Shown: positions 1 through 64,000 of the stretch, piece after piece | Numbering within the stretch: position 1 is the first letter of the stretch | Layout: each line of letters opens with the position of its first letter | Assembly (NCBI GenBank): GCA_965267575.1 | Contig: OZ254086.1 | Location: forward strand, 384,001 to 448,000 | Source: Calditrichales bacterium | Lineage (GTDB): Bacteria > Calditrichota > Calditrichia > Calditrichales > J004 | Length of the DNA: 64,000 nucleotides | Reading direction: 5' to 3' | Notes under the pieces: generated by a model | What the model was told of the DNA's origin: nothing | The model's database searches: none | Seen by the model: the letters and a program-made list of their open reading frames with translations, nothing else | Program-made: the position numbers and the translations under genes

Positions 1-412
1 CCGCCAAAACGGAATGCGCCACCAATGTGGCCAGGCCACGGTCGGTATCCTCATCGCCGGTGTTAGGGTTGTAAAAGCCCATTTTCTGTGGCAGCTTGTA
101 CGCGTCGTTCAGGCCCTGCGGGAAAACGTCGCCTTCAATTTGCAGGCGCCCGTCAGATACCCAGTTGAAATAGTTTGCCGCAGCGATGATCTGATCTTTG
201 AAGTAGGTGCGGTCGTGTGGCGCGGGGTCAATAGCAAACGGCTCGGTAGTCACCGTATCAATCATGAATAAGCCGTTGCCGGTGGTCAGTTCATTGCTGT
301 CTTCCTGAAATTCCACGCGCAAAGCGGCAATGCGCAATGTGGTTGGAGTCTGGGCAAACAGGGACGGGACGAACGAAAAGAGCAGGAGCAGGAGCAGGTA
401 TTTTTTTATCAT
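1..412 (-). CDS. Secreted protein, N-terminal part only (runs off the left edge); resembles the N-terminus of M6/immune-inhibitor-A-type metalloprotease proteins
   Basis: Not in the ORF track. Hand translation from ATG at 412 gives MIKKYLLLLLLFSFVPSLFA-QTPTTLRIAALRVEFQEDSNELTTGNG...PHDRTYFKDQIIAAANYFNWVSDG. It has a signal peptide and is open to position 1. No catalytic motif lies inside the window. Confidence 0.6.
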   Translation of the reverse strand, partial: MIKKYLLLLLLFSFVPSLFAQTPTTLRIAALRVEFQEDSNELTTGNGLFMIDTVTTEPFAIDPAPHDRTYFKDQIIAAANYFNWVSDGRLQIEGDVFPQGLNDAYKLPQKMGFYNPNTGDEDTDRGLATLVAHSVLA

Positions 413-446
413 CAGAAAATCTGTTTAATCCTAATAGTACTTCCGC

Positions 447-484
447 AAAATAAGAAAGGGAAGTCCGGCGGGCGGGCTTCCCTT
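447..484 (-). terminator. Intrinsic terminator-like hairpin after porV
   Basis: Inverted repeat aagggaagtccg/cgggcttccctt at 456-484, followed on the minus strand by TCTTATTTT. Confidence 0.65.
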
Positions 485-493
485 AAACGGTTT

Positions 494-1585
494 TTAGAAT
501 TTGATGGATAACGAAAAACGCATTGTATCGGCCAGCGGGCTCTCTTCGTTGTCAGAGATATAGCCGAAGTCAAAGCCAAAAATATCATAAACGAGACCGG
601 CGCCAAAGGTCAGGAACTGGCGTCCGCCGTTGAAGGGCGGGTCGGCTTCATAAAAATAACCGGTACGCAGCGCGATCAGGTTGCCGTACCAGTATTCGGC
701 GCCAAAGCTGTGTGTTACTTCTTTCCAGCGTCTTTCCGCGTCACCTTTAACCCAGCTACTCCAGAGAGCGGCGGTCACAAAGTTCTCGGCCTTTGTGCCT
801 TCACGTCTGTAAAGCGGCTTTGTGGCGTCATAAATAAGTGTTATGCGATTGAATTCATCGTCCAGCACTTTATAGGCCAGACCTACACGCAGGTTGGTTG
901 GCAGCGGGTCGGCCTGAGCATCATCGTTATAAGCGACAGCCGGTCCAAAGTTGGAAAGGTTCGCGCCAACGCGCAGTTTGTTCTGAAAAATATCATAGTC
1001 CGGTTGCCACAATACGCCCAAATCAAGGGCGAAAGCCGTTGCCTGTCCGTTGGTCTGTTCGGCGCCCACCTGGATGTTTTGCGGTGCCAGGTTACTCTGG
1101 ATGATTTTAAGATTGACACCAAGACCTAGGTTTTCCTGCATCTTTGTAGAGTATGATAAGGTTATGGCGTATTCCTTCGCTTCAAAGTCGCCAAGGATAT
1201 TGCCGTTTTCGTCGGTATTAGTAATTTTGCCAAGGTTGAGGTAGGTAAGACTTGCGCCAAGCATACCCACATCTTCTACATAATAACGGGCAGCCAGGTA
1301 ATCATAAAACAGATCGTCAAAATTAAACTGGGGCAGCCATTTGGCATGCATCAGTGAAATTTCACCGGGCTTGTCCGTTTCGGGATCTTCATACTGGAAT
1401 GCCAGGCCTGCCGGGTTCCAGTAAATTGCTGTCGCGTCTGTGGCCAAAGCAACGCCGCCTTCGCCCATGCCGCCGGCTTTTGCGCCAGGGGCAATTTGCA
1501 GAAACTGGACCGCTGCCGTGCTCTGTGCCAATAGATTGGCGGAAAATGCCAATACAACTGCCATCGCCAATGATAAACGCTTCAT
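494..1585 (-). CDS. porV: PorV-family T9SS outer-membrane shuttle (FadL-like beta-barrel)
   Basis: Signal peptide; FLQIAPGAKAGGMGE, AIYWNPAGLAF and LPTNLRVG motifs; C-terminal Phe; AAGGAGG RBS. Confidence 0.88.
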   Translation of the reverse strand: MKRLSLAMAVVLAFSANLLAQSTAAVQFLQIAPGAKAGGMGEGGVALATDATAIYWNPAGLAFQYEDPETDKPGEISLMHAKWLPQFNFDDLFYDYLAARYYVEDVGMLGASLTYLNLGKITNTDENGNILGDFEAKEYAITLSYSTKMQENLGLGVNLKIIQSNLAPQNIQVGAEQTNGQATAFALDLGVLWQPDYDIFQNKLRVGANLSNFGPAVAYNDDAQADPLPTNLRVGLAYKVLDDEFNRITLIYDATKPLYRREGTKAENFVTAALWSSWVKGDAERRWKEVTHSFGAEYWYGNLIALRTGYFYEADPPFNGGRQFLTFGAGLVYDIFGFDFGYISDNEESPLADTMRFSLSIKF

Positions 1586-1600
1586 TTTCTAACCTCCTTA

Positions 1601-1650
1601 AAAATAAAAAACCGGTTAAATGGAAAGGCACCTTTCACACTTAACCGGTT
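1601..1650 (-). promoter_or_regulatory. Hairpin plus U-tract directly upstream of the porV RBS
   Basis: Minus strand reads AACCGGTTAA-GTGTGAAAGGTGCCTTTCCAT-TTAACCGGTT-TTTTATTTTT-AAGGAGG. Confidence 0.55.
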
Positions 1651-1852
1651 AATTCTCGGGCAGACATATTAAGCCGTTTGCTAAAGGTAGCGCTTTCCGC
1701 TATCGATTTTCAAAAATTCAACAGTAAAAACAATTCCTTTAACAAATGACTTATATGCTATGCTCCCAGTTTTTTGCAGGCCTTGAATATATAGATGCCT
1801 ATTTTGTATGTCAAGTCCTAAAAACGACGTCCCGCCTTTATAGTTCCGCTCT

Positions 1853-2248
1853 TCAAACGCCGCGTAAATGTCTTAATAATGCGCGTGGCGGACGTATCGC
1901 TTTATTCTCGGTATTCATAAATGTATGAAGTGAAAATCCTTCGCAGATTTTTTCATCCTTTTCATTCAAAACCACATACTCAAAACGAAATTTCGCACCG
2001 GACCCGGTCAGCTTCACTTCGATGGTCAGCAGATCATCGAACTGCGCGTAACGTATAAAACGCGCAAATACTTCCAGCACGGGCATCAGGTAGCCGTCTT
2101 TCTCTAGCCTGGCGTAAGAAAAGCCCTGCGCCTTCAGCAAATCTATGCGTGCATGTTCAAACCAGACAATGTAAGCCGAGTGATGAGCAAACTGCATCTG
2201 ATCCGTTTCGGCATAGCGAACACGAATCTGGCAGCGGTGAGTGATCAT
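1853..2248 (-). CDS. Acyl-CoA thioesterase, YbgC/4HBT family
   Basis: RVRYAETDQMQFAHHSAYIVWFEHAR hot-dog-fold motif; 131 aa. Confidence 0.88.
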   Translation of the reverse strand: MITHRCQIRVRYAETDQMQFAHHSAYIVWFEHARIDLLKAQGFSYARLEKDGYLMPVLEVFARFIRYAQFDDLLTIEVKLTGSGAKFRFEYVVLNEKDEKICEGFSLHTFMNTENKAIRPPRALLRHLRGV

Positions 2249-2253
2249 GCCGT

Positions 2254-3216
2254 CTATTCTTCCCAGGCGCCCATGACACTGAATTTTTTGTGGCGCTGTT
2301 CTATCAGCTTGTCCGGTGAAAGCGGCATAAGCTGCTTTAGTTGCTTTACAATCGCTTCTTTGACGTGTTTGGCGGACATCTCGTAGTCAACATGTGCCCC
2401 GCCCTGCGGTTCCTTGATCACCTCGTCGACGATCTTAAGTTTTTGCAGATCCGGCGCTGTTACCTTCATGGCCTCTGCGGCCTGCGGTGCTTTGGCGGCA
2501 TCGCGCCATAAAATCGCGGCACAACCTTCCGGACTGATTACCGAATACCATGAATTTTCCATCATCAGGATACGGTCGCCAACCCCGATACCAAGCGCGC
2601 CACCGGAAGCCCCTTCACCAATGATTACGCAAATGATTGGTACCGGAAGCCGGGCCATTTCCAGCAGGTTACGGGCAATAGCTTCCGCCTGACCGCGCTC
2701 TTCCGCACCAAGGCCCGGATAAGCGCCCGGCGTATCGATTAGCGTAAGTACCGGCTTGTTAAATTTCGCGGCCAGCTTCATAACACGCAGCGCTTTACGG
2801 TAACCCTCGGGATTCGACATCCCGAAATTGCGCATTAAATTGCTTTTAGTGTCGCGACCTTTTTGCTGGCCCACAACCACCAGAGAATATTTATCAATGC
2901 GTGCCAAGCCTGTAATTACGGCGTTGTCATTGGCAAAACAACGATCGCCATACAATTCTTCAAAATAATCCGTTATACGGTGGATATAGTCCAACGTGTA
3001 GGGGCGCTGGGGATGACGCGCCAGTTGCACGCGCTGCCATCGGGTAAGATTGGCATAGATCTGCTTGCGCAGCTCAGCCGCTTTGCGCTCCAGCCTTTTA
3101 ATGTCGTCATCCATGTTGATGCCGGTTTTGGCCGTGTAATCACGCATCTCGCTGATCTTTTCTTCCAGCTCAACAACCGGTTTCTCAAATTCCAGTACAA
3201 ATCGGGTTTGTGCCAT
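2254..3216 (-). CDS. accA: Acetyl-CoA carboxylase carboxyltransferase alpha subunit
   Basis: [52 protein letters not shown]. Confidence 0.97.
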
Positions 3217-3225
3217 CGGATATCC

Positions 3226-3951
3226 TTACAGTTTTCCTGTCATTCCCATGAAACGAAGTTTCCAGATCATGAATACCGCCTCCCACATAATTTTTTTGGA
3301 AAGCTTGGAAACTCCATATACGCGGTCTATAAAAATAATAGGTATTTCCCGGATACGAAAACCTTTTTTCCAGGCGCGGTAACTCATCTCGATCTGGAAG
3401 GCGTAGCCGTTTGAACCAACCTGGCTGAAATCCAGCGCTTCCAGGACTTCGCGACGGAAGCATTTAAAGCCGCCCGTGGCATCCTGCACGGGCATACCGG
3501 TTATAACCCGCGTGTACACATTCGCAAAATAGCTGAGCAACAACCGCCGTAAAGGCCAGTTTACCACGTTTACGCCTTTAATGTAGCGCGATCCCAGTAC
3601 AAGGTCATAGTTCTCAATAGCCTCAAGAAACTTGGGAATTTCCTTGGGATCATGGGAAAAGTCAGCATCCATTTCAAAGATAAATTCATAGCCGCGGGCC
3701 AGCGCGTATTTAAATCCTGCCAAATAGGCACTGCCCAGCCCCATTTTGCCGGGACGCTCCAATAAATGAATATGCGGATTGTTTTCCTGCAAACCTTTAA
3801 CGATCTGCCCGGTCCCGTCAGGTGAATTATCATCCACAAACAGGATATGAACGTCCTTCTGGTAGCGGGCAATCTCCTGCACCAGCCGCGGAACGTTTTC
3901 TTTTTCGTTATAAGTGGGGACTATTATCAGGGCTTTGGATGCGTCAACCAT
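3226..3951 (-). CDS. Polyprenol-phosphate mannose synthase (Dpm1/Ppm1-like GT2)
   Basis: IVPTYNEKEN, VDDNSPDGT, EMDADFSHDP, DATGGFKCFRR, GYAFQIE. Start placed at ATG 3951; the ORF track extends to 3963. Confidence 0.88.
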   Translation of the reverse strand: MVDASKALIIVPTYNEKENVPRLVQEIARYQKDVHILFVDDNSPDGTGQIVKGLQENNPHIHLLERPGKMGLGSAYLAGFKYALARGYEFIFEMDADFSHDPKEIPKFLEAIENYDLVLGSRYIKGVNVVNWPLRRLLLSYFANVYTRVITGMPVQDATGGFKCFRREVLEALDFSQVGSNGYAFQIEMSYRAWKKGFRIREIPIIFIDRVYGVSKLSKKIMWEAVFMIWKLRFMGMTGKL

Positions 3952-4849
3952 TCTGGGCTTCACTCAATTTCTTTTTTAATCGTGTTAATCCGGATCCGAT
4001 ATCGCCCGGCTCCCAGTTGATCCTGTTAACCAGCTTATCTATCACAAATGTGGAGATCATCGGGCGCGGGGCTTTTTGCTGAAGACCGGAAGACATAATG
4101 CGTTCAATCAGGTTTTTATCCAGGTTAAATACTTCTGCTACCTTTCGCGCAAAATCGTAGCGGCTGGCCGTCTCCGACCCGCTGATGTGGAACAGCCCGT
4201 ACTCCCTGTTTTGGATGAGCTTGAGCAGGCTGACGCTCACGTCCTCGGCGTATGTGGGATTACCTATCTGATCGGCCACAACGCGAATCGGTTTTTTCTG
4301 GCTGAGCCGGCTTATCACCCAGGTGGCAAAATTAAGCCGCACATCGCGTGCAAAGCCATATAAAACCTGCGTGCGCGCTATAATGTGCTCCAGGGCTGAT
4401 GAACTGACAATGTTTTCAGCAGCCATTTTACTGCGCGCGTAGTAGCCCAGCGGGTTAACATCATCCTGCTCGCGATAGTCCCCTTTTGTGCCATCAAAGA
4501 CATAGTCCGTTGAAATTTGCACAAACAACGGCTTAAAATCCTGCACCACGTCTACAATATTCTCAACCCCGCGGACGTTGGTGTTCCAGCATAACTCTTT
4601 TTCTTCTTCACTGCCGTCCACATTCGTATAGGCGGCGGCGTTGATAATAATTTCCGGTTGCACATCCGTAAGCAGATCGCTCATCTGCTGGCGGCTTATC
4701 ATATCCACCTGGCGGTATTCCACCTCTTTCTGCAAAAATTTTGGCCCGGCCGAACGTGACGAGGCGATCACCGAAAAATGCGGTGCAAAGTGTTCCACCA
4801 GGTTTTGCCCCAGCAGACCATTGGCACCAAATATCAGCAGCTTCTTCAT
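3944..4849 (-). CDS. rfbD: dTDP-4-dehydrorhamnose reductase
   Basis: GANGLLG Rossmann motif, NAAAYTNVD, ISTDYVFDG, YARSK (YxxxK), DQIGNPT. Confidence 0.92.
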   Translation of the reverse strand: MKKLLIFGANGLLGQNLVEHFAPHFSVIASSRSAGPKFLQKEVEYRQVDMISRQQMSDLLTDVQPEIIINAAAYTNVDGSEEEKELCWNTNVRGVENIVDVVQDFKPLFVQISTDYVFDGTKGDYREQDDVNPLGYYARSKMAAENIVSSSALEHIIARTQVLYGFARDVRLNFATWVISRLSQKKPIRVVADQIGNPTYAEDVSVSLLKLIQNREYGLFHISGSETASRYDFARKVAEVFNLDKNLIERIMSSGLQQKAPRPMISTFVIDKLVNRINWEPGDIGSGLTRLKKKLSEAQNG

Positions 4850-4883
4850 GTGAGATTAAGTCCATCCATGTTGAAAAATTTTA

Positions 4884-4912
4884 AATTTAAAGAAATAGCC
4901 AAAACAGCGCAA
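4884..4912 (-). promoter_or_regulatory. Putative sigma70-type promoter for rfbD
   Basis: TTGCGC-N17-TAAATT. Confidence 0.45.
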
Positions 4913-4940
4913 TGAAGTCCAAAAACGCTTTTGCCCTGAC

Positions 4941-5981
4941 CTAATTTTCTTCAGCCTCGTCAGCAAAGCGAAAAGTTGATGCAATCACTTCAAGCTGGTC
5001 GAGAAAAGGCTTTTTCTTTTTGTCGGGCGCCATTACCGCTATATCGAGCATATAAAAAGCGTTTTCATCCGGCTTGTGGATGGCGTACATACGAAAAGGT
5101 CCGCCCACAAACAGAGAATCGTTTTTCCAGGTGCCCACCATTTTGCGTGTTCTTTCACCGTGAAAATCAACGATCGATACATAGCTTTCTTCGGTTACTA
5201 CGGAATCACCGGCATAATATTTATAGGTCATAGCATTCCTGATGGCTATCAGGCTGTCCTTGGTCAGCATACTGCTGTCTGCCTCCACACGCCAGATAGA
5301 AAGCCAGCGGTCCGGGTTTATGCGCCTTAGCCAGACATACTTGTTCTCCGGGTTTTGTGTAGCCAGAAAATAGTCGTGTTGTACGCGCACGGCGTAGCCG
5401 TATTCGGAGGCCAGGTACTCTTCCATATCTTCCTGTTCGGCCCTTTCGTACATGCTTTTCTTCAGCCGGGCAAAATACTTTTCTTCAAATGTATTGTAGA
5501 TTTCATCCTTGACCCGTTGAAAATTGCCGTTGAACTCTGCGGCTGTCGGCGCCATCATGAACATGGCAATCTGCCCGCGGGCAAAAAGGTCATCCTGGAA
5601 AAAATAGAAAGCGCGGTTTTGATTTACCTGGTCGATAAACTGCTGCGGCAGGCTTTGCAACAGGTAGTCATTCACTTCAGTGCCGGGCTGCGTAGTGCCT
5701 ACAAACAAAATATTCATGCGCTCATTAAGCCCGTTAAGATCGGATAAGGGATGCCATTGCAGCTCAAAGCGCCTTTCCGCGCGCGGGGTGTAGATAAAAT
5801 TGTTAAAGGTAAGTTCCACATCTTTGCCCACCTGCTCCCACAAAACAGAGTCGGCAAACACATAAATGCCATCAGGCACACCGAGTGCCTCAGGTTTATA
5901 ATCGCACGCGAAGCCGGTTAACAGTATGAGCAGCAGGCCGGTTAGGCCGGTTTTAGAAATCTTCTTTAATGGCTTTAACAT
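4941..5981 (-). CDS. DUF4837-like lipoprotein
   Basis: From ATG 5981: signal ending in a GFAC lipobox; C-terminal GTWKNDSLFVGGPF...APDKKKKPFLDQLE pattern typical of DUF4837. Confidence 0.7.
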   Translation of the reverse strand: MLKPLKKISKTGLTGLLLILLTGFACDYKPEALGVPDGIYVFADSVLWEQVGKDVELTFNNFIYTPRAERRFELQWHPLSDLNGLNERMNILFVGTTQPGTEVNDYLLQSLPQQFIDQVNQNRAFYFFQDDLFARGQIAMFMMAPTAAEFNGNFQRVKDEIYNTFEEKYFARLKKSMYERAEQEDMEEYLASEYGYAVRVQHDYFLATQNPENKYVWLRRINPDRWLSIWRVEADSSMLTKDSLIAIRNAMTYKYYAGDSVVTEESYVSIVDFHGERTRKMVGTWKNDSLFVGGPFRMYAIHKPDENAFYMLDIAVMAPDKKKKPFLDQLEVIASTFRFADEAEEN

Positions 5982-6936
5982 CTTTAAGTCCTTTGCTTTT
6001 ACGTTGTACTGCAAAAAGCACCGCTCCCCACAAAGAAATGACCATGGGGACAATCACATTCAATAAAGCCAGGCTGATTGAGGCCGCGGAAGAGACGCCC
6101 ATTTTACCCAGCAAAAACACAAAGCCACCGTCACGCAAACCCAGCCCGTTGATGGATGGCAGCATGGTTAAAAGAAACGTAACCGGCACCACAAGAAAAA
6201 GATAGAGCAGCTCCACTTCGATGCGCAAGGCCAGGCACAGCGCGTAATTCATCAGCACGATGGCGGCCTGCGAGAGCACGGAAAGAAAAAAGACCCAAAC
6301 GAAAACGCGGCGCCGGTCGCGCAGAAAATGCATCGCTTCAATCAGTTTGTTGATTTTTTCGCCCAGGTTGAGCAGGGTAAATTTGTCAAAAATGCGCAGC
6401 AGCCACAAAACCGGACGTTCCCGCGTTATCATCACAAAAAAAGTAATAATGGCAATTAACAAAAAGACAGAGACGAGGAGAATGCGCTGATCCTGGAAAT
6501 AATGCGAGACGTAATAAAGTGATGTGATTGCCAGAAACAGGGTGGCCGCAATACCCATGATGCGTTCGATGATCACGGAAGCGAAAGCAGCGGTTCGATT
6601 GTCCGAATCGGCGGCGGCGCTATATATGCGGACAATATCACCGCCGATACTGGTGGGCAGAAAGTTGTTAAAAAACAATCCGACGAGGTAAAAGCCATAA
6701 AGCCGGGAGGATGAAATCCCCACTTCATATTGATGTAGCAGACTTCGCCAGCGCACGGTCATCAGACCAATACTGACCATGGTTATCGCTATCGCCAGCA
6801 ACAGGAAGGGCAGGCCCTCGCTGCGGATGACATTACCAAGCACATTTACAATCTGCTGCGGATCCGACGTGATAACCAGGTAGCCAAGCAACCCGACCGA
6901 TATGAGCACCTTGGCCAGATTTTTTAACCAACGCAT
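5953..6936 (-). CDS. Lysylphosphatidylglycerol-synthase TM-domain / UPF0104 flippase-like membrane protein
   Basis: Polytopic; RWRSLL, FFNNFLPTSIGGDIVR, LPSINGLGLRD. Confidence 0.85.
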   Translation of the reverse strand: MRWLKNLAKVLISVGLLGYLVITSDPQQIVNVLGNVIRSEGLPFLLLAIAITMVSIGLMTVRWRSLLHQYEVGISSSRLYGFYLVGLFFNNFLPTSIGGDIVRIYSAAADSDNRTAAFASVIIERIMGIAATLFLAITSLYYVSHYFQDQRILLVSVFLLIAIITFFVMITRERPVLWLLRIFDKFTLLNLGEKINKLIEAMHFLRDRRRVFVWVFFLSVLSQAAIVLMNYALCLALRIEVELLYLFLVVPVTFLLTMLPSINGLGLRDGGFVFLLGKMGVSSAASISLALLNVIVPMVISLWGAVLFAVQRKSKGLKDVKAIKEDF

Positions 6937-6940
6937 CTGC

Positions 6941-9592
6941 TTATTCTTCTTGGTTCATCCGCCTTTTCAACATCTGCAGCATTCTGTTTGCTTCGCTGTC
7001 CGCAGGATTCATCTTAAGCCATCTTTCAAGTGCGCTGATTGCCTTTTCGGTCTCGCCGCTCATTTCGTAGGCGGTGATCATTCCGCCCAAAAGATCGGGA
7101 TTGTCGGGCATGTTTCCGGCGGCCTTTTCAAATAGCTGGGCGGCCCGGTCAAATTCATTTATACCCAACAAATACCGCCCAATGGACGCAATATGCCGCT
7201 GGTTGGAGGGATTGTCGATTACGGTCCCGATGTGGCTGGTATCAACGGCGATCTTAAAAGCGTTGTAATAGTTGCGTAAAACGCTGTTGGTCCATGGAAT
7301 GGTTTCCGCGGGCATTTGGGCATCCAGGCTATCCAGAACCGTCGCCAGTTTGTCTTTATTGCGCTCGAAGCGGGCATAATATTCTGCTAGTTGTATAAAG
7401 CCTGTGCGGTAATTCTGCAATAAACCGACGATACTGGGATTAAAATAAACATCCGGATTGTCAAGGTTGCGATATTGATAGCGCTCCAGGAGATTCAGTT
7501 GCAGCATATCGGGGCCGACATCCCAGTTTTTAAACGGCACCAGTCTCAGAACCAGCCCTTCCATGCGCATGTAATTGGAGAGCTCACCCACCAGGTTGGA
7601 TTGCGGAACGGTTGTGGCAAAATAAACCGGCTTCGTCCAGCGGTTGGCGGTAAGAATATTAAGAATCATGTAATCCTGCGTGCGCAGCAGATTGTATTGC
7701 TGGAAGCGGATGGTAGGCGGCACCTTAAAGGTAATTTCCGTCGGGAGATTCATGATATTGACGCTGCTGAAATTTTCCTTGTACTGGCGCAGCGCGCTGT
7801 CCGCGACGGACTGCGGCACTTTCAGCGAAACCTCCTGCTCCTGCCAGGGCACGGGACGGATTTGTCCCAGCATGGCGTCGCTGACGCGCATAGGCACTTT
7901 GGGCTCCATATCACGCAACTGTTCGATATACCAGTCGGTGTTGAGCAGGCTAAGGTTGACGATGCGGATATCCGTACGGATGCCTTCTACTTCCTGCAGG
8001 TACCAGAGCGGGAAGGTATCGTTATCACCATTCGTGAACAGAATGGCGTTGGGCTCACAGGATTGCAGCATATTGTAGGAATAATCCCAGGCTACGAAAT
8101 TGCCGCTGCGATCGTGAATTTCATAATTCTTGGCCATCATGTTGACCGGGCTGATAACAAGCAGCACAACGAGCACTCCTGCCATGACCGGGGCTGCCAG
8201 TGCTTTTGTCTTGTCTTTCATAAAATCGCGAATCAGGTCAATGGTGCCGGCAAAACCTAAACCGATCCAGATGGAGAAGGCGAAGAAGCTTCCCACATAA
8301 CTGTAGTCCCTTTCACGCGGCTGTGGATCGGGTTGGTTCAGATACAAAATAATTGCGAGGCCCGTGGCAAAGAATAAGGCCAGCACCGAGAGCGCGTGCT
8401 TGGGATCGCGCCTGAAATGAAAGATCATACCAATCAGACCCAGCAAAAAAGGAATCCCGTAAAAATTAAAATTATGCCAGCTGCCGGTGTCCTCGTTAAA
8501 GCCGACAAACTGCCACATGAAGTAGCGGATGTACATGTGGTTAACCTGATAGCTCCAGAAGAAGTCCCAGGTGGAGCTGTACTGATTGCCGTTTGGCGAG
8601 CTTTGCCATACACCGCGACGATCCATGAAGTCGTGTTCGCCGTACTGCTCGCGGTTGATATACTTCATGAAATTTTCAACGTTCTCGGGATTGTTTTCGT
8701 CGATGTTGGGATCCAGGCCGGAACGGATATAGATGGTGCCGTAGCTGGAATAGCCGATCATGATCAGTGTGATGGAGAGAAAAATAAAGCTAAGCAGGTG
8801 GCGGTGGTTGGCAACGGCCCACCAGGCAACGCCGGCAAAAAGGGCAAAAACAAGAAACAACGCGAAAAAGCTGATTTCTGCGACATGCGGCAAATGCTTT
8901 ACAATACCGGGATATATGGTAAACATTATCACAACTGTGATGGCCACCATGATGCCAAAGGTGCGCGGTGTAAAGGTATAGCGCTTGTAATAATAGATCA
9001 TCGCTACGAACGGCAGCGCCAGTACGTTGAGCAGGTGCACGGCAATGGCCAGACCGATCAGGTAGGAGATCATCAGCAGGTATTTTTCGTTGTTTGTTTC
9101 GTTGGATTTTTCAGCCCATTTGAGAGACAGCCAAACCAGCAAAGCGGTAAACAGCATAGAGGGTGCATACACTTCCGCTTCCGAAGAGTTAAACCAGAAG
9201 CTGCGGGTAAAAGCGTAAGTAAGCGAACCAAGAATGCCGGAAAACACGGCCAGCATCCAGTCTTCTTTTGTTTCCAGCTTGCCCTTCCATTCACGCACCA
9301 GATGTACAATGACCAGGTAAAGCAGCATGATCGTGATAGAGCTGGAAAGAACGGAAATCATGTTGACACGGAAAGCTATATCTTCATGGAAAGGCAACAT
9401 CGAGAAAATACGGCCCACAAGCAGGTATAGCGGCGCTCCCGGAGGATGGGGTACTGCCATTTTGAAGCTGGTGGCAATAAACTCGCCGCAGTCCCAGAAC
9501 GAAACCGTGGGAGCTACCGTCATTGTGTAGATAATCGTTGTAAATACAAAAATGGCCGCGGCCGTCACGCGGTTAATCTGATTCCAATTCAT
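6941..9592 (-). CDS. DUF2723 / TMEM260-like GT-C membrane glycosyltransferase with C-terminal TPR
   Basis: APTVSFWDCGEF, VPHPPGAPLYLL, EAEVY, QPRERDYSYVGSF, FTNGDNDTFPLWY; multiple TM helices; TPR-like C-terminus. Confidence 0.88.
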   Translation of the reverse strand: MNWNQINRVTAAAIFVFTTIIYTMTVAPTVSFWDCGEFIATSFKMAVPHPPGAPLYLLVGRIFSMLPFHEDIAFRVNMISVLSSSITIMLLYLVIVHLVREWKGKLETKEDWMLAVFSGILGSLTYAFTRSFWFNSSEAEVYAPSMLFTALLVWLSLKWAEKSNETNNEKYLLMISYLIGLAIAVHLLNVLALPFVAMIYYYKRYTFTPRTFGIMVAITVVIMFTIYPGIVKHLPHVAEISFFALFLVFALFAGVAWWAVANHRHLLSFIFLSITLIMIGYSSYGTIYIRSGLDPNIDENNPENVENFMKYINREQYGEHDFMDRRGVWQSSPNGNQYSSTWDFFWSYQVNHMYIRYFMWQFVGFNEDTGSWHNFNFYGIPFLLGLIGMIFHFRRDPKHALSVLALFFATGLAIILYLNQPDPQPRERDYSYVGSFFAFSIWIGLGFAGTIDLIRDFMKDKTKALAAPVMAGVLVVLLVISPVNMMAKNYEIHDRSGNFVAWDYSYNMLQSCEPNAILFTNGDNDTFPLWYLQEVEGIRTDIRIVNLSLLNTDWYIEQLRDMEPKVPMRVSDAMLGQIRPVPWQEQEVSLKVPQSVADSALRQYKENFSSVNIMNLPTEITFKVPPTIRFQQYNLLRTQDYMILNILTANRWTKPVYFATTVPQSNLVGELSNYMRMEGLVLRLVPFKNWDVGPDMLQLNLLERYQYRNLDNPDVYFNPSIVGLLQNYRTGFIQLAEYYARFERNKDKLATVLDSLDAQMPAETIPWTNSVLRNYYNAFKIAVDTSHIGTVIDNPSNQRHIASIGRYLLGINEFDRAAQLFEKAAGNMPDNPDLLGGMITAYEMSGETEKAISALERWLKMNPADSEANRMLQMLKRRMNQEE

Positions 9593-9645
9593 GAACGGGT
9601 ATTCCTTTTAGAATAATACATCAGGTTCGTTGGTAAAAGAAGATA

Positions 9646-9674
9646 AAGCTACAGCATCCGCTAAATCATAGCAA
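9646..9674 (-). promoter_or_regulatory. Putative sigma70-type promoter for the DUF2723 gene
   Basis: TTGCTA-N17-TAGCTT. Confidence 0.4.
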
Positions 9675-9720
9675 CCTTTTTAGGTTTACTTACCGTCAAA
9701 ACACCATAAACAGCGCCGAC

Positions 9721-10788
9721 TCAAAAAGGTTGCTTTTTTTCAGGGTAACGCCGGAAGCGGCGCACACAACTGTATGGCATCTGGCGCCGCGCAAAATGAT
9801 CGATGACGATGCTGCCGCGGTACATGTTTTTTATGATCGCGCGGTCGGAAACGGTTCGCATTTTTTGCACGGCACGGCGCTTTTTCATTATAAACAGCGG
9901 GTGGGAAAAGACAAACCACAAGGCGTCCAGTACAGCCCTCGCGCGTTTGCCGCTCCAGACGATCGTGTCGGCCAGAACGGTGGCCATTTCGAAAAGGACA
10001 CGCAGCGGAAAAAACACAAAAAGCAGCGGGAATGAATAATTCTTTAGCATCATAATCAGGTTGTTGCGGTGATTCAGGTACATTTTGCGCTGGTTGTCGC
10101 TGCGCAGCGTGTAGCCGGAATAGTGATATATCCAGGTGTCGTAGGTTACCACGTTGCGGTACCCGGCAATCTGGGCCCGCCAGTTCAGATCGATCTCTTC
10201 CTGGTGTGCAAAAAAGTCTTCATCCAGCAAGCCGATTTTGTCGGTTACGCTTTTGCGCAAAAGCAGCGCGCAGCCGGAAGTCCAGAAGACCGTTTTTTCA
10301 AGGTTGTCATATTGCCGCTTGTCTTTTTCCACGGTATCAAAAATGCGCCCGCGGGCAAAGGGATAACCAAACAGGTCCATCTCGCCGCCGGCGCCGCCGG
10401 AGTAGTCAAAATAGCTGTGGTCCTGAATGGAAAGGATTTTGGGCTGCACGCAGGCAATACGCTCGTCGGCAGCTATAACCCGGTGCATCACCTCCATAAA
10501 AGCCGGCGGCATCACGGTGTCGTTGTTCAACAGCAGCACAAAAGGCGTTTTGGCGATGCGGATGCCCTGGTTACAGGCGCCGGCATAGCCCAGGTTGTCA
10601 GCGTTTTCGATCAGCTCCACATCGGGGAAATTTTCCAGTACCATGCGCTGGCTGCCATCCGTTGAGCCGTTGTCGATGACGATGGTGTGGAAACGCGGCG
10701 TCTTGTTCTTCAGCAAGGATTGCAGGCAATCCCGCAAAATATCAAGCCCGTTGTAATGCGGTATAATGACGGTAATTTCTGTTTTCAT
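9721..10788 (-). CDS. GT2 glycosyltransferase (WbbL/RfbF-like)
   Basis: VIIPHYN, IDNGSTDGS, NLGYAGACN, LLNNDT, FFAHQEEIDL. Confidence 0.88.
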   Translation of the reverse strand: MKTEITVIIPHYNGLDILRDCLQSLLKNKTPRFHTIVIDNGSTDGSQRMVLENFPDVELIENADNLGYAGACNQGIRIAKTPFVLLLNNDTVMPPAFMEVMHRVIAADERIACVQPKILSIQDHSYFDYSGGAGGEMDLFGYPFARGRIFDTVEKDKRQYDNLEKTVFWTSGCALLLRKSVTDKIGLLDEDFFAHQEEIDLNWRAQIAGYRNVVTYDTWIYHYSGYTLRSDNQRKMYLNHRNNLIMMLKNYSFPLLFVFFPLRVLFEMATVLADTIVWSGKRARAVLDALWFVFSHPLFIMKKRRAVQKMRTVSDRAIIKNMYRGSIVIDHFARRQMPYSCVRRFRRYPEKKQPF

Positions 10789-10804
10789 TTTTTGCGTTCA
10801 TCTA

Positions 10805-10929
10805 TCCAGGTTTCATGTGTTAAAATCTGTATAGTCCCGTCCGGTACGCGGGATTCGACCTCTCCCGTCGGCAGATCCCGGTGTTGGCTTGTTCGCCAAA
10901 CCGGGATAACACGTATGCAAAAGCCAGGA
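10805..10929. other. Unidentified multi-stem structured intergenic element (candidate ncRNA, leader or miniature repeat element)
   Basis: Nested inverted repeats: gtgtta/taacac, atctg/cagat, gtcccg/cgggat, cgac/gtcg, tcccggt-g-ttggc/gccaa-accggga. Confidence 0.5.
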
Positions 10930-10941
10930 CACAGGAAAGTC

Positions 10942-10975
10942 ATTCGTAATTCCTTAATTCGTAATTTGTAATTGA
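10942..10975. repeat. Short heptamer-like tandem repeat
   Basis: attcgta-attcctta-attcgta-atttgta-attga. Confidence 0.6.
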
Positions 10976-10979
10976 TTAA

Positions 10980-13079
10980 TCAGCTAATGTTGAACATGGC
11001 CAGTCGGTCACGGTATTCACGGCTGATCGTTTTGCGTATGCCGGCATTTTCAGCGGCACGCAGCTGCGGGTCATGATCGACCAGCTCAAAGGCATCACGG
11101 CGGGCCTGCTCCAGAATGTGCCGGTCACGCACGGGATGCGCCAGACGGAAAAGCGGCACACCACTTTGTCGCGTTCCAAACAGGTCGCCCCAGCCGCGCA
11201 GCTCCAGGTCTTTTTCGGAGATCACAAAGCCGTCGTTGGTCTCGGTCATCGTGCGGATGCGCGCCCGGGCCTGCTCGCCCACGTTGGCCGGCGTTTTCAG
11301 TATACAGTACGATTGCTTCGCTCCACGGCCCACACGACCCCGCAATTGGTGCAGCTGCGAGAGCCCGAAACGCTCGGCGTGCTCGATCAGCATGATGGTA
11401 GCATTGGCCACATCCACGCCCACTTCCACCACCGTTGTGGTTATAAGCATGTGGATATCGCCATTGGCGAAGGCGCGCATAACGGCCTCTTTGTCTTCGC
11501 TTTTCATGCGCCCGTGCAGCAATCCCAACTTGTACTTTTTAAAAGGCCCGGCCGATAAACTGTTAAAGGCATCGGTTGCCGCCTTAAGATCGCTCTTTTC
11601 ACTCTCTTCCACCAGCGGAAAAACCATGTAGACCTGCTCGCCGGCATCAAGGCGTTCGCGCAAAAAAGCATATATACGCTGCGCCTGATCGTCCTTGCGC
11701 CAGACCGTTCGTACAGGCTTGCGGTTTTTGGGCAGCTCATCAATCACCGAAACCTCAAGTGAGCCGTAGGCGGTAAGGGCCAGCGTTCGCGGGATGGGCG
11801 TGGCCGTCATCACCAGCACGTCCGGTTGTTCGCCTTTACCCATCAGCACGCCGCGCTGCAATACGCCAAAACGGTGCTGCTCATCGATGATCACCAGGCC
11901 GAGCCGCGCAAACTGAACCGTTTCTTCCAGCAGGGCGTGTGTGCCCACCACCAGGTTTACCTGCTCGTCACGGATCTGCGCTTGCAGATAGGCGCGTTCC
12001 TTTTTGCTTTTGCCGCCGGTTACCAGTGCTATTTTTACTCCGAGCTGCCCCAGGAAACGCGATGTATTGATAAAGTGCTGCTCGGCCAGAATTTCCGTCG
12101 GCGCCATCAGCGCCACCTGGTAGCCATTGTCAATGCAGACCAATGCCGCCATCATCGCCACCAGTGTTTTACCCGCGCCCACATCACCCTGCAGCAGACG
12201 GTTCATCGGCGAACTTTCTTTCATATCCCGGCGGATTTCGCGCATAACGTTTTTTTGCGACTGCGTCATTTCAAAAGGCAATTTTTTGTAGAGCTCGTTT
12301 AACCGCGGACTCTGTTTATCAAAGGAAATGCCCAGCGGTTTATTGCGCACATGATAACGCTGAAGGGCAAACAGCAGCTGCAGGTAAAAAAATTCTTCGT
12401 ATATAAAACGGTAGCGCGCCCGCTCCAGCATATCGACGCTTTCGGGCAGGTGCATCTGGCGATAAGCCTCATGAAGGCCCAAAAAGTGGCGCTCCCGGAT
12501 AAGCGAATCCGGAAGTACCTCTTTGCATACCTGCGGTACTGTTTTAAATAAATCACGGAAAATGCGCCGGAAGACATAGGAGTTTACCCCGGCCTTTTTC
12601 AACGCATCGCTGCCGGGGTAAAGCGGCAGCACCTTGCCGGTGTTGACCATTCCGTCGAGGTCACCGTGATCAAGTATGTCAAAATCGGGGTGCGTCATCT
12701 GGTAGCCGCGGTAGAAGGTGACTTTGCCGGAAAGCGCCACCCAATCGCCCACTTTGAAAATATTTTTAAAAATGTGGATCGCATTGAACCAGACAGCCTC
12801 GAGCATGCCTTTGCCATCGCTGATGACGATATAAAACAGGGCTTTACGCAGACGCTTGATGCCGGCGGCTTCCACCTTGCCGACGACGGTCACTTCTTCA
12901 TCGGTGGCCTGCAGGGCGTCCAATCCGATAATTGTGCTGCGGTCCAGGTAGCGGCGCGGGCAATAGTTTAACAGCGCGTCAAAGCTGTCAATGCCTGCTT
13001 TTTTCAGGGCTTCGGCGCGCTTGGGGCCAATGCCTTTGAGATAGGTGATCTCAGGTTGCGGCTGCTCGTTTGCGGACAT
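10980..13079 (-). CDS. recG: ATP-dependent DNA helicase RecG
   Basis: RLLQGDVGAGKT, MAPTEILAEQH, DEQHRFG, MTATPIPRTL, LHQLRGRVGRG. Confidence 0.97.
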   Translation of the reverse strand: MSANEQPQPEITYLKGIGPKRAEALKKAGIDSFDALLNYCPRRYLDRSTIIGLDALQATDEEVTVVGKVEAAGIKRLRKALFYIVISDGKGMLEAVWFNAIHIFKNIFKVGDWVALSGKVTFYRGYQMTHPDFDILDHGDLDGMVNTGKVLPLYPGSDALKKAGVNSYVFRRIFRDLFKTVPQVCKEVLPDSLIRERHFLGLHEAYRQMHLPESVDMLERARYRFIYEEFFYLQLLFALQRYHVRNKPLGISFDKQSPRLNELYKKLPFEMTQSQKNVMREIRRDMKESSPMNRLLQGDVGAGKTLVAMMAALVCIDNGYQVALMAPTEILAEQHFINTSRFLGQLGVKIALVTGGKSKKERAYLQAQIRDEQVNLVVGTHALLEETVQFARLGLVIIDEQHRFGVLQRGVLMGKGEQPDVLVMTATPIPRTLALTAYGSLEVSVIDELPKNRKPVRTVWRKDDQAQRIYAFLRERLDAGEQVYMVFPLVEESEKSDLKAATDAFNSLSAGPFKKYKLGLLHGRMKSEDKEAVMRAFANGDIHMLITTTVVEVGVDVANATIMLIEHAERFGLSQLHQLRGRVGRGAKQSYCILKTPANVGEQARARIRTMTETNDGFVISEKDLELRGWGDLFGTRQSGVPLFRLAHPVRDRHILEQARRDAFELVDHDPQLRAAENAGIRKTISREYRDRLAMFNIS

Positions 13080-13082
13080 GCC

Positions 13083-13793
13083 TCAGGAGGGATTGGTTTT
13101 GGTTTTCTGGCCGGCAATGCGACCGTCATCCAGTTCGATGATGCGATGCGCCTGCTCGGTCATATGCTCGTTGTGCGTTACGATCAACAGCGTATGTTCA
13201 AGCTCTTTGTTTAACTGTAACAGCAGATTGTATAGCGCCTCGCCGTTGCGTTTATCGAGGTTGCCGGTAGGCTCATCGGCCATAACAATTTTGGGTTTGT
13301 TGACGACGGCACGGGCTACGGCTACGCGTTGCTGCTCGCCGCCGCTCATTTCGCGCGGTTTGTGGTCCAGCCGGTGCGACAATCCGACAAGATCCAGTAT
13401 ATGCCGGGCGTATTCCTGTTTTTCCCGTTCCTTTCCGTTGGGCCAGATCATCGTCGGGATCAGCACGTTTTCCAGCGCCGTAAACTCCGGCAGCAAATGA
13501 TGAAACTGGAAAACAAAGCCCACGGTCAGATTGCGCACACGGGCTTTTTCCACCTGGTTAAGCTGCGCCACATCCTGTCCGCCGATGGAAATCGCGCCGC
13601 TGTCGGCCTCATCCAGCAGGCCCAGCACATGCAGCAGAGTACTTTTACCCACGCCGGACGGCCCCATGATAACCGCCACATCGCCCTGCGGAATGGTCAG
13701 ATCGATGCCTTTGAGCACTTCCACCGCCTGCGGTCCGTTGCGATAGCTTTTGCGCAGATTCTCGGCCTTAATAGCCCATTGATTGTTATTCAT
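13083..13793 (-). CDS. lolD: Lipoprotein-releasing ABC transporter ATPase
   Basis: GPSGVGKST, FQFHHLLPEFTALENV, SGGEQQR, ADEPTGNLD; adjacent to lolC/E. Confidence 0.9.
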   Translation of the reverse strand: MNNNQWAIKAENLRKSYRNGPQAVEVLKGIDLTIPQGDVAVIMGPSGVGKSTLLHVLGLLDEADSGAISIGGQDVAQLNQVEKARVRNLTVGFVFQFHHLLPEFTALENVLIPTMIWPNGKEREKQEYARHILDLVGLSHRLDHKPREMSGGEQQRVAVARAVVNKPKIVMADEPTGNLDKRNGEALYNLLLQLNKELEHTLLIVTHNEHMTEQAHRIIELDDGRIAGQKTKTNPS

Positions 13794-15021
13794 ATCGGAT
13801 GGCCTCCACCGGAATCAGGCGCGAAGCTTTGTACGCAGGATAAACCGAAGCAACCAGGCTGAGCGCCATGGAGATGCTGCCAATGGAAATAAAGTCCAGC
13901 AGCCGCAGCTTAACAGGCAGCGCATCGATCAGGTAAACATCCGAGGGCAGCGATATCAGGTGATACTCCAGTTGTAGCCAGGCCACGCCATAGCCGATGG
14001 CGCACCCAAGCACTGTGCCAATAATGCCCACCAAAAGGCCTTCGAACAGAAATATCTTCATAATACTCGCAGAGGTAGCGCCCATTGATTTCAGGATGCC
14101 GATTTCACGGGTCTTGTCCATCACCACCATCACCAGCGAGCTTATAATGTTAAAAGCGGCCACCATGATAATCAGGCTGAGAATTACAAATGCGCCCCAC
14201 TTCTCGATCTCCATCCAAGAGAAGAGTGAGCGGTGCATCTCAAACCAGGAGAGCGCCACATAGGGATAGCCCAGTTGCTCGGCGATGGCATTGCCTACTT
14301 CACCGGCCTTTTCATAATCATTCAGCTTGATCTCAATCCAGGTTACGCCGTCCATACCAAACAGCTTTTGCGCGTCTTCGATAGAGACATAGGCAAAAAC
14401 CTTGTCATACTCGTAATAGCCAAACTCCACCAGCCCGGCCACATAAAACTGCATGATGCGCGGCTGCGTGAAAAAACCGCCTTCCTTCGGCATGGACCAG
14501 ACCGAGACGATATCACCGATGCCCATGGCTAAAAGCCCATCAGCCAGGTAGCGCCCAAGTACGATGCCCGGCAACTTGCGCCCCTCGATCATCTTCTCCG
14601 AGAAGTCCAGCTCACCGGATACTATGTTAGCGGTAATTTCGGTTACCTCATCCGCCGTATTTTTGTCGATTGCTTTGATGCCTGCGGGACGCTGGTAGCT
14701 GGATGATTTGATCATCGCCTGCTCGTTAATGGCGGGCGAAGCGCCAACGACCTCTTTGTGAGAACGGATTATGTTCAAAACAGAATCGGGCTTTTCGATC
14801 GGTTTGTTGAAATACTTGCGGATACGCACATGGGCGTCAGCCCCGATCAGCCGCGAGCGCACTTCCTGTTCAAAGCCGTTCATCACCGAAAGCACCAGGA
14901 TCAGCGCCGTCACACCAATCATGATGCCCGCAATCGAAACATAGGTAATAATGGAGATAAAGCCGGTTTTACGCTTGGCTCCGAGATAACGGCGGGCTAT
15001 AAAATATTCAAAAGATGCCAT
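13786..15021 (-). CDS. Lipoprotein-releasing ABC transporter permease, LolC/E family
   Basis: IARRYL, LSVMNGFE, VAAFNIISSLVM, EIGILKSMGA, YPAYKAS. Confidence 0.9.
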   Translation of the reverse strand: MASFEYFIARRYLGAKRKTGFISIITYVSIAGIMIGVTALILVLSVMNGFEQEVRSRLIGADAHVRIRKYFNKPIEKPDSVLNIIRSHKEVVGASPAINEQAMIKSSSYQRPAGIKAIDKNTADEVTEITANIVSGELDFSEKMIEGRKLPGIVLGRYLADGLLAMGIGDIVSVWSMPKEGGFFTQPRIMQFYVAGLVEFGYYEYDKVFAYVSIEDAQKLFGMDGVTWIEIKLNDYEKAGEVGNAIAEQLGYPYVALSWFEMHRSLFSWMEIEKWGAFVILSLIIMVAAFNIISSLVMVVMDKTREIGILKSMGATSASIMKIFLFEGLLVGIIGTVLGCAIGYGVAWLQLEYHLISLPSDVYLIDALPVKLRLLDFISIGSISMALSLVASVYPAYKASRLIPVEAIRYE

Positions 15022-16524
15022 CTATTTTTCCTGGTGCTCCGGTCGCATCTGCGGGAACAAAATCACATCGCGAATGCTGGGCTGGTTGGTCAGAAGCATG
15101 GTTAGCCTGTCCACGCCGATGCCCAAACCGGCCGTTGGCGGCATACCGATTTCAAGCGCGCGCAGGAAATCCTCATCCAGCATCTGCGCTTCTTCATCAC
15201 CGCGCTCGGCCATTATCATCTGTTCCATAAATCGCTCGCGCTGGTCCTGCGGATCGTTCAGCTCGGAGAAGGCATTACCCACTTCCTTGCCACCGATAAC
15301 AGGCTCAAAACGTTCTACAAGCCGCGAATTGTCGCGGTGCTTCTTGGCCAACGGCGACATCTCCAGCGGATGATCTGTGATAAACGTCGGCTGGATCAGT
15401 TTTGGTTCCACATATTCGCCAAATATCTCATCGATGATTTTGCTGCCGGACATGTCCGGCGTAACTTCCACATTTAGTTTTTTGGCCACCTTACGCAGCC
15501 CTACTTCATCCAGCTCACCAACGTCTTCGCCGGTGTATTCTCTTATGCCTTCAAGAATCGGCAACCGCCTCCAGGGTGTTTTAAGATCGATTTCATGTTC
15601 GTTGAATTTTATCTTTGTACTGCCCAACACCTCTTTGGCCACCTGGATGATCATCTGCTCCACAAACTCCATCATCCAGTTGTAGTCCTTGTAGGCCACG
15701 TACACTTCCACCTGGGTAAATTCAGGGTTGTGAAAACGGCTCATCCCCTCGTTGCGGAAATCCTTGGCGAATTCATACACACGGTCAAAACCGCCCACGA
15801 TCAAACGCTTCAGATAGAGCTCGTTGGCAATGCGCAGGTACAGCTTCACATCCAGCGTGTTATGATGCGTCGTAAAGGGACGGGCCGCAGCACCGCCGTA
15901 AAGCGGCTGTAGTACCGGTGTTTCCACTTCAAGGCATTGCGCATTATCCAGAAAGCGGCGCATGGCGGAGATAATCCTGCTGCGCTTGATAAATACATCG
16001 CGTACTTCCGGGTTTACCACCAAATCGATATAACGCTGGCGGTAGCGCAGTTCCTTGTCGGCAAACTGATCGTAGACAACCTTTTCACCTTCGACCTCTT
16101 TTTCCTTGGCAATCGGCAAAGGACGTATCGATTTATTGAGCAGCTCAAGGCTGTTTGCAAACACGGAAACTTCGCCTGTTTTGGTTTTCTTAACTTCACC
16201 CATCACGCCGATATGGTCACCGATGTCCAGCATTTTGAACATTTTGTAGCGCTCTTCACCGATGGAATCACGCGCCACATAAAGCTGCAGGCGGCCCTGC
16301 ATATCCTGGATGTGGCAAAATGACGCTTTGCCCATAACGCGTACGGCCATAATGCGGCCTGCAACGGACACTTCTTGGCCTTCCAGCTTATCAAAGGCGT
16401 CTTTTACCTCGCGCGTTTGGTGCGATCGTTCAAACCCATAGGGATAAGGATTAATGCCCATTTCCCTTATTTTTTCGAGCTTCTCTTCCCGGATTTTTAT
16501 AAGCTGATTGTGTTCTTCCAACAT
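15022..16524 (-). CDS. lysS: Lysine--tRNA ligase (class II)
   Basis: [43 protein letters not shown]. Confidence 0.98.
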
Positions 16525-16530
16525 AAACTC

Positions 16531-17641
16531 CTAATTGTTTTCGGAAAAATTGACCAGGTATTCTTCAATAAACTCATCCAGATCGCCGTCCATCACCTGC
16601 TGCACATTGCTTGTTTCCACATCCGTCCGGTGGTCCTTAACCATGTTATAAGGGTGAAAAACATAAGAACGTATCTGGCTGCCCCAGGCGATGTCTTTTT
16701 TGCTGTCTTCGATTTCCTGGGTTTTTTCGCGCTTCTCTTCCAGCTTTTTCTGGTATAAACGCGCCCCGAGTATTTTAAGCGCGCTGGCCTTGTTTTTGTG
16801 CTGCGAGCGCTCATTCTGGCACTGGACAACGATACCGGTAGGCAGGTGCGTTATGCGAATGGCCGAATCGGTTTTATTAACATGCTGCCCGCCCGCGCCG
16901 CTGGCCCGGTAGGTATCAATACGCAGATCATTGGGATTGATTTCGATATCAATATTTTCGTCTATTTCGGGAAGAACGAAGACCGAGGCAAATGACGTAT
17001 GGCGGCGCTTGTTGGAATCAAACGGTGATATGCGCACAAGGCGGTGCACACCCGCTTCTGCTTTCATGTAACCGTAGGCGTAGTTTCCTTCAACGTTGAT
17101 TGTTACGCTCTTTATGCCGGCTTCATCACCGCCCTGCAGGTCCAGAATTTCCGTTTTAAAACCGCGTCTTTCCGCGTATCGCAGGTACATACGCATCAGC
17201 ATTTCTGCCCAATCCTGGCTTTCGGTGCCGCCGGCGCCGGGGTGTATGGTTAAGATTGCATTACGCTTATCGTTCTCTCCACCCAGCATGCGCCGGAATT
17301 CCAGCGCGTTCAGTTTTTTATCAAGCTTTTGCCTGTTCTGCTGCAACTCTTTGTCAAAAGCCGGGTCATCCGATTCTTCGCTCAAGGCCAGAATGACATC
17401 TATTTCCTCAACAAGCTCATGGCATTCATTCCAGGCATCGATCCACTCTTTACGCTTATTGATCTCGTCAAAAACGTGCTGCACGTTTTTCTGATCATCA
17501 TAGAAGCCCGCTTCAGTGGTTTGCTCTTCCAGTTTTTTTACTTCTTCTTCTTTTTTGTCCAGGTCAAAGATAACCTCGTAAATCATCGAGGCGTTCTTTG
17601 TATTCAGCCAGGTCAAATGAATTTTGGATTTCTTCAGACAT
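16531..17641 (-). CDS. prfB: Peptide chain release factor 2, with programmed +1 frameshift
   Basis: ATG 17641 gives MSEEIQNSFDLAEYKERLDDLRGYL, then CTT TGA C at 17569-17563; the +1 frame continues DLDKKEEE. SPF and GGQ motifs are present. Confidence 0.97.
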
Positions 17642-17683
17642 ATATCACTCCATTTACAACTTTGGGATTTTGCAAAAGCATTA

Positions 17684-17712
17684 AATTTACGAGGATATTA
17701 AAGGGCAGGCAA
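17684..17712 (-). promoter_or_regulatory. Putative sigma70-type promoter for prfB-lysS-lolCE-lolD-recG
   Basis: TTGCCT-N17-TAAATT. Confidence 0.55.
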
Positions 17713-17737
17713 GAAAAGGAACACGCTATAACAGGAT

Positions 17738-17770
17738 AAAAAAAATCCCCCGGTAAAACCCGGGGGATTT
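17738..17770 (-). terminator. Intrinsic terminator after the beta-barrel pair
   Basis: aaatccccc gg taaaacc cgggggattt hairpin with a T-run on the minus strand. Confidence 0.85.
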
Positions 17771-17779
17771 GAAATCAGA

Positions 17780-18907
17780 TCAACCTTCTTCTTCGAGAAT
17801 TTGTTTGAGCTCTTCCAGCTCTTTCTCAGCAGCTTTGCGCTCTTCTTTCAGCTTATTCAGCTCTTCCTGAATTTCTTCAGTGCGCTCGCGGTCTTCGATA
17901 ATGTCTTCAAAAAACTCTACGCGCTTATTGAACTGATTGCGTTCAATTTCGCCGGCACCGGCTTCGGCCGTAAGCGGCAATACGGTTATGTTAAAGCCCA
18001 GATGCGCTTTCCATGTGGAGTAATTGGGAATATCAACGTTTTCATAATCCGGCAGGCCAACACTCTCATCATCCGTACCGCTTACCCTGATATCGAGGCC
18101 CAGTATAAGGTCCAGCCAGGCCATCGGCTTGTATTTGATGCTGGGTGTAACATAGGTATAGTCTTCACGGGAAAATACAAACGGATCCGGTTGCTCAATA
18201 TAGCTGATTCCATAAACCTCTAGCTGGAAATCAAACAATTCTGTTGGATAAAGCAAACCCAGTGCATACTGTAATTCGGTAGAGTTCGTAGTTGCAGCGT
18301 TGCCGGTAGGCTGGAGTTCTTCGCCGGCTTCATTGTGATTCCAGAACCCAACATTAAGGTGAGCACTAAAGGAACGATCTGGCAAGTACGGATCTACGTA
18401 ATAAGATAACATACCCATAATTCCGTATTCCAAAGCACCACTTGCATAGCGTGTAAAAGGATAGTTATGGTCTTCACCCAACGGGAAGAGAACATCCACT
18501 CCAAAACCACCGTACATCTTGCGATCCATAAAAGCAAAAGAACCCAGTTTTAAACCAAGACGCAGATCATCGGGCAAGTTATATTCGTTGCGAGTATGCG
18601 TATCCTGGTAGATTCCCGGAGCTAGCGTAATATCAAAATGCTCGACAGCTCCGTAGGTCAGGGCAAAAGCACTATTTACAAGCCAGTAATTGTTGGCCTG
18701 AAAGTCAGCGGGCTTTAGAGAAGGATCCCCTACAAAATCAGACAGTTTGGTGAAGAAGTTCATGTTACCACGAATTTCAAAACGGCCCTGATCGAACGTC
18801 CTGGCTGTTTGGGTGTAGAGCAGGCTGTTGCTTCCCTGTGGCGTCTGGGCCCATAATGCAGTTGTCAGGAACAGCAGTATCAGCGTTATCTGGCTGAACC
18901 GATTCAT
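17780..18907 (-). CDS. Predicted outer-membrane beta-barrel with C-terminal coiled coil (paralogue 2)
   Basis: Signal peptide from ATG 18907 with AGGAGG RBS; aromatic-rich amphipathic strands; E/K-rich heptad tail; clearly similar to the neighbouring gene. Confidence 0.65.
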   Translation of the reverse strand: MNRFSQITLILLFLTTALWAQTPQGSNSLLYTQTARTFDQGRFEIRGNMNFFTKLSDFVGDPSLKPADFQANNYWLVNSAFALTYGAVEHFDITLAPGIYQDTHTRNEYNLPDDLRLGLKLGSFAFMDRKMYGGFGVDVLFPLGEDHNYPFTRYASGALEYGIMGMLSYYVDPYLPDRSFSAHLNVGFWNHNEAGEELQPTGNAATTNSTELQYALGLLYPTELFDFQLEVYGISYIEQPDPFVFSREDYTYVTPSIKYKPMAWLDLILGLDIRVSGTDDESVGLPDYENVDIPNYSTWKAHLGFNITVLPLTAEAGAGEIERNQFNKRVEFFEDIIEDRERTEEIQEELNKLKEERKAAEKELEELKQILEEEG

Positions 18908-18959
18908 TTCATCCCTCCTAACATATGTTAAGGTCGTATCTTTATCTTCGTATTTTCTA

Positions 18960-20105
18960 TTAATCATCTTCCAGCAGCTTTTTCAGCTCTTCGATCTCTT
19001 TTTCAGCTTCCTTACGTACTTTTTTCAAATTCTCGATCTCATCCTGTACAGACTCTGCTTTTTCTCGCTCTTCTACTATCGTTTCAAACATTTCGATTTT
19101 CTTTTTTGCCTCGCGCTGTTCATAGCTTAAATCACTTGTTTTCTGCTCGGCAAGAAGGTTGAAATTAAAATCAACACCCAGTTGCACGGTCCAGTCCGTG
19201 TAGTTCATTGGAAGATCAACCCTGTCGCTGGGTTGCGGGATTCCGCTTGTATTATTTCTTTCGGCAGGTGAAACGCGGAAATCGATACCCAAATCCATAG
19301 CTACCCAATCAGCCGGCTTATAGCGGAAACTGGGCGTTAAGAAGGCCCATTCTTCAGCACTGTAAACAAACGGGTCCGGATCCTCTAAAAAAAGCATACC
19401 GGTTAGCTCCAGGCGGAAATCGAACAACCCCGTGGGATAGACAAAAGCAAGCGCCATGCGGTATTCGCTTGAATTGCGTGTAGCCTTAAGCTCATTACCG
19501 TTGGGGAAAGTATAAAGGACCGTTCCCGCTTCATTATGGTTCCACCATCCGGCATTGAAATGCGCGTTAAAACCACGATCCGGCAGATACGGATCAGAAT
19601 AGTAGGAAACAGCATACATCAATCCGTATTCAAAAGCACCACTGGCATATTTTACAAAGGGATAATTATGTTGCTCCCCAGTCGGAATTCGAAAACTGGC
19701 CATAAAGCCCTGCGAAAAGCGGTTGCGGGCAAATTTGTAAGAACCTGTTTTTAAAGTAACAAAAATATCATCCGGTACATTAAACTCGTTTTCGTAGTGC
19801 GTATCCTGGTAAAGGCGGATACCAACGGATGCGTCCAAATGCTCCATGATACCATACGTTAATATGGCGTTTCCGGCAACCACCCACCAACTGACAGCTT
19901 GAAAATTAGAAGGCGTAACGTCTCCAAGGAAATCACCTACTTTGGAGTAAAAATTCATGTTGCTGTATAAGCCGATTTTACCCGGATTATATGTATTTGC
20001 TGTCTGAGTATGTATAAGCGTCTTCTCCGCGTTTTCCAACTGTGCGAAAACCGGCCGCGAAAGGAAGGCGGTTAGTAATATTAAAACTGTAATAATCTTT
20101 TTCAT
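18960..20105 (-). CDS. Predicted outer-membrane beta-barrel with C-terminal coiled coil (paralogue 1)
   Basis: Signal peptide; shares YQDTH..EF/YN.PDD, HNYPF..YASGA.EYG, DPYLPDR, WNHNEAG and PDPFV with 17780..18907; heptad tail. Confidence 0.65.
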   Translation of the reverse strand: MKKIITVLILLTAFLSRPVFAQLENAEKTLIHTQTANTYNPGKIGLYSNMNFYSKVGDFLGDVTPSNFQAVSWWVVAGNAILTYGIMEHLDASVGIRLYQDTHYENEFNVPDDIFVTLKTGSYKFARNRFSQGFMASFRIPTGEQHNYPFVKYASGAFEYGLMYAVSYYSDPYLPDRGFNAHFNAGWWNHNEAGTVLYTFPNGNELKATRNSSEYRMALAFVYPTGLFDFRLELTGMLFLEDPDPFVYSAEEWAFLTPSFRYKPADWVAMDLGIDFRVSPAERNNTSGIPQPSDRVDLPMNYTDWTVQLGVDFNFNLLAEQKTSDLSYEQREAKKKIEMFETIVEEREKAESVQDEIENLKKVRKEAEKEIEELKKLLEDD

Positions 20106-20165
20106 CGACAACTCCTAACGCTCGCTTTGGTTAAACCCAAACCTGTAAGTACATGAAAGGCATAA

Positions 20166-20194
20166 AATTTAGTTAAAAGCCCGTTGAAAGTGAA
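20166..20194 (-). promoter_or_regulatory. Putative sigma70-type promoter for the beta-barrel pair
   Basis: TTCACT-N17-TAAATT. Confidence 0.4.
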
Positions 20195-20213
20195 ATAAAA
20201 ATAGTTAAAACAG

Positions 20214-20702
20214 CTAGTTAACACGTGACGCAAGTACAAAAACGTTCATTATAATGGCTATATCGCGCATAATTCCCACAATGCGCGTAAATACATCCTG
20301 AATACTGCCCGCAACTATAATAGTGTCTCCCGGCTGCAACACAGGCAATACCGAATTATCTCCTGTTTTTAAGAAACTTTCAATATCGACTTTTATAACT
20401 TCCTGATTCTTACGGACAACCCGTACATCATTCAGGCGTGCCGTATTAAGCGGTCCGCCGGCCGAAGAGATCAGGTCGATCAACGTGTAGGCACTGGGGA
20501 TGCTGTAAATCCCCGGTCGCTGTACGTGTCCCCACAAGTTGACATTGACTAGAAGTATATCGCCCGATCCCAGAATATATTGAGCCGGACGGTCAGAAAA
20601 TTGTGACGGTGTTGTAGGCAAATTCTGCAAATTATCAAAATTTTGGCTAAACGCGGGTACGCTAAGCAATATAACAAAAACAAACGTATATACTTTTTTC
20701 AT
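20214..20702 (-). CDS. Small exported SLBB-domain (Wza-like) protein
   Basis: Signal peptide from ATG 20702 (ATGA overlap with the upstream stop); VNLWGHVQRPGIY...LIDLISSAGG and LQPGDTIIV; hydrophobic/amphipathic C-terminal helix. Confidence 0.78.
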   Translation of the reverse strand: MKKVYTFVFVILLSVPAFSQNFDNLQNLPTTPSQFSDRPAQYILGSGDILLVNVNLWGHVQRPGIYSIPSAYTLIDLISSAGGPLNTARLNDVRVVRKNQEVIKVDIESFLKTGDNSVLPVLQPGDTIIVAGSIQDVFTRIVGIMRDIAIIMNVFVLASRVN

Positions 20703-21502
20703 CAAATGCCCCAATCTATTGTAAAAAATTGCCAATTGGACTCTGAGCCGCTATGCACTTGGTCTCCCGGCAGAAGATCAATGCGCCAGCGATACTGGAC
20801 ATCATCCTCGAAAACGTTAAACAGCGAATCGCCTTCCAGGACGTGCGTAATTTGCTGATCGCCAAAATTGCCGGTGAAAGGATCAACCACATCAAGTAAT
20901 ATTAATTCTCTAATAGTCGAACCAATCTCACGCTCGATACGCAAAATATAGCCGTTTGCCAGAGCACTTGTGGGCACACGAAAGGTAAACTCGACGCGCG
21001 GCTGTCCAGGCCTGATGGTGCCGGACGGCGTTGATGGCTCAGCTTTATCAATCAGGCTGTACCATACGGTATCTGAGGGTTCGCTTTCCGTTCCGCCCTC
21101 CGTTAATGCAGTGACATAGTAGTAATAAGGCCTGTCGGTTTCAAGGAACGGGTCCTGAAAAACCGTATCCTGGTTAAAGCGATTTGGCACATCAATTGTC
21201 GCTATGGGCACAAAGTTCACCCGGCCCTGCGGGTCTTCACTGCGATAAAGGCGAAAACGGTCGATGCGTTCATCGGGCGTGGCAAACCACATGACTTCTA
21301 TGATGTTATTGCTGGGAGTGCCCGGTACCGCGTCAATGCCTCTTTCGATTTCCTGGCGGTCTGACAAGGCCGTTTTCGGCACCATGCGCAACGGCTCGAT
21401 GGGATCGGAGGTAGCCGTACCGACTTCGCTGCATTGCAGCAAAATCAGCGATAAAAACAATCCGCCAAACAGTTTTTTAGAAATTGAATAAAAGTGAAAC
21501 AC
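20702..21502 (-). CDS. Putative lipoprotein with FN3-like domain(s)
   Basis: Hydrophobic signal ending LLQC; FRLYRSE...FQDPFLETDRPYYYYVTAL...ESEPS FN3-like pattern; YRWRID. Confidence 0.65.
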   Translation of the reverse strand: MFHFYSISKKLFGGLFLSLILLQCSEVGTATSDPIEPLRMVPKTALSDRQEIERGIDAVPGTPSNNIIEVMWFATPDERIDRFRLYRSEDPQGRVNFVPIATIDVPNRFNQDTVFQDPFLETDRPYYYYVTALTEGGTESEPSDTVWYSLIDKAEPSTPSGTIRPGQPRVEFTFRVPTSALANGYILRIEREIGSTIRELILLDVVDPFTGNFGDQQITHVLEGDSLFNVFEDDVQYRWRIDLLPGDQVHSGSESNWQFFTIDWGI

Positions 21503-22481
21503 GATGTGTATTACCTAAAACGTGACTTTGATATGCGTAATCTACTTTAAATTTCCAGATGTAAACACCCGCGCCTGTCGTAAAATCGCCCTGGTTAAGA
21601 CCTACGCGCACCGCCAAAAGCTGGTCGTATACAAACTCCGTGCCCAGATGACTGCCGCCATTGTAGCGCGAATCCAGGTCGTAGGCGAGAGCCAAGCTGC
21701 TGTTGATGCCGTTGAATGGCTGAACATAAGCAAAACCATATTTAAAATTGCGCTCGATGTCGTCTTTCTGCTTGCTGTCCGTGTCCCAGGTGATACGGGT
21801 ATTGGCGATATCCTGCACATTTAAACCAAAAGTCAGATCGCCGTAATTGTCGTTATCGAATACGTTTTTCAAAGCGATTTTAAGAATCAGCCCGATGTCT
21901 AAGCCGACGCCACTTCCGGTATTGTCCTTAAGATTCTGTTGCAGTACCTTTACATTTGCGCCATAACCAAAGTCAATCGGGAACTCAAAATATTGCCAGC
22001 CCAGATCTACAATAATCTGCTGGTATTTGGCAAAGCTGAAAATAAAGGCGTCGTTAGTGTTGCTGAAAAACCCGTTTGGGTCGCCTATCAATGGAGCCGC
22101 TCCGCCAAAAACCCTTTGTCCGGAAGTAGTGGTTTTGTCAAACACATATTCCGGTATATCATCGACGCTCATCCTGACCCAGGATGCGGCAATTGTAGCA
22201 CCGCCAAAAATGGGCATGGCCGCACTTACAAAGCTCTGCTTCGAAAGCGAATTAAACATTTCCGAATACATCGTTCCGGCCTGAAAATTACTTAGAAAAG
22301 CCAGGCCTGCCGGGTTCCAGTGGAAGCCGTAAACGTCTTCACTTAACGCCACATGGGCACTGCCCATACCGAGCGCGCGTGCGCCTACCCCCACTTCGAG
22401 GTAAGCTCCGGCGTATTTTGTCTGGGAAAAAGCAAACTGAATGCCCAGCAAAAGAATTACAACTGCTTTCAAATTTCTCAT
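21477..22481 (-). CDS. PorV/PorQ-family beta-barrel (second, divergent copy)
   Basis: YLEVGVGARALGMGSA, FHWNPAGLAF, LGNTHRVSLLFNF; overlaps the porU-like stop by 4 nt. Confidence 0.85.
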   Translation of the reverse strand: MRNLKAVVILLLGIQFAFSQTKYAGAYLEVGVGARALGMGSAHVALSEDVYGFHWNPAGLAFLSNFQAGTMYSEMFNSLSKQSFVSAAMPIFGGATIAASWVRMSVDDIPEYVFDKTTTSGQRVFGGAAPLIGDPNGFFSNTNDAFIFSFAKYQQIIVDLGWQYFEFPIDFGYGANVKVLQQNLKDNTGSGVGLDIGLILKIALKNVFDNDNYGDLTFGLNVQDIANTRITWDTDSKQKDDIERNFKYGFAYVQPFNGINSSLALAYDLDSRYNGGSHLGTEFVYDQLLAVRVGLNQGDFTTGAGVYIWKFKVDYAYQSHVLGNTHRVSLLFNF

Positions 22482-25400
22482 CTCAATCGCGCTACTTTAA
22501 GTTTGCGGGTTATAACCTGGCCTTTGTATTTCGCCTTAAGCACCATGAAATAAACACCATTGGCAACCTGGTTGCCGTCATCGTCCGTGCCATCCCAGAC
22601 CAGTTCATGATAACCGACGTTTTTGATATCGTCATTTATGGCTGTCTCATCCAGCTCCAGCATGCGTTTTCTGATCAACCTGCCGGAGAGTGTGTAAATG
22701 CGTACGCTCAGGTCGTCGATCACGTTGTCCGCCAGCAGGTCATAAGATACGAATGTCTCATCGGCAAAGGGATTGGGATAGTTGCCGTGTACAATCAAAT
22801 CAAAATTGGCAACCACATTGAAGGTTATCGTCTGCGTAGAGGTGTTGTTACTTATATCCGATATCTCCACTTCCAGGCTGTGCTCGCCGCTGGCAAGCGT
22901 CGGCGATGTCAAAATAGAAACGGAGTTGGCATTGGTAATGCTGTCCGGAAAGGTCATTTCCGATTGCGGCACTTCGTTGCCGTCAAGCTTAAGCTTAAAC
23001 CCGGATGCCAGGTTTATGCCATTTTCATCCTGCATCAGCAGCGCCAACGCCGGTGTGGAGCGAACCAGCATACCGTCACGCAGCGGCCGTCCGTTGGCCG
23101 TAATTTCTATAACCGGGTCATCATTGTCGCGGAAACTGAACACGCCGAAGAGTCCGCTTCCGTCTACAGTTGTCGTCAGCAGCGTTCCGTTTAAGGTTGA
23201 TTCCTTTTTAACCCACAGGCCCAGGAATGAATCAAAACGGAAAAAGGAGACGGCGCTAAGCTCAAACTGCGAATATTTAGCCGTATCCAGTTGCACGGAA
23301 AGAAGCGCCGGCTGCTGAAACGACGTGACCGTGTTTTTAACTTCAATGCGCAATAAAGCGGAATCCTGCTGATTGTGTGTGCGGATATATTTCAAATCTT
23401 TTTGCTTGCTGTTGCGCAGCCTTTCCTGGGCGTCCAGCTCTTCGAAGCGAAATACGCTGCTGGCGGTAAGAGCCTGCGCGGCAAGGAAAAAGCGCCAGTC
23501 ATTATACACTACAATCGTGTCGTTTTCCGTGCCATTGGAGGATGTACCTGTCCGATAATCCACCCAGATATGACTGCCGGCCAGCGTTTTATCTACCACA
23601 TTATTATTCTCATCACGTTCCGCCAGGGTATTAAGCGGATCGATACTGACACGATATGTTTCAAAACTTTGATAATCCTGAACGATAATCGGCGCCTTTA
23701 AACTTTTCTTTTCATTGGCGGCAAAGCTCAGTGTGTCCCTGTAAAAAGGCACACCGCTGGAAATACCGCTTTGGTCATAAACATCAACGACCACGCCGGC
23801 AGCGGCAATCTCCGTATCATTGATGACATCAAAATGGAGCTGCAGCTCATCATTGCCGCCGTATGCGATTGATTCGCTGTCAACGCGCAGATCTGGCCGG
23901 TCATCGGTGATATCGATTTCCTGCAGATCGAAACGGTGCAGACCGTTGTCATCCTGGATTACAATCTCAAAATATTTTAATCCCGCGCTCGTGAATCCCG
24001 GATAATCCGCCGTTGAGCGGTACAATGTATCGCTAACCTTTTCCATGGGGACGGAGATGCCCGTGTTGCCAACGCTGTTGTAGGCGCGGAATTTATTCAG
24101 ACCCATCGACTGTATCGACTGATCGCCGGCCACGCCGATTTCAAAGGAGATGCTGTCACCTACCTGCGGCGCCGCGGGGATCGTTTTTACGGATGTGACA
24201 ATCACATTGCCGACCGAAATAGCAAGGCTGCCATTGGCGTCGTTGCCGCCATCCGAAGCGTAAGCCTTGATGTTCAGAATATTTCCATTGATAGAATCGG
24301 GCACATTAAACGAGAGCGGGGCCTGCCCGCCGTTAAACACGATATTTTCAGAGAAATATTTTCTGTTTTGCCGATCGCTTACCTCCACCTGCCCGGAAGC
24401 GCTGCTTAACGTGGACTGAAACGTCAGCTGCACGGTTTCGCCGGGCGCGGGGGCACGGTTAGAGCTTGCAATAGTGATCCGGCCCGCCGGCTTTTGCAGT
24501 TCAAGCGTGGGATCGCCCAACAAGTTATACTGATTTACCATCGAATTTTTCAGCGTAAAATAGCCGCGTGTAAAGCCGGAGCCCTCCTCCGTATAGTACA
24601 CGGGGTTCAGCAGGTAAGATATTTTCATCAGGTCCACAGCCTGCCCAAAGGTCACGTTTTCTTCCCACAAATGGTCATGAAGCCCCCACTGGATGGAAAA
24701 ATCGTTGTATTTCCAACCCACGCTGGAACTGGAGAGCACAGCGATCGCACCCTTTTCTTCCACCATCAGGACGCTCTCGGCAAGGCCTTCCTTATTGGGA
24801 TTTTCGAAAGCTCCGGTAAAGCAGGTCATGCTAGAGATGAAAGGATAGAGATTACGGTTATTCAGATTGGCTATGTCACTCAGGATAAAGAGCTGCTCAT
24901 CGGCCCAGACGGCGCCGCCACCGTGCCCGAAAAAGTTAATGAAAGTAACCCCTTCATCGATATAGTCAATCAATTCGCGCGTACTGCCAAAATCGGGGTC
25001 ATTTTCCAAATCGGGGTTTCTTTGCGTATTAAGCTTATAGGCAAAAACGCTTTCCGGCAGCTTCAAATTTATCAGACGCAGGTTTTGTGCGCGGAATACA
25101 GGCTCATTGGTAAAATCTTCAAGGTCCCCGGAACCTGCGTCAAAACCACTGATGAACAAGCTGGAGTTGCGCCAGGCATTTGCCGGCACGTTGCCGTTCT
25201 GATAGCTTTCCACCTTGTCCAGATAATGGCCAAGCTCCACGCTGCCGGAGGCCGGAATCCGTCCCACGACGATATCCGGAATCAGGTCATCACCGGAAAG
25301 CAGGGCGTATTGCAGGTCACTGGGCGCCGCACCGTATGTATCCGTCGTGAACATAATTGAAGGCACAATATCGTTGCTGCCCTGTATGCGTCCTTTATAA

Positions 25401-27472
25401 TCCCAGGAAGCGTCGCCCGCCAGAATCACGTATTGGAGCGGGTTATTTTGATCCCAATTTTCAAAAGCATATTTCAGGAATGTCTTGATGGCCAGCGGGG
25501 ATTTGATACCATAATTGAAGTCATCATAAATCTGCCCGACTGTCACGGTTTCAACTTCAAAACCCTGCTGCTCTTTCAGCCTTTTCAGGCGATCCACCTG
25601 CTCCAGCAGCAGGTCACCGGTAATAATAATAAGGCTGGCGCGATTGTCAGATTGCGTAAGGCGCCGCAAGGGGTTGTCCTGTTTCCAGGGCTCATAAGGC
25701 TTTATCGAGAGCGGTTTTTTCTTGGCACTTTCCGTAACGGCCACATACTCAACGGACTGGTCAAAAATCTGATCCTGGAAAGTAAGCTTGTAGGATGAGA
25801 AGCGGCTGTCATCGGTGAAATATTCAATCTGACCATTTACAACTTTGCTTATGCCCAGTTTATAAAGCTCAATTTTGTTTGTTTCGAATCCATCCACCTC
25901 AAATTGAATAATGCGGTCTGTTGTGGGGATGCCCTGCTGCAGGCGAAAACGGATGTAGTTTTCATCGGCGCGGTATTTACGCTGATAGGTCACATCAAAC
26001 CAGTTTAGCAGCGTGATGTCTGTAACACCCACCTGCTCCATATCAACACGCAGCGTATTTGTGCCATTTTGCAGGTTAAGCTGGGACAAACCGGGGCCGC
26101 CGGCGTTGGTTATCGTGGCCATCGTCTGGCCCTGCCACTTCTGATCGGGGGTGATTTCACCTACTTTTTCTTCGTTCAGCCAAATGGCAACCTGGTGCCC
26201 TTCAATCGGGTTAGTACGATTGTCGCGTATGGAGGCGCCGCGCATCATCACCTTTATAAAAACATTGGAGCCAAACTCGAGTGGATGCGGCAGGTCAAAG
26301 TCAAACGAACGGCTTTCGACCGCATTGATAACGCCGCCCCAAAACCAATGGTCAAATTCATGCGAAGGCCTGTTCAGCTTCTCGGGATCATGTCCAAAAA
26401 GCTCGCGGTGCGTATCCTGCTCATAATGGATTGTTTCTTCGTAGGCAAACGGCACAATGTAGCGGTTGGGACGTGTCTCAACGATCCCGCCGCTCTCTTC
26501 AACCAAACGACGGCCCTGTCTTCCTTTATCCACCAGCCAGTAGACATTTTTATCACTAAACGGATCGGCATACATGTCGGGGAAACTGGATAAAAACGTT
26601 TTTTCATTGCGCTCGCCAAAAAATTCCAGGTAATCATTCTGGTTAAAGCGTTCATCTTCAGCGCCTTTTACAAAAATGGCTACTTCTTTGCCTTTGTTAA
26701 AAAGGGCCAGGTTCTGCGGGTTGATGTTATCCACGGGATAGTCCGCATCAAGAAGGTCTTGGTAGGTGAGCTTATAAATGCCGGTCTGTTCAATCACGAT
26801 CTTATAAACATGATCGAAACTTTCAGGAAGACGATTATAGCTTATTTCGGCGGCATTCAGGGCGCTCGATTGTTTTTTATATAATGCCCCGCCGCTGAGA
26901 ATTTTACCGCTTAACGGATCGGCCGTTACGGTTTTTCTACTTTGACGTACAAACTCTTCTTCTTTTTGGAAATCAAGTGTTACGACAATTTCATCATACC
27001 AGACCAGCGTATTTTGTGTCGCGTTATAATCACACGCAACAAACTGGATTTTACCAACGGCTATATCGCGATATAGTCCGGCAAATTCAAACTGGTCTGT
27101 GGCGCGTTCCAGGGCAGGGTTGTTATCAACTATATAGTTTTCCACGGCAATCTCCCGAGCACCGTTTCTCTGAATCGATATCCGCGCTTTTTGAGCGGGA
27201 ATATTAACAAGATCGGTAACCACTGGCAGCAAAGCACCGCCGGGAGTAAACGCCATCGCCGTCCCGTCCAGATAGGCTGCAACCTTATCGCCGCTTCGGT
27301 TTATCTGCGGCTCCGCAAAAGTATAGCGAATGGAGATATGATTATCGGATTGACTGATGACATGAGTGCTGTAGCTTTTACCCGAAAACGCGAAAGCCTG
27401 ACAGAATAAAAGCAGAATTAAAAAAAACAGAGTCCTCGGGGAGAGGACTCTGTGATTAAATATTTCAACCAT
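22478..27472 (-). CDS. porU: PorU-like C25 (gingipain-family) sortase/peptidase with CARDB-like and T9SS C-terminal domains
   Basis: TGIYKLTY, YLEFFGE, NVYWL, IYDDFNYG, YVILAGDASWD, VGRIPA; catalytic FFGHG and SMTCF; YNLLGDP; NYPNPF CTD. Confidence 0.82.
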   Translation of the reverse strand: MVEIFNHRVLSPRTLFFLILLLFCQAFAFSGKSYSTHVISQSDNHISIRYTFAEPQINRSGDKVAAYLDGTAMAFTPGGALLPVVTDLVNIPAQKARISIQRNGAREIAVENYIVDNNPALERATDQFEFAGLYRDIAVGKIQFVACDYNATQNTLVWYDEIVVTLDFQKEEEFVRQSRKTVTADPLSGKILSGGALYKKQSSALNAAEISYNRLPESFDHVYKIVIEQTGIYKLTYQDLLDADYPVDNINPQNLALFNKGKEVAIFVKGAEDERFNQNDYLEFFGERNEKTFLSSFPDMYADPFSDKNVYWLVDKGRQGRRLVEESGGIVETRPNRYIVPFAYEETIHYEQDTHRELFGHDPEKLNRPSHEFDHWFWGGVINAVESRSFDFDLPHPLEFGSNVFIKVMMRGASIRDNRTNPIEGHQVAIWLNEEKVGEITPDQKWQGQTMATITNAGGPGLSQLNLQNGTNTLRVDMEQVGVTDITLLNWFDVTYQRKYRADENYIRFRLQQGIPTTDRIIQFEVDGFETNKIELYKLGISKVVNGQIEYFTDDSRFSSYKLTFQDQIFDQSVEYVAVTESAKKKPLSIKPYEPWKQDNPLRRLTQSDNRASLIIITGDLLLEQVDRLKRLKEQQGFEVETVTVGQIYDDFNYGIKSPLAIKTFLKYAFENWDQNNPLQYVILAGDASWDYKGRIQGSNDIVPSIMFTTDTYGAAPSDLQYALLSGDDLIPDIVVGRIPASGSVELGHYLDKVESYQNGNVPANAWRNSSLFISGFDAGSGDLEDFTNEPVFRAQNLRLINLKLPESVFAYKLNTQRNPDLENDPDFGSTRELIDYIDEGVTFINFFGHGGGAVWADEQLFILSDIANLNNRNLYPFISSMTCFTGAFENPNKEGLAESVLMVEEKGAIAVLSSSSVGWKYNDFSIQWGLHDHLWEENVTFGQAVDLMKISYLLNPVYYTEEGSGFTRGYFTLKNSMVNQYNLLGDPTLELQKPAGRITIASSNRAPAPGETVQLTFQSTLSSASGQVEVSDRQNRKYFSENIVFNGGQAPLSFNVPDSINGNILNIKAYASDGGNDANGSLAISVGNVIVTSVKTIPAAPQVGDSISFEIGVAGDQSIQSMGLNKFRAYNSVGNTGISVPMEKVSDTLYRSTADYPGFTSAGLKYFEIVIQDDNGLHRFDLQEIDITDDRPDLRVDSESIAYGGNDELQLHFDVINDTEIAAAGVVVDVYDQSGISSGVPFYRDTLSFAANEKKSLKAPIIVQDYQSFETYRVSIDPLNTLAERDENNNVVDKTLAGSHIWVDYRTGTSSNGTENDTIVVYNDWRFFLAAQALTASSVFRFEELDAQERLRNSKQKDLKYIRTHNQQDSALLRIEVKNTVTSFQQPALLSVQLDTAKYSQFELSAVSFFRFDSFLGLWVKKESTLNGTLLTTTVDGSGLFGVFSFRDNDDPVIEITANGRPLRDGMLVRSTPALALLMQDENGINLASGFKLKLDGNEVPQSEMTFPDSITNANSVSILTSPTLASGEHSLEVEISDISNNTSTQTITFNVVANFDLIVHGNYPNPFADETFVSYDLLADNVIDDLSVRIYTLSGRLIRKRMLELDETAINDDIKNVGYHELVWDGTDDDGNQVANGVYFMVLKAKYKGQVITRKLKVARLR

Positions 27473-27504
27473 AAAAACGTATGCGATGTCCTTAATGCAG
27501 TGTT

Positions 27505-30500
27505 TTACTTGATGAGAATCATACGTCCCATTTTATTGAATGATCCGGCCGTAAAGCGATAGAAGTACATACCGCTGGAAACCTTTTCACCAAAATCATT
27601 TGTGGCGTTCCAGTTCACAACAAACTCACCGGCATCGTAGTTGGCCTGATCGATCAATTTCTTAACGACGCGACCATTCACGTCATATATCGTAATAGTG
27701 ACGCTACTGTATTCCGGTAACTGGAATTTGATGTTGGTCGAAGGGTTGAACGGATTCGGATAATTTTTGAACAGAACGAATTGATCCGGAACCGGAACCG
27801 TTATTTCGAGCTCCTCTTCTATCTCCGAGCCGCCGGAATAGTTAACTGATTCGAGCTGGTAGCGGTAGACATCGCCGGAGCGCACCGAGTTGTCTTCAAA
27901 TGTGTAATCTGTTTCACCGGAGAATGTACCTTTACCGGGTATCAGCTGCGTATTCACTTTTTGCCACTCACTGTCACCGGCTTTCTGGCGGTAAACGTTG
28001 AAACCAAGGTTATTGGTTTCAGAAGCCGTTTGCCAGTTCAGGATGACTTTGTTGAATTCAGCGTTGGCTTCAAACAGAGCCAATGAAACTGGCAGCGAGT
28101 TGTCCTGGCCGCCGGCGGCGTCATCACCAAAGGTGTAGAAATTACCAGGTGTACTAAATGCGGACGATTGAATTGTACCACTCGTTGCATCGCCACTTCC
28201 GTCACCACCGATGCTGGTCCACTCCCCGGTTGTCGTATTAAGCTGGGCTACATCAAGTGCAGTAAGGTTGGAAATGGCATCATTGGAATTCCAGGTGAGG
28301 GTGATAGTCGGGAAAGCACTTAAAGTACCTCCGGACCCAATCCTCGGAATATTCCAATAACGCACGGTGGAGACAGCGGAAAGAGTCGTTGCATCTACAT
28401 CAGGATCAAGATCAAGAGCACTGGAATTAATCTGTTCTACCATGCGTGCATACCCGGCTGCACTGGCAGAGATCGACAACGTAACGGGCAGATATTCACC
28501 ACCTTTACCCGTAGGATAAGTAAAAGACTGGCCGGCGCCTGAAGGGAAGATCTTTGAAACCTTGCCGCTTACATAGCGTGCCGAAGAAGCACCGGAGAAA
28601 CCGCCGCTTTGGCCAATGATCAACGTATCGGATCCGGAGACAAGACCATTTGAAAAGGTGAATGTTCCTTCCACGCGTGCGCTCTGGCTCAGGCTCAATC
28701 CACTGGCATTATTGAGGTTCAGATTGTTGAATGTAACCTGGCTGGCGCCACTGAGTGTCTGGGCGCTGCCGCCGGCCATAGTGACTGTTCCGGCGCCGGA
28801 AGCAAAGTTACCGCCGCCACCAACGATATCACCATTGATATTCGTGGATGCGTTCGGCGTAAACGTACCACCGTTCAAAGTGGTCGTTCCGCTGATTGTA
28901 ACGGAACCGGAAGTATTTACGTTGACATTCGCACTTGTCGTAAACGCACCACTGAAAGTTGAAGAAGCTGTACCATCCAGATTAAGAACGGCGCTGTTGG
29001 AGACAGAACCCGTAACATTTAAAGTATTGTTTGCGGTAAATGCCGCAGATCCGCTATTGGTAAAGCTGCCGTTTACGGTAATAGCACCATTTGACCCTGT
29101 ACCACTGCTAACACTTACAGTTAAATTATGGTAAGTATCCGCCTGGATATTGTTCGCTGCTCCAACATTATATCTTACCGTAGAACCGGACTGATAGTCT
29201 GTATTGGCGCTACTGTATCCTGTAATGTTTGTACCATTAAATGTGACCTGGTCAAAATCACCAACTGTCAGATTCGTCGCGGAAAGATCGAGCGAGCTGC
29301 CCGAGAAGGTGAGCGTAATTCCGTTGCCTGATGTAGACCCGGAAAGCGTAATGCTTTGATATGAAGAAGCAGCTATACCGGAGTTATAAACCACCGTGTA
29401 GGCTCCGGTTACGGTAGAATGATTTAGCTGTACTACATCACCTTCACCAGGAACGGCGTCGTTGTTCCAGTTTGTGGCGGTATTCCAAAGGCCATCACCG
29501 CCGCCGCCATCCCATACGAAAGTATCGGCAAGGTTGGCCACGGCAAAGTCACTAAAGCCGCCGCTGAAAGAAGCGGTAACCTGGTCCGTACCACTGCTTT
29601 CGCTGCTGCCAAGTTCATCGTTATATGTTGGATTAGTACCACGCACCATTGTCACATTTGACGAACCTGTGATGGCAGGACTGAAGTTCGTTGTCGTAAA
29701 GGTTGCCGTATAGGACGGTGGTGTCACCTCGGTAGACGTTATTGTCCAGTAACCATCGTCTTCAACGGTTGCAACGCCTGCAAGGTTTGATGTGGGACTG
29801 CCCGCATTACCGTTGGCCGTCACGGTAATCGTATTGCTTGTAGCAGGAGCCGAGTCAAAAGTTATGCTTACATTACGCAAGCTATTGCTGACGCCTGTTG
29901 GAAAGGCAAATGTTGTAGCCGCTCCGTTTGTGGAACGGGCTACCGGTCCAACTACAAAGCTTGTGGCTGTCGGCGTAGCAGTAGCACTTACACCGAGGGT
30001 TAATACATTACCGGAACTTGAAGTAATCTTACCGTTTGTAAAAGTCACCGTTCCGTTAACTGTAGACCCTCCGCTAAGAACAAGACCATCACTATTGTTT
30101 GTAACCAGGTTATTATATGTAGCAGAAGGCATCGTTTCCGATCCGGTTCCTTCGCCATTAAACCTTACCGTGCCGCTGAAAGTATAACTGCTGAATCCGC
30201 TAATGTCGGTGCCTTCAGTGTAAAGGCTAGCACCGCTGTTAACAACAAGAGCGTCACTGGCTCCGCCGGCGTGGGTAATCGTCTGATTGCCCAAATTTAA
30301 ACGGCGAGAGGCAGCAACAGTAACGGTTGAATTTGTCTGCAGTGTGATGCCACCTGTCAGAGAAACACCATTAGCGGAAGTATTGTTGGCCGTTATATTA
30401 CCGTACGTCGCGGTAGGTACGTTTTCTGCGCTTGTACCGGTAAACTCAATAGTACTGTTGTCAGCCATGGTAAAGGTGCTGAATCCACTAATATCCGTAC

Positions 30501-32394
30501 CACCTGTACGCAGAGTACCCGTAGCATCCACCTGTAATGTAATGTTGTTATCATCAATTACGTCGCCACCGGTATCAAGCACCTGCGCCGTAGAGGAAAA
30601 TTGCAGGATACCTTGCTGAACATAAAGCGTTCCGTTATCGTTGAAGCGCAATTGTGAGCCACTCGCTGTGGAGACAAGAACAGACGAGCCGCCAGTCTTG
30701 TTAACAGTAAAATTAAATACCGTCACCGTACCGTCAATCGATACAGTTGCCGTGCTGCTGCCGTTCATTACAAGCGTACCGGCAGCGGCCTGTCCGACGG
30801 TGGCTCCGCCGGATATTGTAAAGTCGCTATTAAAGGTTGCCGTGGAGGATGTGCTTATCTGCGACGAAAAACTCATAGTCACATCACCTTCACTCGTGAA
30901 AGCTCCGGAACCGAGTGTTATCGTTGCATTGCTCCCCAGGTCAGTTGTACCCGCAACCGTTACGGCTACGTTCGTTGTGGTTAACGTACCATTTACAGTC
31001 AGGTTGTTATCAACATCGACCGCGTTATCATTGGTTGTAAGAGCGCTACCACTTGCAACAGTTAAGTTGTTCGAAATCGTACGATCGCCGGAAGCAGCGG
31101 CCAAAGTAACTGTTGAAGAAGATTGAACAGAGACATTGGGAACTGTAGCAGGCCATTCATCACCGGCCGTTTGCGTAGCAGTGTACTGCAAAGTAGCAGA
31201 GCCGCCGTAGGCTAATGTTCCGCCATTTAAGCTAAACGTACCTGTGCCTTTGGAGAGAGTGCCATTAACCGTAAGCGTTCCGCCGGTAACGTCAAGTGTT
31301 CCACCGCCGGTTTGTGTTAGCGTGCCACCCACAGTTCTCGAAGCGCCCAACGTAAATGTACCGGAGGAGTTAAAGGTCACATTAGTTGGGGAGTTTGTGG
31401 CTGGCCATTCGTTACCGATGGCAAAACTGTTGCCGGTTGTATACGAAAGCGTGGTCGTTCCGGAGTATGCAATCGAGGCACCATTTAAAAAGCCAACACC
31501 ATCTGAGTTCGGTTCTAATGTAAGAGAATTGGTGATCGTATATGCAGCATCGCCCGCCGCGGTTTCGTCTAAAGTAAGCGTCCGTGAACCCGTTGGCGGT
31601 GCATGAACAATTGCGTAAAATGAAGTCGCAGCATCTATGCTCATTCTGATATTGGTAGTGGCAACTATTTCGAATGTTGATGTTTCCGCATTGAATGTGC
31701 CGCCTGTTTTATCAAAAGTATTTCCATTTAATACAGCGTAACCCAGAGTATAGGTACCAGAACCTGCATTAAAAGTACCTGCCTGCAAAAGAAACTGTCC
31801 GCTGACGATAATATCTGTGGACAGGTTATTATCAACCGTCCCGCTGGAGTTGATGTCAAAATCATTGAATTCTACGGAAGGAGCTGCATAGGTTCCGCTA
31901 ATTGTTTGCGTTCCCGTTCCTGTAAATGAAACCGAGATACCATTACCGGTGTCATTAAAAGTAGCTCCGGAGTTGATCGTAAAGTCTCCATCGAGGGTAA
32001 TTGAGCTGGAGCCGACTGTATCATCAATGTCACCGTTTACAGTTACAGTACCGGTTACATCCAGGGAATTCGCAGCCATATCCAATTCTGTTCCCGTACC
32101 GGCATCTACAGTTAAGGAGCCGATGGAAGCAGCAGGCGTAAGATCGAGGACAACTGCAACGCCGCCGTTAATAATTACCACATCTGCACCATCAGCTGAC
32201 TGATTGACAGCGCTTTCTCCGGGATAAGTATTGGAGCCAGCATTATCACCGTCCCGAACTACAGACCATGTTCCAGGTGTGCTCCAATCTCCTGATGTCG
32301 TCGCCGTAAAAACATCCTGGGCAATCGCACTTGTGGAAAAAACCACTAAAAATGCCCAAAATGATATCCATGTAGCTTTTTTAGCAAAGGACAT
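27505..32394 (-). CDS. Large T9SS cargo, S/T/G/N-rich beta-solenoid adhesin-like protein
   Basis: Signal peptide from ATG 32394 with AAGGAGGAG RBS; SGDWSTPGTW and GGGGDGLWNTATNW modules; LPVSLALF Ig domain; NYPNPFNP...GRMILIK CTD. Confidence 0.8.
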   Translation of the reverse strand: MSFAKKATWISFWAFLVVFSTSAIAQDVFTATTSGDWSTPGTWSVVRDGDNAGSNTYPGESAVNQSADGADVVIINGGVAVVLDLTPAASIGSLTVDAGTGTELDMAANSLDVTGTVTVNGDIDDTVGSSSITLDGDFTINSGATFNDTGNGISVSFTGTGTQTISGTYAAPSVEFNDFDINSSGTVDNNLSTDIIVSGQFLLQAGTFNAGSGTYTLGYAVLNGNTFDKTGGTFNAETSTFEIVATTNIRMSIDAATSFYAIVHAPPTGSRTLTLDETAAGDAAYTITNSLTLEPNSDGVGFLNGASIAYSGTTTLSYTTGNSFAIGNEWPATNSPTNVTFNSSGTFTLGASRTVGGTLTQTGGGTLDVTGGTLTVNGTLSKGTGTFSLNGGTLAYGGSATLQYTATQTAGDEWPATVPNVSVQSSSTVTLAAASGDRTISNNLTVASGSALTTNDNAVDVDNNLTVNGTLTTTNVAVTVAGTTDLGSNATITLGSGAFTSEGDVTMSFSSQISTSSTATFNSDFTISGGATVGQAAAGTLVMNGSSTATVSIDGTVTVFNFTVNKTGGSSVLVSTASGSQLRFNDNGTLYVQQGILQFSSTAQVLDTGGDVIDDNNITLQVDATGTLRTGGTDISGFSTFTMADNSTIEFTGTSAENVPTATYGNITANNTSANGVSLTGGITLQTNSTVTVAASRRLNLGNQTITHAGGASDALVVNSGASLYTEGTDISGFSSYTFSGTVRFNGEGTGSETMPSATYNNLVTNNSDGLVLSGGSTVNGTVTFTNGKITSSSGNVLTLGVSATATPTATSFVVGPVARSTNGAATTFAFPTGVSNSLRNVSITFDSAPATSNTITVTANGNAGSPTSNLAGVATVEDDGYWTITSTEVTPPSYTATFTTTNFSPAITGSSNVTMVRGTNPTYNDELGSSESSGTDQVTASFSGGFSDFAVANLADTFVWDGGGGDGLWNTATNWNNDAVPGEGDVVQLNHSTVTGAYTVVYNSGIAASSYQSITLSGSTSGNGITLTFSGSSLDLSATNLTVGDFDQVTFNGTNITGYSSANTDYQSGSTVRYNVGAANNIQADTYHNLTVSVSSGTGSNGAITVNGSFTNSGSAAFTANNTLNVTGSVSNSAVLNLDGTASSTFSGAFTTSANVNVNTSGSVTISGTTTLNGGTFTPNASTNINGDIVGGGGNFASGAGTVTMAGGSAQTLSGASQVTFNNLNLNNASGLSLSQSARVEGTFTFSNGLVSGSDTLIIGQSGGFSGASSARYVSGKVSKIFPSGAGQSFTYPTGKGGEYLPVTLSISASAAGYARMVEQINSSALDLDPDVDATTLSAVSTVRYWNIPRIGSGGTLSAFPTITLTWNSNDAISNLTALDVAQLNTTTGEWTSIGGDGSGDATSGTIQSSAFSTPGNFYTFGDDAAGGQDNSLPVSLALFEANAEFNKVILNWQTASETNNLGFNVYRQKAGDSEWQKVNTQLIPGKGTFSGETDYTFEDNSVRSGDVYRYQLESVNYSGGSEIEEELEITVPVPDQFVLFKNYPNPFNPSTNIKFQLPEYSSVTITIYDVNGRVVKKLIDQANYDAGEFVVNWNATNDFGEKVSSGMYFYRFTAGSFNKMGRMILIK

Positions 32395-32436
32395 GTTGAA
32401 CTCCTCCTTAACTGACAAATCTTTTCTGTCTTATCA

Positions 32437-33246
32437 TTAACTGTTTGTTAAAATGCTGAAACGCCAACCGGCTTTTTCTTCATTTTGCTGTGGCGTAAAT
32501 ATTTCGTTTAGTTTTTTACGAAGTAAATTTTCGGTTAAACCGCGCATAAGTTTGCCGTTTTCCGCGTAGGAAACCATGCCGGTTTCTTCCGATACAACAA
32601 TCACAAATGCGTCGGATTGCTCGGATAAACCTATGGCCGCACGATGCCGTGTTCCCAGCGATTGATCAATCTCGGGATTTGTGGACAAAGGCAGCAAACA
32701 TTTGGCAGCGGCTATTATTTCATTTTGTATCAAAACGGCTCCGTCGTGTAACGGTGAGCGGGGGTTAAATATGGAAGTCAAAAGTTGTTCGGACAGCTTC
32801 GCCTGAATCGAAACGCCTGTTTCCATTATGCTTTTCAAACTCATGTCCCTTAGAATCACTATCAGCGCACCGTAGTTTTTTTTCGACAACTCCTGGGTTG
32901 TGGAGACAATCTGATCAATAAACTGAAGCTCTCCCACCCTTACTATTCGTCTAATCAAGCGGTTCTGACCGAGATAAACCAGAATTCTTCTCAATTCCGG
33001 CTGAAAAATTATCACGAATGCCAAAACCCATACTGTTTTCAAACTGGACATTATCCAGGATAATGCGCTCATTTTGAGCAATTCGCCGATAAAAGAGAGC
33101 ACCAAAATCAGCACAAGGCCAAGAAACATGCGGATTGCAACGCCGCCCTTAAGAAACTGATACAGCTTAAAAACAATCGCCGTTACAATCAGCACATCTA
33201 CAATATCTATCAGCGTTATCGGCAAAAAGCCAATCTTGAACAGCAT
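32437..33246 (-). CDS. cdaA: Membrane-bound diadenylate cyclase
   Basis: Three N-terminal TM segments, IIFQPELRR, catalytic HDGA and GTRHRAA, VVSEETG. Confidence 0.93.
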   Translation of the reverse strand: MLFKIGFLPITLIDIVDVLIVTAIVFKLYQFLKGGVAIRMFLGLVLILVLSFIGELLKMSALSWIMSSLKTVWVLAFVIIFQPELRRILVYLGQNRLIRRIVRVGELQFIDQIVSTTQELSKKNYGALIVILRDMSLKSIMETGVSIQAKLSEQLLTSIFNPRSPLHDGAVLIQNEIIAAAKCLLPLSTNPEIDQSLGTRHRAAIGLSEQSDAFVIVVSEETGMVSYAENGKLMRGLTENLLRKKLNEIFTPQQNEEKAGWRFSILTNS

Positions 33247-33345
33247 AAATTAGATGCTACATTCGTTTATATTTAATTTATCTTTAACTTCTTTTTCATC
33301 TTTGAATCACCTACTGTTCAGCTATTAACCATGAAATGACGGTCA

Positions 33346-34500
33346 TCACACGGTTACGCCGTCTACAGCAGCTAAAACACGCCAGATTTGAGCAGCCGAC
33401 TCCACATCATGTGTACGCACAACCGAGGCATTTTTCATGGCGCCGATTGTCTGCGTGATAACGGTGGCGGTTTCCCGATCCGAAGTTTCTTTTTTTAAGA
33501 GAACTCCCAAAAAGGATTTTCGGGATACACCAAGCAAAACTGGATATCCCAGATAACTGAAATCTTTAAGATGACTTATAAGGCGCAAATTATGATTAGC
33601 TGTCTTTCCAAAACCGATACCCGGATCAATCATTACGCGGCCTTTTGTAATAGAGGCTAATCGTCCTGCTGTTTTCTCAAGAAATTCGTAAACAGCTTCG
33701 ACTACATCCTTGTAAGAAGGCATTTTCTGCATTGTTTGTGGTCTCCCACCGGTGTGCATTGCGACGTACGGACATCCATGCCGTTTAACTGTTGTCTCCA
33801 TAGCGGGGTCAAAAAGTGTGCCACTAATATCATTAATGATATCTGCGCCATTGTTCAAAGCCGCGTCGGCGACGGCAGCCTTGTATGTATCAACAGAAAT
33901 AAATATATCGCTGCTCTGCCTTATTCTTTCAATTACCGGTATAACACGTTCCATTTCCTGTTCCGCGGAAACCGGTGCAGCGCCCGGCCTTGTAGATTCG
34001 CCGCCAACATCAACAATGTGCACGCCTTGCTCTATCATACGCATACTATGCTCATAGGCCGTCGCCGCGGAATAATATTTCCCGCCATCCGAAAAGGAAT
34101 CCGGGGTCACATTCACAATCCCCATAACCAGAGGCCGCCTTTCGAAAGAAAGCGTCCGCCCCTTTATTTCCCAGGGGCTCGGAACAGGCTGTGTGAAATA
34201 ATTAACCACTTGCCGGAAAAAAGCAGCAATACTCCTGTCTGTAAAAGAACGGTTAGCTAATTCCGAAATCAGTGAAGTTTCAGGAATTATCTTTAGGAAT
34301 AAATCTTCTCCGTGAAAAACAGATATCAATGGCGCATATTCGGCGCCAATTTGGTTAAGGATTTCTCCCTGTAAGTTACTGAAAGTGCTTATTTTAAATA
34401 AATTATCGCTAATTCTCAAAAATTTTGAGGAAATAGCATATTTTTGATTGAGGTAAGATATCTGAGCGGGGCTTGCTATATAGATATAACGCGTCTTCAT
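33346..34500 (-). CDS. folP: Dihydropteroate synthase with ~110 aa N-terminal extension
   Basis: MGIVNVTPDSFSDGG, GGESTRPG, SVDTYK, DPGIGFGK, GVSRKS, RTHDV. Confidence 0.94.
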   Translation of the reverse strand: MKTRYIYIASPAQISYLNQKYAISSKFLRISDNLFKISTFSNLQGEILNQIGAEYAPLISVFHGEDLFLKIIPETSLISELANRSFTDRSIAAFFRQVVNYFTQPVPSPWEIKGRTLSFERRPLVMGIVNVTPDSFSDGGKYYSAATAYEHSMRMIEQGVHIVDVGGESTRPGAAPVSAEQEMERVIPVIERIRQSSDIFISVDTYKAAVADAALNNGADIINDISGTLFDPAMETTVKRHGCPYVAMHTGGRPQTMQKMPSYKDVVEAVYEFLEKTAGRLASITKGRVMIDPGIGFGKTANHNLRLISHLKDFSYLGYPVLLGVSRKSFLGVLLKKETSDRETATVITQTIGAMKNASVVRTHDVESAAQIWRVLAAVDGVTV

Positions 34501-34508
34501 TGCTGTAT

Positions 34509-36059
34509 TTATAAACTATCGCTTTGTTGCTTCTCAAGAATCTCACGGATGCCTTTCATCGCCTCCCGTGCATAGGGATCATCATCACTTGTTTTGCGTC
34601 TTACACGCTCACGAAAATAGTGCAATGCACTGGAGTCTTTCCCTAACCGCCGGTAAGCCAGGGCCATGTATAAATAGGCGTCCAGGTTTTCATCCATATG
34701 AATTGATGTTTTAAAGTAATCCAATGCCTTTGTGTAGTCGCCAATTGTATAATAGAGCGCACCGAGATTATACCAGGCGTTGGAATCATCAGGATATTCC
34801 TGCTGCAGCTCCGTGTAGATTTTTTCAGCCTTGTCAAATTTGCCTGTCTTCATATAAAGCGACCCCAGAAAGCTCTGTATCTCGGAATCGTAATGATTAA
34901 TGCTCAGGTAATCTTCCAGCGTGGTCAGCGCCCGCTCCAGGCGGGTGCTGCCTTCCACACCGGTGCTGTGCAAATAGTATTGCCGGGACAATTCAAATAC
35001 AGCTTTACGGTAGCCGGGATCTAACTCCACGGCTTTCTCAAGTACCTGGATTGTGCTTTCAAATCCGAGCTCTTCAAGTCTTGAGGGCAACAAAAAACTC
35101 ATCAGGTAATAAACACGCGGATCTTTGGAATCATCCACCAGCGCTTTTTTAAGATAGATTTCCGCGTTTTCGTATTCTCTCTCACGCACGGCCATGCGCC
35201 CCAAAAGGTAAGCCACCGGGGCACGGTCACGTTTTTCGCGGACAAGACCAATCAATAAAATGCGTGCACGGTTAAAATCGGGATTGGTAATATCAACGAA
35301 TTCCTTTTTTTCCCAGTTGTAATCAAATTCAAGACCCTTAAGCAGATGGGCATGGGCTTTTAATATAAGAGCGGTAACCGTCGTATCATCCTTCAGTTCA
35401 TCAAAAACACGGTCCTCGTTTCCGATAACCAGATTATGGCGTGGCTCGTAATAACGGGCGTCGGCCGTATCCAGCCGGCCACCTTTAAATATATCCGCTT
35501 TGTCGTTAAGCACCTCAATATACTCACGGAGTGATCGTATCCCCTCCACGCGCTCCTTGTGCGACGACCCGTCTGTTTTGAAAACCTCAATTTCCAGTAC
35601 CGTTTCGGTGGGAGTTACCAAAGGCGTAATAAGCATATGCGGGTCAAGCTTCAGGGCGGTCGAGTGCCATTTTTCAAATCGATCCGCGGAGTCTCTGCCG
35701 ATTGTATTGTAGAGCCATTGCCATTGATGAATCAAATAGCCCTTTTTAAGCTGCTCATTATTTATTTGGACTGTTTCGGCAAACCTAAAATCGCCGGCGC
35801 TTATTTTGCCCGAATCCTTTGCCGGCAGAACAATTATGCGCTTTGGCGGTGGCACGGGCCGCGCGATAACCCAAATAAGACTATAAAGCCCCAGAATGAT
35901 CACATAGGAGAATGTGATCGTTTTTTTGGCGGTATCTTTTGAAATAAGTTTTGAGGACTGAAAAAAAAGCGGGGCCAGTGTGGCTATAATCAATAAAGCG
36001 CCAAGCAGTAAAATGCCGCCCGGCACATTTCCGGAAAGGATATCTACAAGTTTTGCCAT
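34509..36059 (-). CDS. Membrane-anchored TPR protein
   Basis: Two N-terminal hydrophobic segments from ATG 36059; several TPR-like repeats (AWYNLGALYYTIGDYTKALDYF). Confidence 0.75.
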   Translation of the reverse strand: MAKLVDILSGNVPGGILLLGALLIIATLAPLFFQSSKLISKDTAKKTITFSYVIILGLYSLIWVIARPVPPPKRIIVLPAKDSGKISAGDFRFAETVQINNEQLKKGYLIHQWQWLYNTIGRDSADRFEKWHSTALKLDPHMLITPLVTPTETVLEIEVFKTDGSSHKERVEGIRSLREYIEVLNDKADIFKGGRLDTADARYYEPRHNLVIGNEDRVFDELKDDTTVTALILKAHAHLLKGLEFDYNWEKKEFVDITNPDFNRARILLIGLVREKRDRAPVAYLLGRMAVREREYENAEIYLKKALVDDSKDPRVYYLMSFLLPSRLEELGFESTIQVLEKAVELDPGYRKAVFELSRQYYLHSTGVEGSTRLERALTTLEDYLSINHYDSEIQSFLGSLYMKTGKFDKAEKIYTELQQEYPDDSNAWYNLGALYYTIGDYTKALDYFKTSIHMDENLDAYLYMALAYRRLGKDSSALHYFRERVRRKTSDDDPYAREAMKGIREILEKQQSDSL

Positions 36060-36084
36060 TATTGGTATGGATCGGTTTGCAATA

Positions 36085-36110
36085 GAAAATGCCGCCCGGA
36101 AAGGCGGCAT
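36085..36110 (-). terminator. Hairpin/terminator after ftsH
   Basis: atgccgcc cggaaa ggcggcat, followed by a short T-run on the minus strand. Confidence 0.6.
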
Positions 36111-36119
36111 ATTCTGTCT

Positions 36120-38171
36120 TTACTTTTGTTCTTCTTCCGATTCGTCGTCAGGACCGGAGTCTTTAGGAGTATCCGGTTTCTGCTTATCGGATTTTGCTTT
36201 GTCTTCCACTTTCTTTTCGTCATCAGGATTGCCGTTTTTGGCGGAAAACGCAATACGGTCCAGCTTCTCGCCGCGCAGTACGGCATCAATCTGTTCGCCG
36301 TCCAGGATTTCATGTTCAAGCAGCGCGTTGGACAAAGCATGCAACTTATCGATATTGTCATTCAGCAATTTTTCAGCCCGTTTTTCGGCGGAAGAAACAA
36401 TCTCACGAACCTCAAGATCAATCTCTTTAGCGATGTCTTCGCTGTAATCGCGGTGCTGTGATATCTCGCGGCCCAAAAATATTTCCTGTTCTTTTTTACC
36501 GAATGTAATCGGGCCAAGCTTTTCACTCATACCAAATTCGCAAACCATCTTCCGGGCCAGGTCGGAAGCACGTTCAATATCATTTCCGGCACCTGTTGTA
36601 AGCTGGCTGAAGACAATTTTTTCTGCGGCGCGTCCGCCAAGCAGCTGGGCAAGCACTCCCTCGAGGTAATCCTTGGAATAAGTGTGTTTTTCATCCAGCG
36701 GCAAATAGGCGGTAACACCCAGTGCCCGGCCACGCGGAATAATTGTTACCTTGTGTACCGGATCCATATCGGGGATCAGCTTGGCCACCAGTACGTGACC
36801 GGATTCGTGGTAAGCCGTAGTTTTCTTCTCTTTTTCGGAAATCAGCATGGACTTTCTTTCCATACCCATCATAATTTTATCCTTGGCCTCCTCAAAATCG
36901 TCCATGCCCACTTTTTTCTTGTCTTTGCGGGCGGCGAGGAGGGCGGCTTCGTTTACAAGGTTGGCCAGATCGGCACCGGAAAGACCCGGCGTGCCTTTGG
37001 CAACCGCTTCCAAATCAACACTGTCATCGATAGGTACATTGCTGGCATGCACTTTCAGAATGCCTGTACGGCCACGTACGTCAGGACGGTCGACAACGAT
37101 CTGCCGGTCAAAACGACCGGGACGAAGCAGTGCGGCATCCAATACGTCCGGACGGTTTGTCGCGGCAATCAGGATAACACCCTCTTTTGTGTCAAAACCA
37201 TCCATTTCAACCAGTAGCTGATTGAGGGTCTGCTCGCGTTCATCATGTCCCCCGCCCAAACCGGCGCCACGGTGGCGTCCTACTGCGTCAATCTCATCAA
37301 TGAAAATAATACAAGGGGCGTGTTTGCGGCCCATTTCAAAAAGATCGCGTACACGGCTGGCGCCCACACCAACAAACATTTCAACAAAATCGGCGCCGCT
37401 CATACTGAAAAATGGTACGCCCGCTTCACCGGCAACGGCTTTGGCCAGCAAGGTCTTGCCTGTTCCCGGGGGGCCAAGCAGCAATGCTCCTTTGGGTATC
37501 TTTCCGCCCAGGCGCTGGAACTTTTCAGGAAACTTCAAAAACTCGATGATCTCCTGCAGTTCCATTTTAGCCTCATCGGCGCCGGCCACATCTTTAAAGG
37601 TGATCTTGGCCTTATCCGGCGTAAGCATCTTGGCTTTGCTTTTACCAAAGCTGAATATGCCGCGGCCGCTGCCTCCACCTCCCTGCATGCGGCGGGTAAA
37701 GAATATCCAGGCAGCAATCAAAATAATCCATGGCAGGGCATTTATCAGCAACAGCGACCACTCGCTGGAAGGCTCGACAAAGCGGTATTTCACGCCCATC
37801 TCATCCCATTTGGCTGTTACCGTTTCGTCAACATACGGTAAAATGGTCCGGAAATTTTTCGTCTTTACGGACTGGTCCGGTTCGCCAAATATCTCCGGCT
37901 CTTTAAGCTGACCGCGAAAGACATTTTCTTTAAGCGTCACCACGCCTTCATCGATTTTTCCATCATTCAGAAATTCGAGGTAACGCGTGTAGCCAATCTC
38001 AACCTCATTCGGTCGGTTGTCCGGCCAAAAGGTGCTGAACAAAAGAGCAAACAGCAGGATAACCACCCAAATCAATCCGGTTTTGGAAGCCTTTTTCCAC
38101 TGAAATTCGTCGTCTTTTTTAGGGGGACGATCCTGTTGTTCTTTATCCTTGTTGTTTTTTTCTTCACTCAT
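36120..38171 (-). CDS. ftsH: ATP-dependent zinc metalloprotease FtsH
   Basis: Two TM helices, [30 protein letters not shown]. Confidence 0.98.
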
Positions 38172-38193
38172 CAGACAGGTATTTCCTCTTCAT

Positions 38194-38742
38194 TTATGAT
38201 TGATTTTCGATGACATATATGGCGCGCAGGTTACGTTTTAGCTGGGCGTCGTCCAGTCCATAGCCTACCACGAATTTGTCATCAATGTCAAAACCGACAT
38301 AATCAATGTTAATATCGGCGATTGTTTTTGTTGATTTATGTAAAAGCGTCACAAACTTTAAAGACGCGGGGCCAAAAGCGTTGAGCATATCTCGTAAAAA
38401 TTTTACCGAAAGACCGGAATCAACAATATCCTCTACTACGATCACGTTGCGCCCGGCAATATCAGCGTTCAGCGGTTTTAATATTTTAATGTGGCCGGAC
38501 GATTCACGCTGGTTTCCGTAACTGGAAATGCGGATAAAATCCATTTCCACATCAATACTTATATGACGGATCAGATCTGCAAGAAAAATGAAGGCGCCGT
38601 TCAATACGCCAATGAGGATGGGCTTCTTGGTCTCATAGTCCCGGCTGATCGCTGCGCCCAATTCGGCAAGCCGTTTTTCAATCGCTTCTTCCGAATAGAG
38701 TATTTTGTAATTTGATTCAACTAGTTTTACGTGTTCTGGCAT
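38194..38742 (-). CDS. hpt: Hypoxanthine phosphoribosyltransferase
   Basis: GVLNGAFIFLADL, VVEDIVDSG, FVVGYGLD. Confidence 0.95.
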   Translation of the reverse strand: MPEHVKLVESNYKILYSEEAIEKRLAELGAAISRDYETKKPILIGVLNGAFIFLADLIRHISIDVEMDFIRISSYGNQRESSGHIKILKPLNADIAGRNVIVVEDIVDSGLSVKFLRDMLNAFGPASLKFVTLLHKSTKTIADINIDYVGFDIDDKFVVGYGLDDAQLKRNLRAIYVIENQS

Positions 38743-38747
38743 GGTTT

Positions 38748-40112
38748 TCAGATTTCTTCAATGGTTAATTTAAATATCTTGTTACAACTTTTATTCCACT
38801 TATATCGATTATCAATTCTGTATGCGCCGATCCAAACGATTTCCCCGCCATTTAACAGTAGCGGAATGTTTTTTTTGCGATCTGTACTCACCTTGTTATT
38901 CACAAAAAAGTCACTGACTTTCTGGCGTGTATTCATGCCAAGCGGGTAAAAAAAGTCACCTTTTTGCCAGGTGCGCAGCCTTAACGGCCAGGAGAGATTA
39001 TCACCGCAGATGTATTCAATATCCGGATTATTATCGATGCGAACCTCCGCCGCATCAACACTGTGTACTCCTATCCGGAAGCCGCCAAAATTGACGAACT
39101 GATCCGCGAAAAGTTCCGCAAACCCCGCATCTTTAGCGTCTCCGGAAAGAAAACGAAAGTGTGCCCTGTCTTTAACAACCCTGCACGCCATGCCCAAAAA
39201 CCACTGCCCGCCTCCCTGAGATTTGTGTGCAAAGGCGTCAAAATCCAGGAATTGTTTTTCCGATAAACTCCAATTTAAACCCGTGCTCCTCAAAACACAA
39301 TAATCCAGCAAGAGCCTTTGTCTCAGGCTGTTTTGCGACTTGTAATAGTTAACGGGCAAAAGCAGAACGTCTTTTTCCCACTCTACATTTTGCCGGAATT
39401 CGCCTTGCAATAGCAGGCGGTAATCTTCCAGGAAACGGATAAGCTTGCGGTGGCTCGTTTTGAAGTTTTCAAACGGCTGCACAAAAACATCTTCGATGGC
39501 AGGAAGAAGCACGCGCCGCATGGACGAACGCAGATTTGTCCCATGGAGATTACTTTTATCAACGCGGTAAGCGATAGCATTACGTGCCAGGTAGTGTTCA
39601 ATCTGCCTGCGATCTGTAAAGAGCAGCGGGCGGATAAAGTGAGTGCGCTTAATCGGGATCCCCGCCAGGCCACGGGGGCCGCTGCCATGAAACAGGCGCA
39701 TCAGGAAAGTCTCAAGCTGATCGCTAAGAGTGTGAGCGGTGGCGATCTTCAAACCGGGCGTGGAAGCCAGGTGTTTTTCAAAAAGACCGTAGCGGGCCTC
39801 GCGCAGAACTTCCTCGGATGCGTCCTTGTCAACGCCCTTAAGCCGGCTGGCATAGAACGGCACTCCCCGCTCACCACAGAGATCGCGGCAAAAACGCTCA
39901 TCTTCATCGCTTTCCTTGCCACGCGTTCCATGATTGATATGCAGCGCGCTGATGCTCAGCTCATATGATTGTTTAATTTCAAGCAGGAGATGCAACAGGC
40001 AAACGGAATCGGCCCCGCCGGACAAGGCCACGCAGATTTTATCTCCGGTGGAGATAAGGTGGGAAGAATCAACAAAGTCGGTAAATTCTTGGATTAACAC
40101 GATAGGCGGCAT
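38748..40112 (-). CDS. tilS: tRNA(Ile)-lysidine synthetase
   Basis: ALSGGADS, HINHG, AHTLSDQLET, IRPLL; C-terminal KVSDFF domain; tilS-hpt-ftsH synteny. Confidence 0.93.
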   Translation of the reverse strand: MPPIVLIQEFTDFVDSSHLISTGDKICVALSGGADSVCLLHLLLEIKQSYELSISALHINHGTRGKESDEDERFCRDLCGERGVPFYASRLKGVDKDASEEVLREARYGLFEKHLASTPGLKIATAHTLSDQLETFLMRLFHGSGPRGLAGIPIKRTHFIRPLLFTDRRQIEHYLARNAIAYRVDKSNLHGTNLRSSMRRVLLPAIEDVFVQPFENFKTSHRKLIRFLEDYRLLLQGEFRQNVEWEKDVLLLPVNYYKSQNSLRQRLLLDYCVLRSTGLNWSLSEKQFLDFDAFAHKSQGGGQWFLGMACRVVKDRAHFRFLSGDAKDAGFAELFADQFVNFGGFRIGVHSVDAAEVRIDNNPDIEYICGDNLSWPLRLRTWQKGDFFYPLGMNTRQKVSDFFVNNKVSTDRKKNIPLLLNGGEIVWIGAYRIDNRYKWNKSCNKIFKLTIEEI

Positions 40113-40122
40113 GCTAAAAAAG

Positions 40123-40196
40123 TAGCGGCGCAGGGACTCGAACCCCGGACACTCGGATTATGATTCCGATGCTCTAACCAACTGAGCTACGCCGCC
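40123..40196 (-). tRNA. tRNA-Met(CAT), probably elongator; CCA not encoded
   Basis: GGCGGCGTAGCTCAGTTGGTTAGAGCATCGGAAT-CAT-AATCCGAGTGTCCGGGGTTCGAGTCCCTGCGCCGCTA folds as a cloverleaf. Confidence 0.93.
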
Positions 40197-40234
40197 ATAA
40201 AAAATAGGTGGCCCTTTTAAGAACCACCTTATTT
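40197..40234 (-). terminator. Hairpin plus T-run between the two tRNAs (terminator or processing signal)
   Basis: Minus strand AGGTGGTTCTTAAAAGGGCCACCT followed by ATTTTTT. Confidence 0.55.
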
Positions 40235-40238
40235 GTAG

Positions 40239-40312
<74 letters not shown>

Positions 40313-40327
40313 ATCAATAGGACAACT

Positions 40328-40356
40328 AATATAGGGGTGTCATACATTTATGTCAA
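40328..40356 (-). promoter_or_regulatory. Near-consensus sigma70 promoter for the tRNA pair, overlapping the lpxK 3' end
   Basis: TTGACA-N17-TATATT, 15 nt before tRNA-fMet. Confidence 0.8.
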
Positions 40357-41368
40357 GGAGTGATTTAAGTTTTTCGCGGAGAAAACGGGGCTCATCAACC
40401 ACAACATTTCCGGACAGAGCATAGACTGGAATAGTTGCTTTTATCAGGGAAACGATCGTGTCGTCGGCTGCAAGTTTTACAAGGTCTTTTTCCGTGCAAA
40501 CAAGCATCCGGCATCGGGCTTTTTCGGCCGCGCGTAATACGTGTTCGATTGCATCAACGGTATAGGCGGCATGGTCCCGGAAAAAGCGCAGGCCCGCAAC
40601 TTTAGCTCCATGCCGGGACACAGCCTCTGCAAAAGAAGCCGGCTGTGCAATAGCCGCAAAAATGAAAACTGAAGCATCCCGCAAGATGTCTGGTTCATGG
40701 TGGCCAAATGAAATGTCGAGCAAATGGCTTGTTTCGAAACGGGACGGTACGGTCTGCCCGGCGGAAGAGTATACGCGCGGCCGGCCTTGATCGCTGTGCG
40801 TTTCCACGATGAGATCGGCACGTTTCAAGCGGTATTTCGGTTCGCGCAGCGTGCCTACGGGAAGAATAAAATTGCCACGCCAGGGCTGACGGCGGCTGAT
40901 CAAAACAATGTCCAGATCACGGGCAGCGGCGCGGTGCTGAAAGCCATCGTCCAGGATGATTACATCCGCGTTTTTTTCGACGGCCTGTATCGCCTCCCGG
41001 CGCTTTTCGGCAACAACCACTACTGCATCCGGTAAGCGCCGCGCGATCAGCCAGGGTTCGTCGCCGCCTTGTTGGGGACTGACAAGAATCTTTTGCCCGT
41101 CGCTTACGCGAAGCAGGCCGCGCGACACACGGCCATAACCGCGGCTTACGACAGCAATACGCTTGCCGTGGCTTTGCAGCAATCGGCCTAAATAAATAAC
41201 AAAGGGCGTTTTGCCCGTGCCACCGGCAGTAATGTTGCCAACGGAAATAACAGGCACTTTGGCCTTGTAGCTCCTGAACAATCCCAGATCGTACAGCAGA
41301 TTGCGCAGCTCGATAATGGCCGCGTACAACAGGGAAAACGGCAACAACAGATAGCGCAGCGGGTTCAT
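40340..41368 (-). CDS. lpxK: Tetraacyldisaccharide 4'-kinase
   Basis: PVISVGNITAGGTGKTP, SRGYG, GDEP, LDDGFQH, GTLRE, TEKD. Confidence 0.95.
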   Translation of the reverse strand: MNPLRYLLLPFSLLYAAIIELRNLLYDLGLFRSYKAKVPVISVGNITAGGTGKTPFVIYLGRLLQSHGKRIAVVSRGYGRVSRGLLRVSDGQKILVSPQQGGDEPWLIARRLPDAVVVVAEKRREAIQAVEKNADVIILDDGFQHRAAARDLDIVLISRRQPWRGNFILPVGTLREPKYRLKRADLIVETHSDQGRPRVYSSAGQTVPSRFETSHLLDISFGHHEPDILRDASVFIFAAIAQPASFAEAVSRHGAKVAGLRFFRDHAAYTVDAIEHVLRAAEKARCRMLVCTEKDLVKLAADDTIVSLIKATIPVYALSGNVVVDEPRFLREKLKSLLDINV

Positions 41369-42828
41369 TTCAGTTTACCTGCCAGACGCTTTAACTGCAG
41401 CCATTCACCGCGGTCCAGGAAACCGCCCAGGAACAATAAAAGCGGCACAATAGCCAGAAACAGCAGTTTGTGCCAGAGCAACAAATCAATCCCGTAATAC
41501 AATCCCAACGCGACCGAAAGCACAATCAGCAACAATGTGATGCGACGGTACTCATACGGCACGTGGTACAGCTTCTGGTTGGCAATATAGATGGTTACGG
41601 TCATTACAAGGTAGCTCAGCAGCGTGGCAACGGCAGCGCCCATCATGCCAAAAGCGGGCATCAGGTAGAAATTACTGGAAACATTAACCAGCGCTGCCAG
41701 ACCGGTAAACAGAATCATCCAGCGTGTTTTTTTGGTAATGTATATGCCGACCGTGAAGTTAACGTAAAAGCCATACAGCATGTAAGACACCAGGATCACC
41801 GGAATGATGCCGATGCCGCCCCAATAATTTTCACCCATCAGCGTGCGGTTGCCGGGCAGAGGAAAACGCACCAGATCGCCGATGAAAAAGGTAACCACAA
41901 TGGTGATCAGGGTGGCCATGAGTGTAAAATATGTTAAAACGCGGGCATAGATGCGTCTGGCATCTTCCTGTTTGGCGATCTTTAAAAAGAAGGGCTGCCA
42001 TGCGGTGCGGAAAGCCATTACCAGCATCAGCAAAATGGTGCCGAAACGGTAGTTGGCGGAGTAGACGCCCAGGGTTTCCTTGTCCAGCAGAATGCGCATC
42101 AGGAATTTGTCGCTAACTTCAACAACCAGGTAGGCGATGCCGTTGGGGATCATCGGCAGGGCAAACAGCAGCATTTCGCGCAGTGCCGGTTTTTCGAATT
42201 GGCCTTTGAGGTAAGGTTTCTGGGCCGGAATTAAAACGATCAGATTAACGAGCGCCGACAACGCGTTGGCGTAAATAATGCCTTTTACCCCCTGCTTCAG
42301 CACAACCACAAAAACGATATTCAGGGCCAGCTCGACGACAAAGCGCGAAACACGGATGCCGGTGTAGGCAACGGAGCGCTCTTCGGCACGCAGGATGAGA
42401 TAGGGCAGGTTGCAAAACGTGTCAAAGGTGAGGATCACTGCCGCCATCTGCACAAAGAAAATGTACTGATCGCTGCCAAAAATGACCACGGACAAAGGCT
42501 CGGCTGCCAGGAAAATGATCAGCGACATCAGCAGCGCGTTGCCGCCCACAAACAGGAATGCGGTTTTGTAGATATTTTCACGGCTGAAGCGGCCCAGAAA
42601 ATAGTAGCGCATAAAGGCGGCATCCATCCCATATAGATAGATGATATTCATAAAAGCGATAAAGGTGTAAACCAGGGTATAGTCGCCGTAATCGCTGCTG
42701 GAGGCCAGGTAGGAGACGTCCGTATAAATGGGCAGCATGATCAGCCCCAGCGTACGTTGAATAAAAGTGCTGAAGGTGTAAATAAAAGAGTGACGGGAAA
42801 GATTTATCAGATTGGCTTTGAGCGACAC
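41365..42828 (-). CDS. Wzx/MOP-superfamily oligosaccharide flippase
   Basis: Roughly 12-14 TM segments, LPIYT, GMDAAFMRYY, GVYSANYR, GMMGAAVAT; likely GTG start at 42828. Confidence 0.85.
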   Translation of the reverse strand: MSLKANLINLSRHSFIYTFSTFIQRTLGLIMLPIYTDVSYLASSSDYGDYTLVYTFIAFMNIIYLYGMDAAFMRYYFLGRFSRENIYKTAFLFVGGNALLMSLIIFLAAEPLSVVIFGSDQYIFFVQMAAVILTFDTFCNLPYLILRAEERSVAYTGIRVSRFVVELALNIVFVVVLKQGVKGIIYANALSALVNLIVLIPAQKPYLKGQFEKPALREMLLFALPMIPNGIAYLVVEVSDKFLMRILLDKETLGVYSANYRFGTILLMLVMAFRTAWQPFFLKIAKQEDARRIYARVLTYFTLMATLITIVVTFFIGDLVRFPLPGNRTLMGENYWGGIGIIPVILVSYMLYGFYVNFTVGIYITKKTRWMILFTGLAALVNVSSNFYLMPAFGMMGAAVATLLSYLVMTVTIYIANQKLYHVPYEYRRITLLLIVLSVALGLYYGIDLLLWHKLLFLAIVPLLLFLGGFLDRGEWLQLKRLAGKLK

Positions 42829-42835
42829 GGCGTTT

Positions 42836-43270
42836 CTACTTGTTGCGCTTGTGTTGATGGGCCAGTGCCTGGACGGCCAAAACATAGCCGTATGGTCCAA
42901 GTCCGGTTATGGTGCCGCGTACGACACCGGAAACAACCGACTTGCGGCGGAACTCCTCGCGGCCGGCGGTATTACTGATATGCACCTCAATAACCGGCTT
43001 TGAGATGGAAGAGATCGCGTCGCGGATGGCGTAGGCGTAATGGGTAAACGCTCCGGGGTTGATCACAACGCCGTCATAGACCTCTTCGGCCTGCTGCAGG
43101 CGGTCAACTATTTCGCCTTCGTGGTTGGATTGAAAAAAATCCACCTGCACCTTTTTAAAATAGCCGGCGATAAATTTATTCATCTCTTCCAGCGTCATCC
43201 GTCCGTAAACATCGGGCTCGCGCTTGCCCAGCATATTCAGATTCGGTCCGTTGATGATCAGCACCTTCAT
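42836..43270 (-). CDS. aroQ: Type II 3-dehydroquinate dehydratase
   Basis: NGPNLNMLGKREPDVYG, QSNHEG, NPGAFTH, EVHISN. Confidence 0.97.
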   Translation of the reverse strand: MKVLIINGPNLNMLGKREPDVYGRMTLEEMNKFIAGYFKKVQVDFFQSNHEGEIVDRLQQAEEVYDGVVINPGAFTHYAYAIRDAISSISKPVIEVHISNTAGREEFRRKSVVSGVVRGTITGLGPYGYVLAVQALAHQHKRNK

Positions 43271-44358
43271 TGCGTTTTGCCCTCCTCTGCGGAAAAGATC
43301 GTAAATGCGTCACGGATCAGTTGTTCATCGGCTTTGTCTTCCACCAGCCAGCTGCCAATTTGCGATACCAGCACCAGCCTGATGTTGCCGTCTTTTACTT
43401 TTTTGTCCAGCGCCATACGCTGCAGCAACTTTTGCGGATTGATACGCCGGGCATCGAACGTTACCGGCACCTGCCGCAGCAGCGCCACGCCGCGCCGGTA
43501 ATCGGCTTCCTGCAACAGTTGGCGCTTGCGGGCATAATGCAGCGCGCAGCGCATGCCCAGAATGACCGCCTCCCCGTGTCGCAATCCGCTGAAAGCAAAC
43601 TCCGCTTCCAGGGCATGCCCGAAAGTATGGCCAAAATTGAGGATCATGCGCAGGCCCTTTTCCTGCTCATCCTGCTCCACCACGCGCGCCTTCTGCTGAG
43701 AAGATAAGTAGACGATGTGATTTAAGGTTTCGGCATCGGAAGCCAGCGCCTTTTGCAGATTGTCTTCCAGGAAATTAAAAAGCCCGGGATTGCCGATAAA
43801 GCCGTATTTGATAACCTCACCCAGCCCACAGCGCAGTTCCTCTGCCGGCAGCGTCTTCAGCAGGCTGCAATCGCTTAATACAAAAAGCGGGTGCTTGAAG
43901 GCGCCGATGAGGTTTTTACCCATAGGATGGTTGATGCCGGTTTTCCCGCCAATACTGCTATCCACCTGGGCCAGCAAGGAAGTAGGGATTTGCACCAGTT
44001 TGACGCCACGCAGATAGGTGGCTGCCACATAACCGGCCAGGTCGCCCACCACCCCTCCGCCAAAGGCCAGTACCGTAGCGCTGCGTTCAAAATGCTGCTC
44101 CAGCATCTCCGTGTAAATGCGCTGCAACTCTTCGTTGGATTTGGCTTTTTCACTGTCCGGCACGAGCATGTAGCGGGCATCCGGCAATAGCCTGCGCATG
44201 GTGTCGCCATAGAGTTTCCAGACTGTGGGGTTGGAGATGATCAACAGTTGTTTATCCGCTTTATTTTCGCGCAACAGCCGCGGCAGTTCGCTTAAAATAC
44301 CTTCGCCAATGTAGATGGGGTAACGGCTATGCGGCAGGTTCACGTCAACGGTTTTCAT
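43267..44358 (-). CDS. aroB: 3-dehydroquinate synthase
   Basis: GGGVVGDLAG, LAQVDSSIGGKTG, LNFGHTFGHALE, HGEAV. Confidence 0.97.
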   Translation of the reverse strand: MKTVDVNLPHSRYPIYIGEGILSELPRLLRENKADKQLLIISNPTVWKLYGDTMRRLLPDARYMLVPDSEKAKSNEELQRIYTEMLEQHFERSATVLAFGGGVVGDLAGYVAATYLRGVKLVQIPTSLLAQVDSSIGGKTGINHPMGKNLIGAFKHPLFVLSDCSLLKTLPAEELRCGLGEVIKYGFIGNPGLFNFLEDNLQKALASDAETLNHIVYLSSQQKARVVEQDEQEKGLRMILNFGHTFGHALEAEFAFSGLRHGEAVILGMRCALHYARKRQLLQEADYRRGVALLRQVPVTFDARRINPQKLLQRMALDKKVKDGNIRLVLVSQIGSWLVEDKADEQLIRDAFTIFSAEEGKTQ

Positions 44359-44897
44359 GTACCTTTATACCCTTCGATAAGGTTGAGCAATTCGGCGGCC
44401 ACATTTTCCGCTTCCAGGCCGTCACGGTTAAAAACGATATGCGCCTGCTCGTAATCGCTCTGGCGCACATCCAGCAGGTTTTTAATTCTCTCCAGCATTT
44501 CATCCGGGCCGGAAGCATCGCGCAGCAGTGGGCGCGTTTGTTTGTGTTGCACGCGCTTCAAAATTTCTTCGGGCGCGCTCTTTAAATAAATAACGAGCCC
44601 GCTTTGCCTTAAAATCTCGCGGTTCGTTTTGGAAACCACCGCCCCTCCGCCCAGGGCGATCACAGCCTTTTGCTCTTTCCGGCTCATCTCGCGGATGGTA
44701 ATCTCTTCCATCATGCGGAAATCATCTTCACCGTCTTCGGCAAAAATGCGGTCGATTGTTTTGTTTGCCCGCTGTTCAATAATGTGGTCAACATCGAAGA
44801 ATTGCCGCTTCATTCTGCTGGCCAGCAGCGGGCCTATGCGACTTTTGCCGGCACCCATAAAACCGCTGAGGAAGATATGCTTTTCGTTCAGATTCAT
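44355..44897 (-). CDS. aroK: Shikimate kinase
   Basis: GFMGAGKS, GEDDFR, ALGGG, RPLL. Confidence 0.95.
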   Translation of the reverse strand: MNLNEKHIFLSGFMGAGKSRIGPLLASRMKRQFFDVDHIIEQRANKTIDRIFAEDGEDDFRMMEEITIREMSRKEQKAVIALGGGAVVSKTNREILRQSGLVIYLKSAPEEILKRVQHKQTRPLLRDASGPDEMLERIKNLLDVRQSDYEQAHIVFNRDGLEAENVAAELLNLIEGYKGT

Positions 44898-45544
44898 TCG
44901 AATAACACCATTTGTTTGCTACCTGTTTTTGAACCAAAGCGGCGCAGGAATGTTTTGCGGTGAATTTCGCAGGCGCCGTGCTTATCTATCGCCGCAAGGT
45001 GCTCCGCGGTGGCATAACCCTTGTGCTTGTCAAAACCGTATTGCGGCCACTGTTCGTGCCATTTTTCCATCAGCCTGTCGCGATGCACTTTAGCCAAAAT
45101 GGAGGCCGCGGCAATGCTCAGCGATTTGCCGTCCCCCTTGATAACCGCCTGGCCTTTGAGCACTTCCGTGCCATCGCGGTAGAGAAACGAAGGAAAATCG
45201 CGTCCGTCCACGAGCACAAACTCCGGGCGCTGTTCCAGGGTGTTCAGACAACGCTTCATGGCCAGAAAGGTGGCTTTTATAATATTGTGGCGATCGATCT
45301 CCTCAACGCTTGCTTCGGCAACGGCGTAGCACAAGGCTTTTTCACGGATCAGCGGCTCCAGCTCCTGACGTTTTTTTTCATTAAGCTTTTTGGAATCATT
45401 GATGGCGGTAAGTCTTTGCGCCGGCGGCCAGATCACCGCAGCAGCCACCACCGGCCCGCCCAACGGACCGCGCCCTACCTCATCGACGCCCGCCAGCAGG
45501 CGCACGCCGTTTTTCCAGTACGTATTATCAAATCGGATAGTCAT
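44894..45544 (-). CDS. rnhB: Ribonuclease HII
   Basis: GVDEVGRG, DSKKL, KGD, IAAASILAKV, HKGY. Confidence 0.96.
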   Translation of the reverse strand: MTIRFDNTYWKNGVRLLAGVDEVGRGPLGGPVVAAAVIWPPAQRLTAINDSKKLNEKKRQELEPLIREKALCYAVAEASVEEIDRHNIIKATFLAMKRCLNTLEQRPEFVLVDGRDFPSFLYRDGTEVLKGQAVIKGDGKSLSIAAASILAKVHRDRLMEKWHEQWPQYGFDKHKGYATAEHLAAIDKHGACEIHRKTFLRRFGSKTGSKQMVLFE

Positions 45545-45583
45545 ATTAGATGGGAAAAATTACTGCGTGACGGCTTAGGATAC

Positions 45584-45612
45584 AAAAAAAAGGCTGCCCA
45601 GGGGACAGCCTT
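45584..45612 (-). terminator. Intrinsic terminator
   Basis: aaggctgccc agg ggacagcctt hairpin with a T-run on the minus strand. Confidence 0.8.
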
Positions 45613-45617
45613 ATTAG

Positions 45618-46379
45618 TCAAATGACACTTATATCATATTTGTTCTTAATGTTGGTTTTGAGCTTTTGCTCGAGATTATCGCAATCACCATTGCCATTAT
45701 GGTCATTAATGACCAGGTCGCCATTTGTTTCAAGCTGCATAGCGCCATCGTCAAGACATTGCGTAATGTCGATATTTTCCAGCCACTCGCCCACGTTCAA
45801 ATTCAGGATGACATTGTTGGTCTCGCCTTCCCGGATAACGATACCGTTCGGTTGCTCAAAACGCACATCTTCATTCAGCTTTAATATAATCGTAAATCCT
45901 CTTTCGGGGTTGCCGTTATAATCGAATGTCCCGCTAATCATGAGCGTATTGTCCAGCAGAGGATCGCTTATTGCGATCAGCCCGTCTTCGCTTTTTGTAT
46001 CGTCCAGCCGTACATCAATGCGTTTATAGATGTCGGCGGGCACCTCAAAGGCGCCAATGGCAGGGACGGCAACACCGTCTATCAAATCTATAATGAACGG
46101 GCCGTCAAGACTAATCTGCCGGGTAGAGTCCTGCGTGCTGTCCGGAAGATCAAATTGAATATGCCGCACGTTGGCACGTGCCTCTGTTATAGTAAAAATC
46201 GTGCCGGAAGCATCGGTAATTTTAACTGACCCGTGTGAGGGAGCTTGGGCTTTATTCAAACCTGTCGAACTGAACCGCATACTAAAGGTGGCCAATGTAT
46301 CACTTGAATCTGTTCCACTGTCACACGCTGTGAAAGAAAGAATGAGCAGACTTACAAAAAAGGTGCTCAAGAATTTCAT
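45618..46379 (-). CDS. Lipoprotein of unknown function (beta-rich, loosely DUF4382-like)
   Basis: From ATG 46379 with GGAG RBS: FTAC lipobox; VPADIYKRIDVRL; two C-terminal Cys. Confidence 0.65.
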   Translation of the reverse strand: MKFLSTFFVSLLILSFTACDSGTDSSDTLATFSMRFSSTGLNKAQAPSHGSVKITDASGTIFTITEARANVRHIQFDLPDSTQDSTRQISLDGPFIIDLIDGVAVPAIGAFEVPADIYKRIDVRLDDTKSEDGLIAISDPLLDNTLMISGTFDYNGNPERGFTIILKLNEDVRFEQPNGIVIREGETNNVILNLNVGEWLENIDITQCLDDGAMQLETNGDLVINDHNGNGDCDNLEQKLKTNIKNKYDISVI

Positions 46380-46473
46380 AAATACTCCTATAGATGTTTC
46401 TTTTGTGATGGCTTTAAACAGCAACAAAATAAAGGGCTTCCCGCCGCTAAAGACGGGTAAGCCCCGCTAAAAC

Positions 46474-48468
46474 TTATCGGATAAGTGTCATTTTACGTGC
46501 CAGCGATATATCGGCAGAGCGCAGCATATAGATGTACATACCGCTCGAAACCACGGCGCCAGCCTCATTTCGTCCATCCCATTTAAAGCTATAATCACCG
46601 CTGCCAAGAGTTCCGTTGAACAGCGTCCGTACTTTGCGGCCAGTAATATCGTATACCTCAAGAATGATTTTTCCGGAAAGACCGCTGTTTATAGAAAACT
46701 CGATAATCGTTTCCGGGTTGAACGGGTTGGGATAGTTTGCATGTAACCGTAAGCCCTCGGGCAACACGATTGTTTCATCGTTAACCGATGTAACACCGCT
46801 GCTCTTTTCCAGCTTGGCCTGCAGAACCGTGTTTTCCAGTTGTGATTGCAGTGCCCAGACAGTCACCCTGTCGCCGGTTTTGAGACTTGCGGAAGTCGTT
46901 GATTGATAGTTTTGATCCAAAATAAGAGAGTTCGCGTCTGTACGGAATTGGGGGCCTTCAATTTCTATTAGGTCGTCCGTGAGTGCCGTAATATCTCCGC
47001 TGACCATGATCAGGCCGGGCTTGTCTTCCAGCTTGATTCGCACTGCCAGTAACTTGCCGTCGGCCTGCACACGACCCTTAATTTCCACAACATCGTCCAC
47101 CTTCAGATCACTGTAGGCCATGGTATTGCCCCGAAGATCCAGAACGACTGTCATGTCATTCACCAAAAAGTGTATACCGGATACCGTAATGGAATCGGCA
47201 TGCAATGCTTCGATCAGTCCTGTGAACTCTACCTCATCATTATCGCGGTCTTCAATCTTAATACGTTGAGCATACAGCGAGCCGTCGGCATTAAAACGAC
47301 CTTTCACCTCAACAAACAAGCCTGTGCTTACCTGCTGTAATTCAATAGGATTGTTATTATTATCAAGAATAACAGTAGCGTCATCTACTTGAAAAAGCGT
47401 GTTTTCAACGCCGATTGTATTTTCCGTTACCGAAGTCACCTGCCCGCTAAACTCCACCTCATTCTGATGAAAACGCTTTACCTTAATACGCTCTGCCGCT
47501 ATCACCTTGTCAGCAACAAGTGTACCTTTCACCTCCACACGCTGGCCTTTTTCCAGGTCTGTGATTGTGACCGTATCTTTGGCGAAATTCATGATTAGCG
47601 TGCGCGGGTTTATCTCGACCCGGTAATCAAGAAGCTCAATAAAATTAACACCAACGGAATCTATGCGACCGGTGATTTCAATCTCGTTTTCATCGTCGTC
47701 TTCCACCTTGATACGTAACGCCGTCAGCAACCCGTCTTCTGCAATAGCGGCTTTCACTTCCACAAACAAGCCTACCGTCAGGTCGGAAAAACTGCCGGGT
47801 TGATCGTTTCGCAGCTCAATTAAGGTAGCATTTGTAACCCGTATATGGCGATTGTTAATCACGATCTCATCAACGAGCACCGAATCAATGTGCCCGGAGA
47901 ATTCCAGCTCATTGTCAAAATCCGGCTCTTCCAGTTCGATCTCATCCGCCACAAGTGAGTCAGTGCCGATAAAATGGCCTTCAACTTCCACGAACATGCC
48001 GACTTTCAGCTGATCGAAGGTGACCTCCAAACCATGAGCACCCTCGATACGCGTGTGAGCTGTTACGGTAAAGAGGTAACCATTTACTTTAATGCTATTA
48101 TCTGTAAGTGCGGCAATCAGGCCTTTGGTTTCCAATTCACGTTCATCATCATCGTCGTCCTTTCCTTCGCGTTCTATCTTTTCAGCATAGTAGCGATTTT
48201 CTGAAATAAGACGGCCTTCCACCTCAACGAAATCACCCACGGCCAGATCACTAAAAATGATCTCGCCTTCATCATCCTTGTATTCTGTATGGAAATCCAC
48301 ATCAAAGATAAAACCGTTTACCACGAGGCTGTCTTCTCCAATGCTCTGGATCGCTCCTTCAACTTCTATGTCATCGTCATCTGCGAGTAGCGCGGAACTC
48401 AATGAAAACAAAAAGATAGCTATAAAAAGTATCAGCCATCTGCTGAAAATGGATGTAGCGTTGAACAT
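46474..48468 (-). CDS. T9SS cargo with seven DUF5666-like repeats
   Basis: Signal peptide from ATG 48468; seven ~72-75 aa repeats (G.I....D...V.G..F.V...T...DL.VG..VEV.G...A.RIK.E); NYPNPFNP...RKMTLIR CTD. Confidence 0.85.
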   Translation of the reverse strand: MFNATSIFSRWLILFIAIFLFSLSSALLADDDDIEVEGAIQSIGEDSLVVNGFIFDVDFHTEYKDDEGEIIFSDLAVGDFVEVEGRLISENRYYAEKIEREGKDDDDDERELETKGLIAALTDNSIKVNGYLFTVTAHTRIEGAHGLEVTFDQLKVGMFVEVEGHFIGTDSLVADEIELEEPDFDNELEFSGHIDSVLVDEIVINNRHIRVTNATLIELRNDQPGSFSDLTVGLFVEVKAAIAEDGLLTALRIKVEDDDENEIEITGRIDSVGVNFIELLDYRVEINPRTLIMNFAKDTVTITDLEKGQRVEVKGTLVADKVIAAERIKVKRFHQNEVEFSGQVTSVTENTIGVENTLFQVDDATVILDNNNNPIELQQVSTGLFVEVKGRFNADGSLYAQRIKIEDRDNDEVEFTGLIEALHADSITVSGIHFLVNDMTVVLDLRGNTMAYSDLKVDDVVEIKGRVQADGKLLAVRIKLEDKPGLIMVSGDITALTDDLIEIEGPQFRTDANSLILDQNYQSTTSASLKTGDRVTVWALQSQLENTVLQAKLEKSSGVTSVNDETIVLPEGLRLHANYPNPFNPETIIEFSINSGLSGKIILEVYDITGRKVRTLFNGTLGSGDYSFKWDGRNEAGAVVSSGMYIYMLRSADISLARKMTLIR

Positions 48469-48512
48469 GTCCTTTCTCCTTCTATTAAAGTTTTTTGACG
48501 GACATATTCTAT

Positions 48513-48628
48513 TCAACGTGTATGCCAAATATTTAAAGCATTAAAAAACAACGACTTACAAAAAAGTGCACATATTGTATATGTGAGCTATTTATGCTCA
48601 CATAAATATTTTTGCGCATATATTGCGC
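48513..48628 (-). promoter_or_regulatory. Putative sigma54 promoter with IHF-like site and upstream palindromes
   Basis: TGGCATACACGTTGA at 48527-48513; aaacaacgactta at 48546-48558; tatgtgagc-N7-gctcacata at 48580-48604; gcgca-N5-tgcgc at 48614-48628. Confidence 0.6.
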
Positions 48629-48648
48629 TATGCGATCGTTGAGAGAGG

Positions 48649-51033
48649 TTATCTCCAATGTACAGGATACAGCTTCTTTCCGTCACTTTCAAAAATTACC
48701 GCTCCATGGCGGTCCGTGCGGAAGACGGTGGTGCCGTTGCGTGCCAGGCGGCGGATGGTGAGCGAACTGGGATGGTCAAACTTGTTTCTTTCACCCACGG
48801 AGATAACAGCGTATTGCGGCGTCAAAATGTCAATAAAAGATGGCGTGGATGAGGTGCGGCTGCCATGGTGCCCCACTTTCAGCAGATCGCAATCGAGAAA
48901 ATCGCCAAAGATGTGCATACTGTGCTCGGCTGCCTCCTCGGCATCACCGGTGAGCAGAATGCTGTTATTGCCGTGCAGCAGCTTTATGACGATACTGCCA
49001 TCGTTGATCTGGCCGCCGCCGGTTAATGCCTCGCTGCGCAAAAAGCGTTCGGAAGGATGCAAAACATACGCCCGCGTGGATGGATCAAAATGTATCATAT
49101 CGCCTCTTTTGCGCTCTGAAATGGCTACGTTTTTAGCCTGCGCTTTCTGCAGAATACGCGCGTAGAATTTTGATTCCACGTCTTGACCGGAAAGGATCAG
49201 CGTATCCACCTCCATGTAATCGATAATTGTTTCAAAGCCGCCGATGTGATCGCTGTGCGGATGACTGCCAATCAGATAGTCCAGCTTATCAATCCCGGCG
49301 TAGTAGAGGTAAGGCAGTACGTGGCGCTCGGCTGCGTCAAAATGGAATTTCTTGTCTCCGCCATCAACCAGAGCGGTGCGACCATTGGGAAATTCCAGCA
49401 ATACGGCATCACCCTGCCCCACGCTGATAAATGTAAGGCGCAGATTCTGCTGTGCCGGGCGCAGGGCCTGGCTTAAGACGAAGAGCAAAACAGTCACGAG
49501 AAAGGTCAGGCGCATTTTAGGTAAACGCCAGTTAAAAAAGGCAATTACCAGCATCAGGAAGAGTGCGATCTGCCACAGTGAAGGATGGGCCAGGTGCAGT
49601 TGGATAAATGGAAGATGCGAGAAACCGGTAATAACATAGATGATCCCGGCAAGCAGCCAATCTATTAAAATGCCGATACCAACGGCAGGGACAAAAGGAA
49701 TAAAGGCTCCAATGGCAAGAGCAAAACTGAGCATCACCACCATGCCGATAACCGGGATAACAATAATATTAGCCATAATGGCGCCCAATTGCACTGTGTT
49801 AAAATAATACCAGGTCAGCGGCGTGGTGGCCAGTACAGCGCAAAAAGAAGCTATGGCGGGCTGCCGGAAGTAGCGTTCCAGCGCGGCGCCGCTTTTCCCA
49901 CGCAGCGCCAGGCGTGGCATAAGAGAAGCCAGTTTAGGCGTGCCGTAAATTAATCCCCAGACAGCAAGGAAAGAATATTGAAAGCCGGGCAAAAGCAGCT
50001 CTTCCGGGCGGAATGCCAGTATCAGCAACCCGGCCAGAGCGATAGCCTGCAGAGGGTGCACGCGGCGTTGCAACAATCCCGAGGCCAGGTAAACAAGCGC
50101 CATGGTGGAAGCACGCACCACGGGCGCCTTAAAACCGACCAGGGCGGCAAACAGAAACAAAACCGAGCCGATGATAAAAGACCGGTAAAGCGGTCTGACT
50201 CCAAGCCAGCGCAATGGCAGGTAGATCATCAGCAGTAAAAAACCCACGTGCAAACCGGAAATGGCCAGCACATGCACTACGCCGCTGCGCTGAAAAGAGG
50301 CCAGCACGTCATCCTCAATATCCTGTTTCTCGCCAAGGATGAGGGCTTTAACAATGGCTGATGCGGACGGGGAAAGATGCGTTTCAATTTGTGCGCGGAT
50401 TGTATGACGCAGATTCCCCAGAAAACGGGCATGCAGCGGCAACCTTTCGTGCCCGGCAATTTGGTATGACGGGTCTCTGGGAAAGCGGTAAACAAAAAAG
50501 CGATCGTGAAGCTGGAGATAGCGGCGATAATTAAATTCTCCCGGATTTGCCGGCAGGGTGGCTTCTTCCGGCGTATCCACAATCCAGATCAGATCGCCAG
50601 GCTGCAGGGCTTTGTTCAGACGTCCCTGAAACAGCCTTATTTCCCCGCGGGCAGCGATGACGGTATCACCCATAACCAGGCTGTCGCAGTACAAGGTGTA
50701 GCTGTGCGGCTCGCCGTTTTTGTCGCGTGCTTCGCCAATCTGGCCGTGAAAGGCATCGGCCTGCCCGGCATATTTTAAAAGCGCCGCCTCCTGCTCGTCG
50801 AATCTGTAAAAGGCCACATAACCGCGTAAAGCACCAAAAAGCAATACCGCCCAAAGAGCCACCACAATAGCGGAATGACGTTTTATGAAAAAAAACAATA
50901 GCAGAAACACAGCAGCTACTGCAATTAAATGGATCATCGGGAAAACCGGCAGCCACCAGGCCAGTAAAATGCCGGCGGCAAAAAAGCAAAATGCCCAAAC
51001 AGCCGGGAAAGGTTTCGTCCATTCCGCTTTCAT
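48649..51033 (-). CDS. comEC: DNA internalisation competence protein ComEC/Rec2
   Basis: NPGEFNY, HVLAISGLHVG, PVVRA, GFQYSF; MBL domain VGQGD, SHPHSDHIGG, LLTGD, KVGHHGS. Confidence 0.95.
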   Translation of the reverse strand: MKAEWTKPFPAVWAFCFFAAGILLAWWLPVFPMIHLIAVAAVFLLLFFFIKRHSAIVVALWAVLLFGALRGYVAFYRFDEQEAALLKYAGQADAFHGQIGEARDKNGEPHSYTLYCDSLVMGDTVIAARGEIRLFQGRLNKALQPGDLIWIVDTPEEATLPANPGEFNYRRYLQLHDRFFVYRFPRDPSYQIAGHERLPLHARFLGNLRHTIRAQIETHLSPSASAIVKALILGEKQDIEDDVLASFQRSGVVHVLAISGLHVGFLLLMIYLPLRWLGVRPLYRSFIIGSVLFLFAALVGFKAPVVRASTMALVYLASGLLQRRVHPLQAIALAGLLILAFRPEELLLPGFQYSFLAVWGLIYGTPKLASLMPRLALRGKSGAALERYFRQPAIASFCAVLATTPLTWYYFNTVQLGAIMANIIVIPVIGMVVMLSFALAIGAFIPFVPAVGIGILIDWLLAGIIYVITGFSHLPFIQLHLAHPSLWQIALFLMLVIAFFNWRLPKMRLTFLVTVLLFVLSQALRPAQQNLRLTFISVGQGDAVLLEFPNGRTALVDGGDKKFHFDAAERHVLPYLYYAGIDKLDYLIGSHPHSDHIGGFETIIDYMEVDTLILSGQDVESKFYARILQKAQAKNVAISERKRGDMIHFDPSTRAYVLHPSERFLRSEALTGGGQINDGSIVIKLLHGNNSILLTGDAEEAAEHSMHIFGDFLDCDLLKVGHHGSRTSSTPSFIDILTPQYAVISVGERNKFDHPSSLTIRRLARNGTTVFRTDRHGAVIFESDGKKLYPVHWR

Positions 51034-51774
51034 TCAAATCTCCACACTTTGCAGATCATAAGCTGTTTCAATGGTCCGGTTGTGTTTTTTTAAAGCGGGC
51101 GGATCGTTTTCCGGGTAGATGTGTGTGGCAAGGGTTCTTGCGGGTTTTGCCTGTTCCACAAAACGCTGCAGATCCGACGGTGTCATATGGCCTTCGCGCG
51201 GGCTGCTGTCCGGCACGGCACACTCGCAGATGGCCAGGTCGGCGCCCCGGGCCAACCTTACGATCGCCTCATTATATCCGCTATCGCCAGAATAGAAAAA
51301 ACGCTTTTTGTTTTTGGAGAAGGCAAATGCCAGGCTGTTTTCCGTGTGCCCTGTCAGGCATGCTTCAATTTTCCAGCCGCGCCATTCTTTAACCATTTCA
51401 ACGGATTGGACCCGGGGGCCTTTTTCATTCATCCAGCTGCCCTGCCAGGTGGCCTGCGCGGCAAACCATTCACGGATATCGCGCGGCCCGCTGATGGTTA
51501 ACGCCCGGTTGCCGTTGTTGTCATGCACGTAGCGGTTGAGCAATAGGGGGAGCAGGTCGCTACAGTGGTCAACATGGTAATGCGACAGGAAAACAGCATC
51601 AATGGCTGACGGATCGATGTCGCAATCGTAGAGGCGTTTTAAAATACCCGGACCGCAATCCAGCAAAGCGCAGGCGCCGGATTGCAGGTCACGCAGAAGG
51701 TAACCGGCACAATTACGCTCTGCCGGGGCTTTAATCGTTCCAGAACCCAAAACAATTATTTGCATGTCGGACAT
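51034..51774 (-). CDS. Metallo-beta-lactamase-fold hydrolase, RNase Z/BN-like
   Basis: VLGSG, LLDCGPG, SHYHVDH, YSGDS, GHM, THIYP. Confidence 0.82.
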   Translation of the reverse strand: MSDMQIIVLGSGTIKAPAERNCAGYLLRDLQSGACALLDCGPGILKRLYDCDIDPSAIDAVFLSHYHVDHCSDLLPLLLNRYVHDNNGNRALTISGPRDIREWFAAQATWQGSWMNEKGPRVQSVEMVKEWRGWKIEACLTGHTENSLAFAFSKNKKRFFYSGDSGYNEAIVRLARGADLAICECAVPDSSPREGHMTPSDLQRFVEQAKPARTLATHIYPENDPPALKKHNRTIETAYDLQSVEI

Positions 51775-51789
51775 ATTAAATCTCCCGGA

Positions 51790-51824
51790 AATAAAAAAAG
51801 CACCGGCCTTGCGACCGATGCCTT
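51790..51824 (-). terminator. Intrinsic terminator after the S8 protease gene
   Basis: gcaccgg ccttgcga ccgatgc hairpin with a T-run on the minus strand. Confidence 0.65.
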
Positions 51825-51845
51825 TAAGATAATACGTGAGAGCGA

Positions 51846-54800
51846 TTATTTCAGCATTAAAATCTTTTTACGCAGGACATGCTTATTGTCCACCGTAATC
51901 TGATAAATGTAGAAACCGCTGCTCACGGCACCGCCATGGACATTCTTGCCGTTCCAGACAACGGAGCGAACGCCGCCTTCAACCTGCTCGTTCAGCAACG
52001 TGTTAACGCGCTGGCCCAGTACGTTGAAAATTTCAACCTTCACTTGGGCCTGTTCCGGCAGCATGAAGGAGATCGTCGTAGTGGGGTTAAACGGATTAGG
52101 CGTGTTCTCCGCGAGGCGGAAGCCTAATTCACCTTCAATATCCTCAATGCTGACATCACCGGCTATTTGTTCAGCAGCGGTGCCGTCTGTGCTGCCACAT
52201 GTTTCAACATTGGCGGAAGGATTGTAGGTGTAGTCGGTCTTAGTAACATTTTCAACGCAGAAAGTAAAGTCACCGTCACCATAAACAAAGCTGGAGGTGC
52301 TGGTCGCGATACCGTCTGAGTTTGTCGTAATCGTAACAGACGTATTTACACTGCCGGACCACTTCCCGTTAACCGTTGCACTGGCAACAGGGTTATCAGC
52401 GGCGTCAACGATCTTGACCTGGGCTTGACCGCGTGATATCACATAGCGGGTTTGCTTGGTTACATCTACATACTGAACGTGCATTTCGTTGGATGCGGGT
52501 TCAGTAACCGTGATGTAATCGGTCTTGGTTTCGCTGTCGCTGCCGCAGGAGTTAGTGGCTGTCATCGTTACCGTATAGGTGCCGGCGGCATTGTAGGTAT
52601 GCGTCGGATTCTGAGCCGTAGAGCTGCCGCCATCACCAAAATCCCAATCCCAGCCGGTGGGGCTGTTGCTGGAATTATCGGTGAAGCTCACCTCAAGTGG
52701 CGCTGTTCCGGACTGCGGACTGCCTGTAAAAGCAGCTACCGGCGGATCACATGGGGGCTCATTGACCGTGATGTAATCGGTCTTGGTTTCCGTGTCACTG
52801 CCGCAGGAGTTTGTAGCGGTCATCGTTACGGTATAAGTACCTGCCGTATTGTAGGTATGCGTCGGATTCTGAGCCGTGGAGCTGCCACCATCACCAAAAT
52901 CCCAATCCCAGCTGGTGGGGCTGTTAGTGGAATTATCGGTAAAGCTCACCTCAAGCGGTGCGTCACCGGAGGTTGGTGTCCCGGAGAAATCAGCCACAGG
53001 CGTATCGCAGGGAGGTTCCGTAACCGTGATGTAGTCAGTCTTGGTTTCACTGTCGCTGCCGCAGGAATTGGAAGACGTTAATGTGACCGAATAGGTACCG
53101 GCCGCATTATACGTATGTGTCGGGTTTTGTGTAGTGGAACTGTTTCCATCGCCAAAATCCCAATCCCAGCTTGTAACATCACCTGTTGATTCGTCCGTAA
53201 AAGATACTTCCAGCGGTGCGTCACCGGATGTCGGTGTTCCGGAGAAATCGGCGGTAATGGCGCCGTCTTCAACGGTGATGTAATCCGTCTTGGTTTCCGT
53301 GTCACTGCCACCCGGTCCAGTTACCGTAAGCGATACGGTATAGGTTCCGGCCGCATTGTATGTGTGGCTCGGGTTCTGGGCAGTGGATGTACCGCCGTCA
53401 CCAAAATCCCAGCTCCAGCTGTCAACATCGCCGCTGGACTGGTCGGTGAATTGCACTGACTGTGGCGCACAGCCGCTGGTAACATCAGCCGCGAAATCGG
53501 CGCTTGGCGCAACCGGTCCGCCGCCATTGTTTACGGCATTAAACGCGTTTACACGTCCTGCGCCCAATTTACCGGCATACGCTTCATTACCGGCAACGCC
53601 GTAGATATCATCAGATGTGTCATACAGATGCTGTTCAACCTGGTCGGCAGTCCAGGTGGGATTCTGCGACCAGATGAGGGCCGCGACGCCGGCAGCCATA
53701 GGTGTAGCCATCGATGTACCACTCAGCGAAGCGACATAGTCATTCTGTGGATCGTTGTGGTCATGATAGGTGCTTAAAATGCTGGTTCCGGGAGCAGTAA
53801 TGTCAACAAACGTACCGTAGGTTGAGAAATCCGATTTTACATCATTTTGATCTGAAGATGCTACACCAATAACGTCCGAACGGTCCAGCATATAATCGGA
53901 GCCTTCATCATCGTCGTTTCCGGCAGCCTTGAATACCATGCCGCCGCCGGCGATGAAGTAATCAAGCGCGTCGCCCAAACCACCACTATTGGAAGAACCC
54001 CAGCTGCAAGAGGCGATATGCGCGCCATTGTCTGACGCATAGTAGAACGCGTCAGCAGCAAAGTCCATCTGTACGTAGCCAACCTCAAAAATGAAAAGGC
54101 GTCCGGAATAACCGATTCGCATAGCCATAATTTTAACGCCGTTACCATCCACGGCCTGGCTGCCACTTAAACGACCGCCGGCAACGCCGCCAACCGCATA
54201 ACCGTTGTTGTTGATAGCAGACGTAATACCGGAGCAATGTGTTCCGTGACCGTTGAAGTCACGCGGATCGTTATCGGGAGTCGTGTCGTCCTCATCACCG
54301 AAACCGGTAACGCCGTCAACAAAGTCCCAGCCAATCCAGTCATCCACGTATCCGTTGCCGTCATCGTCCACGCCATCAACACCGTTTTTCTCGGCTTCAT
54401 TGATCCACATGTTACCGGCTGCGCCTTCCGGATTACTGTAAGATGCATTGGAGCCCCCAAGATCTTTATGGAAGTAGCGCACGCCCGTATCAAGAATGGC
54501 CACGATGATATCTTCGCTGCCGGTTTCGATGTCCCAGGCTTCGGGCGCATCAATATCGGCATCGTTGGACTGGCTTAAGTGCCACTGGTCCGTATAGCTG
54601 GGATCGTTGATATCCGCGTATGTACGGTGAATACCAACAGGCTGGGCGTCAACAACGCCTTTGAGCCGTTTATAGGCACGCACAACGTCTTCAACGTTTT
54701 CGCTGGCCTTAAAAGTAACAGAATACCACTGGCCCGGATTGATTGTCCGTCCCTGATAAACACGTGGCTTTAAATCGGGATACTTTTGAAGCAAACGATC

Positions 54801-55049
54801 CACCGCAAAGCGTTTGTTGAGATTGTCCAGCTCGCTAATGCCGGTTACGCCCTGCGCGGCGCTGGCGCTTTGACGGATACGTTCCATCATGTCGGTAGAA
54901 AACTTAACAACGATCTTGCCTTCAGCATATCCGGCAAAGGACGGGGCCTCGGCATTAAGATTGTCTACCTCTTTATGCTTGACGTCAGCCGCAAAAAGAA
55001 AGGTAGCAAAAATAAAAAGAAACAAAGCAATAGAACTTCGTTGAGTCAT
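51846..55049 (-). CDS. S8 subtilisin-like protease with four PKD domains and T9SS CTD
   Basis: Catalytic triad AILDTG, GHGTHC and SGTSMATP; 4x WDFGDG PKD repeats; NTPNPFNP...KKILMLK. Confidence 0.93.
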   Translation of the reverse strand: MTQRSSIALFLFIFATFLFAADVKHKEVDNLNAEAPSFAGYAEGKIVVKFSTDMMERIRQSASAAQGVTGISELDNLNKRFAVDRLLQKYPDLKPRVYQGRTINPGQWYSVTFKASENVEDVVRAYKRLKGVVDAQPVGIHRTYADINDPSYTDQWHLSQSNDADIDAPEAWDIETGSEDIIVAILDTGVRYFHKDLGGSNASYSNPEGAAGNMWINEAEKNGVDGVDDDGNGYVDDWIGWDFVDGVTGFGDEDDTTPDNDPRDFNGHGTHCSGITSAINNNGYAVGGVAGGRLSGSQAVDGNGVKIMAMRIGYSGRLFIFEVGYVQMDFAADAFYYASDNGAHIASCSWGSSNSGGLGDALDYFIAGGGMVFKAAGNDDDEGSDYMLDRSDVIGVASSDQNDVKSDFSTYGTFVDITAPGTSILSTYHDHNDPQNDYVASLSGTSMATPMAAGVAALIWSQNPTWTADQVEQHLYDTSDDIYGVAGNEAYAGKLGAGRVNAFNAVNNGGGPVAPSADFAADVTSGCAPQSVQFTDQSSGDVDSWSWDFGDGGTSTAQNPSHTYNAAGTYTVSLTVTGPGGSDTETKTDYITVEDGAITADFSGTPTSGDAPLEVSFTDESTGDVTSWDWDFGDGNSSTTQNPTHTYNAAGTYSVTLTSSNSCGSDSETKTDYITVTEPPCDTPVADFSGTPTSGDAPLEVSFTDNSTNSPTSWDWDFGDGGSSTAQNPTHTYNTAGTYTVTMTATNSCGSDTETKTDYITVNEPPCDPPVAAFTGSPQSGTAPLEVSFTDNSSNSPTGWDWDFGDGGSSTAQNPTHTYNAAGTYTVTMTATNSCGSDSETKTDYITVTEPASNEMHVQYVDVTKQTRYVISRGQAQVKIVDAADNPVASATVNGKWSGSVNTSVTITTNSDGIATSTSSFVYGDGDFTFCVENVTKTDYTYNPSANVETCGSTDGTAAEQIAGDVSIEDIEGELGFRLAENTPNPFNPTTTISFMLPEQAQVKVEIFNVLGQRVNTLLNEQVEGGVRSVVWNGKNVHGGAVSSGFYIYQITVDNKHVLRKKILMLK
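52500..53510 (-). repeat. Four tandem PKD-coding repeats
   Basis: The anchor ac(c/g)gtgatgta...gtcttggtttc recurs at 52507, 52765, 53023 and 53272 (spacing 258, 258, 249 nt). Confidence 0.9.
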
Positions 55050-55150
55050 ACTCTCCTCCAATTAAGGGTAAGTTATTTGGCAAAGTCTTAATGATATACC
55101 GCTAAACACCTCCTTTCGGAAAATTGTAATCGTTTAAGAACTATTATATG

Positions 55151-56158
55151 TCAGAATTGGGTGAAAAAGTCTTCTTCAACCGCATGAAAATCAGGACGTT
55201 GCAAAGCTTTTTGAAAAATATCAACAAGAACCGGGTCGAACTGCTTACCACTGTGCTTTTTAATTTCATCGATTGCGTGGTTTTCGTTGCGCGCCTGGCT
55301 GTATGTACGACGCGACACGATAGCTTCATATGTATCAACAATGGACAAAATGCGGGCCATAATGGGAATTGCCTGGCCCTGCAGCCCGTCCGGATATCCC
55401 GAACCATCCCAGCGCTCATGGTGATGACGAATAATTGCCGCCACCTCCGTGAGTTCTTCAATATGGCCAACAATGCGACTGCCAATCAGCGTATGTTCTT
55501 TGACCTCATTATACTCTTCAAAGCAGAGATCGCTCTCCTTTTTTAGGATCGTATCCGGCAGGCCGATTTTTCCGATGTCGTGAAGCACCGCGGATAGCTG
55601 CAGCGTAAAAAGCTGGTCATCATCCATATTAATGCATTGACCTACGACCTTGGCAAAATGGGCCACGCGTATGGAATGCCCTGATGTGTAACTGTCCTTT
55701 GCTTCCAAAGCACTGATAAGCGCCTTGATCGCGCGCAGCAAAACGCGTGCATTGCGCGGATTGTGACGCTGTTGTTCGATGCGTTGACGTTGTAGATTTC
55801 GATCTATAATGGTAGGAATGTTATCAAGATTAAAGGGTTTGGAGAGAAAATCGGCGGCTCCTTTTTCCAGGGCGTGCTGAACGAGTGTTTTGTTGTCGGA
55901 CGCCGTAATCATTACAATCGGCGTTCTGATCAGGCAGCGGTGCACTTCGTCCAGCAAATCCAGGCCGCTGCCATCGGGGAGTGTGATGTCGGAAAAAATG
56001 ATGTCAAAACGTTCGGTTTTAATCATCTTCATCGCCTCAGTCAGTGACATCACTCCCGTATAAGAGTACTCGTTTTGCTTAAATGCCTTACAGATTGCGT
56101 GGTGGGTTACCTTTTCATCTTCCACCAGCAAAATGTTCTTATTTAGCGTCGGGTTCAT
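55151..56158 (-). CDS. Response regulator with REC + HD-GYP phosphodiesterase domains (RpfG-like)
   Basis: LLVEDE, FSDITLPD and SKPF in the receiver; TSGHS, LHDIGK, HHERWDGSGYP, GKQFDP. Confidence 0.92.
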   Translation of the reverse strand: MNPTLNKNILLVEDEKVTHHAICKAFKQNEYSYTGVMSLTEAMKMIKTERFDIIFSDITLPDGSGLDLLDEVHRCLIRTPIVMITASDNKTLVQHALEKGAADFLSKPFNLDNIPTIIDRNLQRQRIEQQRHNPRNARVLLRAIKALISALEAKDSYTSGHSIRVAHFAKVVGQCINMDDDQLFTLQLSAVLHDIGKIGLPDTILKKESDLCFEEYNEVKEHTLIGSRIVGHIEELTEVAAIIRHHHERWDGSGYPDGLQGQAIPIMARILSIVDTYEAIVSRRTYSQARNENHAIDEIKKHSGKQFDPVLVDIFQKALQRPDFHAVEEDFFTQF

Positions 56159-57318
56159 TTAAAAGCATTCTCACCTGTGATGTGCTCGCCGAGAATCAAC
56201 GTATGAATTTCGTGTGTGCCTTCATACGTCAATACAGATTCCAGATTAAGGGCATGGCGCATGGATTGATACTCATCGGTGATGCCATTGGCCGCCAGAA
56301 TAGTACGCGACATGCGCGCAATACGCAAGGCCTGATGCACATTATTGCGCTTGGCCAGGGACACGTGGTAGTGTTTGGCTTTGCCTTCATCTTTCAGACG
56401 CCCAAGTTGGTGACAAATCAGTTGGGCCTTTGTGATTTCTGATAACATTTCCACAAGTTTTTCCTGCGTTATCTGAAACCCTGCGATCGGCTTTCCGAAC
56501 TGAATGCGGCCCTTGGAATAATTGAGGGCTTCTTCATAGCAGGCCATGGCCGCACCCACAACGCCCCAGGTAATTCCGTAGCGGGCTTCGTTGAGGCAGG
56601 ACAACGGACCACGCAGGCCGCTTACGTTCGGCAGCCTGTTTTCCTCGGGCACAAGGCAATCGGAAAAAATAAGCTCTGATGTGTCCGAGGCCCGCAGGGA
56701 AAGCTTGCTTTCCAGTTTTTTGGTTGTAAAACCGGGCATACCCTTTTCGACGAGAAAGCCGTTGATACCGTCATCTGTTTTGGCCCACACTACCGCTACG
56801 TCTGCCGCGCTACCGTTGGTTATCCACATTTTGGCACCATTCAGCAGCCAGCCGTCGGAGACGCGCTTGGCTGTTGTCGACATGCCGCCCGGATCAGATC
56901 CGTGGTCGGGCTCAGTCAACCCAAAACAACCGATTTTTTTGCCGGATGCCAGTTGTGGCAGCCACTTCTTTTTTTGCTCTTCACTACCGTAGCTTTTTAT
57001 GGGAAACATAACCAGGCTGCCCTGCACGGAAGCGAAAGAACGCAGACCGGTATCGCCTCGCTCCAGCTCCTGCATAACAATGCCATAAATAAAATTGGTC
57101 AGGCCCGGTCCGCCGTACTCTTCGGGAACCGTAACACCAAGCAAGCCCATTTCACCGAGTTCAGGTCCCAACTCCTGCGGAAACGTCCCGGCACGATAAT
57201 GCTTTACAACAAGCGGCATAAACCGTTCATCTACCCATTCGCGAACGGTCTGGCGAATCATTTTTTCTTCTTCTGAATATTGGTCGGTCAGATTATAAAA
57301 GTCTGTTCCCTGAAACAT
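56155..57318 (-). CDS. Acyl-CoA dehydrogenase, glutaryl-CoA dehydrogenase-like
   Basis: ELERGDTG.RS..SVQGSL, CFGLTEPDHGSDP, KMWITNGS, TYEGTHEIH. Confidence 0.88.
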   Translation of the reverse strand: MFQGTDFYNLTDQYSEEEKMIRQTVREWVDERFMPLVVKHYRAGTFPQELGPELGEMGLLGVTVPEEYGGPGLTNFIYGIVMQELERGDTGLRSFASVQGSLVMFPIKSYGSEEQKKKWLPQLASGKKIGCFGLTEPDHGSDPGGMSTTAKRVSDGWLLNGAKMWITNGSAADVAVVWAKTDDGINGFLVEKGMPGFTTKKLESKLSLRASDTSELIFSDCLVPEENRLPNVSGLRGPLSCLNEARYGITWGVVGAAMACYEEALNYSKGRIQFGKPIAGFQITQEKLVEMLSEITKAQLICHQLGRLKDEGKAKHYHVSLAKRNNVHQALRIARMSRTILAANGITDEYQSMRHALNLESVLTYEGTHEIHTLILGEHITGENAFK

Positions 57319-57389
57319 TTACAGAGTCACTCCTTATGGATTTTGTGGTATACAGATGAGTATAAATGCTGAACGCGAATAATAATTCC

Positions 57390-59123
57390 TTAAAACATCC
57401 AGTTCAATTCGAGGCCGTAAATTAAGGCATTGTAGCTCTCATTGCCATTAAAAAACGTGGGGTCAATATCAGGATCTTCAATCACTGCTCTGGCCTGCGC
57501 GGTGCTGTAGCGCATGTTGCGGCTGTCCGTTCCGGCGATAGCCTTGAGGGAAATACTGGTATTGAAAAAATACTCCAAAGAAAGCTGCGCATTGATCTGA
57601 TCGTAATCGCTGAGCAAATCATCGGTGCCGCCATTTTGCGCGTCATTCAGTGCATAGTTGGCGGTGGCTTCCATAACCAGCTTACCGCGCATAATATCCC
57701 AGCGGCTGGTTTGGTATACAAAATAGTTCCGATTGTCTTTACCGTCGCTGAGCAACAAGCGCGAATAAACGCCCCCGCCGGATAACGAGAAGGTGCTGAA
57801 ACGCGTGTAAAAGTTGAAGCTGCCAATTACCTGCTCGGTGCCCAGTGGCGCGCCGCCGGCGATTTTGCTGAAGTCATCAAGATCAAGATAGATACCGGAA
57901 ACGGAGAAGCGGTGCAGATCGATGCTGTGCGACAATCTTAATTCGTAGCGGTGCGAGATTTTATCGGTCTTTGTCTCTTCCATCTCTTCGTTAAAAACGC
58001 TGTTACTGAGATCGTCTCTGTAGCCATAAAGAACTGTCGTTTGCGGAAAGGAAGGCCATTGCGCGGTGAGCGACATTTCCGCGCGGCGTGTCTCGGTGGT
58101 CGGTACCTGGTTTATATCATCAAGATTGTCTTCATACTGCTCCAGATCCACACCCAGCAGTAAGCGGCTGTTAAAGCTGTATCCGGTCTGAACGCGGAAA
58201 CCTTGCCGGTCATTCAGCAAAAACGGAAAACCGGCGCTGTAATAATCAAAACCTATGCGTTGATAAAAAGCGACAAAGTTAAAGCCTTTGTATTGAAAAT
58301 CGACGCCGCCCTTATAAGCATTGTCCTCGCTTCCGCCGCCATCCAGCGTATCCTTGGTGCTGAAAAAACCCTCGCCAAACAATTTCAGATTGCGCTTCCA
58401 GACATATACGTCACCGTCCGCGCCGAGTACCGTATTGCTGAGAGGCTCGTTCAGCGATGCACTGATCGAATTCTCATCATCTTTGGCGTAGAGGTAATTC
58501 AATCCGACTTTGTAAAAATCCTGTTCCCCGCTGACCAGGCTGCCGGATGCATAAAAACGGCGGTAAAGTCCGGTACTTTCAAATTGTTTGTATATACCGT
58601 TGAGCCGGTCGCCCTGGTCCAGCTCGCGTTGCGAGATGCCGAAACTGCTGCGGATTTCAAAAAATGCGTCGTTGTTCCACAGCTCATCGAAATAGAGGTG
58701 TACTTTTCCTCCGCGCACTTCCCTGCTTTGAACAAAAAAACCGGAGGGTGAACCCGATTCGTAAAAATCACCAAGAATAATTTCGTGGCGGTCAAAGCGC
58801 AGGCTGAAACTGAGACGGTCTATTGAATTAGGATCTTGCGGATCCAGGCTGTTCCAGGTGTTATTGCGGATGTCGCCCAGCAGGCTCATATCCAGCGTTT
58901 TGGTACGCCCGAAAAGCGCCAGGTTCATGGTTTGCTGAAAACCGGGGATCAATGAGGTTTTGCCGTATTGGTCAGCGTCTATACTGTCCGGTTTTATATC
59001 GGATTGCTCGTCATAATCAACGTTGGTCGATTTAATGGAAATGCGCCCGGTCAGGTCAAAGGTCTTTTGAGCCGACAGAAGTGCAGGTAAGATCAGCAGC
59101 AGGCAGCAGGCTATTTTTTTCAT
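57390..59123 (-). CDS. Predicted large outer-membrane beta-barrel of unknown function
   Basis: Signal peptide; amphipathic strands throughout; C-terminal YGLELNWMF Bam-type signal. Confidence 0.7.
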   Translation of the reverse strand: MKKIACCLLLILPALLSAQKTFDLTGRISIKSTNVDYDEQSDIKPDSIDADQYGKTSLIPGFQQTMNLALFGRTKTLDMSLLGDIRNNTWNSLDPQDPNSIDRLSFSLRFDRHEIILGDFYESGSPSGFFVQSREVRGGKVHLYFDELWNNDAFFEIRSSFGISQRELDQGDRLNGIYKQFESTGLYRRFYASGSLVSGEQDFYKVGLNYLYAKDDENSISASLNEPLSNTVLGADGDVYVWKRNLKLFGEGFFSTKDTLDGGGSEDNAYKGGVDFQYKGFNFVAFYQRIGFDYYSAGFPFLLNDRQGFRVQTGYSFNSRLLLGVDLEQYEDNLDDINQVPTTETRRAEMSLTAQWPSFPQTTVLYGYRDDLSNSVFNEEMEETKTDKISHRYELRLSHSIDLHRFSVSGIYLDLDDFSKIAGGAPLGTEQVIGSFNFYTRFSTFSLSGGGVYSRLLLSDGKDNRNYFVYQTSRWDIMRGKLVMEATANYALNDAQNGGTDDLLSDYDQINAQLSLEYFFNTSISLKAIAGTDSRNMRYSTAQARAVIEDPDIDPTFFNGNESYNALIYGLELNWMF

Positions 59124-59138
59124 CTGTTTCCGTAATAA

Positions 59139-60569
59139 TTAGCGCACGATAATGCGTCTTGAATTGTCACGCGTTATGTTCCCCGCCAGGTCTTCCGCCA
59201 AAAACTGCAGGCGGTTTTCAGAGCGGGTCAGAAAAATCTCCGTTTCAAAAGAACCATCGGAATTGAGCTGTATTTCTTTACCATTCACAAGGAATCGCTT
59301 AATTCCCGATGACGGCTCCGGATCGATGATCACACCGCGTATTATCTGGCGAAACCTTTCCCGGTCATTGCGCTGTCCCGGCGGTGCCGGCGGCTCCAGG
59401 CGTACAAAATTAGGATTGGCCGGTTCGGTGATCGTAATAATCGGTTTGACCGTATCCAGGAAGATCTGCTCGGAGATATTATCGGTATTGTTGGAAAAAT
59501 CGCGTGCTTCAATATTAATAACATTACGGCCTTCGTTCAAAATTACCGTGCGGTTAAAACTTCCGCGGCCTCTAATTTCAGCGATTTCATCACCGTTTAT
59601 GAACACTTTTACCTTGTCCAGCGGGGTTTCATCAAATACGGCGCCGCTAAGGCTGTAATCGCGGCGGTTCAGGTAGCCGGTTACCAAAGGCGTGGATAAA
59701 CGGATCTGCGGCTTACGCGTATTGACCAGAACGCGAACATTCTCGCGCTGAACTTCGCCTTCCATTTCTGCAATCACATCAAAATTATTAACGCCTTCCG
59801 TTACGGGCACATTACCTGTAAAACGACCGCTGGCATCCACTGTAAGCGGCTTGCCTTTGGCTGAAACGCGCGCTCCCGGCGTGGTCCTGCCGTTGATCTG
59901 CATACCGCGTGAGAGGACAACAGGGTCAATCTGGAAAAGCGCCGGCTTGTTGACATTTAAAACCAGTCCGTCCGTCGTCCCGGTTTCTTCGCGGTCCGTG
60001 CTGGAAGGCTGCGTGGGCGATTCGCCCTTGCGCACGATCGTTTCCTGGTTGGCACCAACGCTAACCTCGCCGCCTGTGTCCTTGGAACTAACCGATACCA
60101 TCCCTTCGATAACCCTGACGTTGGTAGTCAGCGCATCATCCACAGCAACCTCAAAGGTGGTTCCGCGCACGGCCACCACTGCGCTGGGGCTTTCCACGGT
60201 ACGGCTTTGGCGACTGCTTACGATCTTTTTAAAACTGGCCCAAAGGCTGCCGGCCCAAAGCGTGAAACTCATATCATCTTCACCGCTTTCCGGCGATTCG
60301 ATTTCCTTCACGTCAAAAATACTGCTCTGGTCAATCTTGATAACCGACCCGTCGGGCATCTCCAGTTCAACCCGTGAATTCAAACCGGTTTTAAGACGAT
60401 CGCCTTCAAAAACCTGGGCATTAAGGCGGGCACGCTGCCAGTTGGTCTGATTGGCTTTCAGATATTGCACATCACCAACCATAAAGCGCACTTTCGCCGA
60501 TTCCTGCGCGAAAAGAGTTGTGGCGGCAAAAAGCAGCAAAAGCGTAAAGGGCATTGTCCTTCTAAGCAT
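59139..60569 (-). CDS. Exported FecR-domain protein with about three Ig-like domains
   Basis: Signal peptide; GDRLKTGLNSRVELEMPDGS, VESPSAVVAVRGTTFEV, VIEGMVSV; repeated L.EG.N...I.A.D..GN Ig pattern. Confidence 0.82.
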   Translation of the reverse strand: MLRRTMPFTLLLLFAATTLFAQESAKVRFMVGDVQYLKANQTNWQRARLNAQVFEGDRLKTGLNSRVELEMPDGSVIKIDQSSIFDVKEIESPESGEDDMSFTLWAGSLWASFKKIVSSRQSRTVESPSAVVAVRGTTFEVAVDDALTTNVRVIEGMVSVSSKDTGGEVSVGANQETIVRKGESPTQPSSTDREETGTTDGLVLNVNKPALFQIDPVVLSRGMQINGRTTPGARVSAKGKPLTVDASGRFTGNVPVTEGVNNFDVIAEMEGEVQRENVRVLVNTRKPQIRLSTPLVTGYLNRRDYSLSGAVFDETPLDKVKVFINGDEIAEIRGRGSFNRTVILNEGRNVINIEARDFSNNTDNISEQIFLDTVKPIITITEPANPNFVRLEPPAPPGQRNDRERFRQIIRGVIIDPEPSSGIKRFLVNGKEIQLNSDGSFETEIFLTRSENRLQFLAEDLAGNITRDNSRRIIVR

Positions 60570-60585
60570 CTTTATTTCCTTAAAA

Positions 60586-63500
60586 TTATCTGATTAAAAC
60601 CATCTTGCGCGAAGCAGTAAACAGCCTGGAGCGCAGGCTGTAAAAATAGACGCCGCTGGCTACCTGTTTTCCGCTGTCGTTTTTTCCATCCCAGGTAATT
60701 TTTGCAGTCCCGCTGGGCTGAACACCGTCCAGCAGCGTTTTAACCTGACGACCCAGAACATCATAAATAACCAGCTTTACGTTTGTTCCGTCGGCAAAAA
60801 AGGGCACATCCAGCAAGATCGTTGTTTGTGGGTTAAAGGGATTCGGGTAATTCTGATGCAGCTCAAAACGGGTTGGAAGCACCTGCGGTTCGAAGGCAGC
60901 ATCAGCACTGGCATACACCTTAAAATGCTGTGTCCCGGCAACGTCATCCAAAATAAAATTCTCACGCTCTTCCATGTTAAACCATTCCCCGCTTTCCAGA
61001 TGATACAGGAAGAAGTACATATTTCCAGCGGGTTTGAGATTTTCCCAGGTCATAACCGCTTCACTCTGCGCATCACCGACTTCCAGAATCAGGTCCCAGA
61101 TATAAGTATCGTCGCGCCCACTGTGCTTCTTTAACAACGTATTATAGATGCGACCGTTTTCGCTCGCAAAAAGACGCATGTTGTTTTCGATTGCCGGCGG
61201 TTCCAGAGATCCGCGCAGGTAAAACGGATAGCTTTCCGGCTGTGTGGTTACCCCGAAAATATTTTCCGTGTCGCTATATTTTCCATCATTTACGGCTATG
61301 CGAATGAGGGCATCCTCTTCCGGGCCGTACGAACCGGGTGCCGTCTTTTCAAGTGCGTCTTCTGAAGAAAGATAAGGTTGCGGATCATACCTCAGCGAAA
61401 GCTGCTGATCGGTTTCCACAAACAGCCAGTAACCAATGTGGTGCAGCATCAGATCATTCGTTACCTGTTCGTAGGGATCCTGCCCCGGAGGTGTGCCGGG
61501 CCGGTAGCGGTAAGTGCCGCCGTTTATCAATCCCTCGTTAAGGGCTTCTTCAAAGCTGTAGGAATTGCCGGCGGCCGTTTCAAACTGCGCGCGGCTCCAG
61601 CGAATCGACCAGGACCAGGGGCTGCCGATCATATTCCAGCCGCGCTGAAGTGCAATCGTGTATGGTTGTTCGCTGTTTAAAAAGTCAAAGCGGGACAAGT
61701 CTATCCGCTTTCGGTCGCGCGTAATTACCCAAAAGGCTTTGCCGGGTTTCAAGGAATCGATTGTCGCGTATTCATACATGCCGTTTTTCCAGAAACGCAG
61801 TTGCGTCTCCACATCCGGCGCGATGTCAACATCCGCAGACGTGACGCTGCGCGGAATCGTTCGCATCTGCCACAGGCGCCGCGCGATATTGAACTGCGAA
61901 GCATCCACGCGGAATTGCCAGGTCTGGCTGTTGGCGCCAAAGCCACCGTTAGCAGCGGTATCAAGCGCTGCCACTTCAAAAAAGTACCTGCCGTCTTCCA
62001 GCGGGAAAAAGTCAACGCCGTTCTGGTTCGTTGTATCCTGTTCTATCCAGGAAACATTATTATTTTCACCAACACGGCCAAAGCGATAGGCGTAGCTTAG
62101 AAGGCGCGTCGGCGTCCCGATACTGCTGAAGGTGCTGTCAAAACCTGTAAAGCGCATACTGGCGGCAGCCTGCAAAACCGTATCAGGTCTAAGGGAAGCA
62201 AAAATTGTCCTCGGCGCCATCAGGTCGCGGTAAGAAACAAACATATTCACGCTTAGTGCCTGCGTGATATCCTGATCTTCCACGGTGGAAAAAAGAACGT
62301 TTGTACTGTAGGTAGTGTCTCTTTCCAGGTCTTCACTGCTGAAACTCAGAAAGAAAACGGCATTCCCACCCACCTCAATTTCTCTCTGCGCCGGCGACAC
62401 CGTCAGCCAGTCCGGGCCGCTAAATTGCTGACGCACGGTAACCGGCAGCGTACCCAGGTTGCTTACCGTAACCGGACGACGCAATGTATCGCCTTGCCCC
62501 AACTGAACGTTCAGGCTGTCGGCCGCAAGGCCAAGGGCCAGGAAATCAAGCCTGCCACGCAGCGATTCCGTGTAAGCAAACGCTCCGCCGCCGGTATCAA
62601 TAAACGCAGCACGATAAAAATAATCACGGCCGAACTGGACCTGCTCATCCGTATAAGTCAGAACCTCTTTGCCAAGGATAGCAAGGATATTGGATGTATC
62701 CGGAGCAAAATCGTTGGTCTCGGATTTAAACAGAACGATACCGCTGCTCAGACTATCTTCCGCGGCAGCCTGCCAGTTAAAAACAATACTGCTGTCCACA
62801 ACCGTGGTCTGGATTTCGGGAACGCTTTCTGGCACAAAGGGTAGGCCAAGGTTGCCGTAAAAACCAATGTCGGAGCGTGAACTGCCGCTGCCATTGGTGA
62901 TCTGCGGGTCACCGGCATCGATCAGCGGCGAGCCCGGCGCCAGTTTGAGGTCGGCAAATCCGTCAATATCACTGCTTTCACCGATGGGATTGTACTGGAA
63001 GACAAAAAGCGGATTGGCATTAATGTTACCCGTTCCCGGTGTTACCCCTTGCGGGGCCTGGGCATTGGCAAAAAAGTTGTTGTACTCCAGCGTCACATTG
63101 CTGGATTGCGCGTCCAGCGGCGCGTTATTGCCCAGCAGGATCGTATTACGCACATCGGCAACAGCACCATTACGGAAAAAGAGCGCGCCGCCTCCAAGCT
63201 GTGCCAGCGAATCATTATTGGCGACAATGCTGTTCAGCACATTTACCTGGCTATCGTTGAAATAGCCGCCGTAGCGTGCGTTATCAAACAGGGCCGTATT
63301 CTCTATATCAAGGCGGGCTTTGTTTCGCGCAATAATACCCGCGCCGGAAAGATTGGTCACCTTAGGCCGGGCATTGGCCAGATAGACAAATTGCATTCCT
63401 GCGTAGCTGTCTTCCACGATTAAGTTGGCAAATAAATTACTGTCCACGGAACTGTAAAAGAGTGTCGCCTCGCTATTATCGCGCAGCGCCAATCCGCCGT

Positions 63501-64000
63501 TTTCTCCGAGTCCGCTCTGCCCGTTACGCGCCAGGCGGCTGTAATTCAGCGTCAGCTGGCTGTTAAAGGATTCAATACCAAAACTGCGGTTGCTGTCGGC
63601 AGAGACATCATTAAATTCTGCCAGCGCGTTTTCCAGCCGTACACCACGGTCATTGGCCGCAAAACGCGATCTTTCAAATATTGCGCCGCTGTTGATGACC
63701 TCGGCGCCCACGTTAAATTCGCGGCTTTCCAGGTCAAACGTGTACAGCGAATCGGTATTTTCTACCGCGAGTCCGCGTGCTTGCGGCAAAATACCGCGGT
63801 TGGCCAGATTGAGATAAGCCAATTGCACATTCGAAGCATTTTTTATATCCACAAGCCCGTCATAAACCAGCGCATCCGGTCCCGGAACCAGGAAAACGGA
63901 ATTGCTGTCTTCGGCGCTTATGGTTATGTCATGGCGGATACGCAGGTTTTCTTCATAAACGCCCGGCCGCACGGAAATAAAATCACCGGGAAAACTGCGT
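60586..64000 (-). CDS. Large T9SS cargo with right-handed beta-helix and FN3/Ig domains (5' end outside the window)
   Basis: Frame is open to the window edge (..PGDFISVRPGVYEE); N/G-rich parallel beta-helix repeats; LAPGSPLIDAGDP, RSDIG; NYPNPFNP...RKMVLIR CTD. Confidence 0.82.
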   Translation of the reverse strand, partial: RSFPGDFISVRPGVYEENLRIRHDITISAEDSNSVFLVPGPDALVYDGLVDIKNASNVQLAYLNLANRGILPQARGLAVENTDSLYTFDLESREFNVGAEVINSGAIFERSRFAANDRGVRLENALAEFNDVSADSNRSFGIESFNSQLTLNYSRLARNGQSGLGENGGLALRDNSEATLFYSSVDSNLFANLIVEDSYAGMQFVYLANARPKVTNLSGAGIIARNKARLDIENTALFDNARYGGYFNDSQVNVLNSIVANNDSLAQLGGGALFFRNGAVADVRNTILLGNNAPLDAQSSNVTLEYNNFFANAQAPQGVTPGTGNINANPLFVFQYNPIGESSDIDGFADLKLAPGSPLIDAGDPQITNGSGSSRSDIGFYGNLGLPFVPESVPEIQTTVVDSSIVFNWQAAAEDSLSSGIVLFKSETNDFAPDTSNILAILGKEVLTYTDEQVQFGRDYFYRAAFIDTGGGAFAYTESLRGRLDFLALGLAADSLNVQLGQGDTLRRPVTVSNLGTLPVTVRQQFSGPDWLTVSPAQREIEVGGNAVFFLSFSSEDLERDTTYSTNVLFSTVEDQDITQALSVNMFVSYRDLMAPRTIFASLRPDTVLQAAASMRFTGFDSTFSSIGTPTRLLSYAYRFGRVGENNNVSWIEQDTTNQNGVDFFPLEDGRYFFEVAALDTAANGGFGANSQTWQFRVDASQFNIARRLWQMRTIPRSVTSADVDIAPDVETQLRFWKNGMYEYATIDSLKPGKAFWVITRDRKRIDLSRFDFLNSEQPYTIALQRGWNMIGSPWSWSIRWSRAQFETAAGNSYSFEEALNEGLINGGTYRYRPGTPPGQDPYEQVTNDLMLHHIGYWLFVETDQQLSLRYDPQPYLSSEDALEKTAPGSYGPEEDALIRIAVNDGKYSDTENIFGVTTQPESYPFYLRGSLEPPAIENNMRLFASENGRIYNTLLKKHSGRDDTYIWDLILEVGDAQSEAVMTWENLKPAGNMYFFLYHLESGEWFNMEERENFILDDVAGTQHFKVYASADAAFEPQVLPTRFELHQNYPNPFNPQTTILLDVPFFADGTNVKLVIYDVLGRQVKTLLDGVQPSGTAKITWDGKNDSGKQVASGVYFYSLRSRLFTASRKMVLIR

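Follow-up and report, generated by a model that had tools for sequence, protein, structure and literature searches.

A candidate TMEM260/DUF2723-centered protein O-mannosylation module in a Calditrichales bacterium

The window that we analyzed is a 64,000-nucleotide stretch of the genome of a Calditrichales bacterium. A preliminary description of this DNA had placed a candidate protein O-mannosylation system at positions 3226 to 10788. The ORF list and translations bear out six co-oriented genes there, all on the minus strand, and profile searches matched the products to the expected families:

3226..3963, minus strand: DPM1-type GT2, 245 aa (PF00535, E 3.5e-34)
3944..4849, minus strand: RmlD-type dTDP-4-dehydrorhamnose reductase (TIGR01214, 231.7 bits; cut-off, 224.05)
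4941..5981 (longest ORF to 6053), minus strand: DUF4837 lipoprotein (PF16125, E 2.5e-45)
5953..6936, minus strand: UPF0104 / MprF-flippase-like membrane protein (PF03706, E 5.1e-38; TIGR00374 "flippase-like," 79.5 bits against 43.2)
6941..9592, minus strand: DUF2723/TMEM260-like GT-C, 883 aa (PF11028, E 4.6e-65, 219 bits; C-terminal TPR_19, E 8.6e-10)
9721..10788, minus strand: second GT2, 355 aa, hydrophobic toward the C terminus (PF00535, E 4.8e-26)

The first GT2 gene (at its start) and rmlD share a 20-nt overlap, 4 nt separate the GT-C gene from the UPF0104 gene downstream of it, and 128 nt lie between the GT-C gene and the second GT2 gene. Past the first GT2 gene, AccA begins after 9 nt and a thioesterase gene lies 5 nt further. 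Because this tight packing runs on into housekeeping genes, the six-gene set is a subjective cut of a longer co-directional array. In 20 Calditrichota regions, AccA, the thioesterase, PorV, RecG, LolD, LolCE, and LysS were no less collinear than the glycosylation genes. This collinearity and the closeness of AccA favor a reading in which there is no dedicated system and the six genes are neighbors in a long core-genome array. Several GT-Cs would then share one donor pool, RmlD and the second GT2 would work in LPS or exopolysaccharide synthesis, and the DUF2723 protein would act independently.

Conserved synteny had been set beforehand as a test of the O-mannosylation proposal. It turned out to be limited to Calditrichota and a few neighboring lineages: among 78 DUF2723 loci of related phyla, the second GT2 was nearby in 7 (including the four Neomarinimicrobiota), DUF4837 in 5, UPF0104 in 4 (Calditrichaceae, KSB1, and two further lineages), and the synthase ortholog and RmlD in 2 each. 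The compact six-gene layout is lineage specific and is not a conserved pathway. Three of the neighbors (RmlD, DUF4837, and the second GT2) are particular to the lineage, and their participation is putative. In the five other genomes checked the synthase and DUF2723 genes were unlinked, and in four Chlorobia-type genomes a stretch of 9 to 10 kb with unrelated genes lay between the two. This again fits the absence of a dedicated system. So do the scattering of the rml genes over the chromosome and the three other PMT_2 GT-C genes in this genome, which could draw on the same donor. Three Wzy_C genes are also present and could encode classical O-oligosaccharyltransferases or ligases.

However, DUF2723 has UPF0104 next to it, together with DUF4837 or the synthase, in KSB1 and in two lineages with other flanking genes. 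The KSB1 order is DUF2723-DUF2723-UPF0104-DUF4837, and another lineage outside Calditrichota has DUF2723-GT2-UPF0104-synthase(58%)-GT2-AccA. The same trio of families has a precedent in archaea. Moreover, DUF2723 was found in 41/41 relatives and in 151/151 sampled Bacteroidota genomes, and a single synthase ortholog (47 to 66% identity) in 150 of these 151 as well as in 5/5 other related genomes. In Calditrichota and Bacteroidota, both the GT-C and the synthase belong to the core genome, being near-universal and present in one or a few copies. On these grounds, we regard the absence of any dedicated system as unlikely.

We then considered the candidate donor synthase. The closest solved relative of the 245-aa GT2 is the Dol-P-Man synthase of Pyrococcus furiosus (5mlz; E 1.6e-33, residues 8 to 236), with which its DAD motif aligned. 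Matches to ArnC (E 3e-14) and to GtrB-like sll0501 (E 1e-6) were weaker, and no membrane helices were apparent. Since the protein falls below every NCBIfam equivalog cut-off, any assignment of its sugar is provisional. By homology it is a candidate polyprenyl-phosphate hexose synthase, and the hexose is probably mannose. The earlier label of polyprenol-phosphate-mannose synthase thus stands as far as the closest structure goes, with mannose itself only inferred. Upstream of the window, at a distance of 18 kb, is a gene for a ManC-like GDP-mannose pyrophosphorylase (332.6 bits). As for the other rml products, encoded elsewhere on the chromosome, RmlB scored above its cut-off, an RmlA-like protein scored 180.6 bits (under its cut-off), and RmlC scored 32.8 bits (under the NCBIfam cut-off; 39.5 bits with PF00908, over 27). 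RmlD adjoins the GT2 in 18 of the 20 Calditrichota regions, the remaining 2 being cut by contig ends, and is found at 0/9 loci that hold a synthase ortholog in other lineages. The possible rhamnose extension is suggested by gene adjacency and is speculative.

The DUF2723 protein is the center of the proposal. In a search against human TMEM260 (9rql), the only characterized member of the family, the single sequence gave E 2.7e-21 and a profile built from 30 sequences gave E 2.3e-37, which upholds the claimed homology. The HMMER match spans the membrane core (29 to 228) and the luminal domain (356 to 482). The expected GT-C fold was borne out by a structure model (pLDDT 87.7, pTM 0.88) that aligned with STT3 (Z 23.5, 429 residues, rmsd 5.0), ArnT (Z 22.8, 439 residues), ALG12 (Z 21.9), and Pmt1/2/4 (Z about 21). 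About 13 membrane helices can be read from the model; a Rossmann-like domain on the periplasmic side follows them, and a TPR forms the C terminus. The "WDxGE" acidic motif that was to be checked is present as W33-D34-C35-G36-E37. Residues D34, H49, and D523 align with D52, H67, and D441 of TMEM260, and among 269 aligned homologues D34 is kept in 256 of the 258 with a residue at that column, H49 in 258/258, and D523 in 267/267. The equivalents of TMEM260 R264 and Y267 were left unaligned by HMMER. According to a preprint, mutagenesis shows D52 and H67 to be essential in TMEM260, as is D441, the catalytic base on the luminal side, and the TPR suffices for peptide recognition. In the literature searched, we found no tested function for any bacterial DUF2723 member and no report linking Bacteroidota with an O-mannosyltransferase.

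In the model comparisons, protein O-mannosyltransferases are no closer in fold than STT3 or the lipid A modifier ArnT, which counts against our best explanation. The GT-C might instead act in the manner of ArnC and ArnT, adding a sugar from a polyprenyl-phosphate donor to a non-protein envelope acceptor such as lipid A, the LPS core, or some other glycolipid or glycan. The TPR would then have a part in assembly or regulation and not in capturing peptides. The high rank of ArnT among the structural matches, the clear relationship of ArnC to the first GT2, and the weak TPR matches, which include LapB-type proteins that act in LPS assembly, are consistent with such an acceptor, and universality in diderm phyla would also suit a core outer membrane function. 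LPS genes do adjoin DUF2723 elsewhere: Chlorobiaceae loci have LpxA in this place, and 6 Ignavibacteria-type loci have a GT9 heptosyltransferase, although each of these neighbors is confined to one lineage. However, TMEM260 homology reaches the luminal Rossmann-like domain with its invariant base Asp, and ArnT has no such domain. An excess of glycosylation sequons in exported proteins, described below, also suggests protein glycosylation, though not by this enzyme specifically. A non-protein acceptor is the foremost of the alternatives, and we still judge it improbable.

From its family and its adjacency to the GT-C gene, we infer that the UPF0104 protein is a candidate flippase for a lipid-linked sugar. 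Its description as flippase-like agrees with an independent published link of the family to AglD-type GT2s and PMT/STT3-like GT-Cs in archaea. Among the 4 longer-form relatives closest to it, two are fused to GT4, one is fused to a sulfatase/phosphodiesterase-type domain, and none is a GT2-UPF0104 fusion. In the neighboring DUF4837 protein, Cys26 follows a hydrophobic leader and is invariant in 21/21 aligned orthologs. The structure model (pLDDT 92) has a PsbP/Mog1-like C-terminal domain (Z 13.5 to 2xb3 over 146 residues, rmsd 3.1) and indicates a non-enzymatic, two-domain periplasmic lipoprotein, which contains four D-S-[LV] sequons. Of the Bacteroidota genomes sampled, only 28/61 have DUF4837, whereas 151/151 have DUF2723, so the partnership is not obligatory. 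The second GT2 gave only generic GT2 matches in the PDB and NCBIfam and scored 54.1 bits with the rhamnosyltransferase model TIGR01556 (cut-off 200.55). Its ortholog lies beside DUF2723 in 17 of the 20 Calditrichota regions.

These neighbors allow another reading, in which UPF0104, perhaps with DUF4837 and the 355-aa GT2, makes and flips a glycosylated membrane lipid, as has been proposed for GpgSDF of Pseudomonas, and has nothing to do with the GT-C. The GT4 and sulfatase/phosphodiesterase-type fusions point in this direction. The DUF4837 C-terminal domain also shares its fold with LpqN and DcrB, which are lipoproteins tied to envelope lipid biogenesis. The UPF0104 protein GpgF is the predicted flippase of glucosaminyl-phosphatidylglycerol. 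However, that activity of GpgF is itself only a prediction, profile searches revealed no deacetylase or GT4 in the six-gene cluster, and UPF0104, besides abutting the GT-C gene here, is also its companion in KSB1 and two further lineages. We therefore give a separate glycolipid pathway little credence.

To look at possible acceptors, we counted the Bacteroidota-type sequon D[ST][AILVMT] in 3701 crude ORFs of the whole genome; both the gene calls and the rule for signal peptides were crude. The observed/expected ratio was 1989/1360, or 1.46 (bootstrap, 1.37 to 1.57), in 956 predicted exported proteins and 1309/1330, or 0.98, in 1755 cytoplasmic proteins. For five control motifs, the exported/cytoplasmic ratios were 0.90 to 0.99. 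The excess persisted under a first-order Markov expectation (1.32 exported versus 1.08), was greatest in small proteins, and came from distinct site contexts (1946/1955). A 1.2-Mb sample of E. coli K-12 gave 1.04 versus 0.99. The Bacteroidota positive control, an 800-kb Pedobacter sample, was weak: it gave 1.05 versus 0.85, with an exported confidence interval (0.90 to 1.22) that includes 1, and 1.15 versus 0.69 for DS[AILVMT]. In the Chlorobia sample the excess was not significant. The exported-protein excess points to protein glycosylation in this genome and not to the DUF2723 enzyme in particular.

We favor the reading that three of the six genes form a three-component periplasmic module that O-mannosylates exported proteins, and we put its probability at about 0.5. 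By homology, the soluble DPM1-type GT2 (3226 to 3963) would load a hexose, most likely mannose from GDP-mannose, onto polyprenyl phosphate at the cytoplasmic face. The UPF0104 protein (5953 to 6936) would then flip the lipid-linked sugar to the periplasmic leaflet. In the GT-C (6941 to 9592), for which the fold and residues are in hand, the membrane part may bind the donor through D34 and H49, the Rossmann-like domain and TPR may hold an extended polypeptide on the periplasmic side, and D523 may be the base that activates the Ser or Thr hydroxyl. Likely acceptors would be Sec-exported proteins with the sequon D-S/T-[AILVMT]. What stands of the original proposal of an O-mannosylation system built on a TMEM260 homologue is its homology, fold, and residues, the closeness of the first GT2 to Dol-P-Man synthase, and the published link of UPF0104 to such enzymes; the donor sugar and acceptor are suppositions. 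A TMEM260 relative beside a likely lipid-sugar donor synthase and a flippase-like protein is a testable candidate for the first step of protein O-glycosylation in Bacteroidota and their relatives. We found no report of Calditrichota glycoproteins in the literature searched.

In the GtrA/GtrB/Gtr and ArnC/ArnEF/ArnT systems, a DPM1-type GT2 makes a polyprenyl-phosphate monosaccharide, which is flipped by a small membrane protein so that a GT-C can transfer the sugar outside the cytoplasm. The logic of these three-component systems is matched here, and ArnC and ArnT are detectable relatives. In contrast, the flippase candidate here belongs to UPF0104 rather than being GtrA or ArnEF, the GT-C is of the TMEM260 family with a protein-binding-type luminal lobe, and the acceptor is probably protein instead of O-antigen or lipid A. 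In actinobacteria, Pmt (GT39) and Ppm1 provide polyprenyl-phosphate-mannose-dependent O-mannosylation of Sec-exported proteins by a bacterial GT-C; Lommel and Strahl reportedly treated protein O-mannosylation in 2009. Pmt is a different GT-C family: PMT_2/PMT models are not the best match of the DUF2723 protein, which resembles Pmt1/2/4 at the level of fold only. We know of no actinobacterial Pmt in which MIR domains are replaced by Rossmann-like and TPR domains, and that phylum is monoderm.

Human TMEM260 (PDB 9RQL/9RQM/9RQN), the ER O-mannosyltransferase for IPT domains, has PF11028, the GT-C fold, and the domain order GT-C, Rossmann-like, TPR in common with the bacterial protein. The human protein has 11 membrane helices and 707 to 729 residues, whereas the bacterial one has about 13 by its model and 883 residues. 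Since the membrane is bacterial, the carrier would be of the undecaprenyl type rather than dolichyl. The TMEM260 sequon, Px6Px3Px2GGx3T, is unlike D-S/T-x, and no IPT-type sequon is implied for the bacterial enzyme.

In archaea, UPF0104, an AglD-type GT2, and a PMT/STT3-like GT-C form a conserved neighborhood, and UPF0104 proteins are predicted to be flippases of glycosylation pathways, according to Makarova et al. 2015 (PMC5898192). Here, too, these three families occur together, although the GT2 and UPF0104 are fused there and separate here, the archaeal systems decorate N-glycans, and the archaeal GT-C lies outside the TMEM260 family. For Bacteroidota, the review PMC12871550 gives an O-glycan core of hexose (mannose) and deoxyhexose (rhamnose), in agreement with the mannose attachment assumed at the outset, and describes its machinery as yet to be identified. 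This core has its counterpart here in a mannose-type synthase beside RmlD, and the sequon of that general O-glycosylation is the one over-represented in exported proteins of this genome. The field model in the same review is en-bloc transfer by an oligosaccharyltransferase still to be identified, whereas we propose stepwise O-mannosylation.

We found all six genes of the cluster named in the preliminary description, at window positions 3226 to 10788, in the ORF list and by Pfam and NCBIfam matches. They belong to a longer co-directional array.

Co-directional gene array in the window, assigned by Pfam and NCBIfam
494-1585, minus strand: PorV (NCBIfam NF033710, 257.3 bits against a cut-off of 250)
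1853-2248, minus strand: YbgC-type thioesterase
2254-3216, minus strand: AccA
3226-3963, minus strand: first GT2 (the synthase), 245 amino acids
3944-4849, minus strand: RmlD
4941-5981 (longest ORF to 6053), minus strand: DUF4837 protein
5953-6936, minus strand: UPF0104/LPG_synthase_TM protein
6941-9592, minus strand: DUF2723/TMEM260-like protein (the GT-C enzyme), 883 amino acids, with a C-terminal TPR
9721-10788, minus strand: second GT2, 355 amino acids
End members of the same run, minus strand: RecG, LolD, LolC/E and LysS

The tight packing runs past the borders first proposed for the cluster: the first GT2 is followed by AccA after 9 nt. The array terminates with the PorV-family outer membrane protein gene at 494-1585, a sign that this Calditrichota genome encodes a type IX secretion system. 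A scan of window positions 1 to 17000 with a consensus that may not suit Calditrichota returned 16 promoter-like sites (18.0 expected) and 16 terminator-like sites (21.0 expected). The scan was uninformative and was dropped.

The proposal that the GT-C enzyme is a TMEM260/DUF2723 homologue with a GT-C fold was borne out. It matched PF11028 (DUF2723) at 219.2 bits over residues 34 to 206 (gathering cut-off, 24.2), and the 4.73-Mb single-contig genome carries one PF11028 copy. The closest homologues carry the names Calditrichaeota or Calditrichaceae. As a single sequence, it matched human TMEM260 (PDB 9rql) with an E value of 2.7e-21 in two stretches, the N-terminal membrane core (residues 12 to 197) and a periplasmic stretch (residues 483 to 563), and a profile of 30 homologues reached 2.3e-37, spanning TMEM260 residues 29 to 228 and 356 to 482. 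We compared an AlphaFold2 model built on the homologue alignment (mean pLDDT, 87.7; pTM, 0.88) with a set of structures that did not include TMEM260, and TMEM260 residues were mapped by sequence alignment. The model matched yeast STT3 best (Z of 23.5; 429 residues aligned; rmsd of 5.0), followed by ArnT (22.8), ALG12 (21.9), and Pmt1/2 and Pmt4 (about 21), and Foldseek gave E values of 2e-6 to 1e-4 against GT-C enzymes.

According to a 2026 preprint (10.64898/2026.03.17.711096), the active site of TMEM260 is split: the first luminal loop contributes D52 and H67, which hold the donor mannose; a donor-loading loop carries R264 and Y267; helix 10 carries R355; and a luminal Rossmann-like domain supplies the catalytic base, D441. 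An extended acceptor peptide is captured by the TPR. In the gap-free HMMER alignment, D52, H67, and D441 correspond to D34, H49, and D523 of the GT-C enzyme, with D523 placed within a G-D-N-D-T motif by sequence alignment only. The W-D-x-G-E motif looked for in the translation is present as W33-D34-C35-G36-E37. The family-profile alignment comprised 269 homologues, of which 120 were close and 149 were cluster representatives with identities as low as about 33%. Among those with a residue at the column, D34 is conserved in 256/258, H49 in 258/258, and D523 in 267/267. The three correspond to residues that are essential in human TMEM260. The region of TMEM260 R264, Y267, and R355 falls outside the HMMER alignment; R314 and Y317 (kept in 263 and 261 of 267 homologues), which have the R-x-x-Y spacing, are no more than candidates for R264 and Y267, and a candidate for R355 is R426 or R428, immediately ahead of where the second aligned stretch begins. 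A TPR_19 match at residues 813 to 873 (E value of 8.6e-10) and TPR-protein fold matches with a Z of about 14 over the last 120 residues, or residues 757 to 883, of the model both place a predicted TPR at the C terminus, where peptide capture is putative. We conclude with high confidence that the GT-C enzyme is a TMEM260-family glycosyltransferase that depends on a polyprenyl-phosphate sugar and has an apparently intact split active site.

The closest solved structure to the synthase was the Pyrococcus furiosus Dol-P-Man synthase 5mlz (E value of 1.6e-33 over residues 8 to 236, with the D-A-D motif aligned); ArnC (3e-14) and the GtrB-like sll0501 (1e-6) were far behind. No NCBIfam equivalog reached its cut-off for this protein: the best was PpgS, with 63 bits against 370, and AglJ, PgfS, ArnC, and a Dol-P-hexose transferase were also far below theirs. 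Because no such cut-off was reached, we infer the sugar to be mannose rather than reading it from an assignment. The genome also carries a ManC-like gene (332.6 bits), 18 kb upstream of the window.

The UPF0104 protein matched PF03706 (131.7 bits versus 33.4) and TIGR00374 (79.5 versus 43.2), and its flippase role is a predicted one. In Makarova et al. (2015, PMC5898192), the family is identified as the domain at the C terminus of AglD glycosyltransferases from archaea, occurs in conserved neighborhoods with PMT/STT3-like GT-C and AglD-like GT2 genes, and is predicted to have flippase activity. Another UPF0104 protein, GpgF, is proposed as a flippase for glycosylated phospholipids and is described as still unverified in a 2025 paper (PMC12713373). 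Four proteins with longer fused UPF0104 forms were found (two GT4 fusions, one sulfatase type, and one with PAS); no GT2-UPF0104 fusion was among these four, a search that is weak evidence.

Neither the UPF0104 nor the DUF4837 sequence matched a solved structure at E values up to 0.1. The DUF4837 protein is a lipoprotein whose Cys26 is invariant in 21/21 orthologs, and its model (pLDDT of 92) has a flavodoxin-like N-terminal domain and a PsbP/Mog1-like C-terminal domain, the latter matching 2xb3 (Z of 13.5) and also MTC28, LpqN, Apa, and DcrB. Nothing in the modeled fold suggests catalysis. RmlD was narrowly above its equivalog cut-off (231.7 bits versus 224.05). Elsewhere in the genome, all far from the window, are RmlB (472.9 bits versus 365.1), a divergent RmlA-like gene (best match, 180.6 bits versus 360.65), and a divergent RmlC-like gene (32.8 bits versus 155.75, yet 39.5 versus 27 for PF00908). 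The second GT2 had only generic matches in NCBIfam and the PDB. Nothing except position ties RmlD and the second GT2 to the module.

We then asked how far this gene order is conserved. Within Calditrichota, the GT-C ortholog was present in 41/41 genomes, and the order synthase-RmlD-DUF4837-UPF0104-DUF2723 was kept in 18/20 regions, the other 2 being broken by contig ends. However, AccA, PorV, RecG, LolCDE, and LysS were kept equally well across the 20 regions. Because these flanking housekeeping genes are just as collinear, synteny within the phylum says little about function, and we rejected it as evidence for an operon. In one Calditrichota relative (locus L040, G007:C186:41000-60900), the array stops at the TMEM260-like gene; the rest of this 19.9-kb region holds neither a second GT2 nor RecG, and a local rearrangement therefore seems likely.

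A wider scan, limited to a single genome for each species, yielded 709 relatives, of which 78 loci were kept from Calditrichaceae, KSB1, Neomarinimicrobiota, Ignavibacteria, Chlorobiaceae, Balneolales/Rhodothermales, and many Bacteroidota orders. Neighbors were sought with profiles of the Calditrichota orthologs up to 10 kb on each side, many contigs being shorter (61 loci were at least 12 kb). DUF2723 had UPF0104 nearby in 4/78 loci, DUF4837 in 5/78, the synthase ortholog in 2/78, RmlD in 2/78, and the second-GT2 ortholog in 7/78. The orders seen were DUF2723-DUF2723-UPF0104-DUF4837 in KSB1, DUF2723-GT2-UPF0104-synthase (58% identity)-GT2-AccA in one further lineage, and DUF2723-UPF0104-DUF4837 in another. 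The recurrent neighbors elsewhere were a HemN-like radical-SAM gene (9 loci), RecG (8), DUF1844 (7), and a GT9 heptosyltransferase (6), with LpxA and ROK genes beside DUF2723 in Chlorobiaceae. Neither RmlD nor UPF0104 lay beside synthase orthologs in any of 9 loci from other lineages, five of which span only about 1.5 kb per side. The neighborhood co-occurrence suggested as a check is seen within Calditrichota and at some loci in KSB1 and other lineages but not across most of the wider set. The idea of a compact general O-glycosylation pathway with rhamnose extension was overstated: the six-gene layout is a Calditrichota-lineage arrangement within a collinear core-genome block.

Two further features of these loci were observed. 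A small DUF1844 gene lies between RecG and the TMEM260-like gene in seven loci from KSB1, Neomarinimicrobiota, and other lineages (L056:9573-9920, L053, L057, L058, L074, L096, and L105), and the window has the order RecG-GT2-DUF2723 without it. A KSB1 locus (L053:9995-15423) and the Bacteroidota loci L101, L114, and L118 each contain two TMEM260-like genes, in tandem or close to each other, and one to three PF11028 matches per genome are common among 151 Bacteroidota genomes; such paralogues might differ in acceptor.

In a sample spread evenly over Bacteroidota, which follows the search tool's definition of the phylum and evidently takes in Chlorobia-type genomes, PF11028 was present in 151/151 genomes. 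A synthase ortholog (E value of 1e-55 or below) was found in 150/151, single copy except in one genome with two matches (G100), at 47 to 66% identity among the matches listed. It was also present in another 5/5 genomes, and no other GT2 in these exceeded 34% identity. DUF4837 was found in only 28/61 genomes, so we rejected it as an obligate partner; it is dispensable in many genomes that retain the GT-C enzyme. Among 14 control genomes, PF11028 and PF16125 occurred only in Bacteroides thetaiotaomicron, and PMT_2 occurred in 9/14, Bacteroides thetaiotaomicron not among them. The window's own genome also carries PMT_2 GT-C genes and Wzy_C genes, three of each. At one site outside the window (G000:C1:4281683-4284440), an ArnT-like PMT_2 GT-C gene adjoins nucleotidyltransferase-like and SDR genes, and these genes may form a second module for the transfer of lipid-linked sugars.

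General O-glycosylation in Bacteroidota uses the sequon D-S/T-[AILVMT], as given in a 2025 review (PMC12871550). We counted this sequon in the whole genome, where a crude longest-ORF rule gave 3701 ORFs of at least 100 residues. These were divided by a simple rule based on signal peptides and hydrophobicity: 956 were classed as exported, 1755 as cytoplasmic, and 990 as membrane or other proteins. Expected counts came from each protein's own composition. By these crude predictions, the exported proteins held 1989 sequons against 1360 expected and the cytoplasmic proteins held 1309 against 1330. Control samples were run through the same pipeline.

Observed/expected (O/E) sequon counts (bootstrap interval)
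This genome (whole, 4.73 Mb): exported 1.46 (1.37-1.57); cytoplasmic 0.98 (0.93-1.03)
E. coli K-12 (1.2 Mb): exported 1.04 (0.85-1.23); cytoplasmic 0.99
Pedobacter (800 kb): exported 1.05 (0.90-1.22); cytoplasmic 0.85
Chlorobia-type genome (400 kb): exported 1.26 (0.83-1.78); cytoplasmic 0.88

For DS[AILVMT], the values were 1.65 exported and 0.93 cytoplasmic in this genome and 1.15 and 0.69 in Pedobacter. The signal is clear in this genome and absent in the E. coli negative control, whereas the Bacteroidota positive control was weaker than expected. Five control motifs (E or N for D, other third residues, the reversed motif, and A/G for S/T) gave exported/cytoplasmic ratios of 0.90 to 0.99. 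The excess persisted under a first-order Markov expectation (1.32 versus 1.08; controls, 0.98 to 1.00) and fell with protein size, from 1.80 at 80 to 200 residues to 1.16 above 800. GDSL lipases were rejected as its cause because G-D-S-L accounts for only 27/1955 sites, as were giant repeat proteins because 1946/1955 contexts are distinct and proteins shorter than 400 residues show the strongest excess.

By third residue, the profile was L 2.27, V 1.37, T 1.33, I 1.29, A 1.03, and M 0.90. Across the whole genome, D-S-L is enriched 2.27-fold in proteins predicted to be exported, compared with 1.04-fold in cytoplasmic proteins. Flanking residues are mildly biased toward P or A (−1), A/T/V (−3), Y or F (+3), and V or F (+4), and together these features may represent a lineage-specific form of the sequon. 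D-S-[LV] occurs four times in the DUF4837 lipoprotein (4941-5981), at residues 44, 242, 259, and 288; D44 is at least 90% conserved among orthologs, and the lipoprotein could itself be a glycosylation substrate.

The sequon statistics are a first, indirect indication that Calditrichota may have the same kind of protein glycosylation. They speak for protein glycosylation at the sequon and not for the GT-C enzyme as its agent, and the main rival reading is that this enzyme acts on a non-protein envelope acceptor. We put at about even odds the reading in which the GT-C enzyme O-mannosylates exported proteins, using a donor that the neighboring GT2 makes and UPF0104 flips.

In the literature searched, we found nothing on DUF2723 beyond a 2023 TMEM260 paper, in which the bacterial members are mentioned only as "distant homologs in bacteria." No match combined "Bacteroidota" with "O-mannosyltransferase," and none of the matches listed named an identified Bacteroidota O-glycosylation transferase. 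The 2025 review (PMC12871550) reports that deletion of the outer-glycan locus leaves a hexose plus a deoxyhexose and that the core-glycan flippase, oligosaccharyltransferase, and ligase of Bacteroidota "remain undiscovered." It likens the Bacteroidota core pathway to eukaryotic O-mannosylation and suggests that a search for homologues might be helpful.

The value of our finding lies in a concrete pair, a TMEM260-type enzyme (151/151 Bacteroidota genomes) and a Dol-P-Man-synthase-like enzyme (150/151), through which a long-standing open question becomes directly testable. Our joint reading, to which we give a probability of roughly one in three, is that the TMEM260-like GT-C enzyme and the DPM1-type synthase would be the initiating machinery of general protein O-glycosylation in Bacteroidota. 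The pathway would then start as a eukaryote-like O-mannosylation from polyprenyl-phosphate-mannose and not as en bloc transfer by an oligosaccharyltransferase, and it would predate the phylum and reach beyond it, using this D-S/T-x sequon also in Calditrichota and probably in KSB1, Chlorobia, and relatives. TMEM260 is a human disease enzyme, associated with SHDRA syndrome. If confirmed, the joint reading would provide tractable bacterial models of the TMEM260 mechanism and a bacterial origin for this enzyme, with animal TMEM260 as the eukaryotic branch of an ancient bacterial family.
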